Assembly (NCBI GenBank): GCA_020633335.1
Contig: JACKDU010000002.1
Coordinates: 186,730 to 250,729, forward strand
Source of the DNA: Myxococcales bacterium
GTDB lineage: Bacteria > Myxococcota_A > Polyangia > Nannocystales > Nannocystaceae
Length of the DNA stretch: 64,000 bases
Reading direction: 5' to 3'
Part shown: positions 1 to 64,000 of the stretch, piece by piece
Layout: each line of letters starts with the position of its first letter
How positions within the stretch are numbered: the first letter of the stretch is position 1
Translations under genes and position numbers: made by a program
The notes under the pieces: model-generated
What the model saw: only the letters and a program-made list of their open reading frames with translations
Databases searched by the model: none
Told to the model about the DNA's origin: nothing

Positions 1-25
1 GAGGCCTGGCCGGCCTGAGCGCCGC

Positions 26-349
26 TCAGCGGGCGCGGCGGCGGAGGCCGACGAGGCCGACGAGGAGGAGCCCGAGCGCCGACGAAGAGCCGCCGATCGA
101 GCAGCCCGACTTCTTCTCGGTGTCGTCGCCGGTGGTCGCCGAGCCCTCGCTCGTCGCCGCGCTGGTGGACGAGCTCGAGCTCGAGGAGCCAGAGCTCGAG
201 CTCGAGCTCGAGTCGCTGGTGGACGATGAGCTCGCGCTCGACGTCGAGGTGGTGTCGGGGACGACGTCGGCCCGCGCCGAGGTGACGCCGAGGACCAGGA
301 GCGGCGCGCTGAGGGCCGCGATCTGGAGGGAGCGGGAGAGTCCGTGCAT
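26..349 (-). CDS. small secreted Ser-rich protein with signal peptide and C-terminal MYXO-CTERM sorting signal (GCSIGG...LLLVGLVGLRRRAR)
   Basis: N-terminal hydrophobic signal peptide ending ARA; poly-Ser low-complexity middle; C-terminus is GC + Gly/Ser + TM helix + RRR, which matches the MYXO-CTERM pattern. Confidence 0.5.
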   Translation of the reverse strand: MHGLSRSLQIAALSAPLLVLGVTSARADVVPDTTSTSSASSSSTSDSSSSSSSGSSSSSSSTSAATSEGSATTGDDTEKKSGCSIGGSSSALGLLLVGLVGLRRRAR

Positions 350-417
350 GGCCTCACTTATCCCACGGGGAGGCCGGAAATTGGTCGTAGCGCGCCCGCC
401 GCCGGGACCGCAGGCCT

Positions 418-627
418 TCAGCGCCGCCGCCCGAGGCCGAGCCCCAGCGCCAGGAGGACGAGCCCCCCGACCCCGACGTCCCCGGCGATCGAGCAGCCGT
501 CGTCCTTCTTCGAATCGCCGTCGCTATCGCTGGCCGTGTCGGGCGCGACGTCCGCGTGGGCGAGCGCCGGCGCGGCGAGCCCCGCGAGGAGGAGGGAGGC
601 GAGGACGAGACGAGCGTTGCGGACCAT
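418..627 (-). CDS. small secreted Asp-rich protein with signal peptide and MYXO-CTERM sorting signal (paralog of 26..349)
   Basis: signal peptide LLLAGLAAPALAHA; C-terminus GCSIAGDVGVGGLVLLALGLGLGRRR; same architecture as the downstream neighbour. Confidence 0.45.
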   Translation of the reverse strand: MVRNARLVLASLLLAGLAAPALAHADVAPDTASDSDGDSKKDDGCSIAGDVGVGGLVLLALGLGLGRRR

Positions 628-680
628 CGCCGTCAGGATCGCCGACGGCGAGGTCGCTGACGAGATCGATGATCGCTCGC

Positions 681-1196
681 TCAGATCCCGAGGAGGTCCG
701 CGTAGGCGACCGCGATCCGATCGCCCTCGGCGACCGCCATCGCCTCGCAGAGCCGGACCAGCGAGTCGGCCGACGCGGCCTCGTCCTCGCCCGGCCGCTC
801 GCCCAGGACCGCCTCGAACTCGAGGCAGGAGCCGAGGCCGACGACCTCGTCGAGGTGGATCCGGACGTTGCGCCAGAGGAGGATCTCGCGGACCTTGACG
901 ACCTCGCCGCGGATCCCGAGGGTCGCGGCCAGGGCCTCCCGGAGGCCCGCCGGATCGCCGATCTCGACCAGGGTGTAGCGGCTTCGGCGGGCCTCGCTGC
1001 GGTCGCTGCGGTGGTAGCCGATCAGCCAGGCGCGCTCGCCCTCGATCTCGCGGAGCTTGAGGCGACCGGAGGCGCTGTGGAAGAAGGTGTCGCGCTGACG
1101 CTCGAGGCCGGCCGGCGCCGCGCCGAGGGCGAGCGCGCCCGCGCGGGCGGCCGCGCGATCCGGGCAGCGGGCCTTGATCTCGAGGTTGGCCCTCAC
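681..1196 (-). CDS. CYTH-domain protein (class IV adenylate cyclase CyaB / triphosphate-tunnel family), GTG start
   Basis: N-terminal NLEIKAR matches the CYTH ExExK region but with N replacing the first Glu; GRLKLRE and C-terminal VGLGSCLEFEAVL resemble CyaB-family blocks; start overlaps the upstream stop (GTGA). Confidence 0.6.
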   Translation of the reverse strand: MRANLEIKARCPDRAAARAGALALGAAPAGLERQRDTFFHSASGRLKLREIEGERAWLIGYHRSDRSEARRSRYTLVEIGDPAGLREALAATLGIRGEVVKVREILLWRNVRIHLDEVVGLGSCLEFEAVLGERPGEDEAASADSLVRLCEAMAVAEGDRIAVAYADLLGI

Positions 1197-1942
1197 GCCC
1201 GCCCCCGCCCCTCGCCCGCGCCCGCGCCCGCCTTCGCGCGGACCGTCGCGGTCTTCTTCGCCGCGCTCGCCTTCTTGGCCGGCTTCTTCGCGGCCGTGCT
1301 CGCCTTCTTGGCCAGCTTCGCCGCGCTCGCCTTCTTCGTCGGCTTCGCCGCGGCCTTCGCCGCGCTCGCCGGCTTCGCCGCGGCCTTCGCCGCGCTCGCC
1401 GCGACCTTCGTCGCGCCCGCCTTCGTCGCCGTCTTCGTCGCCGTCTTCGTCGCCGTCGCCGGCCCGGCCGAACCGGCGAGCTCGCGCACCCGCGCGAAGT
1501 GCTCCGCCGCGACCGGCTGGACGCTGAGCCGCTGCCCGCGCTGGATCACCAGCATCGCCGCCAGCGCCGGGTCGGCCTTGAGCTCGTCGAGGCTGACCAG
1601 GCGCGGGAGCTTCTCGACGAACTCGACGTCGACCAGGAGCCAGCGGGGATCCTCCGGCTTCGATCCCGGATCGTGGGCCTCGCTCGCCGGATCGAACTGC
1701 GTCGGATCAGGCCTCGCCGCCCCGGCGATCCGCGCGATCCCGGCCACCCCCGGCGGCTTCGCGTTCGAGTGATAAAAGAGGACGAGATCGCCGACCGCCA
1801 TCTGGTCGCGCATGAAGTTGCGGGCCTGGTAGTTGCGGACGCCGTCCCAGGGCGCGCGCCGCTGGGCCTTGAGGTCGTCGATCGAGAAGACGTCGGGCTC
1901 GCTCTTCATCAGCCAGAAGGTCGGGGGGCGAGTGGCAGCCAT
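1193..1942 (-). CDS. EVE (PUA-like) domain protein with ~100-aa Lys/Ala-rich histone-H1-like C-terminal tail
   Basis: FWLMKSEPDVFSIDDL...WDGVRNYQARNFMRDQMAVGDLVLFYHS is the canonical EVE-domain signature; tail is AAKAAAKPASAAKAAAKPTKKASAAK repeats; internal ATG at 1942 chosen because the longer ORF overlaps the divergent HD gene. Confidence 0.65.
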   Translation of the reverse strand: MAATRPPTFWLMKSEPDVFSIDDLKAQRRAPWDGVRNYQARNFMRDQMAVGDLVLFYHSNAKPPGVAGIARIAGAARPDPTQFDPASEAHDPGSKPEDPRWLLVDVEFVEKLPRLVSLDELKADPALAAMLVIQRGQRLSVQPVAAEHFARVRELAGSAGPATATKTATKTATKAGATKVAASAAKAAAKPASAAKAAAKPTKKASAAKLAKKASTAAKKPAKKASAAKKTATVRAKAGAGAGEGRGRA

Positions 1943-2003
1943 CGCCGGGAGCCTCGCCCGATCCCGCGCCCCGGGGCAAGACCGTGCTAGCCTGCCGGCC
2001 GCC

Positions 2004-3065
2004 GTGGGATCCCCGAGCAAGCTCAGCGCCGTCGTCGGTGAGCGCCTCCTGGCCTCGCCCTGGCTCCGCCGCCTCGGCCGGATCTCCTTCCTCGGCACCC
2101 TCGACTACCACCCCCAGAGCCAGCGCTCGACCAGCCGCCTCGATCACTCGCTCGGGGTCGCCGAGCTCGGCCGCCGCCTCTGCGCCGACCTCGAGGTCCC
2201 GGCCGAGCTCACCCGCCCCTTCGTCGCCGCCTGCCTCCTCCACGACATCGGCCACTTCCCGCTCTCGCACGCGGCCGAGCCCGGCTTCGCCCGCGCCCTC
2301 GGGGTCGCCCACCACGAGGTCTCGGAGTGGATCATCCGCGGCAACGGGGCGATCCCGACGGCGCGCTCGCTCCGCCCCGATCTCGAGGCCGCCGGCATCG
2401 ACCCCGAGCTCTGCTGGGGGCTGATCACCGGCGAGTGCGACGACCCCCGCCTGCGCCCGCTCGCCGACGTGATGAAGGCGCCGATCAACCTCGACACCCT
2501 CGAGGGGATCGTCCGCGCCGCCCGCTCCTTCAAGATCCGCGCGCTCCGCCTGCCGCCCCGCCTCTTCGCCGGCCACGGCGGCGAGGTCTGGCTGCGCCCC
2601 GAGGCGCTACCGGTGATCGATCGCTTCTGGACCCTCAAGGACCGGGTCTACGGCGAGGTGATCACCCTCCCCTCCAACATCCTCTGCGAGGCCGGCCTCT
2701 CGTCGGCGGTCGCCGAGCGCTTCGGGCCGGCGATCTTCGCCGCCTTCGATCGCTTCGACGACGCCGCGCTCGCGCCCCTGGTCGCCGATCAGGTCGCCCG
2801 CAGCGGCCTCGATCGCGGCGACGACGAGCGCTTCGCCTTCCTCCCGCGCAGCGATCATGACGCCCTCCTCCGGCGGGCCCGCAAGCGCTACTACGTCGAC
2901 CGCGGGGCGCTCGCCGACGAGCCCGGGCTGCCGCTGCGGCGCTGGAGCGAGCGCTACCGCCACGAGCGGCAGGTGATGGTCCTGGTGCCGCGGCGGCCGA
3001 GCGATCAGCTCACGCTCCCCGGCTTCGATCGCAGCCTCGCGGCGGTGGAGGCCCCCGAGCTGTGA
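2004..3065 (+). CDS. HD-domain phosphohydrolase, dGTP triphosphohydrolase (Dgt/SAMHD1)-like
   Basis: RLDHSLGVAELGRRL and LLHDIGHFPLSHAAE match the dGTPase-type HD motifs; GTG start at 2004 avoids overlap with the divergent EVE gene. Confidence 0.65.
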   Translation: MGSPSKLSAVVGERLLASPWLRRLGRISFLGTLDYHPQSQRSTSRLDHSLGVAELGRRLCADLEVPAELTRPFVAACLLHDIGHFPLSHAAEPGFARALGVAHHEVSEWIIRGNGAIPTARSLRPDLEAAGIDPELCWGLITGECDDPRLRPLADVMKAPINLDTLEGIVRAARSFKIRALRLPPRLFAGHGGEVWLRPEALPVIDRFWTLKDRVYGEVITLPSNILCEAGLSSAVAERFGPAIFAAFDRFDDAALAPLVADQVARSGLDRGDDERFAFLPRSDHDALLRRARKRYYVDRGALADEPGLPLRRWSERYRHERQVMVLVPRRPSDQLTLPGFDRSLAAVEAPEL

Positions 3066-4075
3066 GGACGCCCCCCGACTACGCGGCGATCGCCGCGGCG
3101 ATCGGCGTCGACGCGCGCGCGCTGCCGACGATCCTCGGCGCCGCCGAGGCCTCCTGGGCGCGCCTCGGCGAGGCCCGCCGCCGCCTCGCCCACGCCCTCC
3201 CCGAGGCGCCCGGCGTCGCGATCTTCGCGCTCGGATCGCTCGGCCGCCTCGAGGCGTCGTCGGCCAGCGACCTCGATCTCGCGGTGATCCGCCGGGCCGA
3301 CGCGGCCGCCGATCCCGACGCCGACGCGCTCCGGGCCGAGGCCGCCGCCCTCCTCCGCGAGCTCGGCTTCGCGGTCGCCGACAAGACCTTCGCCCGCGCC
3401 CTCGATCAGGCGGTCCTGGTCCGCGACATCGGCGGGCGGATGGACACCAACGAGCACCTCACCCACCGCGCGCTCCTCCTCACCGAGGGCGCCTGGTTGA
3501 GCGCGCCAGCGACCGCGCGGGCGGTCCAGGACGACCTCTTCCGCGCCTACACCGGCGGGGCGATCGCCTCCGGGCGCTACCTCTCGGCGCTCGCCAACGA
3601 CCTCCAGCGCTACTACCGGACGATCTGCGTCGACTACCGCTTCAAGGTCGAGGTCGCCGGCAAGGGGTGGGCGCTCCGCAACCTCAAGCTCCGCCACTCC
3701 CGCAAGCTCTGGCACCTCGCCAACCTCGTCCTCTTCTCGTGGGCGGCGACGGTCGCCGACGACGAGCGCGAGGCGCTGGTCGGCGAGCACCTCGACCTCC
3801 CGCCCCTCGCCCGGATCGCCGCGGGCCTCCGCGCCCTCGACGGCGGGCCCCTCTGCGGGCCGCTCTTCCTCGCCTACGAGCGCTTCCTCGCGGCGATCGC
3901 CGACCCCGAGCGCCGCGAGCACCTCGATCGCCTGGACCACGATCACCGCGAGGGCTCGCCGACCTACCGCGCGCTCCGGGACAACGCCGATCGCCTCGAC
4001 GAGGCCGCGCAGGCGATCGTCGGCCACCTCTGGGCCCGCGGCCCCGAGTACCTGATCCGCTTTGGCCTCCTCTGA
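3062..4075 (+). CDS. nucleotidyltransferase of GlnD/GlnE/DUF294 type (Pol-beta superfamily) with helical C-terminal domain
   Basis: GSLGRLEASSASDLDLAVI is the GS-x9-11-DxD nucleotidyltransferase motif; ~230-aa helical C-terminal region; GTG start overlaps the HD gene stop (GTGA). Confidence 0.55.
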   Translation: MRTPPDYAAIAAAIGVDARALPTILGAAEASWARLGEARRRLAHALPEAPGVAIFALGSLGRLEASSASDLDLAVIRRADAAADPDADALRAEAAALLRELGFAVADKTFARALDQAVLVRDIGGRMDTNEHLTHRALLLTEGAWLSAPATARAVQDDLFRAYTGGAIASGRYLSALANDLQRYYRTICVDYRFKVEVAGKGWALRNLKLRHSRKLWHLANLVLFSWAATVADDEREALVGEHLDLPPLARIAAGLRALDGGPLCGPLFLAYERFLAAIADPERREHLDRLDHDHREGSPTYRALRDNADRLDEAAQAIVGHLWARGPEYLIRFGLL

Positions 4076-4088
4076 TCCGCCGCCGCCG

Positions 4089-4589
4089 ATGCACCCGCGC
4101 GTCCTCGTCTTCGATCTGATCGGCGTCCTCGCCGAGCCCTCCTGGCGCGAGCTCGCCCGCGCGCCCGCGCGCGCCCCGTGGACGGCGCTGAAGACCGGGA
4201 TGATCGCCGAGGAGGCCTTTTGGAGCCCGGAGGAGGCCGCCGCCTACCGCCGGGTGCTCCGCCTCCGGGGAGACCGCCTCGCGCTCCTCCGCAGGCTCCG
4301 CGATCGCGGCGATCGGATCCTCGTCGCCACCAACCTCTGCGCGGCCTGGGCCGATCACCTGGCGGCGACGATCGAGCCCGACCTCGTCGAGCGCTGGCTG
4401 GTCAGCGCCCGCCTCGGGGTCGCCAAGCCGAGCCCCGCCTTCTGGGCCGAGGTCGCCGCCTGGGCGCCGCCCGGCTCGCCGGTGATCGACGACCAGCGGC
4501 CGAACTGCGTCGCCGCCGAGGCGGCCGGCTTCACCGCGATCTGGGCCTGGCGAGGGATCGACCTCGCCGCCCGGCTCCTCACTTCTTGA
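4089..4589 (+). CDS. HAD-superfamily (subfamily IA-like) hydrolase
   Basis: motif I VLVFDLIGVL, motif III GVAKPSPAFW and motif IV PVIDDQRPNCVAAEAAG fit HAD hydrolases; the second Asp of motif I is replaced by Ile. Confidence 0.5.
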   Translation: MHPRVLVFDLIGVLAEPSWRELARAPARAPWTALKTGMIAEEAFWSPEEAAAYRRVLRLRGDRLALLRRLRDRGDRILVATNLCAAWADHLAATIEPDLVERWLVSARLGVAKPSPAFWAEVAAWAPPGSPVIDDQRPNCVAAEAAGFTAIWAWRGIDLAARLLTS

Positions 4590-6570
4590 ACTTGAACTGG
4601 GTCATCGGCCCCTCCTCGGCGGGGTCGATGTCGACGTTCTCGCCGCTGAGGTCGCGGGGCTTCCGCTTGAGGGAGACGTCGATCGGCGCCATGCCGGCCT
4701 TGATCTCGACCTTCTCCTCCCAGCTCTTGTAGCGCGGCGCCTCGATCTTGAGGGTGTGCTGGCCGGGCGGGAGCGACACCGTGCCCGGGACCGTGCCGGC
4801 CCTCTTGCCGTCGACGAAGAGGGTCGCCTTGGGCTTGACCGTGAACTCGACGGCGACGCCCCCGGCGACCGGCGGGGGCGCGGCCTCCTCGCCGGTGCTC
4901 TCGCCCTCGCCGCCGCTGCTCGTCGCGTCCTCGTCGCCGCCGCTGGTGGTCGCGGCCGCGACCTCGGCGGCGGCGGTGGTCGTCGCGGCCTCGCTCGGGG
5001 CCTCCCCGGTCGGCGGGGCGTTGCCCGCGTCGGCGTCGCCCTTGAGCGCCGCCAGGCGGGCGTTGGCCTCGGCGTGCTCCGGGTCGGTCGCCAGGATCTG
5101 GTGGTAGGCCGCGAGCGCCGCGACCTCATCGCCATCGGCCTCGAGCTGCTTGGCCCGGGCGAGGAGCGTCGCCACGTCGGTCGCCTCGGGCGCGACCGGC
5201 ACCTGCGGCGGCTGCGTCGGCGGCTGCTGGGTGATCGGCGGCTGCGGCTGCGGCGGCGGACCGAGCCCGAGGAGCTCGGGCTTGAAGAAGTAGATCCCGC
5301 CGACGACGGCCGCGACCAACACCAGGAAGATCAGGAAGCCGTTGCCGCCCCCCTTCTTCTCCTCCTCCGGTGGCGCCGGCCGCTCGGGGGCCTCGTTGAC
5401 CGCCCACGACGACGACGCGGTCGGCGGCTCCTTGATCGAGAGGTCGCCGATCGCCGGCGCCGCCCCGCGGACGCTCGAGTCCTCGTTGGGATCGTCGTGG
5501 GTCTCGGTGATGTTCTCCTCGAGGACCGGGGCCGCCAGGCGGGCGTGGGCGGAGGCCGCCGCGCTCGGCACCTCTGGCTCCTCCTCCTCGTCCTCCGCCG
5601 CCGCGACCACGCCGGCCGCGGCGACCGGCGCCGCGGCCTCGTCGGCCCCCTCCGCCTCGAGCTTGGGCGGCGGCACCGGCACCCGGAAGAGCGCCGCCGG
5701 CACGCAGTCGATCAGGCGCTCGACGATCTCGTTGGCGTCGACCGGGCGATCGTCGGGATCCTTGCGCAGGCAGTCCTCGATCAGCTCGATCAGCTCCTCC
5801 GGCAGCTCCTCGTCGCCGACCAGATCGGCGAGCCTCGGCGGCGGATCGTTGACCTGGCTGTAGACCACCTGGGCGTCGGCGCCGACGAAGGGCGGCCGAC
5901 CGGCGAGGAGCTCGTAGAAGATCGCCCCGAGCGCGTAGACGTCGGTGCGGGTGTCGACCGGCTTGCTCGAGATCTGCTCGGGCGCGAGGTAGCGAGGATC
6001 GCCGACGACCGGCGCCTCCGTTCCCTGGACGTGGCCCTCGACGAGCTGCACGAGGCCGAGGTCGAGGATCCGGGTGAAGCCCCGGGTGGTGTCGCCGTCG
6101 TCGACGCAGATCCGGACGTTGGCGGGCTTGAGATCGAGGTGGAGGAGCCCGCGGAGGTGGGCCGCGCCGAGCCCCTTGAGGAGCTGCGCGGCGATCGGCA
6201 CGAACTCGTCGAGGCTGAGCGAGCCCTTGCGGGCGACGAAGTCGGCGAGGGACTCGCCCTCGACCAGCTCGGCGACGACGAAGACGCCGCGGCCGGGATC
6301 GCGGCCGAAGTCGATGAGGGCGGCGATGTTCGGCGCCTCGAGGGTGCTCAGCGAGCGCGCCGCCTGCTCGAAGCGGTTGGCCGCGTCGCTGTCGCCCGCC
6401 CACTCGACGTCGAGGAGCTTGAGCACGACCTGGCGATGAAGAGAGCGGTGCTCCGCGAGGTAGGTCGCGCTCCGCTGCCCGCGCGCGAGCACCTGCGTGA
6501 CCACATAGTGGGTGCCGACGGTGCGCCCGATGAGCAGGTCGGGGGAGGTTGGTGCTCTGCTGGTCGTCAT
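4579..6570 (-). CDS. Ser/Thr protein kinase with Pro-rich linker, TM helix, TPR-like segment and C-terminal PEGA domain
   Basis: kinase subdomains present (GxGxxG-like LARGQRSATY, VLK, HLDLKPANV, DLG, APE); TM FLIFLVLVAAVVGGIYFF; C-terminal VEFTVKPKATLFVDGKRAGTVPGTVSLPPGQHTLKIEAPRY is PEGA-like; ATG at 6570. Confidence 0.8.
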   Translation of the reverse strand: MTTSRAPTSPDLLIGRTVGTHYVVTQVLARGQRSATYLAEHRSLHRQVVLKLLDVEWAGDSDAANRFEQAARSLSTLEAPNIAALIDFGRDPGRGVFVVAELVEGESLADFVARKGSLSLDEFVPIAAQLLKGLGAAHLRGLLHLDLKPANVRICVDDGDTTRGFTRILDLGLVQLVEGHVQGTEAPVVGDPRYLAPEQISSKPVDTRTDVYALGAIFYELLAGRPPFVGADAQVVYSQVNDPPPRLADLVGDEELPEELIELIEDCLRKDPDDRPVDANEIVERLIDCVPAALFRVPVPPPKLEAEGADEAAAPVAAAGVVAAAEDEEEEPEVPSAAASAHARLAAPVLEENITETHDDPNEDSSVRGAAPAIGDLSIKEPPTASSSWAVNEAPERPAPPEEEKKGGGNGFLIFLVLVAAVVGGIYFFKPELLGLGPPPQPQPPITQQPPTQPPQVPVAPEATDVATLLARAKQLEADGDEVAALAAYHQILATDPEHAEANARLAALKGDADAGNAPPTGEAPSEAATTTAAAEVAAATTSGGDEDATSSGGEGESTGEEAAPPPVAGGVAVEFTVKPKATLFVDGKRAGTVPGTVSLPPGQHTLKIEAPRYKSWEEKVEIKAGMAPIDVSLKRKPRDLSGENVDIDPAEEGPMTQFKFKK

Positions 6571-6791
6571 GCCGTCTGCTGCGGTGTCCGAGCTGGGACC
6601 GCGGGGCCGCCACCGCCTGCGCGCCGGGGTACCGCCCGGAAAGGTATCACAGCGACGCCGTGGGCCACGCTTTTGGCAAGAACGCAGCATCGACGACGAC
6701 GGCCTCCGGGGTCCGGACCCGCACCAACGGCGCAACACAGCGTCCGCCGGGCGGAAGCGCCCGATGCGGCGAACCTGAGGTCAACGCCCCC

Positions 6792-8411
6792 CTAGCGCCC
6801 GTGGGACCGACAACGGGCCGCGTCGGCCGGGCTGAGCGGCCCCAGGCGGGCGCTCGCCGACGCCCCCGCAGACGCCCTCGCATCCGGCTCCCAGACCCGC
6901 TCGATGTAGCGGAGGTTGGCGGCAGCCCGCGGATGAGGAGGTAAGGCGAGGGAGCCGACGATCGCGAGGCCGCCGAGCGCGACCCCGAGGCCGACCCCGA
7001 GCCGCGCACGCGATCCCCGGGCGCACGCCGCCAGGCCGCCGAGGCCGGCGACGATCGTCGCCGGCGTGACCAACCACGCGAGCGGGAGCCCGCCGCCGCC
7101 GAGCGCCGTGAGGACGTCGTGTGGCCCCCTCCCCCCGCGGACCAGAGGCACCAGCACCTCCCCCAGCGGGTAGTCGATGTTGGTCGGATCGAGGTGCGGC
7201 CAGAGGTTGGCGGCGAGGCCGTTGAGCGCGAGGGACCAGGTGGCGAGCGCCGCGATCGCGGTCATCCACGCCATGCTCGAACGGACATGTCCCAGGAGCC
7301 ACGCGATCCCCGGGACCATCGCCGGCAGGGCGACGACGAGGTAGCGCGGGCCGATCCGCCAGCCGCCGGTGAACGAGAGGCTCGCCGTGATCACCAGGAA
7401 GAGCGCGAAGATCGCGGCGAAGACCCGCGCCTCGCTCCGCAGCCCGGGCTCGTCGCCGCGGCGGGCGAGGCCGCAGAGCCCGCCGAGCCCGAGGAGCGCG
7501 AGCGGGGCCCACCAGAGGAGGCCGGTGTCGGCCGCGAAGAAGTGCTCGCGGATCGCCGCCAGCGACGGCGCGCCGAGGCCGAGGAGGCCTTGCCCGTGCT
7601 TGGCCGCGAACTCGGGGTTGATGACGTGGTGGTAGCCGGTCCGCAGGGGCCCGCCGAAGACCGCGGCCTGGTAGGCCGCGAGCGCGAGGATCGGCGCCAG
7701 CGCCCCGCCAGCGGCCGCCAGCGCCCCGCCGAGCGCCGCCCGCCGGCCCCGCCAGAGGGCGGCCACGACCGCGATCGCCAGCGGGATCCCGGCGAAGGCC
7801 GCCGCGTACTCGACGGCGACGCTGGCCCCCGCGAGGAGCCCGCCGAGCCCGGCGCGGAGCGGCCGGCGATCGCCCAGGCCGTCGAGCGTCAGGACCGCGC
7901 CGATCCCCAGGAGGGCGGCCGCGAGCTGGTGGCCGAAGAGGAGGTGGGCGTAGGCCGCCGCCGGGGTCGCCAGCGCGTAGAGGGCGATCGCCGCGGCCGT
8001 CGGCGCCGCCCCCAGGGGGCCGGCGAAGCGCCGCCAGAAGAAGGCGCAGAGCAGGAGCGTCGGCAGGAGCCCGCCGAGGAGGCGGGCGCCGAGGGTGTAG
8101 GAGCGGAGGGTCGGCGCTTCGCCGCGGCGGGCGATCGCGTAGGCCGCGGCCGCCACCAGGCTGGTCGCCGGCGGCTTGTTCGGGTAGAGGCGGCCGTCGC
8201 GGGGCGAGCGCGCGACGTCGGGGCCGGTCGCCAGCCCGCGGGCCGAGGGCCCGTCGATCGCCCACTCGCCGCACTCGACGAGGGCCATCCCCTGGAGGAG
8301 GCGCGGGCGCTCGTTGGCGCTGCGGATCGCCTCGAAGTAGGGGACGCCGAGGCCGAGGGCGACGGCGAGGAGGCCGACGAGGATCAGCCCCTGGCGGCGG
8401 CGAGCGGACAC
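6792..8411 (-). CDS. polytopic membrane protein, glycosyltransferase family 39 / ArnT-PMT-like
   Basis: more than 10 predicted TM helices with Gly/Ala-rich hydrophobic segments and a conserved-looking first loop; the opposite-strand ORFs are Arg-rich junk. Confidence 0.45.
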   Translation of the reverse strand: MSARRRQGLILVGLLAVALGLGVPYFEAIRSANERPRLLQGMALVECGEWAIDGPSARGLATGPDVARSPRDGRLYPNKPPATSLVAAAAYAIARRGEAPTLRSYTLGARLLGGLLPTLLLCAFFWRRFAGPLGAAPTAAAIALYALATPAAAYAHLLFGHQLAAALLGIGAVLTLDGLGDRRPLRAGLGGLLAGASVAVEYAAAFAGIPLAIAVVAALWRGRRAALGGALAAAGGALAPILALAAYQAAVFGGPLRTGYHHVINPEFAAKHGQGLLGLGAPSLAAIREHFFAADTGLLWWAPLALLGLGGLCGLARRGDEPGLRSEARVFAAIFALFLVITASLSFTGGWRIGPRYLVVALPAMVPGIAWLLGHVRSSMAWMTAIAALATWSLALNGLAANLWPHLDPTNIDYPLGEVLVPLVRGGRGPHDVLTALGGGGLPLAWLVTPATIVAGLGGLAACARGSRARLGVGLGVALGGLAIVGSLALPPHPRAAANLRYIERVWEPDARASAGASASARLGPLSPADAARCRSHGR

Positions 8412-8505
8412 CGACGCCCGGCCTAGCGCCGGCGAGCGGGGGCGGTCAAGCGCGATCGCCCGGGACGCGGGGTGACGCTCCCCTGCCCCGCGGCAGCGCA
8501 GCCGC

Positions 8506-9231
8506 TCAGCCCTCGCCCTTGTCCTTGCCCGCGGTGATCGCCTGCTGGGCCCGCATCTTCGCCTTCAGCGCCTCGAGGGCGTCGTCGACCTCGGAGGTCG
8601 CGCCGCCGGCACCGAGGGCCGCGAGCTGGGCGTCGATCGCCGCCTCCTGGGCGGCCGCGTCCATGGTCTCGGCGTGGACCTCGTTGAAGGCCTCGAGCTG
8701 GGCGATCCGATCCTCGATGGCCGACATCCGGTCGAGCCCCCCGCCGGCGTGGATCGCCCCGGTCGAGGTCATCCCCTTCTTGGCGGCCCGCGCCTGGGCG
8801 ATCAGGGTGCCGCGGCGGAGGTTGAGCTGCTTGTGCTTGGTCTTCGCCTCGGCGATCCCCTGGCGCATGCTCTCGATCAGCTTGCGCTGCTCGACCAGCC
8901 CCTCGTCGCAGGCCTGGCGCTCGGCGGCGATCTCGACCCGCCGCTGCAGGGCCGCCCGCGCGAGGGTCTCGTCGCCGAGGCGGACCGCCTGCTCGGCCCT
9001 CTTCTCCCACTCGCCCTCGCTCTTGCGGAGGGCCTCGGCCTTCTTCTCCATCACCTTGTGGTCGACGATCGACTGGTGCAGGTCGCGCTCCGACTGCTTG
9101 ATCTGATCGGCGAGGTCATCGAGCATCAGCGCGATCTCCTGGCCAGGGTCCGAGACCGCCTCCACCGCGTCGCTGAGGGCGGAAGAGATCGACCTTCGCA
9201 TTCGACTGAAGAGCCCGGGCTTGTCACTCAT
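8506..9231 (-). CDS. pspA: PspA/IM30 family protein (phage shock protein A)
   Basis: MSDKPGLFSRMRRSISSALSDAVEAVSDPGQEIALMLDDLADQIKQSERDLHQSI and coiled-coil remainder are typical PspA/Vipp1. Confidence 0.8.
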   Translation of the reverse strand: MSDKPGLFSRMRRSISSALSDAVEAVSDPGQEIALMLDDLADQIKQSERDLHQSIVDHKVMEKKAEALRKSEGEWEKRAEQAVRLGDETLARAALQRRVEIAAERQACDEGLVEQRKLIESMRQGIAEAKTKHKQLNLRRGTLIAQARAAKKGMTSTGAIHAGGGLDRMSAIEDRIAQLEAFNEVHAETMDAAAQEAAIDAQLAALGAGGATSEVDDALEALKAKMRAQQAITAGKDKGEG

Positions 9232-9350
9232 GGTCAGGTCCGCGAGTGTACTGCCAGAGCGGGCCCCTGTCTCGTCGGCGTCGGCCAGCGCCGCCCGCGG
9301 GCTTGCTCGCCGGCGAGCTTTCGCCAATGCTCTGCACTCCCGCGCCCGCC

Positions 9351-10502
9351 ATGACCAGCGCCGAGATCCAGCCGAGCCCCGCCTTCCCCGGGGTCCGCGG
9401 CCACCACGAGGCCCAGGCGATGCTCGCCCGAGCGCTCGCCCGCGGCCAGCTCCACCACGCGATCATGCTCATCGGGCCCCGCGGGATCGGCAAGGCGACC
9501 CTCGCCCGCGGCCTCGCCTGCGCGCTCCTCTGCCCGCGCGCGCCCGGGCGCGGGTGCGGCGAGTGCCCGGTCTGCCGGCGGATCCAGGCGGGCGCCCACC
9601 CCGACGTCGACTGGCTCCTCCCCGAGGGCTCGGGCGGTCAGATCACGATCGACAGCGCCCGCGCCTGCCACGTCCGCCAGGCCGGCGGGCCCTACGAGGG
9701 CGCGGCCTACGTCGTCGTCGTCGATCCGGCCGACGCCCTCAACGAGTACTCGGGCAACGCGCTCCTCAAGGCGATCGAGGAGCCGCGCCCCGGGATCCAC
9801 TTCATCCTCCTGACCACCAACATGCAGGGGGTGCTGCCGACGATCCTCTCGCGCACGTTGCCGATCCGCCTCGGACGCCTCGACGACGCCGACGTCGCCG
9901 CGATCGTCGACGCCCGCGCGGCCGAGGTCGCGGACGAGCGCCGGCGGATGGCCGTGCTCCTCGCCGAGGGGAGCGCCGGGGTGGCGATGGAGCTCGCCCT
10001 CGATCCGGCGCTCGATCGCTGCCTGGCGCTGGTCCGCGAGGCGATGCGGGCGGCCGCCGCCGGGCCGCGGGGGATCTTCGCCGGCGAGCGGAGCCCGCTC
10101 TGGGAGAGCTACAACGCGGCGATCCAGGAGGTCGTCAGCGCCGAGGCGGCCGCTGCAGCCGAGGCCGCCGCCGACGAGGCCGCCGCCTCCGGCAAGAAGA
10201 AGCGGAGCTCCAAGAAGAAGGACGCCGCCGACAAGGGCGACGGCAAGGCGAAGGCGAGCGCCGCTCAGCAGCGCTGGGTCGCCAGCCGCCTCGCCGAGCT
10301 CTGGGTGCTCCACCTCCGCGAGCGCCTCCGCGGCCGCCCGGGGCTCCCGGGCGCGCCCCGCCTCGCCGATCCGCCGCCGGCCGAGCTCGTCCGCCGCCTC
10401 GCGGTGCTCCAGGAGCTCACCCAGCGGATCAGCCGCAACGCCAATGTCCGGTTGATCCTCGAGGAGACGCTCCTCGAGCTCGGGCAGGCCAGCGCCCACT
10501 GA
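9351..10502 (+). CDS. holB: DNA polymerase III delta-prime subunit
   Basis: GHHEAQAMLARALARGQLHHAIMLIGPRGIGKATLARGLACALLC (AAA+ Walker A) plus Zn-module CGECPVCRR and SRT sensor; ATG at 9351. Confidence 0.8.
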   Translation: MTSAEIQPSPAFPGVRGHHEAQAMLARALARGQLHHAIMLIGPRGIGKATLARGLACALLCPRAPGRGCGECPVCRRIQAGAHPDVDWLLPEGSGGQITIDSARACHVRQAGGPYEGAAYVVVVDPADALNEYSGNALLKAIEEPRPGIHFILLTTNMQGVLPTILSRTLPIRLGRLDDADVAAIVDARAAEVADERRRMAVLLAEGSAGVAMELALDPALDRCLALVREAMRAAAAGPRGIFAGERSPLWESYNAAIQEVVSAEAAAAAEAAADEAAASGKKKRSSKKKDAADKGDGKAKASAAQQRWVASRLAELWVLHLRERLRGRPGLPGAPRLADPPPAELVRRLAVLQELTQRISRNANVRLILEETLLELGQASAH

Positions 10503-10694
10503 CCGAGAAGCGTCGCCACGCGCTGCCAGCCACAGCGCCAGGCCGCAGCAAGTCGCGGCACCATCAGGCTGCGCGGCGAGAGGGAGGGACAGACCGTTGT
10601 CGGCGCCACCGCCGCGTGCCGATCTGCGGCCGCGGACCGCCGTTTGGCGGCCTTGCGCGCCCCCGTGATCCTGTGCTGCCATCGCGCCCCGGCG

Positions 10695-11057
10695 ATGCGC
10701 ATCCAGAGCTTCCGCGAATTTTGGCCCTACTACGTCGGTGAGCACCGCTCGCCGGCCTGCCGCGGCCTCCACTACGTCGGCACGTCGCTGATGCTCACGG
10801 TCGTCACCCTCGCGCTCACGAGCGGCGATCCGCGCTGGTTCCTCCTCGCCCCGGTGGTCGGCTATGGGCCCGCCTGGATCGGTCACTTCGGGATCGAGCA
10901 GAACCGCCCCGCGACCTTCAAGTACCCGCTCTGGTCGCTCCTCGCCGACCTCAAGATGTACAGCCTCGCGCTCCGCGGGCGGATGGCCGCCGAGGTCACG
11001 CGGCTCTACGGGAGCCCGAACCCGGCCGCCGACGCGCCGCTGCGGGTGCGCCCCTGA
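10695..11057 (+). CDS. DUF962 / Mpo1-like membrane protein
   Basis: FREFWPYYVGEH plus HxxxT-type hydrophobic core, typical of the DUF962 family. Confidence 0.55.
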   Translation: MRIQSFREFWPYYVGEHRSPACRGLHYVGTSLMLTVVTLALTSGDPRWFLLAPVVGYGPAWIGHFGIEQNRPATFKYPLWSLLADLKMYSLALRGRMAAEVTRLYGSPNPAADAPLRVRP

Positions 11058-11079
11058 GGGCGAGCGCCGGGGGACGACG

Positions 11080-12087
11080 ATGATCCGCGCGACCAAGAAG
11101 GGCCCGCCGATCACCCTGCCGGCCGCCCTCCGCGACGCCGGCCACGACGATCCCCGGGTCCGCGACAAGGCGCTCCGCCACCTCGCCGACGCCCTCCTCG
11201 CCGAGCTCGGCCCCGGCCCCCGCTGGCGGGCGGCCGAGCGCCACCCGCGGGGCGCCGACGCGCTGGCGACCCTGCGGCGGGCGGCCGAGGAGGATCCCTC
11301 GCCGGTCCTCCAGGGCTTCGCCGCGATCGGCCTCGGCCAGCTCGGCGACCTCCACTCACTACCTGTCCTTCGCGCCATGCTGACTGAAGAGACAGAGGGC
11401 GAGGAGGCGAGCTTCCGCCGGGAGTGCGGGGCGATCGCCCTCGCCGAGCTGGCGAGCGCCGCCCGCGACGGGGCCCCCGCGCTCCTGCCGGCGATCGCCG
11501 CCCCGCTCCGCGAGGGCCTCGCCGCCCCCCAGCCCGAGCTCCGCTTCCAGTGCGCCGGCGCGCTCGTCGACGCGATCGGCGACGACGCCGAGGCGCCGCT
11601 CGCCGAGGTCCTCATCGCCGAGACCAACCCCGAGGTCCGCCGCGCCCTCTGCGAGGCCCTCGCCCGGATCGACCGCCCAGCGCCGGCGACCGTCGACGCC
11701 CTGCGGGCGGTCAGCGAGGCGGCAGACGCCGATCCAGAGGCCCGCTTCGCCGCCGCCCTCGGCCTCACCGCCGCCCGCGACCCCGGGGGCGCGGGGATCC
11801 TGATCGCCACCCTCCGCGACCCCGAGCGCCGCGATCGCGCCCTCGAGGCCCTCGCCGCCCTCGGCGAGGCCGCGCCCGCGGAGGCCCTGCCGCCGATCCG
11901 GGCGCTCGCCAGCGCCTGGCTGACCCCGCGGATCACCCGCGTCCGCGCGGCCTACGCGCTCGCCCGCCTCGCGCCGGCCGAGGGGCTCGCGCTCCTCGAT
12001 CGCTTCGGCAAGAGCCGCTCGGCGTCGGTCCGCGAGGCGGTCGCCGACGCCCGGGCGGCCCTCGAGGCCCTGGCGCGCGGGGGCTGA
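11080..12087 (+). CDS. HEAT-repeat protein
   Basis: repeated Ala/Leu-rich helical hairpins such as PEVRRALCEALARI and RDRALEALAALGEAA (HEAT/PBS-lyase-like). Confidence 0.55.
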   Translation: MIRATKKGPPITLPAALRDAGHDDPRVRDKALRHLADALLAELGPGPRWRAAERHPRGADALATLRRAAEEDPSPVLQGFAAIGLGQLGDLHSLPVLRAMLTEETEGEEASFRRECGAIALAELASAARDGAPALLPAIAAPLREGLAAPQPELRFQCAGALVDAIGDDAEAPLAEVLIAETNPEVRRALCEALARIDRPAPATVDALRAVSEAADADPEARFAAALGLTAARDPGGAGILIATLRDPERRDRALEALAALGEAAPAEALPPIRALASAWLTPRITRVRAAYALARLAPAEGLALLDRFGKSRSASVREAVADARAALEALARGG

Positions 12088-12112
12088 CCTTGGCGGCGAG
12101 CCCCGCTGGCAA

Positions 12113-13012
12113 ATGCGGGCCCCGGCCGCGCGCCATGGCCGAGGCGCCGATCTGCTACCCTCCGCCCGCGTGAGCAAGCACGTTCCCCCGCGGATCCCGG
12201 GCCTGGTCGACACCCACTGCCACCTCGACTACCCGCCGATGATCGACGATCTCGACGCCACCCTCCGCCGGGCGGCCGCGGCCGGGGTCGATCGCCTGAT
12301 CCACATCGGCTGCTCGCGGCGCTCGATGGCCCGGGCGGTCGAGCTCGCCGAGGCCGAGCGCCCCGGCCTCCCGCCGGTCTACGCGGTGATCGGCGTCCAC
12401 CCCCACGAGGCGACCACCCTCGACGAAGCGACCCTCGCCGAGCTCGAGGCCCTGGCGGCCTCCCCGAGGGTCCTGGCGATCGGCGAGTCGGGCCTCGACT
12501 ACCACTACAACCGCTCGCCGCCGGCGACCCAGCAGGCGGCGATGGCCCGGCACATCGACCTCGCCAACCGCCTCGGCAAGCCGCTGGTCCTCCATATCCG
12601 CGACGCCCACGACGACGCCCTGGCGATCGTCGACGCCCAGCCCTGCGAGCGCCCGGGGATCATCCACTGCTTCACCGGCACCCCCGACGAGGGGGCCCGC
12701 TGGCTCGATCGCGGCTTCTTCCTCTCCTTCTCGGGGATCGCCACCTTCCCGTCGGCGACCGCCCTCCAGGAGGCCGCCCGGGCCTGCCCGGGAGATCGCC
12801 TGCTCCTCGAGACCGACGCCCCCTATCTCGCGCCGGTGCCGATGCGGGGCCGGAAGAACGAGCCGGCCTACGTCGCCTTCACCTGCGCACGCCTCGCCGC
12901 CCTCCGCGGCCAGGATCCGGCGGATCTGGCCCTCCAGGCCGCCGCGAACGCAGAGCGGGCCTTCGGCCTGCCGCCGGCGGCCGCGTCCGTCTCCTCACCT
13001 CCCAGCAGTTGA
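12113..13012 (+). CDS. tatD: TatD-family metal-dependent DNase/hydrolase
   Basis: LVDTHCHLD, GVHPHEA, ESGLDYHY, LHIRDAHDD and ETDAPYL motifs; the start could instead be the in-frame GTG at 12170. Confidence 0.8.
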   Translation: MRAPAARHGRGADLLPSARVSKHVPPRIPGLVDTHCHLDYPPMIDDLDATLRRAAAAGVDRLIHIGCSRRSMARAVELAEAERPGLPPVYAVIGVHPHEATTLDEATLAELEALAASPRVLAIGESGLDYHYNRSPPATQQAAMARHIDLANRLGKPLVLHIRDAHDDALAIVDAQPCERPGIIHCFTGTPDEGARWLDRGFFLSFSGIATFPSATALQEAARACPGDRLLLETDAPYLAPVPMRGRKNEPAYVAFTCARLAALRGQDPADLALQAAANAERAFGLPPAAASVSSPPSS

Positions 13013-13088
13013 CGCGCGGCCCCCGGGTGTCCCATAGTCCCCCTCCCGCGGGGGGCCCCCCTGCCCGCGGCCTGTGGAGAAGCGGACA

Positions 13089-13760
13089 ATGAATTTTCAG
13101 CTCGGGCTGATCGCCAAGAAGATTGGGATGACGCAGATCTTTGACGAGGATGGCAACCGGATCCCGGTGACCGTCCTCGCCGCCGCCGGCAACACGGTGA
13201 CCGCCCACCGGACCGCCGAGCGCGACGGCTACGTCGCCCTCCAGCTCGCCTTCGACGAGAAGAAGCCCCATCGCACCAACAAGGCCGACGCCGGCCACTT
13301 CCGGGCCGCAGGCGTGAGCCCCCGCTACCGCCTCCGTGAGTTCCGGGTCGCCGCCGACGCGCTCGGCGCCCACCCGGTCGGCGCGGACGTCCCGGTCACC
13401 ATCTTCACCGAGGGTGAGCTCGTCGACGTCGCTGGCGTCTCGAAGGGCAAGGGCTACCAGGGCGTCATGAAGCGCCACAACATGGAGGGCGAGAAGGCCA
13501 CCCACGGCCAGCACGAGTTCTACCGCCACGGCGGTTCGATCGGCTGCCGCAAGACCCCCGGCCGCGTCCACCCCGGCAAGCGCATGAGCGGCCGCATGGG
13601 CAACGAGCGGGTCACCCAGCAGAACCTCAAGGTCGCCAAGATCATGGCCGATCAGGGTCTGATCCTGGTCAGCGGGACCATCCCGGGCTCGGACAACGGC
13701 TACGTGACGATCCGCCACTCGGTGAAGGCGGCGATCCGGGCCGGCAAGAACAAGGGCTAA
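13089..13760 (+). CDS. rplC: 50S ribosomal protein L3
   Basis: MNFQLGLIAKKIGMTQIFDEDGNRIPVTVL and GKGYQGVMKRHN are canonical L3 blocks; GGAGAA Shine-Dalgarno 7 nt upstream. Confidence 0.9.
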   Translation: MNFQLGLIAKKIGMTQIFDEDGNRIPVTVLAAAGNTVTAHRTAERDGYVALQLAFDEKKPHRTNKADAGHFRAAGVSPRYRLREFRVAADALGAHPVGADVPVTIFTEGELVDVAGVSKGKGYQGVMKRHNMEGEKATHGQHEFYRHGGSIGCRKTPGRVHPGKRMSGRMGNERVTQQNLKVAKIMADQGLILVSGTIPGSDNGYVTIRHSVKAAIRAGKNKG

Positions 13761-13872
13761 TCGCCCTCCTGCGCGGCGGGCCGCCGACCTCGACCGAGGC
13801 GGCGGCCTCCCTCATTGGTTCTCGGCCCCTCTGCGGGGGCGACGCCGCGCCCCTCTGCTACCCTCCCCGCCG

Positions 13873-14508
13873 ATGCCCCCCCGTCGCACAAAGCTGAGCG
13901 ATCGCTCGAGCCGCCACGACCGCGCCTACACCAAGGCGAAGCACGAGGGCTTCGCCGCCCGCGCGATCTACAAGCTCCAGGAGATCGATCAGCGCTTCAA
14001 GCTCCTGAAGAGCGGCGCCCGGGTCATCGACCTCGGCTGCTGGCCCGGCTCGTGGATGCAGTACACCGCCGGCAAGGTCGGCCCCGAGGGCCGGGTCCTC
14101 GGCATCGACCTCCGCGAGGTGACGATCGCCCTCCCCGACTTCTGCGAGGCGATCGTCGGTGACGTCACCGAGTGGAGCCCGCCGGCCGGGGAGACCTTCG
14201 ACGTCGTCCTCAGCGACATGGCCCCGCACACCACCGGCGATCGCCACAGCGACCAGTGGCGGAGCGAGGAGCTCTGCCGCCGGGCCATCGAGATCGCCCG
14301 CCAGGCGCTGCGCCCCGGCGGCCACCTGGTGGTCAAGGTCTTCCAGGGCGGCGCCTTCCCGGAGCTCCTCCGCGAGCTCCGCGGCGCCTTCCAGGAGGGC
14401 AAGGCCTACCACGCCGAGAACACCCGGGCGTCGTCGACCGAGCAGTACCTGATCGGCCGCGGCCTCAAGGCGTCCGCGTCGCTCCGCGCCCCCGCGCCGG
14501 CGACCTAG
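13873..14508 (+). CDS. rlmE: 23S rRNA (uridine2552-2'-O)-methyltransferase RlmE/FtsJ
   Basis: AIYKLQEIDQRFKLLKSGARVIDLGCWPGSWMQY and DVVLSDMAPHTTG are FtsJ/RlmE motifs. Confidence 0.85.
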   Translation: MPPRRTKLSDRSSRHDRAYTKAKHEGFAARAIYKLQEIDQRFKLLKSGARVIDLGCWPGSWMQYTAGKVGPEGRVLGIDLREVTIALPDFCEAIVGDVTEWSPPAGETFDVVLSDMAPHTTGDRHSDQWRSEELCRRAIEIARQALRPGGHLVVKVFQGGAFPELLRELRGAFQEGKAYHAENTRASSTEQYLIGRGLKASASLRAPAPAT

Positions 14509-14642
14509 CCCCTCGCAAGGCCACCCGAACCTCGCGCCGCCGACCTCGACGCTGGGCACCGCGTCGGCGTCGGCGAGCTCCACGCGTGGTGTCGCGTCGA
14601 CGCTTCGCGGGCCGACGCGCCGCCTCGATCAACAAGTTGAAT

Positions 14643-14668
14643 GGGACATGTCTCTTTGAACATGTCCC
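14643..14668. promoter_or_regulatory. palindromic motif GGGACATGT-ctctttga-ACATGTCCC (ACATGT-N8-ACATGT), copy 1 of a recurring element
   Basis: perfect 9-bp inverted repeat in an AT-rich intergenic island; the same core recurs at 46708 and 51295. Confidence 0.4.
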
Positions 14669-14849
14669 TTACTCTCGACCCCCATCGACGACGTCGCGCG
14701 CGGCTCCGCGCGCCCAACGTCCGCCGTGGTCTCCGGGCCCCCGCGCGTTGCCGCGCAGGGCCGCGCGCGAACGCTCCTCACGCGCACTCACGCCCGCCAA
14801 TTCGCCGTTCTGGAGGAGAATCACCTCGCTACACTGTGCGTCCGAGCAG

Positions 14850-14893
14850 GGATCCGATTGACACTGAAAATACGTTCAGTGACGATCGGATCC
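14850..14893. promoter_or_regulatory. 44-bp nested palindrome / stem-loop GGATCCGAT-tga-CACTGAA-aatacg-TTCAGTG-acg-ATCGGATCC ending immediately before an ATG
   Basis: outer 9-bp and inner 7-bp perfect inverted repeats read directly from the sequence; located in the lowest-GC stretch of the rlmE-typA gap. Confidence 0.45.
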
Positions 14894-15091
14894 ATGAAGA
14901 CCCCGAAGCTGCGCCTCAACCGCGGGTCGTCGAAGCAGGTGCCTCCACCCGACGACCCCGATCTCCCCGAAAGCGCCGAGAAGCCCGCTCCTGAGGCCTC
15001 TCGACCGCCGGCCCGGACGCCCAGCGATCGCCGGCCGAAGACCGACAAGCCCGCCGACAAGGGCGACGAGGAGGAGCGGAGCGCCGCCTGA
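14894..15091 (+). CDS. hypothetical small basic/acidic disordered protein (65 aa, [15 protein letters not shown]...)
   Basis: ATG directly after the palindrome; strong G/C third-position bias (aag, ccg, ctg, cgc codons) typical of genuine genes in this genome; no homology recognised. Confidence 0.3.
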
Positions 15092-15215
15092 ACGCCGCCG
15101 CCGCCGCCGAGAGAAGCCGACGGGCGAGCGCCCACCGCAGATGCGGGCGCCGCCCGTTGATCGCGAAGGGGCTTGCATCGCGAGCGCGCACAGGGATAGT
15201 TGCGGCGGCTCCACC

Positions 15216-17063
<1,848 letters not shown>

Positions 17064-17100
17064 CCGCTAGCGCCCTGGCGGGCGCCAACCCGAAACGCAC

Positions 17101-17138
17101 GACGCCAGCCCAACGATGGGCTGGCGTCGCTCGTTTTG
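17101..17138. terminator. bidirectional intrinsic terminator between convergent typA and lipoprotein genes
   Basis: GACGCCAGCCC-aacgat-GGGCTGGCGTC perfect 11-bp stem followed by GCTCGTTTTGG. Confidence 0.55.
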
Positions 17139-17155
17139 GCCGACTGCGCGCGGGC

Positions 17156-17944
17156 TCAGTAGATCGTCGTCCCGTGGTAGGTCTTGGTCTCGGCGACCAG
17201 GATGTCCATGAGACCGGCGTTGATCTGGGCCGCGTTCGCCTCGTAGGTCGAGAAGTCGATCCCGTCGAAGAAGCGGTCATAGGTCTTCGCCGCGGTCGTC
17301 TTGTGGGCGCCGGAGTCGGCCACGATGTCGTACTCGTCCGGGGTCCCGTCGCCGTCGCGGAGCTTGTCCTTGACGATCCGCGAGTCGCTCGAGACGAGGT
17401 TGAAGTTGACGTTCACCCCGTCCTTGACCGCCACCCCCGCGAGGAAGATCGTCATCCCTTCGATCGGCGCGCCGCTCGGGATCGGGTGCGGGGTCTCCGG
17501 GCTCTCAGCGGCGACGGCCGCCGAGTAGGGGCCGTACTCGACGACCATCTCGCAGTACTTGCCCTCCGGGAGCTCGGTGCCGCCGATGATCGTCACGTCG
17601 CGATCGGCCGCGTTGACCCACTCCGGCAGCGGCCCGCGCGGCATGTGGATCTCATGCTGGGCGCCGTCGCAGGCGATCAGGGTGGCGCCGGTGATCACGA
17701 AGTAGCCGTCGCTGACGTTGATCTCCCAGCCGAGGTCGTTGACGAAGGTCCGCTTGGACTCCGGGAGGCCGTAGTCCGGGATCTCGCCGGTCTGGTCGCG
17801 CCGCCCGTGGTGGCTCGCGTAGACGTTGAGCTGAACGAGGCTGGTGTCCCCGAAGAGCTCGCAGCCCGCGCTCCCGCCTGCGAGGAGAGAGGCCGTCACG
17901 AGCATGGCGAGTGCGGAGCGAGGCGAAGGCATAGGCGAAGGCAT
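17156..17944 (-). CDS. secreted lipoprotein, function unknown (lower-GC gene)
   Basis: signal peptide with lipobox-like LLAGGSAGC; Asp/Gly/Thr-rich mature part; noticeably lower GC than neighbours. Confidence 0.55.
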   Translation of the reverse strand: MPSPMPSPRSALAMLVTASLLAGGSAGCELFGDTSLVQLNVYASHHGRRDQTGEIPDYGLPESKRTFVNDLGWEINVSDGYFVITGATLIACDGAQHEIHMPRGPLPEWVNAADRDVTIIGGTELPEGKYCEMVVEYGPYSAAVAAESPETPHPIPSGAPIEGMTIFLAGVAVKDGVNVNFNLVSSDSRIVKDKLRDGDGTPDEYDIVADSGAHKTTAAKTYDRFFDGIDFSTYEANAAQINAGLMDILVAETKTYHGTTIY

Positions 17945-18047
17945 CCGAGGTCAGTCCCTTGAGACGACATTCGTTATACAGAGGGAGCCGGCGTTGGCCC
18001 AGACACCAAAAGTGGCCATCGGTGCAGATCTGGCGGCGTACGGGGTC

Positions 18048-20024
<1,977 letters not shown>

Positions 20025-20174
20025 GGAGGACGGAGGGTAGCGCCGGCGCGCGCGGCTGCCCAGCGATCGCGGCTTGACGGGGCGCCAGGGCGGCGGCAGC
20101 CTCCCTCCGCGCGGGCGGCGGGGCCGCCAGACCCCAGCGCCCCGACCGCTCCCTCTCCGCCCCCTCGCCTCCGG

Positions 20175-20978
<804 letters not shown>

Positions 20979-20995
20979 CGCCCGGAGCGACGAGG

Positions 20996-21748
20996 CTAGT
21001 GGAGCGACACCTCGGGCTCGAAGAGCCAGCGCGCGCTCACCTCACCGGCCTCGACCCGCGCGGCGATCTCGGCCGCGATCGCCGGGAGATCGGCGAGCGG
21101 CCGCGGGCTCCCCTCGTAGAAGACCCGCTCCTCGGCGCTCGCGGGATCGACCTCGCACCAGCAGTCGAGATCGTCCATCGCCACGATGTGCCCGAGGCGG
21201 AGCCGCGCGGCGATGTTCTCGGCCGTCATCGCCTCGTCGAATTCGCGCTGGATCTTGCCGATCCGCCGGGCCTCGTCGCTGATCGCGTCCATCCGGCCGG
21301 CGACGACGTGGGCGAGATCCCCGGTCGCCCGGAGGCTGACGATCTCCCCCTCGCTGCCCCAGAAGCGCCCGCGGATGTACACGTAGGGGGGCACCATCAC
21401 GCCGGTGACCCCGGCGATCTGGCGGGCGGCGGCGGGCTGCTGGTGGAGGTTCATCCGCCGGGCCTCGATCCCGTCCTCCGCGAAGAGCGCCCACACGCGC
21501 TGGGTGACCGGGTCCTCGGGGTAGCCGAAGACGACGACCAGCGGCTCGGTCCGAGTCTCGTCGTACTCCCGGCGGATCTCCCCGCCGGCGGCTTCGTCCG
21601 CCGCCTCCTCGTCGCCGAGGAGGTTGCGAAGGCGCTCCGGGGCCCGTTCGAGGACGCGCCCGGCGAGGCGCTTGCCCTCCTCGCGGACCTCGTCGGGGAT
21701 GTGGCGCTCGGCGATCTCCTGCGCCTTTTGGAGCCATCGTTTGAGCAC
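20996..21748 (-). CDS. hypothetical protein with glutaredoxin-like fold lacking the CxxC motif
   Basis: LVVVFGYPEDPVTQRVWALFAEDGIEARRMNL...VPPYVYIRGRFWGSEGEIVSL resembles a glutaredoxin fold; a GTG preceded by GGAGG near 21748 was chosen over the longer ORF (to 21886), which would overlap the divergent gene start; the start coordinate is approximate. Confidence 0.35.
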   Translation of the reverse strand: MLKRWLQKAQEIAERHIPDEVREEGKRLAGRVLERAPERLRNLLGDEEAADEAAGGEIRREYDETRTEPLVVVFGYPEDPVTQRVWALFAEDGIEARRMNLHQQPAAARQIAGVTGVMVPPYVYIRGRFWGSEGEIVSLRATGDLAHVVAGRMDAISDEARRIGKIQREFDEAMTAENIAARLRLGHIVAMDDLDCWCEVDPASAEERVFYEGSPRPLADLPAIAAEIAARVEAGEVSARWLFEPEVSLH

Positions 21749-21873
21749 GGGGGAGCCTCCGGGCGGCAGACTATCCCGAAGCGAGCGACCCCGCCAGGTC
21801 TGCGCGGGGGCCCCGCATGTGGCATCCGCCTCTAGGCGAATCCCGGCGTTTGCCCTTAAGCTTCTGCGGTCCC

Positions 21874-22734
<861 letters not shown>

Positions 22735-22800
22735 CGACCCGAGGGCGCCTGCCGGAGCGCGCCCACGCGCGCCGCTCGCGGAGAGGCGCGCCGCTCGCGG

Positions 22801-23430
22801 CTAGCGCTCCATGAGCTGACCCAGCGCCCGCCGGACGACCTCGTCGAGGCTGGCGTCGCCGAGGTCGCCGGTCGCGGCCAGGCGGCCGAGGGCCGCGTCG
22901 ACCTCGCGCGCGCGCCAGCCGAGGCCGACCAGGACCTCCTTGGCCTCGGCCACGAGCGCGTCGCTCGGGTCGCCGGCCGCCGCCTCCGCCGGCGCCTCCG
23001 CCCCGGGCTCCGCCGGCACGAGGCCGTCGAGCTTGCCCTTGAGCGAGAGGAGGATCTGCTCGGCGGTCTTCTTGCCGATCCCCGGGATCTTCTCGAGCTT
23101 GCCCTGCTCGCCGGCCGCGAGGCAGGTGACCAGCTCACCGAAGGGGAGCCCGCCGAGGACCGCGATCGCGTTCTTCGGCCCGACCTTCGGGACCCCGAGG
23201 AGCCGGAGGAAGAGCTCGCGCTCGGCCGCGCTGGCGAAGCCGAAGAGGGCGATGATGTCCTCACGGACATGTGTGTGGATCCAGAGCTCGCAGCGCTCGC
23301 CGACCGCGGGGATCGACCCGAGCGTCTGGATCGACACCCGCACCTCGTAGCCGACCCCGCCGACGTCGACGGTGACCGTCGCGCTCCGCGGGTCGCGGAT
23401 CAGAACCTGTCCTGAGAGCCATCCAATCAT
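22801..23430 (-). CDS. ruvA: Holliday junction DNA helicase RuvA
   Basis: MIGWLSGQV start, HhH motifs (LLGVPKVGPKNAIAVL; IPGIGKKTAEQI) and C-terminal domain III. Confidence 0.85.
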   Translation of the reverse strand: MIGWLSGQVLIRDPRSATVTVDVGGVGYEVRVSIQTLGSIPAVGERCELWIHTHVREDIIALFGFASAAERELFLRLLGVPKVGPKNAIAVLGGLPFGELVTCLAAGEQGKLEKIPGIGKKTAEQILLSLKGKLDGLVPAEPGAEAPAEAAAGDPSDALVAEAKEVLVGLGWRAREVDAALGRLAATGDLGDASLDEVVRRALGQLMER

Positions 23431-23954
23431 CGACGCGCGCCTCGTGGGCCGCCGCCCGCGGGCGGGGCGTGGCGAGTGTGCCCGTAGCAGAGGGCGATCG
23501 CCAGGGCGTCGGCGGCGTCCGAGCTCGGCTCCCGGCGGAGGCGGCAGAGGAGGCGCACCCGGGCCTGGATCTCCGCCTTGGTCGCCCGCCCGTGGCCGAC
23601 CACCGCCTTCTTGACCATCGCCGGCGGGTACTCCTCGATCTCGAGGCCGCGGGCGACCGCCAGCGCGAGGATCGCCCCGCGGGCCTGGCCCAGCTTGAGC
23701 GCCGACATCGCGTTGACCCCGTGGAAGGCGGCCTCGATCGCCAGCACCCCCGGCCGCAGCTCGCCGATCACCTCGTCGATCGCGGTCACCAGGCGATGGA
23801 GGCGCTGGGGGATCGACTCGTCGGTCGGCAGGCGGAGGACGCCGCACTCGACGTACTCGACCGCCGGCCCCGCGAGATCGAGGACGCCATAGCCGACCAC
23901 CCGGGTCCCGGGATCGATCCCCAGGACCCGGATCGCCTGCGAGCGGCTGCGCAT
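23427..23954 (-). CDS. ruvC: crossover junction endodeoxyribonuclease RuvC
   Basis: VLGIDPGTRVVGYGVLD and IEAAFHGVNAMSALKLGQARG are RuvC catalytic blocks; ATGA overlap with ruvA. Confidence 0.85.
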   Translation of the reverse strand: MRSRSQAIRVLGIDPGTRVVGYGVLDLAGPAVEYVECGVLRLPTDESIPQRLHRLVTAIDEVIGELRPGVLAIEAAFHGVNAMSALKLGQARGAILALAVARGLEIEEYPPAMVKKAVVGHGRATKAEIQARVRLLCRLRREPSSDAADALAIALCYGHTRHAPPAGGGPRGARR

Positions 23955-24049
23955 CGCCAGCACACGCCTAGGCTCGCACGGGCGACCGCAGGAGCGCCAG
24001 AATTCCGGCGTTCGAGCGCCCGCGCAGAATCGAGCCCTCGGCGCGGATG

Positions 24050-24796
24050 CTAGAGGCCGTACTCCTCCATCACGTCGTCAGGCAGCGTGACGTTGGCGTA
24101 GACGCTCTGGACGTCGTCGTGCTCGTCGAGGAGCGACCAGAGGCGGCCGGCCTGGTTGGCCTGCGAGCCCTCGAGCGCGAGCTCGTTCTCCGGCTTGCAG
24201 AGGTAGCGGACCTCGGCGTTGGGCTCGAGGTCGCTGAGCTCCCCCTCGACCGCGGCGAAGTCGGTGGGCTCGCAGATCACCCCCCAGGAGGCGTCCCAGT
24301 CCTGGATGTCCTCGGCGCCGGCGCCGAGCGCCCGCTCCATCAGGGCCTCCTCGCCGATCTTCTCCTTGTCGATCTCGATCACGCCCTTGTAGTCGAACAT
24401 CCAGGCGACCGAGCCGCCGGCGGTCATCTCGCCGCCGTTCTTGCCGAAGAGGGAGCGGATCTCCGCGACCGTGCGGTTCTTGTTGTCGGTGATCCCGGCG
24501 ACCAGGAAGCAGGCGCCCGCCGGCCCCCGTCCCTCGTAGAGGAAGGCCTCAAAGGTGACGTTGCCGAGCTCGCCGGTGCCCTTCTTGATCGCCCGCTCCT
24601 GGTTGTCCTTCGGCATGTTGGCCGAACGGGCCTGGGCGAGCGCGAGGCGCAGACGGGGGTTCCCCGCCGGATCGCCGCCCCCCTCCTTGGCGGCGACCAT
24701 GATCTCACGGGCGATCTTCGTGAAGATCTTGCCCTTCTTGGCGTCGACGAGCGCCTTCTTCCGCTTGATCGTGGACCATTTGCTGTGGCCGGACAT
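24050..24796 (-). CDS. yebC: YebC/PmpR family DNA-binding transcriptional regulator
   Basis: MSGHSKWSTIKRKKALVDAKKGKIFTKIAREI is the hallmark N-terminus; classic yebC-ruvC-ruvA arrangement. Confidence 0.85.
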   Translation of the reverse strand: MSGHSKWSTIKRKKALVDAKKGKIFTKIAREIMVAAKEGGGDPAGNPRLRLALAQARSANMPKDNQERAIKKGTGELGNVTFEAFLYEGRGPAGACFLVAGITDNKNRTVAEIRSLFGKNGGEMTAGGSVAWMFDYKGVIEIDKEKIGEEALMERALGAGAEDIQDWDASWGVICEPTDFAAVEGELSDLEPNAEVRYLCKPENELALEGSQANQAGRLWSLLDEHDDVQSVYANVTLPDDVMEEYGL

Positions 24797-24857
24797 CGCC
24801 ACCGTAGGTACCACAGGGCCTCTCGCGGGAAAATGGGGTCGGGTACACTCGCCCGCC

Positions 24858-27074
24858 GTGGGCGCGGAGCGTGAGCACGGGGACTCGTCGGCGTCGCTGA
24901 TCGGCGACGCCGGCTGGCTGCCGCCGACCCCCGGCCGCGGCGCCACCCTCGGGACCTTCGTCGGGGTCTTTCGCCCCACCCTCCTGACCATCATCGGCCT
25001 GGTGATGTACCTCCGGCAGGGCTGGGTCGTCGGCAACGCCGGCCTCCTCGGCGGCCTCGCCATCCTCGGCCTGACCTTCGCGATCACCGGGGCGACCGCC
25101 CTCTCCTTCTCGGCGATCACCACCAACATCCGGATCGGCGCCGGCGGGGCGTTCGCGCTGGTCTCCCGCTCCCTCGGCCTCGAGGCCGGCGGGGCGATCG
25201 GCATCCCCCTCTTCCTCGCGCAGTCGCTCTCGGTCGCCTTCTACATGTACGGCTTCGCCGAGGGCTGGCTCTACCTCTTCCCCGACCACGAGCGCGCCTG
25301 GGTGCTCTGGGGGGTCTTCGCGGGCGGCTTCGGGCTCTCGCTGATCAGCGAGAAGCTCGCGCTCCGCTCGCAATCGATCGTGATGCTCGGGGTCGTCGTC
25401 GCCCTCGCGTCGATCTGGGGCGGGCTCTGGACGGCCCCCGAGCTCCACCGCCCCGAGCTGATCGGCGACTTCGCCGACGGCGACTTCTGGGAGCTCTTCG
25501 CGGTCTACTTCCCCGCCGGGACCGGGATCATGGTCGGCGCGAGCCTCACGGGGAAGCTCCGGGAGCCCCGCCGGAGCATCCCCCGGGGGATCCTCGGCGC
25601 CTGGGCGGTCGCGCTCGCGGTCTACCTCCTCACCTTCCTCTGGTACGCGGCCGTCGCCACCCCGGCGGAGCTCCGCGGCGATCCGCTGGTGTCGATCCAC
25701 CGCGCGGCCTGGAGCCCGGGGGTCCTCATCGGCCTGATGTCGTCGTGCTTCTCGGCGATGCTCGGCTCGGTCGTCGCCGCCCCCAACGTCCTCGCCGCCC
25801 TCGCCAGCCACCGCCTGGTCCCCTTCGCCGACCGGATCGCCAGGCAGTCGCGCTCGGGGACCGCCCGGGTCGCGGTCCTGGTCTCGGGGGCGATCGTCGC
25901 CCTGGCGATCCTCCTCGGCGACCTCAACCGGGTCGCCGGGATGATCACGATGTTCTTCCTGATCACCTACGCGACGATCAACCTGGTCGTCCTGGTCGAG
26001 CAGCGCCTCAAGCTGATCTCGTTCCGGCCGACCCTGCGGGTGCCGAAGGTGGTCCCGCTCTTCGGCGCGGCCGCCTCGGTCTTTGCGATGGTGGTCACCA
26101 ACCCGGCCTTCGGCCTCATCGCCCTCGCGGTCGTCGTCGGCCTCTACCTCTTCTTTAGCCGCCGCAACCTCGACACCCCCTGGGAGACCGTCCGCTCCGG
26201 CCTGGTGACGGCGATCGCCGACTGGGTGGCGAAGGCGAGCCAGCGGATCTCCGGGCCGCAGTACCGGGCCTGGAAGCCCGACGTGCTGATGCCGGTGGTC
26301 GCCGGCGAGTGCCTCTCACCGGCCTGCATGCTCCTCCGCGACGTCGTCTGCCCGCGCGGGAGCGTGCAGATCCTCGGGGTCTTCGCCGGCGGCGCCGCCC
26401 GCCAGCCGCCGCCCGGGATCGCCGAGCTCCTCGCCGGCCTCCACCGCGCCGACCTCCTCGCCCGCTACGCGCCGATCGAGGCGCCGGGCCTCCTGCCGGC
26501 GATCCGGGCCGCGCTCTCGGTCCTCGCCGGCGCCTTCTACCGGCCCAACGTCCTCTTCATCGACGGCAGCGGCCGCACCGAGGAGGAGATCCAGGAGCTC
26601 CTCCGCCTCGCCCGCCGCCAGGACATCGGCTTCGTCCTCCTCCTCCCGCCGGAGGGCGGGCCGGCGCCGGCGATCCAGGCGATCAACCTCTGGGTCCGCG
26701 ATCAGAGCCCGAACTGGCGCCTCGGCCTCCAGCTCGCCAACCTCGACCTCGCGCTCCTCCTCGGCCACCAGCTCCAGCGGAACTCCGGCGGCCGCCTCCG
26801 GCTGATCTCGGTGATCGCCGACGCCGAGAACCTGCCGGCCGCCCGCCACTACCTCCGGCGCATGCGCGACGAAGCCCGCCTCGACGCGAGCACGGAGATC
26901 GTCGTCGAGGAGGGCAACTTCGCGGCGCTCCAGGCCCGGGCGCCGGCGGCTGAGGTGTCGATCCTCGGGATCCCCGAGACCATCGACCTCGCCGCGCTCA
27001 CGGCGATCCAGCGCGGGATCGGCTCGACCTGCCTCTTCGTGCACGACTCGTCACTGGAGTCAGCGCTCGCCTGA
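24858..27074 (+). CDS. APC-superfamily transporter, cation-chloride cotransporter (SLC12)-like with large cytoplasmic C-terminal domain
   Basis: 12 predicted TM segments (MYLRQGWVVGNAGLLGGLAILGLTFAITGATALS...) and a ~300-aa soluble C-terminus; GTG at 24858 is the first start after the yebC overlap. Confidence 0.65.
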   Translation: MGAEREHGDSSASLIGDAGWLPPTPGRGATLGTFVGVFRPTLLTIIGLVMYLRQGWVVGNAGLLGGLAILGLTFAITGATALSFSAITTNIRIGAGGAFALVSRSLGLEAGGAIGIPLFLAQSLSVAFYMYGFAEGWLYLFPDHERAWVLWGVFAGGFGLSLISEKLALRSQSIVMLGVVVALASIWGGLWTAPELHRPELIGDFADGDFWELFAVYFPAGTGIMVGASLTGKLREPRRSIPRGILGAWAVALAVYLLTFLWYAAVATPAELRGDPLVSIHRAAWSPGVLIGLMSSCFSAMLGSVVAAPNVLAALASHRLVPFADRIARQSRSGTARVAVLVSGAIVALAILLGDLNRVAGMITMFFLITYATINLVVLVEQRLKLISFRPTLRVPKVVPLFGAAASVFAMVVTNPAFGLIALAVVVGLYLFFSRRNLDTPWETVRSGLVTAIADWVAKASQRISGPQYRAWKPDVLMPVVAGECLSPACMLLRDVVCPRGSVQILGVFAGGAARQPPPGIAELLAGLHRADLLARYAPIEAPGLLPAIRAALSVLAGAFYRPNVLFIDGSGRTEEEIQELLRLARRQDIGFVLLLPPEGGPAPAIQAINLWVRDQSPNWRLGLQLANLDLALLLGHQLQRNSGGRLRLISVIADAENLPAARHYLRRMRDEARLDASTEIVVEEGNFAALQARAPAAEVSILGIPETIDLAALTAIQRGIGSTCLFVHDSSLESALA

Positions 27075-27111
27075 GGCAGGTCGTCGCCGCCGCGAGTCCG
27101 CGGCGTGGGGG

Positions 27112-27759
27112 CTAGTTGGCCTTGGCCGAGCCCTTGACGATCTCGTAGACCTTCTTGGCGTCGTCCTCGGTGTAGGCCTGCGGCGGGGTCGAGAACGCGT
27201 CCATCGGCTTGTCGTCGTGGAACGAGTAGATGGCGCCGTCCTTCTCGACGAAGAAGTACCAGTGCGACTCGGGGGCGTACTTGATGCCGTTGTCCTCGTC
27301 GTTCATCTGGTAGGTGAAGACGAAGCCGGCGTCCTCGTCGACGATCTTCTTGCCGTCCTTGTACGAGGAGTTGCCGATCGACGACGACTCACCCCACTCG
27401 ATGCCCTCCTTGACCGAGGAGACCGCGAGGGCGCCGACGGTGATCATGTAGTGGGGGGCGATCTTGATGTCGACGCCGCCGTTGCCGTTCTTCTCGAAGG
27501 CCGCGTCCTTCGGCGCCTTGACCGTGACGTTGATCATGGGCGAGACCTCCTTGAGGTCCTTCTCGACCCAGTCGGCCTCGTTGATCGTGAGCTTCGGGAC
27601 CTCAACGGCCGGGGCCGCGTCGGCCTCCTTGGCGCCGTCGCCCTTGTCGGCGCCCTCGGCGGGGGCCTTGTCACCGGAGGCAGCGGGCTCGGAGGAGCCA
27701 CCGCAGGCCGCCAGCGCGAGCGTGAACATCGAGACGACCGTGATGTGTGTGAGCTTCAT
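27112..27759 (-). CDS. lipoprotein, function unknown (lower-GC, Lys/Asp-rich)
   Basis: lipobox LALAACGG after MKLTHITVVSMFT; composition typical of exported proteins. Confidence 0.55.
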   Translation of the reverse strand: MKLTHITVVSMFTLALAACGGSSEPAASGDKAPAEGADKGDGAKEADAAPAVEVPKLTINEADWVEKDLKEVSPMINVTVKAPKDAAFEKNGNGGVDIKIAPHYMITVGALAVSSVKEGIEWGESSSIGNSSYKDGKKIVDEDAGFVFTYQMNDEDNGIKYAPESHWYFFVEKDGAIYSFHDDKPMDAFSTPPQAYTEDDAKKVYEIVKGSAKAN

Positions 27760-27924
27760 GGCGGCGGCTTATCCCACAGGCCGCGCGCGGTGTCGAGCAT
27801 TCGGCGCGCTCCGGCGCGCCGGCGGAGATGCCAGCGTCCCGTCAGCGCGCCCCGCGCGTGAGCCGCGGCGAGGTCACTGGACCCCGCCACGGCACGAATT
27901 CTCCGCTCGCTCGCCGCCTGCGGC

Positions 27925-29934
27925 CTAGCGGCGGCGGCGGACGAGGCCGAAGAGGGCGAGCGAGAGGAGGCCGAGGAGCCCCTGCCGGCCGCCCTCCGCG
28001 TCCGCCCGGCAGCCGCAGCCGTCCTCATCGAGGACCTCGCCGCCGCTGGTCGCCGAGTCGGTGCCTGTGGTGTCGCCGGTGCTCCCCCCGCTCGCCGCGG
28101 TCGACGCGGTCGTCGCCGAGGTCGTCGCCCCGCCGGTGCCACTCGCCGAGTCCGAGGTCCCGCTCGCGTCGGTGGTCCCGCCCGTGCTCGCCCCCGTGGT
28201 CTCGCCGCCGGTCGAGACCCCGCCGGTGGTCGCGTCGGTGGTCCCGGTGCCGACGTCGGTGGTCGTCCCGTCGGTGTCGGTCGTCGTGCCGGTGGTCCCC
28301 GCCTCGATCAGGCAGGTCGCCGAGCAGCCGTCCCCGTCCTCGGTGTTGGCGTCGTCGCACTCCTCGACGCCCTCCTGGACGAAGCCGTCGCCGCAGGCCG
28401 CCGGCTGGCAGAATGAGGTGCAGGCGTCGGTGTCGACGTCGTTGCCGTCGTCGCAGCCCTCGATCCCCTCCTGGACGAAGCCGTCGCCGCAGGCCGCGAG
28501 CGCGCAGGCCGACGTGCAATCGTCGGTGTCGATGTCGTTGCCGTCATCGCAGGCCTCGACCCCGTCCTGGACGAAGCCGTCGCCGCAGGCCGCCGGCTGG
28601 CAGAGCGAGGTGCACTCGTCGGTGTCGATGTCGTTGCCGTCGTCGCAGCCCTCGAGGCCCTGGAGGATCTTGCCGTCGCCGCAGCAGCTCGGCAGCTCGA
28701 GCTTGAGGATCGCCTCGACCGCGCCGTTGCCGTCGTCGATGTCGACCTCGACGTAGACGAAGCCGTCGGTGAAGAGATCGAGGCCGGGGCCGATCCCGGA
28801 CGAGGCGTTGAAGTCGGTGACCGTGAAGTCGCCGACCCCGTCGTCGTCGACGTCGATCTCGTCGCCGGTGTGGAGGACGACCTTCGACTCGTCGATCGCC
28901 GCGGCGTCGCAGGCGTAGAAGAGGACCTCGTTGCCGCCGGTGTAGCCCCAGAGGTGGACCGCCGAGTCGATGTCCGAGATGCTCAGGGCGTTGACCGTCG
29001 CGGCGTTGAGGAGGGTGACGCCGGCGATCTGGTCGCCCTCGCGGATCTGGATCTGGCCGTTGTAGGCGATGAAGTGATCGGTCGCGCCGTCGCCGTCGGT
29101 GTCGCCGGAGAAGAGGTAGTTGCCCGCCTTGTTGATCGACGGCACCCCGAAGTTGTCCCAGTTGTCGCCGGTCCCGTTCGGCGAGGCCTCGCGGGCGACG
29201 ATCATCCCGTCGACCAGGAGCGCGCCGTCGTTGACCGTCGAGCCGGTGTCGAAGAGGACCTCGTGGATGTGGTGGCTGCCGTCGCTCGCGATCTCGTAGT
29301 CGAAGCCGACGCCGCTCGGCCGGTCGATCGCCAGGCCGCCGAAGACGTCGTCGGAGCGGAAGACGACCTCGATGTTGTTGGGGTCGGCGTCGACCGCCTT
29401 GTAGAAGACCCGCGCGACCGACGAGTTGCCGCCCTGATCGTTGAAGCCGGCGACCCAGTAGACGGTGCCGTCCGGGGTCATCGTCGGCCGGCTGTGGAAG
29501 GTGGTGACCGCGTTGGCGATCCCGGCGGCGGCCTCGGTCGCCCTGGCGATCTTGCCGCTCTGCCCCCAGACGCCGTCGGAGCCGGAGATCGACGGGCTGT
29601 AGATGAAGCCCTTCGAGCTCGCGCCCATCGTCGACTCGCCGCCCGTGAGGGTCTCGACCAGCTCATCGCTCGCCTTGAAGGCGACCCCGCCGGCGCTCCA
29701 GACGAAGGTGTCGCTCGCGCCGAGGCGGCCGGTGAAGGCGACGTCGCCGTCGCCGTCGGTGAAGGGCGAATTGATCACCTGGACGGGCTCGTTCTCGCCG
29801 GGCGGCACGTCGCCGACCTTGACGACGACCGACGCCGGGACGATCGCAGCGTCCGCGCGCAGACCGAGGAGAGCGACCGCGGCCGCCGAGGAGAGGGTGA
29901 AGAAGGTGCGGGCGCCCGCCGAGGAGAAGATCAT
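27925..29934 (-). CDS. large secreted protein with tandem Myxococcus cysteine-rich repeats and MYXO-CTERM sorting signal
   Basis: signal peptide; four repeats of CGDGFVQ[DE]G[VI]E.CDDGN..DTD.CTS.C; C-terminus [31 protein letters not shown]. Confidence 0.7.
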
Positions 29935-30064
29935 GGGGCGATGCTAACAACGACCCCGCCGGCCCCAGCGCCGAAATCGCCGCCGAGGAGCGACGGCCCT
30001 GGGGCCGCGGAGCCGCCCTCAGCGCCGACAATTCACGGAGTTCTCGGGCGGCAGCCAGGGGGCC

Positions 30065-31582
30065 ATGTGCGTTACATTCCGCGCCGTGCCCGAGCTCCTC
30101 GACGCCCCCATCCACGACCTCGCCCGCAGGATCCGCGCCCGCACGCTCTCGCCGGTCGAGCTGGTGGACGCCCACATCGCCCGCATCGAGGCCGTGAACC
30201 CCCGGATCAACGCGGTGATCGCCGAGCGCTTCGCGGCCGCCCGGGAGGAGGCCGCCGCCGCCGAGGCGCAGGTGATGCGCACGAGCGACGCCGACGCCCT
30301 CCCGCCCCTCCTCGGGATCCCCTTCACGGCCAAGGAGTACATCGCCGCCGAGGGGATGCCGCTGAGCGGCGGGGTCTGGGCGCGGCGCCACGTCCGGGCC
30401 GAGCGCGACGCCGAGACGATCCGCCGCCTCCGCGGCGCCGGGGCGATCCTCGTCGGGATCACCAACGTCCCCGAGGGCGGCCTCTGGATGGAGACCTACA
30501 ACGCGATCTACGGGCGCACGCGCAACCCCTGGCACCTCGGGCGGACCTGCGGGGGCTCGTCGGGCGGCGACGGGGCGATCGTCGGCGCCGGCGGGGTCCC
30601 CTTCGCCCTCGGGGCCGACGTCGGCGGGTCGATCCGGATCCCGGCCGCCTTCTGCGGCGCGGTCGGTCACAAGCCCACCGGGCGGATGGTCCCCAACACC
30701 GGCTTCTGGCCCGAGGCCGAGGGCGAGCTCTCGGCCTACCTCGTCTGCGGCCCGATCGCCCGCTCGAGCCGCGACCTGATGCCGATCCTCAAGGTGCTCG
30801 CCGGCCCCGACGGCGCCGATCCGGTCTGCCGCCCCTGGACCCTCGGCGATCCCGACGCGGTCGATCTCCGCGACGTCGTCGTCTTCCCGGTCGAGAGCAA
30901 CGGCGCGACCCGGGTCCGCCGGGTGATGCGCCAGGGGGTCCAGCGGGCCGCCGACGCGCTCGCGGCCCGGGGCGCGACGATCGCCGAGCTGAAGGCGCCG
31001 GCGATGAAGCGGGCCTTCATGATCTGGTCGTCGATGATGACCGCCGCCGGCGGCCCGAGCTACGGCGAGATCCTCGGCGGCGACGCGCCGATGCGGCCGG
31101 GGCGCGAGCTCCTCAAGATGCTCGTCGGCCGCTCGCGCCACACCTTCCCGGCGGCGATGGTCGTCGCCGCCGAGCGGGTGACCAAGCTGATCCCGGCGCG
31201 GGTCGACGCGATGGTCGCCGCCGGCAAGGCGCTCCAGCGCGAGCTTGAGGACATCCTCGGCCCGAACGGCATCCTCCTCCACCCGCCCTACAGCCGACCG
31301 GCGCCCCGCCACTACGGGCCGATGCTCACGCCCTTCGACTTCGTCTGCACCGGACTCTTTAATGTGCTCGAGTTCCCGTCGACGACGGTGCCGGTGGCCT
31401 TTGATCGCCACGGGCTGCCGGTCGGCGTCCAGGTGATCGGCCGCCGCGGCGACGATCACCTGACGATCGCGGTCGCCGGCGCCCTCGAGGAGGCGTTTGG
31501 GGGCTGGCGGCGGGCCGAGCCGGCGGCGCGCGGGCGAGGGGCGGCCGCCGACGCGGCCGCGGCCGCGAGCCCGGCGGCGTAG
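30065..31582 (+). CDS. amidase-signature family enzyme (GatA-like amidase)
   Basis: GGSSGGDGAIVGAG and GADVGGSIRIPAAFCG are the Ser-cisSer-Lys amidase signature. Confidence 0.8.
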   Translation: MCVTFRAVPELLDAPIHDLARRIRARTLSPVELVDAHIARIEAVNPRINAVIAERFAAAREEAAAAEAQVMRTSDADALPPLLGIPFTAKEYIAAEGMPLSGGVWARRHVRAERDAETIRRLRGAGAILVGITNVPEGGLWMETYNAIYGRTRNPWHLGRTCGGSSGGDGAIVGAGGVPFALGADVGGSIRIPAAFCGAVGHKPTGRMVPNTGFWPEAEGELSAYLVCGPIARSSRDLMPILKVLAGPDGADPVCRPWTLGDPDAVDLRDVVVFPVESNGATRVRRVMRQGVQRAADALAARGATIAELKAPAMKRAFMIWSSMMTAAGGPSYGEILGGDAPMRPGRELLKMLVGRSRHTFPAAMVVAAERVTKLIPARVDAMVAAGKALQRELEDILGPNGILLHPPYSRPAPRHYGPMLTPFDFVCTGLFNVLEFPSTTVPVAFDRHGLPVGVQVIGRRGDDHLTIAVAGALEEAFGGWRRAEPAARGRGAAADAAAAASPAA

Positions 31583-31635
31583 GCCGATCGCGGGCCGGGG
31601 CCGAGGGTCGAGGCTCGAGGCTCGATTGATCGGTC

Positions 31636-31716
31636 TGCGGATCTCACCGGGACGATCTCTCGAGCGCGTCGATCGGAGCCGATCTCGGTGAGCCGATCTC
31701 ACTGACTCGATCTCGA
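31636..31716. repeat. array of five to six CGATCTC direct repeats at ~14-bp period in the intergenic region upstream of the SAH-repeat gene
   Basis: gatctc at 31640, 31654, 31681, 31695 and 31709, with a degenerate gatcgg at 31671; followed by an aattttt stretch. Confidence 0.4.
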
Positions 31717-31970
31717 ATTTTTCGGGACCAGGAGGTCGTCGCCTCGTGATCGGCGGATCGCCACGTCGATCGTCGGCGCCTCAGCGAAGGCACGTCGCCC
31801 GGAAAAAGGCAAAAATTTGGCCCGCTCCCGGGGACGTGGCATCTCGGTCAGGTGGTGATCGACGTCCCCTCCCAGGGCGTCGGCGGAGGTCGCCGCTGCG
31901 ATCTCCGACAACGGTGCGTCACCGCGAAAGAACAACCCCCCCGATCTGCCTCCGCTACACTGTGCCCGCC

Positions 31971-34900
31971 ATGGCGATACGCCCACTTCCCGGTGAGCTG
32001 CTTGCGAGCTTGCCCCGGGGGATTGATCAATCCCAGATCACCCACCACGTCCCGCTGCGCGGCGGCCCTGACGGGCTCCTCGGCGAGACCCATCTCCTCG
32101 TCTTCGACGGGGAGCTCATCGTCGTCACCCGCGGCTCGTCGCGGGCGGAGTTCCGGCGCCTCGACCTCGACGCCGAGGAGCGGGCGATGCTCCTCGCCGA
32201 GGGTTGGTCGGTCCAGCTGAGCCTGCCGACCGTCGGCACGCCGACCCGCTTCGACGTCGCCTCACGCGACGTGGCGACCGTCCTGGCGCTCCTCTCGGCG
32301 GTCAAGCCGGGCCAGCGCCACGGCGACGAGGACGAGCTCGAGGTCGACCTCGAGCTCGACGAGGCCAAGCCGCGGAGGCAGAGCGTTTCCGCGCAAGGCC
32401 ATGGCTACGCGCAGACGCAGCTTGAGCGCGGCGTGCGAGAGATCGTCGCGCCGGCGCATGAGGTCGCGGCGGCGCGTGAGGCTGCTGCTCGTGAGGCCGC
32501 TGCTCGTGAGGCCGCTGCTCGGGAGGCTGCTGCTCGGGAGGCTGCTGCTCGCGAGGCTGCCGCCCGCGAGGCTGCTGCTCGTGAGGCTGCTGCTCGGGAG
32601 GCTGCTGCCCGCGAGGCTGCTGCTCGTGAGGCTGCTGCCCGTGAGGCTGCTGCCCGCGAGGCTGCTGCCCGCGAGGCTGCTGCCCGTGAGGCTGCTGCTC
32701 GTGAGGCTGCTGCCCGCGAGGCTGCTGCCCGTGAGGCTGCTGCTCGTGAGGCTGCTGCCCGCGAGGCTGCTGCCCGTGAGGCTGCTGCCCGTGAGGCTGC
32801 TGCTCGCGAGGCTGCTGCCCGTGAGGCTGCTCGCGAGGCCGCCGCCCGTGAGGCCGCCGCCCGTGAGGCCGCCGCCCGTGAGGCCGCCGCCCGTGAGGCC
32901 GCCGCCCGTGAGGCCGCCGCCCGTGAGGCCGCCGCCCGTCGCGAGGCCGCTGCTCGTGAGGCCGCTGCCCCGCGAGGCCGCCGCTCGTGAGGCCGCCGCT
33001 CGTCGCGAGGCCGCTGCCCGCGAGGCGGCGGCTACCCGTGAGGCCGCTGCCCGCGAGGCCGCCCGCGAAACCGCCGCTCGTGAAGCTCGCGAGCCTCGCC
33101 GCCCGCGAGGCGGCGATCCGTGAGGCCCGCGAGGCCGCCGCCCGCGAGGCCTCGATCCGTGAGGCCCGCGAGGCCGCCGCCCGCGAGGCCGCCGCACGCG
33201 AAGCCGCCGCCCGCGAGGCCGCCGCCCGCGAGGCGCTCGCCGCCGCGATCAACGCCCCCGCGGACGCCTGGCGCGCGCCGACCAGCCTCCGCGACGCCTT
33301 CGCGCGCCAGCAGGAGGACGAGCAGGCGACCGACGAGTCGCCGGCCGACACCGCGATCGGCAACCGCGACCTCCACGCTCTCGCCACCTCCTTCGCCGCC
33401 GGCGCCCCCTCGCCCGCGGCCCGGCGTCGCCCCGCGCCCGAGGCCACGCCGCCCGGACGTCAGCTGGACGCCGACGAGGCCTCCCTCTCGATCGAGCTCG
33501 ATGAGGTCTTCGGCGCGCTCGACGAGTCGCCCGCCCTCGCCTCCGCGATGCCAACTCCGGTGGTCGTGACCCCCGTCGCCCCGCCGCCGCCGACGCTCGT
33601 CACCCCCATGAGCGAGGCCGACACGCCCAGCGTCACCCGACGCGGCGGCGCCCTCCGCTTCAACTTCGACGCGATCCCGGAGCCCGTGGCCCCGCCCGCG
33701 CCCGCGCCCGCGATCCACACGGCGCCCTCCCCCGCCCCGGTGATCACGCCCGAGCCCTCGGCGCCGACCCTCCGGCGTCGCACCCGGCCCGACTACGACG
33801 GCCGCGGCGCCCTCTTCGGCGACGTGCACGACGACGCGGAGCAGAGCGGCAACATCGCCCTCGCCAACTTCTTCGACGCCCACGTGCCGGCGCCGCAGGA
33901 GGACGACGTCCCCCGCCCGCGTCGGATCGTCCCGGCGACCGAGCCCGAGCTCCCGCGGGTGACGCCGACGCCGGCCGCGGTCCTCGCCCCGGAGCTCCTC
34001 GCCGCGCCCGCGCCGACGCTAGCGACCCCGGTGGCGCCGGCGCTCACGCACGAGGCCCCGTCCCTCTCCGCCGCCGCGACGCCGACCTTCGAGGTGCCCC
34101 GTCACGACGCGCCCGCGCCCTCCCTCACCGCCTTCGAGGCCCCCGCGGCCGCCGCCTCGCTCCTCCGCGAGGAGGCGCCGCACTACAGCGCGGCCCTCGA
34201 GACCGCGCCGGAGGACGCGGCCGATCCCTTCGACGGCCTCCTCGACGAGGCGCCCGCGAACCTCGATCTCGAGGCGCCAGTCGCCGCCGCCGCGGACGAG
34301 CTCGAGACCGTCGATGAGACCCCGCGCCGGAGCGCCACGCCACGCCCGAACCGCCGCCTGATCCCCTCCAAGTGGGCCCAGGAGACGGCCTCCGCCGCGG
34401 CCTCGGTGGCCGCGAGCGCGGCCTCGGCGACGGCGTCCGCCGCCTCCGCCGCGGTCGGCCGCGCCCGCACCGCGGCCTCGCGGATGCTCGATCGCCAGCG
34501 CGACCGCCAGCGCTCCCGCGTCGGCCACCCCCGCCGCAACCGCCGACGCGGTGGCGTCAGCGCGCTCCGCCCGAGCTGGACCGTCGGCGCCGCCCTGATG
34601 GTCGCCGCCCTCCTGATCTACTGGGCGCTCCCCGGCACCGACGAGGTCGCGTCCACGGTCGAGGCCCCGGTCGCCGGCAGCCAGGTCGCCGCCCCCCTCG
34701 CCGAGCTCGCCAACGAGATCCGCCTCAGCCAGCGCGACGCGGCGATCCCGGCCTCGGCCGGTCCGGGCGCGACCCGCTCGCTCCCCGGCGAGGCCGACGA
34801 CGACGTGGTGATCGACGACGAAGCCGACGCCGACGCGCCCCCCTCGGGCTCCGGCGACGCCACCCCGACGAAGGCCAAGGCCGACCGCGACTTCTACGGG

Positions 34901-35161
34901 ATCGCCACCCTGACCGCGAGCTCACCGCAGCCCGAGCGCATGGCCCTCCGCGAGTGTCGCCCGCTCGCCGAGCGGGGCACCGAGATCCGGGTCAAGGTCG
35001 AGATCGACGAGCGCAGCGGCACCGTCCCCGAGGTCTGGGTCGGCGACTCGTCGATGGATCGCCAGCTCCGCCACTGCATCGTCCGCCAGTTCAAGAAGGC
35101 GACCTTCGAGCCCAAGGCGAAGGGCAAGCTGGTCAAGCAGCGGCTCAAGCTCCACTTCTAG
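31971..35161 (+). CDS. large protein with a globular N-domain, ~50x (REAAA) single-alpha-helix-type repeat, Pro/Ala-rich region, TM helix and TonB-C-like C-terminal domain; reading frame interrupted by two +1 shifts inside the repeat
   Basis: ATG at 31971 (MAIRPLPGELL); the REAAA reading frame moves from frame 0 to frame 1 (at ~32975, an extra C in gctgccccgcgag) and to frame 2 (at ~33090); C-terminus RGTEIRVKVEIDERSGTVPEVWVGDSSMDRQLRHCIVRQFKKATFEP resembles a TonB C-terminal domain. Confidence 0.5.
32470..33240 (+). repeat. ~51 tandem copies of a 15-bp unit (cgtgaggctgctgct and variants) encoding (AREAA)n
   Basis: perfect 15-nt periodicity visible across 32470-33240, with synonymous third-position variants. 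Confidence 0.85.
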
Positions 35162-35347
35162 CCGGCGACCGACGCCGGTCCGCGAACGCGCGGCGCGGGG
35201 CTCTCCCGGGCCGCGCGCGTCGTTGGTGCCTCTGGACCCCGCCCCGCTCCCCCAGATCGCCCGCGGGGGCGCAGATCGTCCGGCGCCCGCCCGCGTTGAC
35301 GGCCCTGCGCGCGCCCCCCGGCGCCGATCGAGTAGGATGACCGCCGC

Positions 35348-38300
35348 ATGAAGGCCCTCCTCATGGCCGTGCTCGCCCTCGCCCCGCCGGGCGGCACCGT
35401 CGATCTCGACGGGCCGCGCTGGCGAGAGCTCCACGAGGGGGCGAGCGCGCCGGAGGTCGAGCTCCCCGGGCCCTTCGTCGCCGAGCGCGACGTCAAGGTC
35501 GAGCGCGAGGGCGAGGGGCTCCGCGTCCGCGGCCGCTGGACGATCCGCGCGCTCCGCCCCGGCTGGTTCATGGGCGATCTCCTGGGGCCCGGCGCCGAGG
35601 TCCGCAAGGCGACCTGGAACGGCCAGCCCGCGGCGATCGACCGCGCCGGCGACCTGACGCTCGTCGCCGGCTACGTCCGCGGCGACGTGACCCTCGAGGT
35701 CGAGGCCTTCATCGACCACGACCCCGGCGAGGGCCCGGTGACCCTGAGCCTCCTGCCGGCGATCCGCGGCCGCGTCGACCTCCCGCCGGCGGCCGACGAC
35801 GCCCGCTACCAGGTCCACGATCCCGGCGATCCCGAGGCGGTGATCCCCCGCGACGGCGACCGGATCCTCTCCGGCGCCGCCCGCCTCGAGCTCCGCCAGG
35901 CGCCCCGCCAGAGCGCCGAGACCGGCACCCTGGTGACCGCGACCACGGCGATCGGCGTGACCGTCGGCGACGCCGAGGCCCGCGGCCGCGCCCACGTCAC
36001 CTGGGCGCTCCGCCGCGGCAGCCTCGATCGGGTGAGCGTCCGCGCCGAGGGCCTCGGCGACGATCTCGAGATCACCGGCGCCGGGATCCGCGAGTGGCGG
36101 CGGAGCGGCGATCGGATCGAGATCGAGCTCCAGGCCCCGGTGAGCGATCGCGTCGACCTCACCTTCGCCTGGTCGAGCGCCCTCTCCAAGGCCGCCGAGT
36201 CCTCCCTGACGATCCCCCGGATCGAGCCCCAGGGCGTCTTCCGCGGCTCGCAGGCGCTCCAGGTCGCCCGCGACGGCGAGATCGAGGTGATCCCCGAGGT
36301 CGGCGAGTGGACCGCGGTCGCCAGCGCTGACCTCCCGGAGTGGGCCCACGGCCTCGTCGAGGGGACCCCGACCGCGGCCTACACCGCCGCCGAGCCCCGC
36401 GGCGGCCGCCTCTCGCTCCTCCGCTTCGTCCCGGTCGAGGGCCCGCCGGTGGTCGTCGACGTCGCCGGGATCACGATCGCCGCCAGCCGCGAGGGTCGGG
36501 TGCTGATGCGCGCCCACTACGAGGTGCGCAACGAGCGGGCCGCCCACCTCCGGATCACCCCGCCGCCGGGGATGAAGATCCTCGGGGCGCGGGTCGCCGG
36601 CGAGACCGCCCTCCCCGCCCGCGGACCCGACGGCGCCTGGCTGATCCCGCTCAAGCGCTCGATCGAGACGGTCAAGGGCGCGCTCTCCTTCGCGGTCGAG
36701 GTCACCCTCCTCGGCGACGGCGACGCGTGGAAGCGCCGAGAGCGGCGGCAGCTCCCGCTCCCGCGGGTCAGCGCCCCGGTCGCGGTCACCCGCCTCACCC
36801 TCCACCTCCCGCCGGGCTACACCTCGCGCCTCGATCCCGGCGACGGCGACGTCGTCGGCGAGTTCACCCGCGGCGAGGGGATCACCTACGGGATGGCGAT
36901 CGGCGAGGTCGGGGTCGCCGAGGCCGATGAGCGCTTCCAGTCCGCCGTCGGCCGCTGGCTGGCCAACGACTTCGAGGGCGCCCAGGCCGAGCTCGACGCG
37001 CTCCGGTCGATGGGCGCGTCGAACGAGAACATCGAGCGCCTCCAGGCCAACCTCGACGTGATCGGCGGCAAGCAGGGCGGCGGCTCGTCCTCGGGCGGCG
37101 ACGCGGCGGCCGAGCGGCGGATCCGCGAGCAGGCCAAGGCCCGCGCGAGCGCCGACATCCAGGCCCAGTCCGACCTCAAGAGCAAGGCCGAGGCGTACCA
37201 GCAGGCCGGCGAGTACGACAAGGCCGAGGCCGAGTACGAGAAGGCGATGGAGATCGGCGACCGCCTCGCGCTCCTCGAGCAGGAGGAGTCGGTCGAGCAG
37301 CAGCGGGCCAACGAGGATCTGGCCCGCCAGTACAAGTCGGTCAAGGAGACCAAGGCCCGGCGGGCGTCGAGCTTCGGCAGGAAGGCGGAGCCCAAGAAGA
37401 AGCGGGGCAAGAAGGACGTCTACGCCAGCGCCGGCGAGGCCGAGTGGGACGTCGACGCGGCCGTCGAGCTGCCCGCAGGCGGCGAAGGCGACGCGAGCAT
37501 CGGCGGCTTCGCCAAGACGCCCGCGGCCGACCCGACGGGCAACGTCGTCTACAGGGACAAGAGCGCCGACGGCGTCGGCACCGAGAGCGGGGGCGGCGGG
37601 GGCGGCGGCGCGGGGACGGTGCTCTACGACTTCGAGGACGATGACGTCGAGGGCGAGCTCCTCCGCCCCGACGGCGCCGATCTCTCGAGCCGCGGCCGCA
37701 ACCGCGCCAGCGGGCTCACGACGATGAACGGGCCCGGCCTCGGCAAGGTCGGCGCCCTGGCCGGAGAGACAGGTCGGGAGACGCCGGAGGAGCCGAACGC
37801 CCAGACGACCCCGGGCTCCACGGACAGCGGGTCGGTCCGCGTCATCGGCAGCAACGCCCCCGAGTCGGCCTACACGGTCGACGGCGCCAACATCAATTCG
37901 ACGGCGACCACGACCACCGCGCGGGTGTCGATGGAGGAGGCGAAGCGGCTCCCGGTCGGCGCAGGGAGCTCGCGCGATTTCACGGCGGTCGTCGACGTGG
38001 TGCCCGGCACCTACAATCGCAACGGCTCGCTCTTCGGGCCGACCGAGCCGCCGCGGATGGCGACCGGCGGCATCGAGCCGCGCTGGCGCCTGCGGCAGGA
38101 TGCGCCCGAGCCCGAGCCGATCGACCAGCCCCCGCCCGAGCCCGAGCCCACCCCCGAGCCGGTCGCCGAGATGCCCGCGCCCGCGCCCGAGGTCCGGCTC
38201 GCCGGCATCAGCGGCGGCCTCGAGGCCGAGCCGGCCACCCGCCGGAGCCGCGGCGGCCGGATCCGTCGCGGTGGGCGAGGTCGCGAGCGCAACAGCGTCG

Positions 38301-38860
38301 CCTACGGCAGCGTTGGCGGCGGCGGCGGCGGCGGGATGAAGAAGTCCGCCTCCGTCCGCCCCAAGCCGAGCTACGGCCCCCCGCCGCCCCCCGCCGCGCC
38401 TCCCCCGGTCCAGGCCGTCGATCAACCAACCGACGCGACGGTCACCACCAAGGTGTCGATGGACGAGGCGAAGAACATCCCGGTCGGCGGGAGCAGGCGC
38501 GACTTCACCGCGGTCGTCGATCTCGCGCCGACGGCGAGCGCCGACGCCGGAGCGCCGCCGCCCGACACCGACGGCGACGGGCTCGTCGACGAGATCGACG
38601 TCATCTACGAATTCCCCGAAGACATGAACGGCTTCGAGGACGAAGACGGCACGCCCGAGCCCCTCGAAGAGGACGGCCGCGGCGGCCTCGACCGCCTCGC
38701 CGCCCCCAAGGTCACCGCCTCCGCGATGTCCGTGGTGATCCCCGCGGCCGGCGAGGCGGTCCTCTACCAGCACCTCCTCCTCGCGGCCGAGAGCGCCTAC
38801 GCGATCGAGATCGCCGCCCGCGAGCCCCTCCTCCAGAAGAGACGAAGAAGACGCCGATGA
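35348..38860 (+). CDS. large secreted protein (1170 aa) with N-terminal beta-rich region, coiled-coil/acidic region and internal RDFTAVVD repeats; paralog of the downstream gene
   Basis: signal peptide MKALLMAVLALAPPGG; segments alignable to 38857..40698 (e.g. RVLMRAHYEVRNERAAHLRITPPPG vs RITSVRYQIRNNRRQFLRVALPAG); GGAtga ribosome-binding site; the antisense 1322-aa ORF is junk. Confidence 0.6.
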   Translation: MKALLMAVLALAPPGGTVDLDGPRWRELHEGASAPEVELPGPFVAERDVKVEREGEGLRVRGRWTIRALRPGWFMGDLLGPGAEVRKATWNGQPAAIDRAGDLTLVAGYVRGDVTLEVEAFIDHDPGEGPVTLSLLPAIRGRVDLPPAADDARYQVHDPGDPEAVIPRDGDRILSGAARLELRQAPRQSAETGTLVTATTAIGVTVGDAEARGRAHVTWALRRGSLDRVSVRAEGLGDDLEITGAGIREWRRSGDRIEIELQAPVSDRVDLTFAWSSALSKAAESSLTIPRIEPQGVFRGSQALQVARDGEIEVIPEVGEWTAVASADLPEWAHGLVEGTPTAAYTAAEPRGGRLSLLRFVPVEGPPVVVDVAGITIAASREGRVLMRAHYEVRNERAAHLRITPPPGMKILGARVAGETALPARGPDGAWLIPLKRSIETVKGALSFAVEVTLLGDGDAWKRRERRQLPLPRVSAPVAVTRLTLHLPPGYTSRLDPGDGDVVGEFTRGEGITYGMAIGEVGVAEADERFQSAVGRWLANDFEGAQAELDALRSMGASNENIERLQANLDVIGGKQGGGSSSGGDAAAERRIREQAKARASADIQAQSDLKSKAEAYQQAGEYDKAEAEYEKAMEIGDRLALLEQEESVEQQRANEDLARQYKSVKETKARRASSFGRKAEPKKKRGKKDVYASAGEAEWDVDAAVELPAGGEGDASIGGFAKTPAADPTGNVVYRDKSADGVGTESGGGGGGGAGTVLYDFEDDDVEGELLRPDGADLSSRGRNRASGLTTMNGPGLGKVGALAGETGRETPEEPNAQTTPGSTDSGSVRVIGSNAPESAYTVDGANINSTATTTTARVSMEEAKRLPVGAGSSRDFTAVVDVVPGTYNRNGSLFGPTEPPRMATGGIEPRWRLRQDAPEPEPIDQPPPEPEPTPEPVAEMPAPAPEVRLAGISGGLEAEPATRRSRGGRIRRGGRGRERNSVAYGSVGGGGGGGMKKSASVRPKPSYGPPPPPAAPPPVQAVDQPTDATVTTKVSMDEAKNIPVGGSRRDFTAVVDLAPTASADAGAPPPDTDGDGLVDEIDVIYEFPEDMNGFEDEDGTPEPLEEDGRGGLDRLAAPKVTASAMSVVIPAAGEAVLYQHLLLAAESAYAIEIAAREPLLQKRRRRRR

Positions 38861-40698
38861 CCAAGCCAAGCCTCGCCCTCGCCCTCGCACTCGCCCTCCT
38901 CGCCCCCGCCCGCCCGGCCTCCGCCGCCGACGAGCCCGAGCGGGTGGTGATGAAGCTCGACGACTTCCTCCGCCTCTACGAGGCCAACAAGGCGCTCGCC
39001 ACCGCCGAGAAGGCGCCCCGCGATCACGCGATCGCCTCCGCCCGCTACCAGGGCGAGGTCCTGGTCGCCGAGGGCGATCCGACCTCCGCGGTCTTCACCG
39101 CGAAGATGCGGATCGAGAACCTCAAGAAGGACGGCTGGGCGCGGGTGCCGATCCTGCCGGCGACCGTCGCCCTCCAGTCGGCGAAGATCGGCAACGCCGA
39201 GGCCGCGGTGGTGATCGAGAACGACTACTACACCCTGATCACCAAGCAGCAGGGCGCCTTCGATCTCTCCCTCTCCTTCGCCGCCGGGATCACCACCACC
39301 GCCGGCAAGAGCAACGTCGGCTTCGAGCTGGTCCCCTCGGGCGCGACCAGCGTCTCGCTCGCGGTCCCGGTCGCCGACGACCTCGACTTCACGGTCCCCG
39401 GCGCCAAGCTCAAGTCCGACAAGGTCGAGGGCGGCAAGCGGATCGTCGAGGCGACCCTGCCGGCGACCGGCTCCCTGGTGATCGAGTGGCAGCGCGAGAT
39501 CCCCGAGGCCGCCAAGCAGCAGTCGCGGGTCTACGCCGAGGTCTACACCCTGGTCAGCCTCGGTGAGGGGCTCCTGCGGGCGACCGCCTCGGTCTCCTAC
39601 ACGATCCTCTTCGCCGGCCAGTCGGAGCTCCGCCTCAAGGTCCCCAAGGGGATGACGATCCTCTCGGTCACCGGCAACGGCATCCGCGACTGGAAGCTCG
39701 AGGGCGAGGAGCTCAAGGTCGCGCTCAACTACGCCGCCGAGGGCTCCTACAGCCTCGCGGTCGAGCTCGAGCAGGTGATCGGCGAGGGCTCCAAGAAGAT
39801 CGCCGCGCCGATCGTCGTCCCCCAGGGGGTCGAGCGGGCGAAGGGCTACGTCGGCGTCGAGTCGCGGGGCAACCTCGAGATCTCGGCCGGCGAGGTCAAG
39901 GGCGCGACCACCGTCGACGTCCGCTCGCTGCCGGCGGCGATCCTCGGGATCACCAGCCAGCCGGTGCTCCTCGGCTACAAGTACCTCGGCGCCGACGCGC
40001 AGGTCCCCCTCGAGGTCGCCGAGCACGAGGACATCGACGTCCTGGTGACGATCCTCGACCAGATCCGCGCGCGGACGATGTGGACCCCGGAGGGCCGGCG
40101 GATCACCTCGGTGCGCTACCAGATCCGCAACAACCGCCGGCAGTTCCTCCGCGTCGCCCTACCCGCCGGCGCCGAGCTCTGGAGCGTCTCGGTCGGCGGC
40201 CGGGCGGTCCAGCCGGCGAAGGCCGGCGACGGCCGGGTGATGATCCCGCTCCTCCGCTCGCAGACCTCGGGGGGCTCGCTCGCCGCCTTCAACGTCGAGC
40301 TCGTCTACGTCGAGAGCGGCGAGAAGACCAGCGAGGCCGGCCGCGGCACCTTCAAGGCTGAGCTCCCGCGGGCCGACGCGCCGAGCACCTACGTCGCCTG
40401 GACGGTCTACTCGCCGACCGGCACCAAGGTGAAGAAGCGGAGCTTCGACGGCTCCCTCCGCCAGGTCCGCTACCTCTCGGATCCGATCCCGGAGAACGAC
40501 GTCTACGCGATCGAGACCATGACCCCGCAGGTCGCCCAGCAGGGCGGCGCCCAGGCCGACGACGGCTCCCTCGGCGAGGGCGCGGTGCCGGTGCCGGTGA
40601 GCCTCCCGCTCCAGGGCAAGGCGACCAACTTCGAGAAGCTCCTGGCGCTCGACGAGGCGCTCTCCGTCGAGTTCCGCTACAAGGGGCTCAAGCTCTGA
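38857..40698 (+). CDS. secreted protein (613 aa), paralog of 35348..38860, possibly DUF4139/DUF4140-like
   Basis: signal peptide LALALALALLAPARPASA; ATGA overlap with the upstream gene; shared blocks with its paralog. Confidence 0.6.
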   Translation: MTKPSLALALALALLAPARPASAADEPERVVMKLDDFLRLYEANKALATAEKAPRDHAIASARYQGEVLVAEGDPTSAVFTAKMRIENLKKDGWARVPILPATVALQSAKIGNAEAAVVIENDYYTLITKQQGAFDLSLSFAAGITTTAGKSNVGFELVPSGATSVSLAVPVADDLDFTVPGAKLKSDKVEGGKRIVEATLPATGSLVIEWQREIPEAAKQQSRVYAEVYTLVSLGEGLLRATASVSYTILFAGQSELRLKVPKGMTILSVTGNGIRDWKLEGEELKVALNYAAEGSYSLAVELEQVIGEGSKKIAAPIVVPQGVERAKGYVGVESRGNLEISAGEVKGATTVDVRSLPAAILGITSQPVLLGYKYLGADAQVPLEVAEHEDIDVLVTILDQIRARTMWTPEGRRITSVRYQIRNNRRQFLRVALPAGAELWSVSVGGRAVQPAKAGDGRVMIPLLRSQTSGGSLAAFNVELVYVESGEKTSEAGRGTFKAELPRADAPSTYVAWTVYSPTGTKVKKRSFDGSLRQVRYLSDPIPENDVYAIETMTPQVAQQGGAQADDGSLGEGAVPVPVSLPLQGKATNFEKLLALDEALSVEFRYKGLKL

Positions 40699-40709
40699 GG
40701 GACCGGGCG

Positions 40710-42125
40710 ATGATCCAGATCGGCCAAGAGCTCCGGACCTGGCGCGGCGCCGTCCGCCACCGCCTCGACCCCAAGCGCCCGCCCCTCCTCGGCTGGCAGG
40801 TGCCGCTGATCGGCTGCGGCGTGCAGATCGGCCGCCACGGACCGGGCTGGCTCCTCGACCAGGTCAAGCGGCGGGGCTTCCCGCTCACGCTCTACGTGAT
40901 GGGCAAGGAGATCACCTTCGGCGGCGATCCCGAGTACGCCCGCTTCTTCTACTCGGCGGGGACCGAAGAGGTCTCGTTCTTCGAGGGGATCAAGGTCTTC
41001 CCGGGGGTCGGCGACCTCGTCGAGATCGGCCTCACCGGCCCCGAGGGGTCGACGCTGACCCTCGAGGTGCTCCGCCGCCACCTCGGCGCGCGGATCTCCA
41101 GCGTCGGCGCCGAGCTCGACCAGGAGCTCAGCGTCGCCCTCCGCGAGGGGCTGGCGAGCGGCCGCGCCCCCCTCCTCGGCGTCCTCCGCACGGCGATCCT
41201 GCGGCTCACGGCCCACCTCCTCCTCGGCCCCGACCTCGCCCGCGACCGGACCTTCATCGCCGACCTCTGCGACTTCGACGAGGCGACCCTCGCCTGCCTG
41301 CGGGCGCCCTGGAGCCGCCGCCCCGTCGCCCGCGGCCTCGCGGCGCGGGGGCGCGCGGTCGCCCGCATGCGCGCCGAGCTCGAGGGACGAGGACCACCCA
41401 CGAGCGACGCGCCGCGGGACATCGGCGACGCCATGCGATCGGCGGCAGCCGCCGCCGCCGAGGCCGGCGGCCCGCGCCTGAGCGACGAGATCATCGCCCG
41501 CGATCTCCAGGGGATCCTCTTCGGGACCGTCGCCAACACCCCCGCGGCCGCGGCGATCACCCTCCACCGCGTCCTCACCGATCCCGCCCTCAAGCGCCGC
41601 CTCGAGGAGGAGCAGGCCGCGGTGAGCCGCGAGCGCGGGCCGACGATCGACGCCGCCGCCCTCAAGGCGATGCCGGTCCTGAACGCGACCTACCTCGAGG
41701 GGCTCCGGGTCTACGCGCCGATGATCCACATCCGCATGACCCTGACGCCGGTCGAGATCGGCGGCTACCGGGTGCCGGCCCGCTCGCTGATCGGCTTCTC
41801 GCCCTACATCCTCCACCGCGATCCGGCGGTCTACGAGGACCCCGAGGTCTTCGACCCCGACCGCTTCCTCGCCGGCCCGCGGCGCCCGGCCGCGGCCCCG
41901 CCGAACAGCCACTTCGTCCCCTACGGGCGCGGGATCCACACCTGCCTCGGCCGCAACCTCGCGCGCCAGGAGATCATGATGTCGATCGCCCGCCTCCTCC
42001 GCGACTACGAGGTCGAGCTCAGCGACCCGTCGCCGACGGTCGCCGACTGGCTGACCAACGGGATCGCGGCGCCCGCGGGCGCGCCCTCGCTGATCGCCCG
42101 ACCGCGCGGCGCGAGCCTCGGCTAA
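40710..42125 (+). CDS. cytochrome P450
   Basis: heme-binding loop FVPYGRGIHTCLGRNLARQE (FxxGxxxCxG), ExxR (EGLRV) and PERF-like DPDRF. Confidence 0.85.
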   Translation: MIQIGQELRTWRGAVRHRLDPKRPPLLGWQVPLIGCGVQIGRHGPGWLLDQVKRRGFPLTLYVMGKEITFGGDPEYARFFYSAGTEEVSFFEGIKVFPGVGDLVEIGLTGPEGSTLTLEVLRRHLGARISSVGAELDQELSVALREGLASGRAPLLGVLRTAILRLTAHLLLGPDLARDRTFIADLCDFDEATLACLRAPWSRRPVARGLAARGRAVARMRAELEGRGPPTSDAPRDIGDAMRSAAAAAAEAGGPRLSDEIIARDLQGILFGTVANTPAAAAITLHRVLTDPALKRRLEEEQAAVSRERGPTIDAAALKAMPVLNATYLEGLRVYAPMIHIRMTLTPVEIGGYRVPARSLIGFSPYILHRDPAVYEDPEVFDPDRFLAGPRRPAAAPPNSHFVPYGRGIHTCLGRNLARQEIMMSIARLLRDYEVELSDPSPTVADWLTNGIAAPAGAPSLIARPRGASLG

Positions 42126-42139
42126 TGGCCTGCCTGAGA

Positions 42140-42160
42140 GAATGTCCTTCTGGACATGTT
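42140..42160. promoter_or_regulatory. hairpin / degenerate copy of the ACATGT motif (gaATGTCC-ttct-GGACATgtt) between the convergent P450 and kinase genes
   Basis: 6-bp stem ATGTCC/GGACAT with ttct loop and AT-rich flanks; a possible bidirectional terminator. Confidence 0.3.
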
Positions 42161-42174
42161 CTAAGGCGCAGCCA

Positions 42175-45100
42175 TCAGCGGCGGTGGGTCGCCAACCAGG
42201 CGTCGACGTCCCTCAGCTCGTCGGCGAAGTCGGGCGAGCCGGCGAAGACCGTGCGGGCCGCGCTCGCCAGCTCCCGGGCCCGCTCGCGGTCGCCCCGGGC
42301 CTCCCAGAGCGCCCGCGCCAGGGTCGCCCTGGCGAGGGCGAGGCGCGGATCGCCGTCCGCGAGCCCGAGCGTCAGCACCCGCTCGAGGCCGGCGACCGCC
42401 TCGGCGGAGCGGCCGAGCTCGAGGCGATCGAGGCCGAGGCCGATCGCCGTCATCACCCCCTCCTTGGCGAGGCCGCGGGCCTCGAAGATCGCCATCGCCC
42501 GCCCGTCGAGGGCGAGCGCCTCGGCGAAGGCCCGCCGCTTGCGCTGGAGGTGGGCGAAGCGGCTCAGGCTCGAGGCCAGCGCCGGGTGCTCCTTGCCGAG
42601 GGCGGCCTCGCGGATCGCCAGCGCCCGCGTCCAGTAGGGCACCGCCTCGTCGTCGCGACCGAGCCGGGAGAGGCTGTCGGCGAGGCCCTCCAGCGGGTAG
42701 GCGACGTTCGGGTGCTCGGGCCCGAGCGCCTCCTCCATCACCGCGAGCGCCCGCTCGTTGGTCCGCCGCGACGCCTCGAAGTCGTGGGCCCGGAGCTCGC
42801 CGAGGCCGATGTTGTAGAGGAGCGTCCCCTTGAGCTTGAGCTCCGCGTCGGGATCGGCGTCGACGATCGCCAGCGCCCGCCGGTAGATCGCCAGCGACTC
42901 CTCCCCCTCGCCCTTGGCCGCGAGGGCCGCCGCGAGGTTGTTAAGGCTGCCGAGCACGTCCGGGTGATCGTCGCCGAACGAGGCCTCGCGGATCGCCAGC
43001 GCCCGCCGATGGAGCGCCAGCGCCTCGTCGACCTCGCCGCCGCTGCGGAGCGCGCTCGCCAGGCTGTCGAGGGTCTCGGCGACCTTCGGGTGCTCGGGCC
43101 CGAGGGCGGCCTCGCGGATCGCCAGCGCCCGCCGGTGGAGCGCCAGCGCCTCCCTGGGCTCGCCGAGCTTCTCCTTGGTGATCGCCAGGTTGTGGAGCGC
43201 CTGGGCGACCATCGGGTGCTCGGGGCCGTAGGCGGCCTCCCAGGCCGCGAGCGTCCGCTCGTGGAGGCGGGCCGCCTCCTCGTACTTGCCGGCCGAGTAG
43301 TGGGCGAGCGCGAGGGCGTTGTCGATCCGCGCCCGCAGGAGCCGCTCCTCGCCGGCGCCGAGCATCGCCAGGGCGGTCGTCGCCGCCTCGGCCCAGACCT
43401 GGCCCTCGGCGAAGCGGTTGCGACGATCGCCGACGACCCACACGAGGTGGGTCATGATCGAGATCGCCAGGCGGGCCTCGCCGGCCTCGCGCGCGCGCTC
43501 CAACGCCCGGATCAGCGATCCCTCGGCGGCTTCGAATTCCCCGAGCTCGCCCTCGGCCTTCGCCAGGGCGAAGAGCGCCTCAGCCTCGAGATCCGGGCGC
43601 CTTCGGGCCTCCGCCGCCTTCAGGGCCTCGCTCGCGGCGTCGCGGCTGGCCACGAATTGACCGGCCGCCACCAGCGACGAGGCCCGCCGCAGGCGACCGC
43701 GGAGGTCGCGGAAGGCCTCGATCTCGCCGGCGCTCGCCAAGCTTCGCTCGCGCAGGCGGGCGACGTCGAGGCACTCCTCGGCCCCCTCGAGGCCGGCCGC
43801 GGCGGCCGTCGCCCGCACCAGCGTCGTCGCGCTCGCGCCGTCGAATTCCTCGATGAGCGAGGCGAAGGAGGCGCGGGACTCGTCGAGGCAGGCGCGCGCG
43901 CGGACCCGGAGATCGTCGTCCCAGATCGCGTCGACCTCGTGGTTGACGCAGGCCTGGGTCGCGCTCCCCCGCCAGGTGGCGGCCCAGCGATCGAGCCAGG
44001 GGATCGTCTTGTCGGCCGTGGTCGCGGCCGCGGGCTTGCCGGTCGCCGTGAAGGCCCGGCGCAGCGAGGCCTGGCGCTCGTCGTTCCAGACCTCGGCGAT
44101 CGCCGCGCCCTCCGCCTCGCAGCCGGCGATCGTCCGCTGCCGCAGCGCCTCGTCGACGCCGAAGCCGGTGACCGCGAGGCCGGCGACGCCGAGGGCGGCG
44201 ACCGCATAGCGGGCGCGGCGGGTCCGCGTGCTGTGGAGATCGAGGGCGCTGAGGAGCGCCCGGAGGTCCGCCCAGCGGCGCTCGGGATCGGGGTCGAGGC
44301 CCCGCTCGAGCACCCGGTTCAGCCAGCGCGGGACCCCGGAGCCGCGCGGCGGCGGCTGGCGCTCGCCGGTCATCACGTTTCGCCGGAGCTCCGCGAAGTT
44401 CTCGCCGCCGAAGGGCCGGACGCCGTGGAGGCCCTCCCAGAGGGTGACGCAGAAGGCGAAGACGTCGGCCGGCGCCCCGGCGACGCCGCCCGCGAACTGC
44501 TCGGGCGCCATGTAGGCGGGCGTGCCGACCACCGCGCCCGCCTGGGTGACGTCGACCGCGAGGCGCCCCTCGACGCTGGTCGTGAGCTCCTCCGCCGGCC
44601 CGCTCGCGCCCCGGCGGGCGAGGCCGAAGTCCATCACCCGCGCCCGACCGTCGCGGCCGATCATCACGTTCTCCGGCTTCACGTCGCGGTGGACGAGCCC
44701 GGCGGCATGGGCGGCCGCGAGGCCCTCGCCGACCGATCGCATCAGCGCCAGGACCTCGCGCCAGGAGTGCGCGTCCTCGCCGAACCACTTGGTCAGCGTC
44801 CGGCCCTCGACGAACTCCATGGCGATCCACACCTCGTCGCCGTGGACGCCGACGTCGTGGACGCCGACGACGTTGGGGTGAGAGAGCTTCGCCAGCGCCT
44901 GGGCCTCGCGGAGGAGCCGCGCCCGCGCCCCCGAGGACCCGGAGATCGAGCCGGCGCCGAGCTCGGGGCGGAGGAGCTTGAGGGCGATCTTGCGGTCGAG
45001 CTCGGGATCGAAGGCGGCGTAGACCACCCCCATCGCCCCGGCGCCGAGGGGATCGAGGATCACGTAGCGGCCGACGATCGACCCCCGTGGCAGCGTCTGG

Positions 45101-46731
45101 ACGGCGCCGCTCGCCTGCCCGAGGCTCTGCAGCGTGACGTCAAAGCTGCTCTGCACGGCCTCGCTCGCGCGGGTCTCGTCGATCCCGCCGGCGGCCCGCG
45201 GGAGATCGCTGGCCCGGGTCTCGCCCCAGCGAGCCTCGCTCACCCGGGTCTCGTCGAGCGCAGCGCGCGGGCGATGGGCCCCGAGCGGTCCAAGGCCCGC
45301 GCGGGTCTCGGCGATCGTCCCCTCCGCCACCGCCTCGATCGACGTCGGCGCGGGCTCGGCCGCCGACGGATCGCGGGTCTCCTCGAGCGAGCCGCCCTCG
45401 GTCGCCGCGCCGGGCAACTTCGGCAGCTCGTGCTGCCCCGAAAAAGAGGTCTCAAAGAGCCAGGCGCTGCTCTCCATCGGCATCTCGTGCTCTCCGTCCG
45501 TGGCGCTCTCGTGGGCCTCGTGGAGAGGCCCGACCCCGCTCCCGAGCGAGGCAAAATCAGGCGGCGCGTCGATCTCGGCGAAGGGCGCCGCGGATCGATC
45601 CGCGAGGGTCGCCGTGTCCTCCTCGATCGAGCCGTCGACCGGGGCCGAAGGCTCGGCGATCGCCGCCAGCGACCCGACGCCGCGACCCTGCGCCGCGAAT
45701 TCCGGGAGCGCGTCGAGGAGGGCGGAGGTCGTCTCGGGGGGCGCCGACGCGGCCTCCGGGAGCTCCTCGTCCTCGTCCTCGGGCGACGCGAGCGCGCGCT
45801 CGGATGCCGACCACGACCCGCTGGCCTCGGCCGCGGAGAGCTCCGAGAGGCTCTCGAGGAGCGACGCGACCTCCCCCTCCGGCGACGCGGGCTCCGGCGG
45901 CGCGTCGAGGAGCGCCGCCGACATCCAGCGCTCGACGAAGGACTTTCCACGCGACTCCGAGGCGGGGACGTCGTCGTCGTCCGGCTCCAGGAGCGTCTTC
46001 AGGAGCTCGTCCACCGGCCGCGGCGTCTCGGTCGACAGGTCGCCCTCCGCAGCCTCCGTAGCCTCCGCAGCCTCTCCCGACGCATCCTCTGACGCACCCT
46101 CCGCCGCATCCGAAGACGACGCGTCCTCCGACGCGTCCGCCGACGCCTCGGCGTCCCCGGGCGCCACATCGGCCGGCGCGTCACCCTCGGCGAGCGAGTC
46201 GCCGGCCCCGTCGGGCGCGGGCTCCGTCGCCGGCCCCTCGCCGCTCACGTCGGCCTCCTCGGCCGCCGCGGGCTCGTCGGCGTCGTCCTCGTCCTCGTCC
46301 TCGCTCCGCGGGCTCAGGAGCGCGTCGAGGATCGATCCGCCCCCGCTCGCGCCGAGCCCGGACGCCAGCGCGTCGCCCTCGGGCGCCGCGTCATCCTCCA
46401 CGGGCTCCGCGAGCAACGGCGCAGAGACGCCGACCTGCAGGGCGAGCGCCGCCAGCGAGAGACCGTCGTCGTCGTCGCTCTTCGAGCCCGCCGTGGTGAC
46501 CGGCGGGCCGCTTCGAATCGACTCCAGGACGCCGCCCCGCGCGACCTCGACGGCTCCGCCGCCGATCGTCTGATACGTGTCCTTCGGCCCGCGCCCGCGC
46601 CCGTCCTCGTCACCCACCACCACACGACGATGGTAGCGAGGGTGCGAGGCGCTCCGCTCGACAAAACCCGGCCACGATTCCGCGCCCCCGAGGCGCTCCT
46701 TCGCTCTCGCATGTCCGAAGAGACATGTCAT
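42175..46731 (-). CDS. Ser/Thr protein kinase with ~500-aa acidic low-complexity N-terminal region and long C-terminal TPR-repeat array
   Basis: kinase blocks GAGAMGVVYAAF, HRDVKPENVMI, DFGLA, APE; C-terminal TPR_10/12-like repeats (HRRALAIREAALGPEHPKVAETLDSLA x several); the start at 46731 is uncertain; the listed 2294-aa ORF fuses this gene with an out-of-frame read-through of recD2. Confidence 0.7.
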   Translation of the reverse strand: MTCLFGHARAKERLGGAESWPGFVERSASHPRYHRRVVVGDEDGRGRGPKDTYQTIGGGAVEVARGGVLESIRSGPPVTTAGSKSDDDDGLSLAALALQVGVSAPLLAEPVEDDAAPEGDALASGLGASGGGSILDALLSPRSEDEDEDDADEPAAAEEADVSGEGPATEPAPDGAGDSLAEGDAPADVAPGDAEASADASEDASSSDAAEGASEDASGEAAEATEAAEGDLSTETPRPVDELLKTLLEPDDDDVPASESRGKSFVERWMSAALLDAPPEPASPEGEVASLLESLSELSAAEASGSWSASERALASPEDEDEELPEAASAPPETTSALLDALPEFAAQGRGVGSLAAIAEPSAPVDGSIEEDTATLADRSAAPFAEIDAPPDFASLGSGVGPLHEAHESATDGEHEMPMESSAWLFETSFSGQHELPKLPGAATEGGSLEETRDPSAAEPAPTSIEAVAEGTIAETRAGLGPLGAHRPRAALDETRVSEARWGETRASDLPRAAGGIDETRASEAVQSSFDVTLQSLGQASGAVQTLPRGSIVGRYVILDPLGAGAMGVVYAAFDPELDRKIALKLLRPELGAGSISGSSGARARLLREAQALAKLSHPNVVGVHDVGVHGDEVWIAMEFVEGRTLTKWFGEDAHSWREVLALMRSVGEGLAAAHAAGLVHRDVKPENVMIGRDGRARVMDFGLARRGASGPAEELTTSVEGRLAVDVTQAGAVVGTPAYMAPEQFAGGVAGAPADVFAFCVTLWEGLHGVRPFGGENFAELRRNVMTGERQPPPRGSGVPRWLNRVLERGLDPDPERRWADLRALLSALDLHSTRTRRARYAVAALGVAGLAVTGFGVDEALRQRTIAGCEAEGAAIAEVWNDERQASLRRAFTATGKPAAATTADKTIPWLDRWAATWRGSATQACVNHEVDAIWDDDLRVRARACLDESRASFASLIEEFDGASATTLVRATAAAAGLEGAEECLDVARLRERSLASAGEIEAFRDLRGRLRRASSLVAAGQFVASRDAASEALKAAEARRRPDLEAEALFALAKAEGELGEFEAAEGSLIRALERAREAGEARLAISIMTHLVWVVGDRRNRFAEGQVWAEAATTALAMLGAGEERLLRARIDNALALAHYSAGKYEEAARLHERTLAAWEAAYGPEHPMVAQALHNLAITKEKLGEPREALALHRRALAIREAALGPEHPKVAETLDSLASALRSGGEVDEALALHRRALAIREASFGDDHPDVLGSLNNLAAALAAKGEGEESLAIYRRALAIVDADPDAELKLKGTLLYNIGLGELRAHDFEASRRTNERALAVMEEALGPEHPNVAYPLEGLADSLSRLGRDDEAVPYWTRALAIREAALGKEHPALASSLSRFAHLQRKRRAFAEALALDGRAMAIFEARGLAKEGVMTAIGLGLDRLELGRSAEAVAGLERVLTLGLADGDPRLALARATLARALWEARGDRERARELASAARTVFAGSPDFADELRDVDAWLATHRR
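46708..46730. promoter_or_regulatory. copy 2 of the ACATGT-N8-ACATGT motif (minus strand TGACATGT-ctcttcgg-ACATGCG) overlapping the first candidate start codon of the kinase
   Basis: same hexamers and near-identical spacer (ctcttcgg vs ctctttga vs ctcattgg) as the copies at 14643 and 51295. Confidence 0.4.
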
Positions 46732-46976
46732 TGAGAGGCGCGAAGACGCGTGGTGCGAAGACGCGCGCAGCGCCCCCACAACTCGGACGCCAGAGCGACG
46801 CCCGCCGCCCGCCGCCGACGATCCGCCGGCGCGAGAACGGACCTCCCCGACGCCGCTCTCGCTCGCGCGCAGCCTCGGCCCCTCCCCGCGCCACGCCCAC
46901 CTCGACCTCGTCCGACGCCGGGCCGCCGACGACGCTCTCGGCGCGAGGAGCGACCGCCGCGGCGTCGCAACGCCAG

Positions 46977-49268
46977 CTAGTCGACGTCGATGATCTCGAG
47001 CTCGCCCATCGCCCCGCGGATCGCCGCGCTCAGGCGCTCGCCGAGGCCGGTGAAGCGGCGCGCGGCGTCGGCCCGACGGATCGCCTGGGCGATCGCCCGC
47101 GGGTCGCCGACGAGGACGCAGAGCCGCTGCGCGCGGGTGACCGCGGTGTAGAGGAGGTTGCGGCGGAGCATCACGTAGTGCTCGCCGAGGAGCGGGATGA
47201 TCACCGCCGGGAACTCGCTCCCCTGGCTCTTGTGGATCGTCACCGCGTAGGCGAGCTGGAGCGCCGGCAGCTGCTTCTGCTCGTAGGTCACCGGCAGGCC
47301 GTCGACCTCGACCACCAGGGTCCCGCGATCGGGGCTGACGCTGACCACCTGGCCGATGTCGCCGTTGAAGACCCCGCGCTCGTAGTCGTTGCGGGTCTGC
47401 ATCACCCGATCGCCGACCCGGAAGACCCGCGGCTGCGCGCGGCCGACCGCCTCGGTGACCAGCTCGGGGTTGCCGGCGGTGAAGCGCTCCTGCAGCGCCT
47501 TGTTGAAGGCCGCGGTCCCGGCCCTCCCCTTGTGCATCGGGCAGAGGATCTGGACCTCGGTCCGCGGGTCGAGCCCGTAGGCCTCGGGCGCGCGCTCGCA
47601 GACCGCCTTCATCACCAGCTCGTGCGCCCGCTCGGCGTCGCGCGCGTGGACCACGAAGAATTGCCCGGCGCCGCCGCTGTCCGGCTGCAGGCGCCCGCCC
47701 TCGAGGATCGTGTGGGCGTTGACGATGATCGACGAGCCCTCGGCCTGGCGGAAGATCTGGGTCAGGCGGACCACCGGGATCGGCGAGCCCGCGCGATCGG
47801 CCGCGGCGATCACGTCGCGGAGGACGTTGCCCGGGCCGACCGAGGGGAGCTGATCGACGTCGCCGACCAGCATGAGGCGGTGCTCCGGGGTGAGCGCGGT
47901 GAAGAGCGCCTCGGCGAGGGGCAGGTCGAGCATCGACGCCTCGTCGATCACCACCAGCGCCGGCGAGGGGAGCGGGTTGTTGGCGTGGTAGGTGAAGGCG
48001 CCGCTGCTCCCCTGGATCTCGAGGAGGCGGTGGATCGTCCGCGCCTCCTGGCCGGTCGCCTCGGCGAGGCGCTTGGCCGCCCGCCCGGTCGGCGCCGCCA
48101 GCATCAGCTCGCACTCGTGGCGGAGCGCCATCTCGATCACCTGGCGGATCACCGTGCTCTTGCCGGTGCCTGGCCCTCCGGTCAGGATCACAAGGCCAGC
48201 CTCGGCGATCGCCCGCACGGCCTGGACCTGGCCCGGGCTGAGGTGGCTCGGGAGCTCGCCGGGATCCCAGCGGGCGTGGGCGGTGGTGGTCGCCAGCTCG
48301 GCGAGGATCGCCGCGACGTGCTCCTCGGCGGCGTGGAGGTGGGCCGGGAAGAGGAGCGCCGGGCCGCGCTCGCGCCGCTCCTCGATCAGGTCGCCGGAGA
48401 GGAGGAGGCGGCCGATCCCCGCGTCGACCCGCTCGGGCGGGATCCCGTCGCTGAGCACCATCGCCTGGGGATCGCGGCCGGCGGGGAGCGCCAGGAGGCG
48501 GACCGCGTCGTGGACCAGGCGCTCGCGCGGGAGCGCGCAGTGGCCGTCGCTCTCCGCCTGCTCGAGGACGTAGAGGAGGCCGGCGTCGATCCGATCGTCG
48601 CTCTCCATGTCGACCCCGAGCGCGCGGGCGATCCGGTCGGCGGTCAGGAAGCCGATCCCCCGGACCTCGCGCGCGAGGCGGTAGGGGTGGCGGCGGAGCA
48701 CCGTCAGCGCGTCGGCGTTGTAGCGGCGGACCAGCGCCTCGGCGTGGTGGGCCGGGAGATCGAGCTCGACGAGCTGGTTCTCGACCTCGACCAGCGGCCC
48801 CGAGCGGCTCGAGTGGTACTCGAGGACGCGCTCCAGCGTCTTCGGGCCGATCCCCTCGATCTCGAGGAGGCGGCGCGGCTGCTTGTCGAGGATCGTGAAG
48901 GTGTCGGCGCCGAAGCGGCGGACGATCTTGTCGGCCTTGTCCTTGCCGAGGCCCGGGTACTTCTCGAGGCGCCGCTGGATCCCCGGGAGGGTGGTCGGCG
49001 CCTTGACGACCAGGCGGGCGAAGGAGAACTGGCGGCCGTGGACCGGGTGCATCACCCACTCGCCGGCGGCCGAGACCTGGGCGCCGTCCTCGACCCCGAG
49101 CGAGCGGCCGACCCAGGTCGAGGGCTCGGCCTCGCCGCTCACGTAGACCCGGAGGACCGTGTAGCGGGAGTCGCGCGAGAAGAAGACCGTGTTGGAGACC
49201 CGCCCCTCGAGGCGGACCTCGGAGGCCGGGTCGCCCGCGTCGCGCGAAGGATCAGCGGTGCCGGCCAT
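46977..49268 (-). CDS. recD2: ATP-dependent RecD-like DNA helicase (RecD2 / helicase RecD-TraA family)
   Basis: Walker A LTGGPGTGKST, DEASMLD, motif III GDVDQLPSVGPG, C-terminal VTIHKSQGSEF and N-terminal HhH/OB region; ATG at 49268; the longer ORF extension is Arg-rich junk. Confidence 0.8.
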   Translation of the reverse strand: MAGTADPSRDAGDPASEVRLEGRVSNTVFFSRDSRYTVLRVYVSGEAEPSTWVGRSLGVEDGAQVSAAGEWVMHPVHGRQFSFARLVVKAPTTLPGIQRRLEKYPGLGKDKADKIVRRFGADTFTILDKQPRRLLEIEGIGPKTLERVLEYHSSRSGPLVEVENQLVELDLPAHHAEALVRRYNADALTVLRRHPYRLAREVRGIGFLTADRIARALGVDMESDDRIDAGLLYVLEQAESDGHCALPRERLVHDAVRLLALPAGRDPQAMVLSDGIPPERVDAGIGRLLLSGDLIEERRERGPALLFPAHLHAAEEHVAAILAELATTTAHARWDPGELPSHLSPGQVQAVRAIAEAGLVILTGGPGTGKSTVIRQVIEMALRHECELMLAAPTGRAAKRLAEATGQEARTIHRLLEIQGSSGAFTYHANNPLPSPALVVIDEASMLDLPLAEALFTALTPEHRLMLVGDVDQLPSVGPGNVLRDVIAAADRAGSPIPVVRLTQIFRQAEGSSIIVNAHTILEGGRLQPDSGGAGQFFVVHARDAERAHELVMKAVCERAPEAYGLDPRTEVQILCPMHKGRAGTAAFNKALQERFTAGNPELVTEAVGRAQPRVFRVGDRVMQTRNDYERGVFNGDIGQVVSVSPDRGTLVVEVDGLPVTYEQKQLPALQLAYAVTIHKSQGSEFPAVIIPLLGEHYVMLRRNLLYTAVTRAQRLCVLVGDPRAIAQAIRRADAARRFTGLGERLSAAIRGAMGELEIIDVD

Positions 49269-49459
49269 GGCCGCGCAAGAATGCGACAGCGCGGTCGCAG
49301 GCGAAAGCCCCAAGGTCAGCGCGTCCTCACCCGCGCCGCGCACCCCTGCGCCGCGCTGCGTGAGCGCGGCCAGGGCGGTGCACGAGCGCGGCGCGCCCTC
49401 ACTCGACCCGCGCACCCCTGCGCCGAGATCGTCCCGGCCGAGCGCCGCCCGCGTCGACC

Positions 49460-51202
49460 TCACGGCGCCCACCCCGGCGACGCGCTCCCGAGCGGGTGAG
49501 TGCGCCAGCCGTCGTCGCGATCGCAGCCGCCGGCGTCGACGTTGACGATGCTCCGCCCCTGATCGGCGGCCGCCTGGACCGCGACCGGCGTGCGCATCGA
49601 CGCGACCAGCGTCGGCGGCGAGATCTGGAAGAGGGTGAGCGGCTCGCCGCCGTTGCTCAGGCCGCCGGCGCCGAGCGACCCCTTGAGGGTGAGGAGCGTC
49701 GACCCGGCCGCCGGCGCCGGATCGCGGGGATCGTCCGGATCGTAGGCGCCGCCGACGATCACCGCCCGCGCCCCCGGCGTGGTCTCGAAGGGCGGGAGCG
49801 CCTGGCCGATCGATCCCCCGCCGGCGAGCGCCGCCTCGATCTCCTCCCAACTCCGGTCGGCGATCCAGAGCGCCTCGCCCGAAAACGCGATCGCCTCGCC
49901 GCCCCGGCGGGGATCGACGAGCTCGACGAATTCCTGGGCGGGCTCGGGCCCCGCGGGGTTGGCGAGGACCTCGGCGATCGCCAGCGGCGGCGGCTCCGGA
50001 CCCTCGCCGAGGGCGATCGACCGGAGCTCCGCGGCGTGGTTGCCGGCGCGATCGACGAGGACGATCGACGCGTCGATCGTCGGCGCGCCCGGCCAATCTT
50101 CGAGGAAGCTCGCCACCGCCACCCTCCCCTCGCCGCTCGCCCGCGCCGGCGCCAGGCCGTCGATCCAGAGCTCGAGGCGCAGCGCCTCGTCGCCCTCGTA
50201 GATCGCGTGGACGCAGCGCCCGCGGCGGACGGTCGTCACGGCCGCGAGCGGCGGCGGGCTCCGATCCTCGTCGGCGGCGGCGACGAAGCGCGGCGCCGCC
50301 GGCGGAGGGATCGCCTCGCGCCCCTCCCGATCGCGGATCGTCCCGCCGCCCAGGCGATAGCCGCGCCCCGGCTCGAGGCCCGCCGAGACCCGCCACTCGA
50401 GGCAGAGGCCCTGCACCCAGCCGGCGCAGGGCATCGGCTCGACCAGCCAGATCACCGCGCCGTCGTCACCGACGAGCTCGAGGCGCGGGTCGTCGCCCGC
50501 GAGCGCGACCGGTCGGGCGAAGCGCGTCACGACCGTCGCCAGGTTGCGCGGGACCACCTCGCCGGCCGCGGGGACCAGAAGCTCCGCCTCGGGCCCCGAG
50601 GAGCCACGGCCGGCGGTCACGAAGTCGGCCCGCCAGCGGCCGCGTTCGCCTCGCCCGTCGACCAGCGGCGCCCCGCTGCGATCCCGGAGCGCGCCGCCGA
50701 TCACCAGAGAGTGCCGGGAGAACTCGACGAGGGGCTCCGCCGGGCCGATCCGGAGGACCGATCCAGGTCCGCCCGGGCCGTCGACGATCGACCACGCGAC
50801 GGCGATCATGCCCTCAAAGTCGCCGCGATCGAGGCGCCCGAGCTCGCCGCTGCCGAGCGGATCGACCTGACAGCGCCCCCGCTCGCAGGATCCCTCGGCG
50901 CAGAGCGGCGCGAGGTCGCAGCGGCCGACCTCCTCCCACTCGACGATCGCCAGCGCCCCGGCCAGACTCGCGGGATCGATCGGCTCGGAGAAGGCGATCT
51001 CGTGGACCTCGGCGACCCCGACCTCGAGCGTCCGCGGGCCGGCGAGGCTCGCGGCGATCACCCGCGGGCCCTCGAGATCGGCGTCCGCCTCCCACTCCAC
51101 GCAGGCGCTCGCGCTCGTCACGAGAAACGCGAGGAGCAGGCCGAACACGCGAAAACTGGCGCTGGCGCTGGCGCGGGGAGCCGATGGCGATCCCATGGAC
51201 AT
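49460..51202 (-). CDS. secreted protein with C-terminal lamin-tail domain (LTD)
   Basis: signal peptide FRVFGLLLAFLVTSASA; IAEVLANPAGPEPAQEFVELV...GEALWIADRS matches the LTD pattern. Confidence 0.55.
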   Translation of the reverse strand: MSMGSPSAPRASASASFRVFGLLLAFLVTSASACVEWEADADLEGPRVIAASLAGPRTLEVGVAEVHEIAFSEPIDPASLAGALAIVEWEEVGRCDLAPLCAEGSCERGRCQVDPLGSGELGRLDRGDFEGMIAVAWSIVDGPGGPGSVLRIGPAEPLVEFSRHSLVIGGALRDRSGAPLVDGRGERGRWRADFVTAGRGSSGPEAELLVPAAGEVVPRNLATVVTRFARPVALAGDDPRLELVGDDGAVIWLVEPMPCAGWVQGLCLEWRVSAGLEPGRGYRLGGGTIRDREGREAIPPPAAPRFVAAADEDRSPPPLAAVTTVRRGRCVHAIYEGDEALRLELWIDGLAPARASGEGRVAVASFLEDWPGAPTIDASIVLVDRAGNHAAELRSIALGEGPEPPPLAIAEVLANPAGPEPAQEFVELVDPRRGGEAIAFSGEALWIADRSWEEIEAALAGGGSIGQALPPFETTPGARAVIVGGAYDPDDPRDPAPAAGSTLLTLKGSLGAGGLSNGGEPLTLFQISPPTLVASMRTPVAVQAAADQGRSIVNVDAGGCDRDDGWRTHPLGSASPGWAP

Positions 51203-51294
51203 CCCACTCGACCGCCGAGCGCCGCCGTTGCGCGCCCGCGCGCGAAAAAGTCTCGCGCCGTCACCGCCGCCCTCTCCCTCGGGCCCGCGCTGGA

Positions 51295-51318
51295 CCACAT
51301 GTCTCATTGGACATGTGG
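51295..51318. promoter_or_regulatory. copy 3 of the ACATGT motif: CCACATGTC-tcattg-GACATGTGG, perfect 9-bp inverted repeat, ~90 bp upstream of the LTD gene; degenerate copy at 51351..51367
   Basis: read directly; second partial copy tCATGTcccttcggACAG 33 bp downstream. Confidence 0.4.
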
Positions 51319-51378
51319 ATGCGCCCCTCCCCGCGGGCGCGCCCATCCTTCATGTCCCTTCGGACAGAAAAGAACAAC

Positions 51379-52308
51379 TCAGCGCCCGCAGCCGACGATC
51401 CCCAGCGCCCCGCCGAGCTCGCCCGCGGCCGCGAACGAGGGCCCCGCGTCCCGATAGCGGTGGCCCCGCCAGAAGTCCCGCGGGTCCTCGGCGACGTCGA
51501 GGAAGCGCTCGCCCTCCCGCGCCCCCGCGACCACCGCGATCGGCGTCGAGATCGACTCCCCGGAGAGCATGAAGTGGAGGGTGAGCACGTCCCCCGCGCG
51601 GCGGTAGGTCAGCGCCTCCGTCGTCCACTCGTCGTAGTCGCCGCGGTGGAACCAGCCGACCCCGCGGCCGTCGATCGTCTGCGGCTGGAGCTGGTACATG
51701 CCGAAGCCGATCCCGCCGGCAGCGAAGCGCCGCTCGTCGCTCCAGAGGCGGTTGCCGATCCCCCCTCCGGCCGCGTCGACCTCGTGGTCCACGTCACAGG
51801 CGACCGCCCGCGCGTCGCCGTCGCGAAAGTAGCGGGCCCCCGCCTCCCGCGGATCGCCCTCGAGGATCAGCCAGGTCCGCCCCGGGATCTCCGGATCGGC
51901 CTCGAGGCGGTAGGCCAGCGTGTGCTCCTCGCCGGTCTTGCGGAAGCGCAGGTGCACCCGCCCGCCGACGAAGCGGTAGTCGAAGGCGTGGGTGTTGGTC
52001 AGGCCGACCTTGCCGTAGCGGTAGAGGCCGATCCCGCCGCCGTGGAAGTAGTAGAAGCGGACGAGATCGCCCTCGGAGTGGGCCGCGAAGCGGTGCCAGA
52101 CGCCGACCAGCGGATCGCTCGCGGGCGCCTCGTCGCACGCCGGATCGACGGCCGCGGCCTCGGCGAGGAGCGCCGCCTCGTCGACCTCGACGATCGTCGT
52201 CGCGGCCGGGGCCGGGGCCGGGCGCTCGATCCCCGCGAGGGCGAGGACGAGCGGCACCGCGAGGAGACCGACGAGGGAGCAGCCGGTGGAGATCTTCGTC
52301 TGCGACAT
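51379..52308 (-). CDS. secreted hypothetical protein
   Basis: signal peptide MSQTKISTGCSLVGLLAVPLVLALAG; Trp/Tyr/Gly-rich mature region; codon usage consistent with coding. Confidence 0.45.
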   Translation of the reverse strand: MSQTKISTGCSLVGLLAVPLVLALAGIERPAPAPAATTIVEVDEAALLAEAAAVDPACDEAPASDPLVGVWHRFAAHSEGDLVRFYYFHGGGIGLYRYGKVGLTNTHAFDYRFVGGRVHLRFRKTGEEHTLAYRLEADPEIPGRTWLILEGDPREAGARYFRDGDARAVACDVDHEVDAAGGGIGNRLWSDERRFAAGGIGFGMYQLQPQTIDGRGVGWFHRGDYDEWTTEALTYRRAGDVLTLHFMLSGESISTPIAVVAGAREGERFLDVAEDPRDFWRGHRYRDAGPSFAAAGELGGALGIVGCGR

Positions 52309-52402
52309 CGCCGGGCAGGATAACGCAGCCTCGCCGACCGACGTCGGCCCCGCCGCGCCTGCGACGCTTGCGCGCGCCCCGACGATCGGCAAAAAAGGCG
52401 CC

Positions 52403-52993
52403 GTGCTCCCCCTCGTCCTCGCCTCGGCCTCCCCCCGCCGCGCCGATCTCCTCCGCGCCGCCGGCCTCGATCCGACGATCGCCCCGGTCGAGTGCGACGA
52501 GCGCTGGCGCGCCGGCGAGGCGCCCGTCGCCTACGCCCGCCGGATCGCCCGCGCGAAGGCCGAGCTCGCGCACGCCGCGACCCCGCCCGGGCACGTGATC
52601 CTCGCCGCCGACACGACCGTGTGGATCCGCGAGGACGAGGCCCCCCTCGGCAAGCCGGTCGACGCCGACGACGCCGCCGCGACCCTCCAGCGCCTCACGC
52701 TCGCCCGCGTCCACCGGGTCACGACCGCCTTCACGATCGTCGACACCCGCGGCCCCAGCCCGCGCTGGGAGCACGGCGAGACGACCACCGAGGTCGAATT
52801 CCGGGCGCTCTCGCCGGCGGCGATCGCCGCCTACGTGGCCACCGACGAGTGGCGGGGCAAGGCCGGCGGCTACGCGATCCAGGGCCACGCCGCCGCCCTC
52901 GTCCGCGGGATCGTCGGCTCCTACACCGGGGTCGTCGGCCTCCCGCTCGCCGAGGTGATCGAGCGCCTCGAGGCCCTGGACGCGCCCCGCTGA
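52403..52993 (+). CDS. maf: Maf-like nucleoside triphosphate pyrophosphatase
   Basis: LVLASASPRRADLL, ILAADTTV and GKAGGYAIQG are Maf family motifs; GTG start at 52403. Confidence 0.8.
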   Translation: MLPLVLASASPRRADLLRAAGLDPTIAPVECDERWRAGEAPVAYARRIARAKAELAHAATPPGHVILAADTTVWIREDEAPLGKPVDADDAAATLQRLTLARVHRVTTAFTIVDTRGPSPRWEHGETTTEVEFRALSPAAIAAYVATDEWRGKAGGYAIQGHAAALVRGIVGSYTGVVGLPLAEVIERLEALDAPR

Positions 52994-53092
52994 GCCTGCG
53001 CGTGCACGCGCGCCCCCGCGCCCCCGCGCGTCCGCCCCTGAGGTCGCGTCCGCCCTGGGATGGAGTGATGTACTAATGTCGCGGACGCGCCG

Positions 53093-53782
53093 ATGAGCAC
53101 CGCGATCGCCGACAACCTCGCCCGGATCCGCGATCGGATCGCCGCCGCCGTCGCCCGCCGCGGCCCCGGCCCCCTCCCCACCCTGATCGGCGTGAGCAAG
53201 CGCCAGCCGATCGCCGCCCTCGAGGCGGCCCTCGCCGCCGGCCTCGCGGACTTCGGCGAGAACTACGCCCAGGAGCTCCGCGACAAGGTCGCCGCCCTCG
53301 GCCACGATCCGCCGCGCTGGCACTTCATCGGCGCCCTCCAGACCAACAAGATCAAGTACGTCGTCGGCAAGGCGCTGATCCACACCGTCGATCGACCGGC
53401 GCTGATCGACGCCCTCCAGGCCCGGGCCGCCCGCGACGGCGTCACCCAGGAGGTCCTGGTCGAGGTCAACCTCGGCGACGAGGCCCAGAAGGCCGGCGTC
53501 CGCGAGGCCGAGCTCCCGGCCCTCCTCGACCGCTTCGCCGACGCCCCCGCGCTCCGCTGCCGCGGGCTCATGGTGATCCCGCCGGTCGACGAGCCGAGCG
53601 AGACCCGGGCCTACTTCGCGCGCCTCCGCGAGCTCCGCGATCGCCTGGCCGCGGGCGGCCGCCCCGGCGTCGCCCTCGACCACCTCTCGATGGGCATGAG
53701 CGCCGACTTCGAGGAGGCGATCGAGGAGGGCGCGACCCTGGTGAGGGTCGGCACGGCGATCTTCGGCCCCCGCCCCGCCTGA
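53093..53782 (+). CDS. yggS: YggS-family pyridoxal-phosphate homeostasis protein (PLPBP)
   Basis: LIGVSKRQP (PLP lysine), HFIGALQTNK and LSMGMSADFEEAIEEG are YggS signatures. Confidence 0.85.
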   Translation: MSTAIADNLARIRDRIAAAVARRGPGPLPTLIGVSKRQPIAALEAALAAGLADFGENYAQELRDKVAALGHDPPRWHFIGALQTNKIKYVVGKALIHTVDRPALIDALQARAARDGVTQEVLVEVNLGDEAQKAGVREAELPALLDRFADAPALRCRGLMVIPPVDEPSETRAYFARLRELRDRLAAGGRPGVALDHLSMGMSADFEEAIEEGATLVRVGTAIFGPRPA

Positions 53783-53822
53783 CGCGTTGTCGGCGCGTGG
53801 CCGCGGTGATAAGAGCGAGGGG

Positions 53823-55106
53823 GTGAGCAAGCCCCGGCCGCTCCTCGAGCTCGCCTCGCCGCTCCCCGCCGACGAGGCGGTCACCCTCGAATTTGACGGC
53901 GCGCCGATCCCCGCCCGCGCGGGCGAGCCGGTGAGCGCCGCCCTCCTCCGGGCCGGCGTCCTCGCCACCACCCGCTCGCCGAAGTACCGGCGCCCGCGCG
54001 GGCCCTACTGCCTCCGCGGCGAGTGCGGCTCCTGCCAGGTGCGGATCGCCGGCCAGCCCAACCTCCGGGCGTGCACCGCGCTCGCCCGCGATCGCCTGGC
54101 GATCACCCCGCAGAACCGCTGGGGACCGCGCGGCCTCGATCCCACCGGGCTCATCGACCAGGTCTTCCGCGGCGGCATCGATCACCACCACCTGGTGGTC
54201 CGCCCGCGGATCGCCAACGCGGTGATGCAGAAGGTCGCGCGGACCATGACCGGCTTCGGCACATTGCCGGATCCGGCAACCAGCGCGGCGGCCGAGGCCC
54301 GGCAAGTCGTCCACACGCCGACCGTCCTGGTGGTCGGCGCCGGCGCGGCCGGCCGACGCGCAGCCCGGCACCTCGAGGCGGCCGGCGTCGACGTCCTCTG
54401 CGTCGATCGCCGCGACCGCGCGACCCTCGAGGTCGCCGCCCCCGGCCCCCTGCCGGCCGAGCTCCTGCGGGCCGGCGTCTTCGCGGCCTACCCCCACGAG
54501 GGCCTCTGGACGGCCGCCTCGGATCCCCTGGAGGCGCCGCTGGAGCTCCACACGATCCACCCACGGGCGGTCCTCCTGGCGACCGGCGCCCGCGATCCCC
54601 TCCTCCCCCTCGCCAACAACGACCTCCCCGGGGTCGTCTCGGCCCGCGGCCTCCACCTCCTCCTCACCCGCAGCGGCTCGCGGCCGGCGGTGCCGGTGGT
54701 CGTGATCGGCGAGGGCGATGAGGCGGCGATCCTCGGCGAGGCCCTCGGCGCGGCCGCGGTCGTCGGCCCCGAGGAGGTCGTCGAGATCCACGGCGGCGAC
54801 GCGGTCGACGGCGTCACCCTCAAGGGCGGCCGCCGGATCGCCTGCGGCCTCGTCGCCCTCGCGCCGATCCCCGCGCCGACCCACGAGCTCGCCGCCCAGG
54901 CCGGGATCACCCTCCGCTTCGACGGCCACGGCTTCGCGGCGACCTCGGACGAGCGCGGCCGCGCGATCGTCGATCCGGCGATGCCGCAGCCCTGGACCCT
55001 CTGGGTGGCCGGCGATCTCCGCGGCTACATGGGCCCGACCGCCGCCGCCGCCGACGGCGAGGCCGTCGCCGCCGCCCTCCTCGAGTCTCTGGAGGGCGCC
55101 CGATGA
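53823..55106 (+). CDS. oxidase alpha-like subunit: N-terminal 2Fe-2S domain plus FAD/NAD(P)-binding oxidoreductase domain (SoxA/OoxA/HcnB-like)
   Basis: CLRGECGSCQV Cys cluster; Rossmann motif VLVVGAGAAG; the start could instead be the upstream GTG at 53787. Confidence 0.65.
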   Translation: MSKPRPLLELASPLPADEAVTLEFDGAPIPARAGEPVSAALLRAGVLATTRSPKYRRPRGPYCLRGECGSCQVRIAGQPNLRACTALARDRLAITPQNRWGPRGLDPTGLIDQVFRGGIDHHHLVVRPRIANAVMQKVARTMTGFGTLPDPATSAAAEARQVVHTPTVLVVGAGAAGRRAARHLEAAGVDVLCVDRRDRATLEVAAPGPLPAELLRAGVFAAYPHEGLWTAASDPLEAPLELHTIHPRAVLLATGARDPLLPLANNDLPGVVSARGLHLLLTRSGSRPAVPVVVIGEGDEAAILGEALGAAAVVGPEEVVEIHGGDAVDGVTLKGGRRIACGLVALAPIPAPTHELAAQAGITLRFDGHGFAATSDERGRAIVDPAMPQPWTLWVAGDLRGYMGPTAAAADGEAVAAALLESLEGAR

Positions 55107-55420
55107 CCCGCCGCGTCTTCGTCTGCCGCTGCGAGGACGTGACCCTCGATGAGATCGACCACGCGATCGCCCGCGAGCTGACGACCATCGAGGAGATCAA
55201 GCGCTACACCGGCCTCGGCACCGGCCCCTGCCAGGGCCGCGAGTGCATGGTCCCGCTCGCCCGCCTCCTCTGTGAGCGCGGCCTCGCCGAGCCGGCGACC
55301 GTCCAGCCCTTCACCGCGAGGCCGCCGACCGAGCCAGTCACCTTCGCCGCCCTCGCCAGCGCCCAGCCGCCCTACACGGGCGCCGCCGACGACGACAAGG
55401 ACCCGGAGGCGGCGCGATGA
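55103..55420 (+). CDS. small (2Fe-2S)-binding BFD-like / HcnA-like subunit
   Basis: CRCEDVT...GTGPCQGREC Cys pattern; ATGA overlap on both sides. Confidence 0.65.
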   Translation: MTRRVFVCRCEDVTLDEIDHAIARELTTIEEIKRYTGLGTGPCQGRECMVPLARLLCERGLAEPATVQPFTARPPTEPVTFAALASAQPPYTGAADDDKDPEAAR

Positions 55421-56610
55421 GCACGAGCATGGGCTCGCCCCGCGCCCCGCTCCCCGAGCGCGTCGACATCGCGATCATCGGCGGCGGGATCATGGGCCTC
55501 GGCCTCGCCCACAACCTCGCCGCCCTCGGCCAACGATCGGTCGCGGTGATCGAGCGCTCCTACCTCGTCAGCGGCGCCTCCGGCCGCAACGGCGGCGGCC
55601 TCCGCATGCAGTGGGGCGACGCCGGCAACGTCGCCCTGATGATGGAGAGCATCGAGATCTGCCGCGGCCTCGCCCAGGAGCTCGGCATCAACCTCTGGTT
55701 CCGCCAGGGCGGCTACCTCTTCGTCGCCCGCTCGGAGGCCTCCGAGGCGCGCCTCCACCGCAACGCCGAGCTCCACCGCGAGGTCGGCGCGCCGACCCGC
55801 CTCCTCTCGCCGACCGAGGCCCAGGCGATCGTCCCCCACCTCGATCCCGGGCCGATCCGGGCGGCGACCTACAACCCCGAGGACGGGGTCGTCTTCCCCT
55901 GGCCCTTTGTCTGGGGCTACGCGGCCCGGGCGATCGACCGCGGTGTGGTCGTCCGCACCCACACCGAGATCGTCGACCTCCTCCCCGAGGCGCGCGGCTT
56001 CACGCTGGTCTGCGCGAGCGGCGAGCGGGTCAGCGCCGAGCGGGTGGTCAACGCGACCGGCGCGTGGAGCAACCAGATCAACCGACGCCTCGGGATCGAC
56101 TTCCCGAACCGCCCCCACCGCCACGAGATCCTCTCCTCGGAGCCCCTCCGGCCCTTCCTGGATCCGCTGGTGGTCGATCTCGACAGCGGCCTCTACTTCT
56201 CCCAGAGCACCCGCGGCGAGCTGGTCACCGGGATCTCGCTCCCCGACGTCGACGGCTACGACGACGACTCCCTCGCCCTCCACTCCTCGCTCCGCTTCCT
56301 CGCGGTCCTGGCCGCGCGGCTGACCGCGCTGATGCCGATCACGCGGTCGCTCAAGGTGCTCCGACAGTGGACCGGCCCCTACGACGTCTCACCGGACGGC
56401 GACGCGATCGTCGGGCCGACGCCGGGCCACCCAGATCTCATCCAGCTCTGTGGTTTCACCGGCCACGGCTTCATGATGGCGCCGGCCGCCACCCGCCTGG
56501 TCGCCCGCTGGCTGGTCCGCGGCGAGGCCCACCCGATGCTCCAGCGCTGGGATCCGGCGCGCTTCAAGGGCGCGCCGACCTCGCGTCGGGAGGACATGAT
56601 CATCGGCTAG
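55417..56610 (+). CDS. FAD-dependent oxidoreductase (DAO family; HcnC/SoxB/ThiO-like)
   Basis: IAIIGGGIMGLGLAHNLA dinucleotide-binding motif and C-terminal GHGFMMAPA typical of the DAO family. Confidence 0.8.
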   Translation: MSTSMGSPRAPLPERVDIAIIGGGIMGLGLAHNLAALGQRSVAVIERSYLVSGASGRNGGGLRMQWGDAGNVALMMESIEICRGLAQELGINLWFRQGGYLFVARSEASEARLHRNAELHREVGAPTRLLSPTEAQAIVPHLDPGPIRAATYNPEDGVVFPWPFVWGYAARAIDRGVVVRTHTEIVDLLPEARGFTLVCASGERVSAERVVNATGAWSNQINRRLGIDFPNRPHRHEILSSEPLRPFLDPLVVDLDSGLYFSQSTRGELVTGISLPDVDGYDDDSLALHSSLRFLAVLAARLTALMPITRSLKVLRQWTGPYDVSPDGDAIVGPTPGHPDLIQLCGFTGHGFMMAPAATRLVARWLVRGEAHPMLQRWDPARFKGAPTSRREDMIIG

Positions 56611-56757
56611 CGGGCTCCATCTCGCGCATCGGCCCGCGCCCGATCGCTCGCCGCGATCTTCCCCGAATGCAGGCCGACCCCCAGCACCGACGCTTGCGCC
56701 TCGATTTCCTGAGGGGCTATCATCGGCGAGCATGCAGCCCACCAAGGACAGTGCCCC

Positions 56758-57573
56758 GTGCAAGTAGTCTTTTGGGGCACGCGCGGCAGCATTCCGGTCT
56801 CCGGGCCGAAGTACGTCGAGTTCGGCGGCAACACGCCTTGCCTCCAGATCAAGCTGGCGAGCACGACCGACACGATGATCATCGACTCCGGGTCGGGGAT
56901 CCGTGAGCTCGGCCTCCAGCTGGTGCGGACCGCCGATCTCCACTCGCGCTCGATCCACCTCTTCCTGACCCACGCCCACTGGGATCACATCCAGGGCTTC
57001 CCCTTCTTCGTCCCCGCGTACGTGCCGACCTTCAAGCTCGACATCTACTGCACGAAGGACGCGAAGGCGATCCTCGAGAACCAGATGCGGACGCCCTTCT
57101 TCCCGGTCGGGCTCGACGCGATGTTCGCCAAGCGGGGCTTCCATCAGCTCACCTCCGACGCGCCGGTGACGATCGGCGAGGCCCAGGTCCGCAACATCCC
57201 GCTGCCGCACCCGCAGGAGTCGACCGCCTTCCGGATCGACGAGGGCGGCCGCTCGGTGGTCTTCGCCACCGACACCGAGCACGCGCCGGACCACCTCAAC
57301 GAGAGCCTGGCGAAGCTGGCCGAAGGGGCAGACATCCTGATCTACGACGCGCAGTACACCAGCGAGGAGTACCGCGCGGGCAAGCAGGGCTGGGGCCACT
57401 CGACGTACATGGAGGCGATCAAGCTCGCCCGCGCCGCCGGCGTCGGCCGCCTGGTCCTCTACAGCCACGACCCCGGCCACGACGACGAGATGCTCAAGGC
57501 GATCGAGTCGGCGGCCCAGCGCGAGCTGCCGGCGACGATCGCCGCGCGCGACGGCATGGTCCTCGACGTCTAG
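56758..57573 (+). CDS. MBL-fold metallo-hydrolase
   Basis: LTHAHWDHIQG (HxHxDH) and later His/Asp ligands; GTG start. Confidence 0.75.
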   Translation: MQVVFWGTRGSIPVSGPKYVEFGGNTPCLQIKLASTTDTMIIDSGSGIRELGLQLVRTADLHSRSIHLFLTHAHWDHIQGFPFFVPAYVPTFKLDIYCTKDAKAILENQMRTPFFPVGLDAMFAKRGFHQLTSDAPVTIGEAQVRNIPLPHPQESTAFRIDEGGRSVVFATDTEHAPDHLNESLAKLAEGADILIYDAQYTSEEYRAGKQGWGHSTYMEAIKLARAAGVGRLVLYSHDPGHDDEMLKAIESAAQRELPATIAARDGMVLDV

Positions 57574-58925
57574 AAGGTCGTCTGGCGCGTCGCGGCGCCC
57601 TCCTTGAGCGACCCTGCGGCCTGGGCGACGCGCCGCCCGCGGAGCCGCTCGCCGTCGATCGCCACGACCTCGACCTCGACGCGCCGACCGAGGAGCGCGT
57701 CGTCCCCCTCGAAGAGCACCTTGAGGTAGTTGTCCGAGAGGCCGACGAGCGCCCCGCTCCGGCGATCGCGGGCGCGGTGGACCACCGCCGACACCCGCGC
57801 GCCGACCTGCGACGCGCTGAAGGCGGCCCACTTCCGCCGCGAGAGCGCCCGCAGGTGGGCCGAGCGCGCCGACCGGAGTGAGGCGGGCACCTGATCGGGC
57901 ATCGTCGCCGCCTCGGTCCCGTCGCGCGGCGAGTAGGCGAAGACGTGGGCGTAGGCGATCGGCAGCGCCTCGAGGGTCGCCGCCGTCCGCTCGAAGGCCG
58001 CGTCGTCCTCACCCGGGAAGCCGACGATCAGATCGGTGCCGATCGCCACCCCGGGGATCCGCGCGTGGGCCTCCCGCACGCTCGCCTCGAGATCCTCCGC
58101 CCGATGGGCCCGCCGCATCCGCCGGAGCACCGACGGATCGCCGCTCTGCGCCGGCAGGTGGAGGTGCCGCGCGAGGCGGGGCGCGTGGGCCTCGAGGAGC
58201 CCGAGGAGCGCCGGCGTGAGCTCGTGGGGATCGAGGGAGCCGAGGCGGAGGCGGGTCCCCTCGGCCCGCTCGACGAGCGCCCCGGCGAGCTCGGCGAGGC
58301 TCGCCCGCGGCGCGAGGTCCCAGCCGTAGGTCCCGAGGTGGACCCCGGTGAGCACCACCTCCGGGATCCCGGCGGCCGCGAGCTCGTCGAAGCGCTCGAC
58401 GAGCGCGGCGATCGGCAGGCTGGTGCTCCGCCCGCGCACGCTCGGGACCACACAGAAGGCGCAGCGGTAGTTGCAGCCGTCCTGGATCTTGAGGAGCGCC
58501 CGGGCCCGCCCCGGGGTGGTGTCCGGGCGCAGGCGCGTGACGCGGCGGCGGCGGGCGAGGTCGGCGACGACGACGTCGACGCGCCCCTCACGGGCGGCCT
58601 CCAGGTGACCGAGCCAGCCCTCCTTCTCGCCGTTGCCGATCACCAGCGCGACCCCCGGGAGCTCGCCGAGGCGCTCGGGCGCCGCGTTCGCGTAGCAGCC
58701 GGTGGCGACGATCCGCGCCGCCGGCCAGCGGCGGGCGATCTGCCGGATCCGCTGGCGCGCGTCGGCGTCGGCCTCGTGGGTGATCGTGCAGGTGTTGACG
58801 ACGACCACGTCGGCCCCGGCGTCGACGTCGACGATCGTATGACCTGTCTCTCGGGCCATACGGACCATCGCGTCGCTCTCGGCGCGATTGAGCCGGCAGC
58901 CCAGGGTTGTGAAGGCGACCCGCAC
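57570..58925 (-). CDS. mtaB: tRNA (N6-threonylcarbamoyladenosine) methylthiotransferase MtaB-like radical SAM enzyme
   Basis: N-terminal MTTase Cys (TLGCRLN, NTCT, GCYA), radical SAM CNYRCAFC, TRAM-like C-terminus. Confidence 0.8.
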   Translation of the reverse strand: MRVAFTTLGCRLNRAESDAMVRMARETGHTIVDVDAGADVVVVNTCTITHEADADARQRIRQIARRWPAARIVATGCYANAAPERLGELPGVALVIGNGEKEGWLGHLEAAREGRVDVVVADLARRRRVTRLRPDTTPGRARALLKIQDGCNYRCAFCVVPSVRGRSTSLPIAALVERFDELAAAGIPEVVLTGVHLGTYGWDLAPRASLAELAGALVERAEGTRLRLGSLDPHELTPALLGLLEAHAPRLARHLHLPAQSGDPSVLRRMRRAHRAEDLEASVREAHARIPGVAIGTDLIVGFPGEDDAAFERTAATLEALPIAYAHVFAYSPRDGTEAATMPDQVPASLRSARSAHLRALSRRKWAAFSASQVGARVSAVVHRARDRRSGALVGLSDNYLKVLFEGDDALLGRRVEVEVVAIDGERLRGRRVAQAAGSLKEGAATRQTTF

Positions 58926-58936
58926 GGCGGCGCTGG

Positions 58937-61651
<2,715 letters not shown>

Positions 61652-61677
61652 GGTCGAGAAAACCGGAAAAGCAAGTC

Positions 61678-62298
61678 TCAATCCCCCGAGCGCGCCCCTC
61701 GCCCTCGCCGCGGCCCCCTGCGGGCCGAACGCGCCCCGCGTTCGTGGAGCGTATGCAGGGTCGCGGGCGGAGCGACCCGCCACTCCCCTGGCGCGAGGCC
61801 GTCCAAGCTCCAGGGTCCGACGGCGCGGCGGATCAGCCGCAGGGTCGGGTGGCCGATCGCGGCCGTCATCCGGCGGACCTGGCGGTTGCGCCCCTCGACG
61901 AGCACGATCTCGATCCAGGCCGTCGGAATCGCCGCGCGGAAGCGGATGGGTGGGACCCGCGCCCACACATCGGGAGGCTCGATTCGGCGCGCCTGGGCGG
62001 GCGCCGTCGGGCCGTCGCGCAAGACCAGCCCGCCCCGCAGGCGATCGAGCGCGGCCTCGTCGGGCTCGCCCTCGACCTGCGCCCAGTAGGTCTTCGCCAG
62101 CTTGTGCCGCGGGTCGGCGATCCGGTGCTGGAGGGCGCCGTCATCGGTGAGCACGACCAGCCCCTCGCTGTCGAAGTCGAGGCGCCCGGCGGGGTAGACC
62201 CCGGGGCGATCGACGAAGTCCGCGAGGGTCGCCCGCCCCGCCGGATCGGTGAAGCGGGTGAGCACCTGAAAGGGCTTGTTGAGCAGGAGGACGATCAT
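61678..62298 (-). CDS. rluE: rRNA pseudouridine synthase, RluE/RsuA family
   Basis: [33 protein letters not shown] (catalytic Asp) and KTYWAQVEG are RsuA/RluE blocks; ATG at 62298. Confidence 0.75.
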
Positions 62299-62446
62299 CG
62301 CCGGGCGTTTGCGCCCGGGGCCATCATGACCGAGGGAGAGGCCAGCAAAAAGCCGCTTCGGTGGTCTGCGCCACCTTGTCGCCTGGACGCTCGGCCGACA
62401 TGGCAGTATGGACAGCGACGAGCCCGCCCGACGGGCAGGAGGCCGA

Positions 62447-64000
62447 GTGAGCAGCACCACCTATTCCGCCGATCTGAACGACATCCGCTTCGCGCTCTTC
62501 GACCAGCACCGGGTCCACGAGAAGATGGGGGCACTCGCCCCCTACGCTGAGCTCGATCGGGAGATCTACGAGGCGACCCTCGAGGAGGCCCGTCGGATCG
62601 CCGAGGAGGTGCTGGCGCCGATCAACCGGGTCGGCGATCGCCAGGGCTGCAAGCTCGACAGCGAGGGCAACGTCACCACGCCGACCGGCTACCCCGAGGC
62701 CTGGAAGGTGATGGCGGAGGGCGGCTGGATCGGCACCACCGCCCCGGTCGAGCACGGCGGCGGCGGCCTCCCCTTCGCGATCGCCACGTCGATCAGCGAG
62801 ATGTTCTGCGGCTCGAGCACCGCCTTCACGATGTACCCCGGCCTCACCGCCGGCGCCGCCCGGGTCATCCTGCGCTACGGCGACCCCGCCTACAACGAGC
62901 TCGTCGCCGGCAAGATGTTCCGCGGCGAGTGGGGCGGGACGATGTGCCTGACCGAGTCCGGCGCCGGCTCGTCGGTCGGCGACAACCGCTCGCGCGCGAC
63001 GCCCTCCGACGAGCCCGGGGTCTACCTCCTCGAGGGCGAGAAGATCTTCATCAGCGGCGGCGATCAGGATCTCACCGAGAACATCATCCACCTGGTCCTC
63101 GCGCGGACGCCGGACGCCGGCCCCGGGACCAAGGGCCTCAGCCTCTTCCTGGTCCCGAAGTTCGAGTTCGACGCCGAGGGCAAGCTCGGCGACCGCAACG
63201 GCGCCCACGTCCTCGGCATCGAGCACAAGATGGGGATCAACGGCTCGGCGACCTGCACCCTCGGCCTCGGCGCCCGCGCGCCCTGCAAGGGCTGGCTGAT
63301 CGGCGAGGAGCGCCAGGGCATCGAGCTGATGTTCCACATGATGAACGAGGCGCGGATCGGCGTCGCCGTCCAGGGGATGGGGATCGCCACCGCCGCCTAC
63401 AACTTCGCCCTCGCCTACGCCAAGGAGCGGATCCAGGGGACCGCGCTCCGCGACTTCAAGAACCCCGACGCGCAGCGGGTGGCGATCGTCCAGCACCCTG
63501 ACGTCCGGCGCATGCTGATGCTCCTCAAGGTCCACGCCGAGACCACCCGGGCGCTCTGCGCCCGCCTCGCGCTCTACGCCACCCTCGCCGAGCACAGCGA
63601 GGACGAGGGCGAGCGCCAGCGCCTCTCGGGCCGCGTCGATCTCCTGGTGCCGATCCTCAAGGGGATCTGCACCGACGTCGGCTACGAGATGGCGACGATG
63701 GCCGTCCAGGTCTACGGCGGCTACGGCTACACCGGCGAGTTCCCGGTCGAGCAGCTGGTCCGCGACGCCAAGATCATGTCGATCTACGAGGGCACCAACG
63801 GGATCCAGGCGCTCGATCTCCTCGGTCGCAAGATGCGGATCGGCTCGGGCGCCCTCTTCATCGACTGGATGCAGGAGACCGAGTCCGGGCTCCGGGCGGC
63901 CGCCAAGGCCGGCTTCATCCCGCAGTCGGCGGCGATCTCGAAGACCATCCAGACCCTGGCGGCGACGGCGATGCACCTCGCCAACCTCGGCCGCACCCGC
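62447..64000 (+). CDS. acyl-CoA dehydrogenase (long FadE-like type), 3' partial at the window end
   Basis: not in the ORF track because there is no stop in the window; translation gives [27 protein letters not shown] and [17 protein letters not shown], which are ACAD blocks; AGGAGG 8 nt upstream of GTG 62447. Confidence 0.8.

Follow-up and report, generated by a model that had tools for sequence, protein, structure and literature searches.

Bacterial genomes harbour several kinds of short palindromic or iterated DNA elements with which the palindromes analysed here can be compared. The REP, BIME and REPIN elements of enterobacteria and pseudomonads are short, lineage-specific extragenic palindromes that occur in hundreds to thousands of copies, that are located after genes or between convergent genes and that cluster locally in hypervariable intergenic regions, and the family described below shares all of these properties. 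Lineage-specific words that are over-represented by orders of magnitude in coding as well as non-coding DNA are exemplified by HIP1 (GCGATCGC) of cyanobacteria, the DUS of Neisseria and the USS of Pasteurellaceae, the uptake sequences of Neisseria often being arranged as inverted pairs downstream of genes. Abutting sub-sites that are bound cooperatively by small dimers are represented by the 8-bp metboxes (AGACGTCT) of MetJ and by the heptads of the omega repressor, and sites of the CRP/FNR or MrpC type display a TGT-N10-ACA geometry. The operators of PadR-type regulators follow the consensus ATGT-N8-ACAT (PMC4517056), and the REPs of E. coli have been described to act as terminators and stabilisers in the 3'UTR (bioRxiv 10.64898/2026.03.23.713779).

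The stretch of DNA under study, referred to as the window, comprises 64 kb with a GC content of 73.6%. Since lists of open reading frames are useless at this GC content, the genes of the window were called from codon-position GC (GC3) and then annotated with Pfam. A tRNA scan of the window returned one implausible call that is unrelated to the motif, and a canonical A-tract/T-tract bidirectional terminator is located at positions 17090-17139; accordingly, the palindromes are not the sole 3'-end signal of the host. Five intergenic copies of the palindrome and two to three copies within genes were counted in the window. The five sequences cited by the first-pass annotation were all confirmed at their positions, and their abundance is far over the shuffle expectation.

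Copy 1 (GGGACATGTCTCTTTGAACATGTCCC, positions 14643-14668) is part of a three-box array at 14631-14668 that is arranged in a 14-bp register and consists of the degenerate box AACAAGTT (14631-14638), the box GACATGTC (14645-14652) and the box AACATGTC (14659-14666), the degenerate third box being positioned exactly 14 bp upstream of the two main boxes. This copy lies 135 nt after the stop codon of rlmE (14508) and is followed by a 65-aa ORF after 230 nt and by typA after 478 nt. Its location between rlmE and typA, as given in the first-pass annotation, was supported by the Pfam assignment of both genes, and the 65-aa ORF situated between copy 1 and typA is called in public contigs as well. The RNA fold of copy 1 has a calculated energy of -17.2 kcal/mol (z = -3.1). 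Contigs that are near-identical to the rlmE locus of the window are present in assembly GCA_020431225.1 and in sludge-type assemblies. Copy 2 (TGACATGTCTCTTCGGACATGCG, minus strand, 46708-46730) is located 249 nt after the stop codon (46977) of a RecD2-like helicase gene (recD2-like) and ~85-100 nt before the GC3-supported start of a gene encoding a TPR Ser/Thr kinase (42175-46623, minus), the genes on both sides being encoded by the minus strand, and its palindrome is lengthened by the flanking inverted repeats CTTCGC...GCGAAG. The first-pass annotation had placed this copy at the first possible start codon of the kinase gene; the ATG of the motif shares the reading frame of the kinase, but a GC3 signal is apparent only from about position 46623 onwards.

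Copy 3 (CCACATGTCTCATTGGACATGTGG, 51295-51318) represents a perfect 9+9 palindrome with a 6-nt centre and a fold energy of -21.3 kcal/mol (z = -2.75). It is found ~63 nt after the stop codon of the gene 51379-52308 (minus) and is followed after ~93 nt by an LTD-like gene with a lipoprotein-like start (49460-~51204, minus), so that its earlier description as lying upstream of an LTD gene is correct. In the gene that follows copies 3 and 4, the encoded C-terminus resembles a lamin-tail domain, although Pfam returned no LTD hit. Copy 4 (TTCATGTCCCTTCGGACAGAAA, 51349-51370), which contains the degenerate core ATGTCCCTTCGGACAG at 51351-51367, is a hybrid between the ATGTCC and the CTGTCC/GGACAG sub-types; it follows the stop codon at 51379 by 12 nt, and its centre lies 53 bp from that of copy 3. 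Copy 5 (GAATGTCCTTCTGGACATGTTC, 42139-42160, of which the portion 42140-42160 corresponds to ATGTCCTTCTGGACATGT) is centred in a gap of 49 bp between the convergent stop codons of a P450 gene (40710-42125, plus) and the TPR kinase gene (42175, minus) and therefore cannot be upstream of any gene. Its palindrome runs on into the flanks (CCTGAGAGA...TTCTAAGG), and the fold yielded z-scores of -3.97 for the plus strand and -3.61 for the minus strand. According to this gene context, each intergenic copy of the window is located 3' of a gene. The idea that the motif provides a start codon or a leader peptide was rejected: the ATG belongs to the motif itself, and it is out of frame in copy 4, opens an ORF of only three codons in copy 1 and is in frame with the kinase gene in copy 2.

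Chance expectations were derived from dinucleotide-preserving shuffles of the window. With up to one mismatch, the motif ATGTC-N6-GACAT was detected ten times, compared with 0.38 expected matches, and the cores TGTC-N6-GACA (six versus 0.35 expected) and ACATGT (ten versus 1.33 expected) were likewise enriched. The 19-mer consensus ACATGTCTCNTYGRACATG gave three exact matches, with an expectation of 0.04 even when three mismatches were allowed. The first-pass annotation had described its three near-identical copies as all intergenic, but further copies of the window are located in genes. A core dyad of the CTGTC/GACAG-like sub-type (TGTCTCCGGGGACA, 61201-61214) is located in a Ser/Thr kinase ORF (58937-61459, minus), an exact match (ATGTCCTCACGGACAT, 23255-23270) is located in ruvA, where it encodes the conserved residues T-H-V-R-E-D-I-I, and a copy with three mismatches is present in coding DNA at 7272-7290. 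As the protein sequence alone can explain the ruvA match, its membership in the family is doubtful. The density of the motif in the window organism is low, amounting to only ~0.1 copies per kb, and for this reason the functional inference is drawn mostly from relatives with a denser population of copies and not from the window organism.

These relatives were recognised by a search with ACATGTCYCNTYGRACATG against one genome per species, covering 185,579 species, which resulted in at least 115 matching stretches. Among the 115 matches listed, ~89 belong to Nannocystis, Nannocystaceae, Polyangia or 'Myxococcales' MAGs, with Nannocystis being represented by N. punicea, N. exedens, N. pusilla, N. 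bainbridge, N. radixulma and N. sp. RBIL2, and the other 26 of the matches listed are singletons scattered over unrelated phyla, as predicted by chance. A search of 2.9 million viral contigs revealed three isolated single matches, which corresponds to the chance level. The loci of rlmE homologues from metagenomes, which were fetched regardless of the motif, displayed a graded occurrence: some relatives carry arrays, among them an array downstream of rlmE (L130/L131), and several 20-kb loci of more distant relatives are devoid of arrays. Among the genomes scanned, this very abundant iterated palindrome is specific to a lineage that comprises the Nannocystaceae and related Polyangia. In those parts of the literature that were covered by a full-text search and by a term search of one review on myxobacterial genomics, the motif is not described for Nannocystis or other myxobacteria, and a literature search with GACATGTC retrieved only papers on p53 response elements; the repeat family is apparently previously undescribed.

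The anatomy of the family was deduced from 86 high-GC loci of related genomes with a total length of 727 kb. The relaxed core occurs with ~3-12 copies per 8 kb in the sampled Nannocystis tiles, 8-kb segments that had been picked for holding one motif copy and whose seed-copy regions were left out of the location counts. The family is built from a 14-bp dyad, TGTCC-N4-GGACA, which is mostly found in the longer form CATGTCC-N4-GGACATG, and neighbouring units abut head to tail without a gap, with every junction reading GGACATGTCC and a period of 14 bp; two-box units form palindromes of 20-26 nt. The spacing within the dyad is strict, since 301 occurrences of TGTC-Nx-GACA in the 727 kb have the N6 spacing, compared with no more than nine for any alternative between N2 and N11. 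The same rigidity applies to the GACATGTC boxes, which are separated by distances of 14, 28, 42 and 56 bp only (137, 39, 32 and 18 cases, respectively), with zero box pairs at 13 or 15 bp, and 88% of the exact boxes have a partner at +/-14 bp, compared with ~1% at a control offset. The sole N6 spacing and the 14-bp register indicate that TGTCC-N4-GGACA is the primary unit and that the GGACATGTCC box represents the junction of abutting units. Accordingly, the ACATGT-N8-ACATGT pattern reported by the first-pass annotation describes the same element viewed from the junction boxes, but the invariant unit is the dyad.

The arrays comprise two to six boxes without a preference for even numbers, and three-box arrays outnumber four-box arrays, which does not fit a unit made up of a hairpin pair. 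About 47% of the units belong to the ATGTC...GACAT sub-type and 16% to the CTGTC...GACAG sub-type, and the remainder are hybrids like copy 4 of the window. The sequence logo is symmetric and has no polarity relative to transcription; its central four positions are A/T-enriched, and its information content drops to background beyond the 10-bp boxes, the flanks being unrelated. The spacers are diverse, 183 different sequences being present in 405 copies and none of them predominating outside the search pattern, and they are purine-rich or pyrimidine-rich on one strand without orientation relative to transcription. As the spacers are unrelated between copies, a copy-and-paste population is excluded. 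At some loci the element sits within longer tandem repeats of 65-118 bp. A MITE, one of the options named initially, was rejected on the basis of the unrelated flanks: the conservation between the window copies ends at ~24 bp, nothing is shared past this length in the logo, the spacers vary from copy to copy, and a conserved body with terminal inverted repeats or target-site duplications is lacking.

The genomic location of the copies in the related genomes was determined with our own GC3-based gene calls and with the seed regions excluded. By these calls, copies are present in 50% of the convergent intergenic regions (3.96 copies per kb), in 22% of the tandem intergenic regions (1.5 copies per kb) and in 8% of the divergent intergenic regions (0.3 copies per kb), and coding DNA contains 0.16 copies per kb. 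Copies in tandem regions lie closer to the preceding gene, with medians of 78 nt from its stop codon and 286 nt to the next start codon, and the arrays often begin at or a few bases past a stop codon and fill short convergent gaps. The motif occurs far above random frequency, and its density outside genes exceeds that within them by a factor of 12-25, contrary to the random and even distribution that would have spoken against the first-pass annotation. Coding sequences nevertheless contain 10-40 times more copies than expected, in each of the three reading frames. In gene interiors, ATGTC-N6-GACAT gave 68 matches compared with 6.75+/-2.4 in codon shuffles; TGTC-N6-GACA is 40-fold and CATG-N10-CATG 37-fold enriched, and the N9 and N11 spacings are not. 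The in-gene copies are translated as DMSxxT, VxxDM or CxxGH, are surrounded by a strong GC3 signal on either side and are often part of low-complexity acidic or Ser/Thr-rich stretches, and one three-box in-gene array is conserved in two species. Even in coding regions, selection or drive acts on the word at the level of the DNA.

The location data bear directly on a function in transcription initiation. The first-pass annotation proposed, among other options, a promoter element in which TTGAACA/TTGGACA forms a -35-like core, and TTGAAC and TTGGAC hexamers are indeed contained within copies 1 and 3. This proposal is scarcely credible, as a consensus scan revealed no sigma-70-like hexamer pair and no -10 partner at any copy, the logo is strand-symmetric without a conserved element at a fixed downstream distance, and the copies are oriented randomly relative to genes, are depleted in divergent regions and occur inside genes as well as between convergent ones, including copy 5 between two convergent stops. 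The geometry of the element is nevertheless well suited to a dimeric DNA-binding protein, and this part of the earlier suggestion of a dimeric transcription factor operator can be retained; an operator in the usual sense is not compatible with so many copies, with their bias to 3' ends and their occurrence in genes or with the lack of an HTH regulator gene in the window. In its specific form, this suggestion would make copies 1 to 3 operators of a classical PadR-type (ATGT-N8-ACAT) or similar dimeric repressor for the downstream genes, namely the typA leader ORF, the TPR kinase gene and the gene of the LTD-like lipoprotein. The core is exactly the published PadR consensus in geometry and half-site letters (ATGTC-N6-GACAT equals ATGT-N8-ACAT; PMC4517056) and is symmetric as expected for a winged-helix dimer, copies 2 and 3 are located ~90-100 nt upstream of start codons, and the 53-bp spacing of copies 3 and 4 corresponds to ~five helical turns. 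Such a local control is very unlikely all the same, given that neither a PadR gene nor another HTH regulator gene was detected among the Pfam-scanned genes of the 64 kb, that copy 5 is located between two stop codons and that five sites per 64 kb and thousands per Nannocystis genome are far too many for a local repressor. Moreover, PadR operators occur singly, in the promoter of padR itself and of a small number of target genes, whereas the Nannocystis-type elements occur in thousands of copies, often as arrays, are enriched after stop codons and are depleted in divergent promoter regions.

Other known recognition sequences were rejected as well. Sites of the CRP/FNR or MrpC type differ in geometry, the spacing being TGT-N8-ACA in the present family, which tolerates no other spacing. 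The LexA box CTGT-N8-ACAG has the geometry of the CTGTC sub-type, but copy number and location exclude an SOS regulon. CsrA-type GGA arrays do not match in their letters, and the symmetric logo favours double-stranded DNA.

The preference for gene ends could also be explained by a REP-like hairpin that acts at the level of RNA or single strands, with a stem of 8-10 bp and a loop of 4-6 nt in the 3' UTR. Such a hairpin may stabilise the upstream mRNA and attenuate read-through in both directions, as has been reported for the REPs of E. coli; a RAYT-type transposase may have spread its copies, or another hairpin-binding protein may recognise them. We consider this main alternative possible, though rather unlikely. 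It is in line with the preference of the motif for the 3' side of genes and for convergent regions (medians of 78 nt to the preceding stop codon and 286 nt to the following start codon), with the occurrence of the element in local hypervariable clusters and longer tandem arrays and with the combined role of E. coli REPs as 3'UTR terminators and stabilisers (bioRxiv 10.64898/2026.03.23.713779). Moreover, the two-box units are foldable; those of the window reach z-scores of -1.9 to -4.0 and energies between -15 and -21 kcal/mol, well under those of shuffles. A subset has extended stems: ~7% of the isolated units contain extended palindromes, with 24 units having at least six of eight outer pairs compared with 10.5 expected, and copies 2, 4 and 5 of the window are of this type. 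Further weak signals in favour of pairing are that the outer flanks are modestly more complementary than expected and that mismatches of the G-U type on the sense strand slightly exceed those of the A-C type (145 versus 107).

The inner part of the stem speaks against a hairpin. The inner pairs flanking CATG in adjacent boxes form 84, 121 and 109 Watson-Crick pairs, compared with 80.8, 111.5 and 107 in shuffles; compensatory covariation is essentially absent, the flank positions resemble independent draws from the consensus, and the stems of non-consensus units are just 65% paired. These comparisons indicate that the element is recognised by its sequence rather than by compensated pairing. In addition, hairpins require neither the strict 14-bp register nor the frequent odd-numbered arrays, the unrelated spacers speak against copy-and-paste, and the 10-40-fold enrichment inside genes and the absence of a GTAG-type head are unlike REPs. 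A search for RAYT proteins by tblastn with E. coli RayT against the fetched loci, which cover ~1% of each genome, resulted in one spurious weak match to an alpha/beta-hydrolase-like ORF of a single locus (L058), and at the gathering threshold Rfam gave no matches in the window and none in eight array-rich Nannocystis loci. The resemblance to intrinsic (bidirectional) terminators is limited to hairpin-capable palindromes located just after stop codons, also between convergent genes. A stable hairpin with an adjoining U-tract was not found: the logo contains no T-tract, with a downstream T frequency of at most 0.30 that is mirrored by A upstream, although the same organism possesses the canonical terminator at 17090-17139, and a terminator consensus scan around the window copies detected none. 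Unlike intrinsic terminators, the Nannocystis-type element has a stem that is conserved in sequence and not in structure alone, that contains A/T in a genome of 72-74% GC and that is also present inside genes.

Among the possibilities raised by the first-pass annotation, a REP-like small repeat comes nearest to the evidence, as the family is lineage-wide, very abundant and located 3' of genes. The two-box units, with 20-26 nt, fall within the 20-40 nt of the short imperfect REP palindromes and likewise occur in many extragenic copies, and a preference for 3' ends and convergent regions is apparent with our own gene calls. The likeness ends with the Nannocystis-type unit itself, which is much shorter (14-20 bp) than a REP and is subject to the strict 14-bp register, has no GTAG-type head and no master sequence, lacks near-identity of its copies in the loops and flanks, which are unrelated, and is strongly over-represented in genes rather than confined to extragenic DNA. 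The family is consequently filed under the known kind of iterated extragenic palindromes and not as REP.

Over-representation and lineage restriction are properties that the motif has in common with DUS and USS, and the palindrome might be a genome-wide signature word that is maintained by molecular drive or by a process at the chromosome level, comparable to DNA uptake sequences, HIP1 or a methylation or repair motif, and that has no local role but accumulates where it is tolerated. The lineage-specific occurrence with ~0.4-0.5 copies per kb in the Nannocystis tiles, the in-gene excess in all frames, which often concerns low-complexity acidic or Ser/Thr-rich stretches, and a depletion solely in divergent promoter regions, where the word would interfere, agree with this concept. 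It is improbable nonetheless, because a fixed-spacing dyad with 14-bp tiling is foreign to the known uptake sequences and to HIP1, because the 12-25-fold intergenic bias is much stronger than that of USS or HIP1 and because phage contigs are devoid of the motif apart from the three single matches in 2.9 million viral contigs.

The comparison of orthologous loci provided information on the evolution of the element. Between N. pusilla and strain RBIL2, the flanking genes are ~95% identical and the intergenic region is unalignable except for the exactly kept element, and in one orthologous pair 3 bp of the spacer were lost and both boxes kept. At orthologous sites, 5.0% of the positions differ in the boxes and 11.8% in the flanks, a contrast that is no more than suggestive owing to the small number of ten alignable sites and to ascertainment bias.

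Taken together, the explanation that we tentatively favour is that the palindromes are phased binding sites for a putative lineage-specific, symmetric DNA-binding protein, occupying the genomic niche of the E. coli REPs. Each dyad would be recognised, in double-stranded DNA and by its sequence, by a putative symmetric protein that is probably a dimer, and adjacent dimers would bind in a fixed register. The nature of this putative reader is suggested by the symmetry and the fixed spacing of the dyad, by its A/T-rich, non-contacted centre, by the odd-numbered arrays and their register and by the lack of a master copy. The sites would be tolerated, and probably used, mainly just 3' of genes and between convergent genes, and would be kept out of promoter regions, so that the arrays may act as REP-like 3'-end elements, for instance by structuring the chromosome or by blocking read-through or supercoiling. 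A precedent for such an arrangement is given by the MetJ and omega arrays, which likewise consist of two to five abutting short palindromic or heptad sub-sites in exact register, with the metbox resembling GGACATGTCC; these known arrays have a period of 7-8 bp and serve as operators in the promoters of plasmid genes or small regulons, whereas the Nannocystis-type arrays have a 14-bp period and are found genome-wide at 3' ends. Several observations are at variance with phased protein-binding sites: the two-box units are also good hairpins, some of them are extended palindromes, the outer flanks are modestly over-complementary, G-U mismatches are slightly in excess, part of the spacer is lost in one orthologous pair, and the window is without an HTH regulator gene.

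A more far-reaching variant of the protein-binding interpretation, which we regard as doubtful, assumes that the arrays are loading platforms on which a putative lineage-specific protein polymerises in the 14-bp register and thereby forms a factor-dependent, bidirectional barrier to transcription and supercoils at gene ends. Such a barrier would stand in for U-tract terminators, which are costly at 72-74% GC, and the in-gene copies would represent weak or regulated sites.

If phased protein-binding sites are the correct interpretation, roughly 50% of the convergent gene junctions of the Nannocystis genomes (11-13 Mb) share one sequence-specific signal. This would imply that a dedicated protein reads the signal and that it has a function at gene ends throughout the genome. 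The candidate functions include termination, insulation, mRNA stability and chromosome structure, and a gene-end system of this kind, if true, is undescribed for myxobacteria. The rigid 14-bp tiling provides an experimental handle in the form of a 42-bp three-box oligonucleotide for pull-down. Moreover, the family represents a clade-specific signature that could aid the annotation of gene ends and the binning of Nannocystaceae metagenomes, and the arrays might serve as an insulator or terminator part for the engineering of Nannocystis-type producers of natural products.

In Nannocystis, the palindromic ACATGT element, with its unit (CA)TGTCC-N4-GGACA(TG) and boxes tiling every 14 bp, was found both within a gene and as part of larger repeats. 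The locus L026, fetched from a related genome, carries an array of three boxes, set in exact 14-bp register, at approximately 3716-3760, inside a conserved protein-coding gene (…LETCLIGHGEKGMSPLW…), and the same array occurs in the L097 orthologue, i.e. it is retained in two Nannocystis species. Intergenic regions at four Nannocystis loci contain longer tandem repeats of 3-5 copies with one dyad element per unit, the unit length being 78 bp in L076 (4060-4449), 118 bp in L097 (4990-5343), 65 bp in L104 (2630-2955) and 69 bp in L117 (7700-7975). Close species differ in the copy number of these repeats.

Downstream of rlmE, the locus L121, whose source is closely related to the window organism, has another tandem repeat with units like CACGTCGTCGCGCCGTGACG (9190-9400) in place of the ACATGT element. 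In L128, from another relative, a CCTGTCCCTTCAGTCAG direct repeat (x2-3) starts at the rlmE stop codon (8905-8960); it belongs to the CTGTCC sub-type of the dyad but has GTCAG as partner instead of GGACAG. The long rlmE-typA spacer of the window contains a Pro/Lys/Arg-rich ORF of 65 aa on the plus strand (14894-15091), which is annotated as a gene in three public contigs, is without a match in Pfam and could represent a typA leader or a small protein belonging to typA.

Copies 3 and 4 of the element are followed downstream by a minus-strand gene (49460-51204) whose product is lipoprotein-like at its N-terminus (…LLAFLVTSASAC) and resembles a lamin-tail domain in its C-terminal part (IAEVLANPAGPEPAQEFVELVD); a Pfam search at E<=0.01 yielded nothing for it.

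Other repeats were also noted in the window. Downstream of the amidase gene lies a GATC-dense island (31583-31780, chiefly 31676-31715) with 11 GATC/200 bp, where the window averages about 2.9; the island includes the 14-bp unit GAGCCGATCTCGCT in 2.9 tandem copies, a second array of 14-bp period whose box is unlike that of the ACATGT element. A coding tandem repeat with a 15-bp unit (consensus CGTGAGGCTGCTGCC, 38-50 copies, 32475-33234) extends across two overlapping ORF calls, 31746-32990 and 32987-35161, the former matching the histone-H1-like HC2 family; the product may be a repetitive nucleoid-associated protein. ARAGORN called a 100-nt tRNA-Arg(CCG) on the minus strand (59613-59712); this call falls within the Ser/Thr kinase ORF 58937-61459 and is likely to be spurious.

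Between typA and the convergent minus-strand gene 17156-17905, a bidirectional intrinsic terminator of textbook form was detected at 17090-17139. Its 23-nt arms show 87% complementarity and enclose a loop of 4 nt, and it has an A-tract on the upstream side and a T-tract on the downstream side. The window organism therefore employs canonical terminators side by side with ACATGT elements.

Follow-up and report, generated by a model that had tools for sequence, protein, structure and literature searches.

The near-perfect 44-bp palindrome that abuts the start codon of a 65-residue protein gene in a 'Myxococcales bacterium' MAG very likely carries, at its core, a protein operator rather than an RNA element. 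We propose that the arrangement as a whole represents a LexA-repressed, probably leaderless and lineage-restricted small gene with a LexA-type operator in its promoter, a reading that we consider probable. Taken by itself, the assignment of the operator-binding protein to LexA appears likely, judging from comparison with known boxes and with the genes that share the layout, and the view that the mRNA of the small gene is leaderless and begins at the predicted start site is moderately likely. A protein-binding operator was among the options raised by an earlier sequence-only reading of this DNA, and it gained support here from the conserved half-sites, the free spacer between them, the match to the SOS box of M. 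xanthus and the occurrence of the layout at SOS genes. By the window we mean the whole stretch of DNA analysed, 64,000 nucleotides long and about 72% GC; the coordinates of the features are collected in Table 1.

Table 1. Features at and upstream of the small gene, in window coordinates.
Feature	Position	Strand	Remarks
Conserved upstream block, GGAGGAGAATCAC-N5-TACACT, then what remains, in degenerate form (14833-14849), of a second LexA-like box in inverted orientation	14812..14849	.	From the ortholog comparison
Near-perfect 44-bp palindrome	14850..14893	.	Contains the predicted promoter hexamers, the putative operator and outer arms confined to this species
Outer arm GGATCC, 5' side	14850..14855	.	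Species-specific; other orthologs have CAGTCA-CC and similar
Predicted -35 hexamer TTGACA	14858..14863	+	TTGACA in 8/10 orthologs, TGGACA in L004 and L007; abuts the box
Putative LexA-type SOS box CTGAAAATACGTTCAGT	14864..14880 (palindromic core 14864-14879)	+	Fills the 17-nt promoter spacer; 15/17 to consensus
Predicted weak -10 hexamer GACGAT	14881..14886	+	GAnnnT in 9/10 orthologs (GACGAT, GAGCAT, GACACT, GATGCT); GACACC in L007
Outer arm GGATCC, 3' side	14888..14893	.	Within the unconserved 6-8 nt between predicted -10 and ATG
Small gene; 65-aa product, intrinsically disordered, rich in proline and charged residues	14894..15091	+	NCBI KC420_04695, 'hypothetical protein', 'Myxococcales bacterium' MAG

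The palindrome reads GGATCCGAT-TGA-CACTGAA-AATACG-TTCAGTG-ACG-ATCGGATCC from 14850 to 14893, with the ATG following at 14894, so that the nested repeat whose 3' arm ends exactly at a start codon was indeed found as the sequence-only reading had described it. The stem, put there at about 19 bp with one mismatch, has the single mismatch (A x A) and 18 counted pairs, one of them G-U. A repeat search returned it as the top inverted repeat of the region. The low-GC island around it was likewise recovered, GC content falling to 0.53-0.57 in windows of 90 nt at about 14790-14940 against about 0.72 in the surroundings, and the ACATGT motif said to lie some 180 bp upstream is present as two copies, at 14646 and 14660, which are 185-204 nt from the palindrome. 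Four more assemblies of the species (L123-L126; five assemblies in total) carry the palindrome base for base, and it is thus no assembly artefact. A copy of a REP or MITE element was ruled out, since GGATCCGAT is found no more often than expected by chance and the 64-kb window contains the box only once.

The ORF that follows is, on the evidence of its sequence conservation, almost certainly a real gene under purifying selection. The local gene order, entirely on the + strand, is TatD, ribosomal protein L3, FtsJ/RlmE (13873-14508), a gap of about 700 nt and BipA/TypA (15216-17063), and the order rlmE-ORF-bipA was kept wherever the contig was long enough. We compared ten orthologous loci. Pairwise dN/dS ranged from 0.06 to 0.42 with dS up to 1.7, synonymous sites being near saturation. 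Of 65 alignment columns each, 26 vary at the first codon position, 21 at the second and 56 at the third, and an invariant run of 10 residues was encoded with synonymous changes at almost every third base. Coding-type conservation in relatives, on which the sequence-only reading had staked its claim of a genuine small-protein gene, is therefore present, both in the dN/dS values and in the codon-position pattern. The strong third-position G/C bias that it had ascribed to the ORF is partly as described: GC at codon positions 1, 2 and 3 is 0.71, 0.59 and 0.85, a clear bias at the third position that is weaker than that of the neighbouring genes (0.93-0.97). The start codon can be considered fixed, because 1-nt indels occur just 5' of the ATG in two orthologs (L002 and L007) and a third (L005) has GTG at the same place.

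The gene has few relatives. Seven protein clusters matched among 5.8 billion, representing only six other relatives with 60-68% identity, and a profile search of a library of 1.84 billion representative proteins recovered two representatives and no distant relatives of the 65-aa protein. Among 185,579 GTDB species genomes the gene was present in two, one Polyangia MAG and one Nannocystaceae MAG, and two further orthologs (L015 and L115) came from the metagenome scan described below. As judged from these searches, only a small clade within the uncultured Polyangia/Nannocystaceae carries the gene.

The ten loci share a common layout around the start codon, which consists of TTGACA, CTGAAC-N4-GTTCAG, a T, GAnnnT, six to eight unconserved nucleotides and the start codon. 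The core had at most two mismatches to CTGAAC-N4-GTTCAG in every locus and always contained one perfect half-site; CACTGA and TCAGTG were invariant, and the four central positions were free (AATA, GCGC, GCAT, TTGT, ACTC, GAGC and others). Conservation in relatives, which the sequence-only reading had looked to for palindrome and ORF alike, thus holds for the ORF and for the inner core and fails for the outer arms. The 1-nt indels in L002 and L007 imply that the stretch forming the 3' outer arm is neither coding nor a conserved pairing partner. We infer the promoter hexamers and the transcription start in the 14858-14894 region from this conservation. A scanner called no sigma-70-like promoter and no terminator-like site in 14400-15400; it passed over GACGAT because this hexamer matches the -10 consensus at only three of six positions, and the promoter is accordingly argued from conservation only. 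Readings of the hexamers as an ECF-sigma or sigma-54 promoter, or of the core as an ArgR site (ARG-box), were considered by eye and set aside, as the spacings do not fit.

Further conserved blocks are present in the intergenic region of about 700 nt. TACACT is conserved about 55 nt upstream, at 14830-14835, and a second, inverted LexA-like box lies about 29 nt upstream, which reads ACTGAACACTTCAGCAG in orthologs (reverse complement CTGCTGAAGTGTTCAGT) and ACTGTGCGTCCGAGCAG in the window. No Shine-Dalgarno sequence was found in any ortholog. Given this and the unconserved gap of 6-8 nt, a transcription start at or next to the ATG is the simplest reading, and most of the palindrome would then be absent from the mRNA.

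The core resembles known LexA operators. The SOS box consensus of M. xanthus, CTRHAMRYBYGTTCAGS, was defined in earlier work (cited by PMC9705874), and in gel shifts LexA binds both a lexA probe (GTTGACT-CTACACGTCTGTTCAGG-GAGAG) and a recA2 probe that contains CTAAAAGCGCGTTCAGG (PMC9705874). The site in the window matches this consensus at 15 of 17 positions, deviating at positions 9 and 17, the consensus being that of M. xanthus and the motif of the window lineage being deduced from relatives and from M. xanthus. Eight orthologs lay within two mismatches and scored 15-16/17 (L001 and L006, 16/17; L002, L003, L004 and L007, 15/17). The box of L005 shows more than two mismatches to the 17-mer and two to the 16-nt palindromic core. 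A site with at most one mismatch is unique in the 64 kb, where 0.04 are expected by chance, for a pattern that was chosen after the site had been seen. As in the M. xanthus boxes, the GTTCAG half-site is intact. As in the M. xanthus lexA probe (TTGACT-CTACAC...GTTCAGG), the box directly follows the predicted -35 hexamer and fills the spacer, and the similarity to the recA2 box is close. In contrast to the M. xanthus boxes, both half-sites are near-perfect here, which makes CTGAAC-N4-GTTCAG the more symmetric of the two, a T takes the place of G or C at position 17, and the putative box precedes an uncharacterised small-protein gene in distant uncultured Polyangia/Nannocystaceae. In Gram-positive bacteria, the operator bound by the LexA/DinR dimer is the 'Cheo box', GAAC-N4-GTTC, which overlaps the promoter. 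GAAC-N4-GTTC is present without change in the orthologs and reads GAAA-N4-GTTC in the window; compared with the full Cheo box, CGAAC...GTTCG, the flanking CT and AG follow the myxobacterial consensus instead.

The same layout recurs at DNA-damage genes elsewhere. We scanned JGI metagenomes for TTGACN followed by CTGAAC-N4-GTTCAG, considering downstream ORFs of at least 60 aa, and obtained 117 sites with 85 such ORFs. DNA-damage genes accounted for 22 of the 85: 13 RecA/ImuA-like proteins (one of them a true RecA), three Peptidase_S24 (LexA-like) proteins, three DprA, two DnaE2 and one RecN. As an independent test, we retrieved two stand-alone dnaE2 homologs solely on the similarity of their proteins; their -35 hexamers fall outside the scan pattern. 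Both carry a perfect CTGAAC-N4-GTTCAG upstream of dnaE2, between -35-like and -10-like hexamers: CTGACA-CTGAACATCCGTTCAG-gTACAGT in L127, from an NCBI 'Myxococcales bacterium' MAG, and TCGACAa-CTGAACACCCGTTCAG-TATCCT in L129. Four other dnaE2 genes (P0013, P0016, P0019 and P0026) were left out of the promoter comparison as uninformative, including a gene located inside an imuB operon.

The distance from box to start codon is also shared. In 12 of the 13 imuA-like and dnaE2 hits whose start lies at most 20 nt from the box, the start codon is found 12-14 nt past the box end, a distance that corresponds to a -10 hexamer plus 6-8 nt. The start codon in the window lies 14 nt past the box, and in all ten loci the start is 6-8 nt past the predicted -10, so that the spacing seen at imuA and dnaE2 suggests a leaderless mRNA here as well. 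The promoters of LexA-controlled imuA-imuB-dnaE2 cassettes, in the metagenome and MAG examples, show the identical order of elements, namely a -35, the box as spacer, a -10 and an ATG 12-14 nt after the box. They differ from the present case in that they drive known repair and mutagenesis products from better -10 hexamers (TAAATT, TATGAT, TACACT), whereas the window has a 65-aa disordered protein behind GACGAT.

We envisage the following repression circuit. The CTGAAC-N4-GTTCAG core (CTGAAAATACGTTCAG in this genome) would act in double-stranded DNA as an SOS box of myxobacterial/Gram-positive type, flanked by a perfect -35, TTGACA, and the weak -10, GACGAT, and taking up all 17 nt of the spacer between them. 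A LexA dimer bound to the box would block RNA polymerase; upon DNA damage, the promoter would be released by RecA-stimulated self-cleavage of LexA. The transcript would begin about 7 nt past the -10, at the A of the ATG, and the resulting leaderless mRNA of the small gene would need no ribosome-binding site.

One alternative is an RNA hairpin in a 5' leader, that is a thermosensor or riboregulator whose transcript starts further upstream and whose stem occludes the start region until melted or opened. The conserved TACACT could be the -10 of a second promoter, whose transcript would contain the palindrome. The fold in the window species is very stable (-30.9 kcal/mol against -14.6 +/- 2.7 for dinucleotide shuffles, z = -6.0, none of 200 shuffles being as good), it ends at the AUG and its MFE structure pairs even the UG of that codon, and the species-specific 6-bp extension, improbable by chance, is fixed in the five assemblies. 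RNA thermometers and riboregulators of the ROSE and fourU types likewise have a stable hairpin adjoining the start codon, a likeness that is limited to this one species; unlike them, the present stem has no Shine-Dalgarno sequence to sequester, no conserved pairing or covariation, and is probably not transcribed. Over the full hairpin, covariation did not exceed that of shuffles (77.7% of cells paired versus 77.5%). The two outermost pairs of the GGATCC/GGATCC arms are unpaired in six of the eight aligned orthologs, the outer half of the stem being lost there, and ortholog hairpins reach only -10 to -20 kcal/mol versus about -29 to -30.9 in the window species. RNAalifold, run on ten sequences over the 215-nt upstream region, retained the invariant 6-bp operator core alone (covariation term, +0.47). 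Alignment columns 79-132 might form a further, weak helix, for which only three compensatory pairs were counted. In addition, the conserved flanks coincide with predicted promoter hexamers that are canonically spaced, the ATG lies where a leaderless mRNA would have it, and no Rfam family was matched. The conserved half-sites, the free N4 centre, the hexamer flanks and the lack of covariation thus point to a dimer-binding DNA operator within a promoter and not to an RNA stem, and the ribosome-binding-site-sequestering hairpin suggested by the sequence-only reading now appears distinctly improbable. Its proposal of a structured small RNA, in which the ORF would be incidental, fared worse still. 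The strong local fold, the GC dip and the long intergenic region with its other conserved blocks would suit such an RNA, and yet the protein is under purifying selection, neither covariation nor a terminator-like site was found, and a scan of 14400-15400 against Rfam 15 at permissive thresholds gave only noise (best hit mir-1677, 17.8 bits against a gathering score of 84, E = 2.1); we regard this explanation as extremely unlikely.

If the core is a DNA operator, it might be bound by a dimeric transcription factor other than LexA, for example one of MerR-family or XRE type. The main non-SOS groups downstream of the scan sites were nine MerR-family regulators, autoregulated genes whose sites include the CTGAAC..GTTCAG core, and five FadL/TodX genes. 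Hence the core alone does not identify LexA. The symmetry in the window species also reaches well past a LexA footprint, and the LexA motif of the lineage is extrapolated from relatives. The MerR sites are, however, a longer and different palindrome, TTGACC-CTGAACC-NN-GGTTCAG-GGTCAA, with a diagnostic 19-nt spacer instead of the 17 nt seen here and with an adjoining MerR gene, and in the window the interval from rlmE to bipA contains no gene for a regulator. Since the match to the gel-shifted M. xanthus boxes and the association of the layout with lexA, recA, imuA, dnaE2 and recN favour LexA, we hold another factor to be unlikely. A further alternative is that the palindrome has no function of its own and that an otherwise ordinary constitutive promoter became symmetric by accident or through mutation. 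The unconserved outer arms, which may stem from a quasi-palindrome template switch, are compatible with this idea. The CACTGA(A/C)-N-TCAGTG core has nevertheless stayed unchanged across the ten loci, at which synonymous sites are nearly saturated, and it matches a known operator consensus that is rarely expected by chance in such a length of DNA, which makes a functionless palindrome very improbable.

A LexA-type operator would account for the inner part of the palindrome; the six extra paired bases on each side are unaccounted for by LexA binding. On the 5' side, GGATCC arose through three changes lying close together (...CAGTCA-CC... to ...CAGGGATCC...); it faces a 3' CGGATCC that is also present in L007. 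Six additional perfect pairs per side would be expected about once in 4096 by chance. The 5'-side changes also destroyed the inverted LexA-like box further upstream, which is intact in the other orthologs. The GGATCC arms are a feature of this one species and probably lack a conserved function; they could have originated in a single template switch ('quasi-palindrome correction') or by selection in the lineage, two possible origins that the data do not distinguish.

The protein itself is disordered, rich in proline and charged residues and devoid of a hydrophobic segment, in keeping with the sequence-only reading (Pro/Lys/Asp-rich, no hydrophobic core). It is 20% proline, has no aromatic residues and has GRAVY values of -1.4 to -1.7; no hydrophobic or membrane segment was found, the best 19-residue hydropathy window being below 0, and the AF2 model is without secondary structure (pTM 0.17). 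Profile searches of Pfam, NCBIfam, PHROGs, PADLOC and the PDB gave no family or structure match. The conserved elements are a basic N-terminus (MKKPKLRLERGSSK), the invariant 10-residue motif, an RRPKTDK motif, an acidic tail and a C-terminal -SAA or -PAA. The sequence DDPDLP resembles acidic tails of the type D-D-x-[IL]-P (the SSB C-terminus and the FtsZ C-terminal peptide); we make no claim of such a tail, as the essential aromatic residue is absent and the motif is internal.

Among characterised SOS-induced small proteins, the best-known class is that of the division inhibitors (PMC4211646, PMC6851548). The gene shares with SulA and with inhibitors of the SidA, YneA, SosA and ChiZ types a small size, a restricted lineage and a position directly under a (here putative) LexA-type operator. 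It differs from them in having neither a transmembrane segment nor a SulA or other Pfam domain nor a predicted fold; it therefore stands outside SulA and the membrane-anchored SidA/YneA/SosA inhibitors, and membership in the class is not claimed. As a guess, the product is a candidate short-lived damage-response effector that would act through short linear motifs. More speculatively, and we would put this forward as a tentative idea, the disordered protein might be a new kind of SOS effector in Nannocystaceae-like myxobacteria, soluble, acting via linear motifs such as the 10-residue motif and RRPKTDK, perhaps short-lived through its -SAA/-PAA end and made from a leaderless mRNA. It could be a checkpoint protein or a replisome- or ribosome-directed modulator, and the extension of the operator, in this one species, to a 44-bp palindrome with perfect arms could add a second, structural layer of control.

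In M. xanthus, a transcriptome study found a small set of directly LexA-repressed genes, five in number (PMC9705874). In the literature consulted for background, we met no damage-induced division or checkpoint effector for the group. For annotation, the case is a reminder that what looks like a striking 'RNA hairpin' next to a start codon may simply be an operator together with promoter hexamers. The recurring design, with the box as promoter spacer and the ATG at leaderless distance, could help to predict SOS regulons in high-GC metagenomes. Most likely the type of control is ordinary, a LexA-type operator, and what is unstudied is the protein that it would regulate: a conserved small gene that directly follows a strong SOS-type box, in uncultured Polyangia from marine and soil habitats, would be a concrete candidate for such an effector.

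The small gene has orthologous loci in other species, and in all of them (L001-L007, L015, L115) we recovered a second, weaker LexA-like box, in inverted orientation and ~29 nt upstream of the main LexA-type SOS box. Its reverse complement, CTGCTGAAGTGTTCAGT, is similar to the M. xanthus pafBC box CTGCTTGTTTGTTCAGG, which is weakly bound. In the window's own species, this second box has decayed to CTGCTCGGACGCACAGT (14833-14849).

Two further blocks upstream of the small-gene promoter were conserved among the orthologs. The TACACT of the proximal one (see the table) could be the -10 element of a second promoter, and the other, a GC-rich block (…GCGATGCCGCTCAG…GCGCG…), is located ~110-170 nt upstream, where hints of structure were weak. 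Most orthologous loci also retain ACATG repeats at the same place, ~200-250 nt 5' of the small gene. The paired ACATGT element was found twice in the window by sequence pattern search, the expected count of ACATGT-N8-20-ACATGT in shuffled sequence being 0.00.

Features of the window around the small gene and the second ACATGT pair
Feature	Window position	Remarks
Ribosomal protein L3 gene	13089-13760	Alone between tatD and rlmE
Paired ACATGT, copy GGGACATGTCTCTTTGAACATGTCCC	14643-14668	
Paired ACATGT, copy CCACATGTCTCATTGGACATGTGG	51295-51318	9-bp perfect inverted repeat
CATGTCCCTT	14661-14670 and 51352-51361	Accompanies both paired ACATGT copies
Conserved block GGAGGAGAATCAC-N5-TACACT	14812-14837	From the ortholog alignment; 30-80 nt upstream of the -35
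Promoter-like TTGCAT-16 nt-GATAGT of bipA	15173-15200	Conserved; GAAAGT replaces GATAGT in orthologs

The C-terminus of the small protein is conserved in the window (14894-15091) and in all orthologs, ending in -LSAA, -RSAA or -RPAA. The terminal Ala-Ala resembles that of ssrA-type tags for degradation by ClpXP; with such an end, the small protein could be short-lived. At one orthologous locus (L005), where the small gene starts with GTG, an in-frame TGA removes its last ten codons (1450-1482). The codons past this TGA are still family-like (…VDHEPRSAA*). The stop could have been gained recently by mutation, stem from a sequencing error, or be read through.

The small ORF and bipA are separated by 124 nt in the window but by ~340 nt in several orthologs. 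The bipA ATG (15216) follows the promoter-like hexamers by just 15 nt, and no Shine-Dalgarno sequence is present, so that the bipA leader is predicted to be very short or absent. On the other side of rlmE, the L3 gene is not visibly part of an S10-type ribosomal operon in the window, and the Pfam match to its product covers the central part only.

Similar boxes were also present elsewhere in metagenomes. In L079 (4810-4990), CACTGAAC-N4-GTTCAGTG boxes form arrays of four to five, interspersed with TGACATGTCA-type palindromes and adjoining long poly-T/A tracts. Such arrays also occur in L038, L062, L088, L092 and L103, which, like L079, are high-GC, phage-like metagenomic contigs. The arrays may belong to a mobile element, as a damage-responsive control region or as its origin. 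Genes for FadL/TodX-family outer-membrane transporters (L010, L012, L021, L065, L105) have two boxes upstream (…GAATGAACGTTCATTCAG…TTGACACTGAACGTTCGTTCAG), which may be a GAAC-N-GTTC-type site read by a different regulator. Finally, in three high-GC metagenome contigs (L024, L032, L056), a -35 hexamer followed by a LexA-type box lies directly 5' of dprA (DNA_processg_A), and this arrangement suggests that DprA is a member of the SOS regulon in these organisms.

Follow-up and report, generated by a model that had tools for sequence, protein, structure and literature searches.

A 51-unit REAAA repeat in the variable cytoplasmic linker of a probable TonB-domain membrane protein from a Nannocystaceae myxobacterium

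The 64-kb stretch of DNA analyzed here (the window) contains, on its forward strand, a gene whose middle part is a 15-bp tandem array coding for REAAA repeats, followed by two co-oriented genes for secreted proteins (Table 1). In the deposited assembly the gene is broken by two +1 frameshifts inside the array, and the NCBI annotation lists the locus as separate proteins, with the C-terminal part given as H6711_05805 (693 aa). Deletion of positions 32970 and 33094 restores an open gene of 1062 codons, from an ATG at 31971 to a stop codon at 35159-35161. The original prediction had outlined an N-terminal domain, a repeat of about 250 residues from about 51 15-bp units, a Pro/Ala-rich segment, one transmembrane (TM) helix and a TonB-C-like domain, with shifts at ~32975 and ~33090. 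This outline proved correct, tandem repeat analysis (TRF) and unit splitting gave 51 units and 256 residues, and the shifts lie within a few bases of the positions proposed.

Table 1. Features of the repeat-containing gene and of the two genes downstream.
Feature	Position	Strand	Basis or remark
N-terminal cytoplasmic domain, aa 1-114, PH-like fold, without Pfam or NCBIfam family	31971..32312	+	
Acidic, non-repetitive start of variable linker, aa 115-168	32313..32474	+	Frame 0 translation
15-bp tandem array, 51 units, (REAAA)n, 256 aa; predicted single alpha-helix	32475..33240	+	TRF, unit list, composition
Frameshift site 1, CCCC against CCC in other units (16-bp unit 32955-32970)	32968..32971	+	Frame 0 to frame 1
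Frameshift site 2, 16-bp unit CGCGAGCCTCGCCGCC	33088..33103	+	Frame 1 to frame 2
Cytoplasmic Pro/Ala-rich tail, probably disordered	33241..34573	+	Ortholog alignment; frame 2 third-position GC 0.93-0.98
Single TM helix, aa 868-886, SWTVGAALMVAALLIYWAL, predicted N-in/C-out	34574..34630	+	AF2 helix and conservation
Periplasmic linker, one conserved helix PLAELANEIRLSQ and acidic low-complexity stretch	34631..34879	+	AF2 and alignment
C-terminal TonB/TolA-CTD-like domain, aa 970-1062, two invariant Cys, and stop codon	34880..35161	+	
1170-aa protein, signal-peptide-like N-terminus; candidate periplasmic/outer-membrane partner	35348..38860	+	Synteny in L002-L004, L006, L007, L010
613-aa secreted paralog of the 1170-aa protein; candidate partner	38857..40698	+	Conserved downstream

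Split at each CGNGAG, the array consists of 51 units and a partial last one, and its product is 56% Ala, 21% Arg and 20% Glu. No other short-period array in the window comes close to it in size, and TRF called it twice at period 15, over 32475-33059 (38.5 copies, score 667) and 32478-33234 (50.3 copies, score 595). The commonest unit length is 15 bp, eight units of 12, 18, 18, 18, 12, 9, 9 and 9 bp are all multiples of 3, and just two units are not, both of 16 bp, at 32955-32970 and 33088-33103. The 5' two thirds of the array are made of homogeneous, near-identical units, including seven identical CGTGAGGCCGCCGCC units, and use GCT and CGT codons that are rare and atypical for the genome; third-position GC in the REAAA frame is 0.46-0.61 in this part, compared to ~0.95 in the flanking coding sequence. 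In the 3' third the units are degenerate, and TRF detects a higher-order period of 39 bp.

The REAAA reading follows frame 0 to ~32969, frame 1 from 32971 to 33093 and frame 2 from 33095. At the first site the unit reads GCTGCC-C-CGC, after which frame 0 stops at a TGA (32988-32990), and after the second site frame 1 stops at another TGA (33121-33123). Each 16-bp unit adds a +1 shift and the two do not compensate each other. Third-position GC confirms the coding frames on both sides, with 0.88-0.96 in frame 0 upstream and 0.93-0.98 in frame 2 downstream. Within the array itself, third-position GC would favor other frames, (VRLLL)n on the + strand or (GSSLT)n on the - strand: it reaches 100% in these frames, and in the 5' two thirds frame 1 scores 0.97-1.00 against 0.46-0.61 for frame 0. 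There are also long ORFs in frame 1 (32401-33123) and on the minus strand (32262-33197). However, both ORFs overlap the coding sequence of the conserved N-domain, and the REAAA phase alone is continuous with this domain in frame 0 and, through the 16-bp units, with the C-terminal part in frame 2. The third + strand frame meets a TGA wherever a unit begins with CGTGAG, the in-frame indels preserve REAAA, and the orthologs read as single ORFs through the repeat position. A coding frame other than REAAA is thus hardly credible, and both candidates were rejected on continuity, stop codons and orthology despite their better third-position GC.

Five orthologous genes from other assemblies (P0004-P0007 and the gene on L007) are single intact ORFs in the same gene neighborhood and share the N-domain, the tail motifs and the C-domain with the window protein; P0004-P0007 are 806-849 aa long when counted from a conserved MAIRP start. 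The acidic stretch after the N-domain is present in all orthologs. None of the five intact orthologs carries the REAAA repeat, and at the same position they have a proline-rich linker of 86-143 residues, compared to 324 aa in the window protein. Some lineages carry repeats of their own in this linker: L001 has (AEAKL)n, with a 15-bp unit in 15.7 copies, L006 has consecutive EAQPRV/ETQPRV-type units, and P0005 has (AATQP)3. Since the orthologs lack REAAA, some lineages have unrelated tandem repeats in its place, and the 5' units are near-identical with codons atypical for the genome, the REAAA repeat has, on this comparison, expanded recently and specifically in this lineage, within a cytoplasmic linker that is hypervariable. 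Across the family, the linker between head and tail is a hotspot at which tandem repeats have arisen independently in different lineages. The view of the repeat as a conserved design element is contradicted by its absence from the orthologs, a finding that the original prediction had itself named as refuting it.

Single-base consensus errors made in assembling long reads are the most likely source of the two +1 shifts, and the real gene would then be intact. This reading comes from the fact that the gene is otherwise undamaged and that all eight other unit-length variants are multiples of 3; it was one of three options initially offered and is now the best supported of them. The 640 codons 3' of the shifts are open, with third-position GC of ~0.95 and every invariant ortholog residue kept. 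Elsewhere in the window Pfam domains are full length, and all 12 of the other syntenic genes compared align to it in one frame each. The only independent contig, Logan contig L011, matches window positions 28626-32497 with 99.82% identity and no gaps, but ends 23 bp into the array, so the array rests on other data. The organism is present in run SRR12358676. The 1.18-Mb size of the source contig points to long reads behind this metagenome-assembled genome (MAG), and a repeat of this kind is beyond polishing with short reads, which would leave single-base errors in the long-read consensus. A search for the array in independent data from the same organism found no exact product of the C-terminal part or of the 613-aa gene on record, and the HKST-UBA11 contig L009 ends inside the N-domain, without the array, its last 195 bp looking chimeric.

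It is also conceivable that the shifts are real. In this lineage the gene would then have lost its function recently, or would have been divided into a soluble 339-aa protein made of the PH-like domain plus helix and a membrane protein translated on its own. Both shifts are present in the deposited assembly, the C-terminal part has its own NCBI protein entry, and a change from C3 to C4 is plausible as a replication slip as well. Two other MAGs (L001/L008 and L006) likewise have a broken homologous region, with 3-4 frame changes in the orthologs. However, the frame changes of L006 also fall inside an invariant motif and in a neighboring gene, which points to assembly quality, while intact orthologs are found on SPAdes-style NODE contigs (L002, L007), in a Logan assembly (L003) and on a MAG contig (L004). 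Real shifts would further require two independent +1 lesions 120 bp apart with the rest of a 3.2-kb gene undamaged. The repaired frame has no stops, has third-position GC of 0.95 and keeps all invariant residues, and the 41 codons between the sites still give perfect REAAA-type units in the shifted frame. Real shifts therefore seem unlikely. If the shifts are artefactual, one 1062-aa gene has been deposited as more than one protein, and the lesson is that long short-period repeats in long-read MAGs keep single-base errors that split real genes.

The remaining option is very improbable: a contingency locus working by strand slippage, or programmed +1 frameshifting, through which the repeat would switch expression of a surface or trans-envelope protein. 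Long tandem repeats within ORFs are classic devices for phase variation, and the repeat content does vary between lineages. However, 15 is divisible by 3, so gain or loss of a unit never alters the frame as copy number does in contingency genes, which excludes phase variation through the array; the natural variants are of 9, 12 or 18 bp. The shift sites are a C run of 4 nt, the longest homopolymer at either site, and a non-homopolymer site; slippage at high frequency would need longer tracts. Both sites also differ from known +1 signals, and programmed frameshifting would need two successive +1 events. The repeat also sits in the cytoplasmic part of the protein and is not surface-exposed.

The N-domain is a beta-sandwich with a C-terminal helix cap, structurally similar to PH, RanBD, PTB or EVH1 domains. 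The same unannotated PH-like head is also seen on TPR-containing and other membrane-anchored proteins. After the linker comes a tail of about 440 residues in which short motifs are conserved among orthologs (WRxPTxLRDAFA, LRFNFD, FFDxHVP, RRR(I/M)VP, PRPNRRL, SAAVGRAR and RRNRRR). The TM segment is conserved as AALM...IYW.LP and matches an AF2 helix at residues 11-28 of model A4; the same model places the periplasmic linker helix at residues 50-66, with the rest of the linker at pLDDT <50. By the positive-inside rule, the Arg-rich flank on the N side and the acidic flank on the C side suggest an N-in/C-out topology. The repeat had been proposed as a trans-envelope ruler, but it comes before the TM helix in the sequence and faces the cytoplasm, in a protein without a signal peptide and with an Arg-rich RRNRRR ahead of the helix, and this role does not stand. 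Rfam, sigma-70 promoter and terminator scans of 31400-35500 gave nothing meaningful.

From its sequence, (REAAA)51 is predicted to fold as a monomer into an alanine-based alpha-helix with salt bridges, reaching up to about 38 nm if fully helical. In (R-E-A-A-A)n each Glu is paired with an Arg at i+4 and there is no heptad or hendecad hydrophobic seam, as in single alpha-helices (SAHs). Because the 5-residue period and the 7 residues of a heptad are coprime, each core position of a heptad would in turn be taken by charged residues; likewise, in a 15-residue repeat all five residue classes fall in the core (a, d, e, h, l). With ~41% charged residues and 56% Ala, the REAAA repeat has a much lower charge density than natural ER/K helices. 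It shares the Glu(i)-Arg(i+4) spacing and the lack of a hydrophobic seam with ER/K helices and with engineered (EAAAK)n/(EAAAR)n linkers, but with 256 residues it is far longer than the latter. The sequence (EAAAR)n is helix-forming and has been engineered as a helical spacer, (EAAAR)2-10, with about 0.75 nm per unit (PMC5829913). SAHs are described as spacers and constant-force springs (PMC4183817, PMC5812594), and ER/K helices as rich in E, K and R. The REAAA repeat is not conserved in the orthologs, so that its rigidity and length may not be functionally required. Of the rigid SAH ruler first proposed, the helix-forming sequence is retained and the ruler role is lost with the lack of REAAA in the orthologs. 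Among natural counterparts of this much-used engineered rigid linker, the near-perfect (EAAAR)51 would be the longest known.

The neighbors of the gene in the window are an amidase gene and the two uncharacterized secreted paralogs. The order of an amidase gene, the repeat-containing gene or its ortholog, and a gene for a ~1026-1170-aa protein is kept in every locus that reaches that far, and a ~613-619-aa gene comes next wherever the contig continues. The 1170-aa protein of the window has no Pfam match and carries a weak CglF-like motif (E 3e-5); this motif or the SxEEAKxxPVG..RDFTAVVD motifs are candidate sites of contact between the C-domain and the downstream proteins. The 613-aa protein has the signal peptide MTKPSLALALALALLAPARPASA and is 24-26% identical to the 1026-aa homolog; PDB sequence searches with the 1170-aa and 613-aa proteins found no matches. 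Among the window ORFs scanned, no MotA_ExbB or ExbD family and no ExbBD/TolQR/AglRQS-type motor gene turned up in the 64 kb, although a motor may be encoded elsewhere in the genome, and Pfam and NCBIfam scans found no agl or glt genes in the window.

The closest known analogues of the window protein are GltG (PglI) and GltJ (AgmX) of the Myxococcus xanthus Agl-Glt gliding machinery. GltG and GltJ have folded cytoplasmic domains, long disordered segments, a TM helix, a disordered periplasmic segment and a TonB-CTD-like domain (PMC11761067), a comparable layout that leaves no room for an unprecedented envelope design. Like them, the window protein is bitopic in the inner membrane and ends, after its TM helix, in a domain with the three-dimensional fold of TonB-CTDs and two conserved Cys, and the CglF-like motif of its 1170-aa neighbor also recalls the Glt system. 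The C-domain matches the AgmX/PglI C-terminal model NF033768 (myxo_SS_tail) weakly, with 19.1 bits (E 1.1e-3) against a cut-off of 40 bits, and the ortholog P0006 scores 15.2 bits. P0010, a distant relative with the same layout and N-domain, has a bona fide AgmX/PglI domain (NF033768, 74.3 bits) and no motor genes in its neighborhood; profile-profile comparison of this domain with the window C-domain was weakly positive (E 0.026). The window protein has no match to the GltG/GltJ equivalogs NF033760 and NF033761, scores 14.8 bits with TIGR01352 (cut-off 27.1), and its C-domain has no Pfam match at E<=1, including PF03544. Its head is PH-like, whereas GltG has FHA and GltJ has ZnR and GYF, and its gene lies outside a glt/agl cluster, with motor genes absent from the window. 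Compared to TonB and TolA, in which the TM helix is N-terminal, residues 868-886 of 1062 follow a cytoplasmic region of ~860 residues, the TM helix has no His or SHLS-type motif, and the helical repeat is cytoplasmic instead of periplasmic.

Taken as a whole, the locus probably encodes an intact bitopic inner-membrane protein of the TonB/TolA/GltG/GltJ kind, with a linker spacer inflated by REAAA units and with shifts that are assembly errors. The product, found in a small group of Nannocystaceae-like myxobacteria, would expose a PH-like head, a hypervariable linker and the disordered tail with its motifs to the cytoplasm, and a linker of roughly 95 residues and the TonB-C-terminal-type domain to the periplasm. 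Recent slippage or unequal recombination of the 15-bp unit may have inflated the linker to 51 REAAA (= EAAAR) units, and the helix would simply set the head further from the membrane-proximal tail. Since the orthologs manage with 86-143 proline-rich residues, the helix is better seen as a tolerated or tunable spacer than as a calibrated ruler. In the periplasm or outer membrane the probable partners are the two secreted paralogs downstream, to which the periplasmic domain may dock by strand addition, while the head and motifs could recruit a cytoplasmic partner; such a scheme would parallel the way GltG and GltJ link a cytoplasmic platform to the outer-membrane gliding complex.

A larger proposal is that head, tail, TM helix, TonB-CTD and the two paralogs form a previously undescribed Nannocystaceae trans-envelope coupling module, GltG/GltJ-like and independent of glt/agl, in which the linker, here a ~38-nm (EAAAR)51 helix, acts as a tunable spacer or constant-force spring. 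We regard this proposal with considerable doubt; in its boldest version the shifts would be real and the head-plus-helix part released as a separate soluble protein. Current understanding is not overturned by any of these results. The locus defines a small, uncharacterized family of GltG/GltJ-like TonB-domain membrane proteins with an unannotated PH-like cytoplasmic head. No family member received an informative name in cluster look-ups, and an alignment-based word search with the C-domain found no matches. The family is restricted to a few Nannocystaceae-like MAGs, to which a metagenome scan with the C-domain profile added one short locus (L010) that ends before the linker.

What stands out in the gene at 31971-35161 is a linker expansion that is real but confined to one lineage, together with two frameshifts that are most probably consensus errors. 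Its 15-bp array is the largest short-period repeat anywhere in the 64-kb window, and Tandem Repeats Finder reported it twice with period 15, at 32475-33059 (38.5 copies, score 667) and at 32478-33234 (50.3 copies, score 595). Splitting the sequence at each CGNGAG gave 51 units and one partial. Units 1-23 are almost the same, CG(T/C/G)GAGGCTGCTGC(T/C), and are followed by one 12-bp unit and then by seven identical CGTGAGGCCGCCGCC units; the final third of the array is more degenerate, with a 39-bp higher-order period. Units of other lengths (12, 18, 18, 18, 12, 9, 9 and 9 bp) are all multiples of three, save two of 16 bp. Three-frame translation places the REAAA phase in frame 0 until the first 16-bp unit, in frame 1 between both and in frame 2 beyond the second, and by third-position GC the coding frame is frame 0 upstream of the array (0.88-0.96) and frame 2 downstream (0.93-0.98). 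Deletion of bases 32970 and 33094 yields a single ORF of 1062 codons, with a repeat segment of 256 residues (56% Ala, 21% Arg, 20% Glu), so the original prediction had described the repeat and its two frameshifts accurately. The source MAG is annotated as 'Myxococcales bacterium', and the C-terminal part of the gene was deposited, from a contig of 1.18 Mb, as H6711_05805 (MCB9701384.1, 693 aa).

Features of the gene, its orthologs and its surroundings (window positions unless a contig is named)
Feature	Location	Details
16-bp unit 1	32955-32970	CCCC at 32968-32971 where CCC expected
16-bp unit 2	33088-33103	CGCGAGCCTCGCCGCC
Frame changes, JAWKQY010000018.1 (L006)	6500-9500	Nannocystaceae MAG; in orthologous gene, one more in neighbouring 1026-aa homolog
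Frame changes, JAWKQZ010000149.1 (L001/L008)	10400-10900	Nannocystaceae MAG; in orthologous gene
(AATQP)3	same linker position	P0005
Two ~14-aa repeats	same linker position	P0006
SAPVQ-type repeats	same linker position	P0007, L007
Run of EAQPRV/ETQPRV-type units	same linker position	L006
15-bp array, 15.7 copies	same linker position	L001; encodes AEAKL
Downstream gene 1	35348-38860	1170-aa protein, no Pfam family
Downstream gene 2	38857-40698	613-aa protein, no Pfam family
Notable parts of intergenic region 31583-31970	31676-31715, 31809-31821, 31945-31970	
Repeat, 6-bp unit, 21.5 copies	59324-59452, minus strand	at radical-SAM / Ser/Thr-kinase ORF junction (57573-59360, 58940-62140)
Repeat, 18/33-bp unit, ~9 copies	61308-61466, minus strand	within Ser/Thr-kinase ORF 58940-62140

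Both frameshifts are probably assembly errors, an option already raised by the original prediction and favoured here by the in-frame length variants of the array and by the otherwise undamaged gene, whose repaired frame is free of stops, whose third-position GC is ~0.95 and which keeps every residue that is invariant among orthologs. The 41 codons separating the 16-bp units read as clean REAAA-type units in the shifted frame. That the frameshifts are real, reflecting a recent split or a pseudogene, seems unlikely to us in a gene so well preserved. A programmed or phase-variable mechanism is highly improbable, and slipped-strand phase variation, also proposed originally, is excluded for the array itself, since 15 is divisible by 3. 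The window contig is generally accurate, as 12 other syntenic genes of a relative each align to it in one frame and Pfam domains are full length throughout. An independent Logan assembly of run SRR12358676 matches window 28626-32497 with 99.82% identity and zero gaps and ends 23 bp inside the array; because it does not cross the array, the sequence there must derive from other reads, with little scope for polishing, and the 1.18-Mb MAG contig points the same way. Orthologs are intact on SPAdes-style NODE contigs (L002, L007), in a Logan assembly (L003) and on a MAG contig (L004). Two MAGs of another project carry frame changes in the ortholog, about four in L001/L008 and three in L006, including one within the invariant SAAVGRAR|VAANRL motif and one in a neighbouring gene, and protein predictions from these assemblies are consequently truncated (for example P0002, a fragment of 151 aa).

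Homology searches revealed a small family, P0004, P0005, P0006 and P0007 (806-849 residues counted from a conserved MAIRP start) with the L007 ORF as fifth member. All five are continuous proteins that share with the window protein the N-terminal head domain, the TM helix and the tail motifs WRxPTxLRDAFA, LRFNFD, FFDxHVP, RRRxVP, PRPNRRL, SAAVGRAR and RRNRRR, spread along the Pro/Ala-rich middle, and their C-terminal domains are 75-83% identical to that of the window. Measured from the end of the head domain (…AVKPG) to WRxPTxLRDAFA, the linker has 86-143 residues in five intact orthologs versus 324 in the window. Ortholog linkers are rich in Pro, Ala, Thr and Gln, and hence non-helical. REAAA occurs in none of these orthologs, an outcome that the original prediction had named as one that would count against it. 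Different tandem repeats occupy the same spot in different lineages (table), which marks it as a hotspot of repeat birth under little sequence constraint. The array of the window looks young, given that its 5' two thirds vary very little from unit to unit and are built on GCT and CGT, two codons that are rare in a genome of 74% GC. At 32475-32830 these codons are used almost exclusively and third-position GC drops to 0.46-0.61 versus a coding GC3 of ~0.95 genome-wide; as a side effect, the (VRLLL)n phase and the minus-strand (GSSLT)n phase score as more coding than REAAA. Gene finders based on GC3 would choose the wrong frame or strand here, as did a frame HMM that we ran.

The head domain constitutes an unannotated PH-like family. 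An exhaustive HMMER profile search of 1.8 billion representatives found it in 34 proteins at E<=1e-3, N-terminal in all matches except the second-weakest, and no Pfam family covered it in any of six relatives scanned. Every long head-domain protein inspected has a TM segment at or near the C-terminus, and five of them, ~950 residues long, show matches to TPR models along the middle (P0018, P0019, P0031 and P0036 by scan, P0033 by inspection only). P0010 (392 aa) reproduces the layout of the window protein on a small scale: a head and a Pro-rich linker lead to a TM helix and then to a genuine AgmX/PglI C-terminal domain, which scores 74 bits on NF033768 (cut-off 40) and gives C-terminal matches to GltG and GltJ too. 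The window protein has no signal peptide, RRNRRR precedes its TM helix and an acidic stretch follows it; the first ~865 residues, repeat included, would therefore be cytoplasmic and the last ~175 alone periplasmic.

Shifted by one residue, REAAA reads EAAAR, which sets an Arg at i+4 from every Glu. Experimenters use (EAAAR)2-10 as a helical spacer, at 0.75 nm per unit (PMC5829913), and both PMC4183817 and PMC5812594 describe natural single alpha-helices as spacers and constant-force springs. In the repeat the engineered linker has a natural counterpart, which would span a computed ~38 nm if all 256 residues were helical. A coiled coil is unlikely on sequence grounds because charges would occupy the core: 5 and 7 share no factor, so a 5-residue period would carry charged residues through all heptad core positions, and the core positions a, d, e, h and l of a right-handed 15-residue repeat would also cover all five REAAA residue classes. 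Typical ER/K helices exceed the 41% charge density found here, which tempers the prediction that an alanine-based helix of this length would be stable.

In the gliding machine of Myxococcus, GltG and GltJ combine folded cytoplasmic domains and long disordered segments with one TM helix and a TonB-CTD-like domain, which docks on partners in the periplasm (PMC11761067). For the window protein we observed the domain order, folds, conservation pattern and synteny, and the restriction of the repeat to one lineage. It has the fold and general architecture of GltG and GltJ without being an ortholog of either, and it fell below the curated thresholds for both the AgmX/PglI and the TonB domain. It would work like such proteins without being a member of their families: its periplasmic domain would bind the two co-oriented secreted paralogs encoded downstream, partners in the cytoplasm would be bound by the PH-like head and the tail motifs, and the REAAA helix would just make the tether of the head longer and stiffer. 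The data give no support for coupling to a motor, as the 64-kb window holds no TolQR/ExbBD/AglRQS-type genes and the TM helix has no His.

The conserved gene order starts with a MYXO-CTERM Cys-repeat protein, encoded on the opposite strand, and continues with an amidase, the gene itself, and proteins of 1026-1170 and 613-619 aa. The last two are paralogous (24-26% identity), each with a signal-peptide-like N-terminus. Neither downstream protein of the window had a PDB sequence match. A weak CglF-like motif lies at aa 756-790 of the 1170-aa protein (NF033764, E 3e-5, below cut-off), and the same protein carries two copies of SxEEAKxxPVG..RDFTAVVD, which we take to recall the start of TonB-dependent receptor plug domains. 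Compared with L002 and L004, the window has extra genes at 24540-27768, between the YebC/RuvC/RuvA block and the MYXO-CTERM protein, including a cation-chloride cotransporter-like permease (24540-27074). In L007, a Nannocystis co-assembly, the amidase ortholog (4106-5463) aligns in two frames with ~77 residues absent between them, possibly through a frameshift, a deletion or a misassembly.

The intergenic region 5' of the gene (31583-31970) contains non-coding elements that do not vary across six genomes, although the coding DNA of these genomes is only ~76-86% identical to that of the window. Three copies of GAGCCGATCTC recur there every 14 bp, and GACGTGGCAT comes after an AT-rich GCAAAAATTTGGC; TCCGCTACACTG..CCCGC abuts the ATG, and TACACT, 9 nt upstream, might act as the -10 element for a leaderless transcript. 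No Rfam match or sigma-70 consensus was found in this region. The last 195 bp of the HKST-UBA11 contig (L009, 5979-6173) are 100% identical to window 31949-32143 and the adjoining amidase only 84%, which suggests that the end of that contig is chimeric. The two minus-strand repeats at 59324-59452 and 61308-61466 are short coding-region arrays, each <160 bp.
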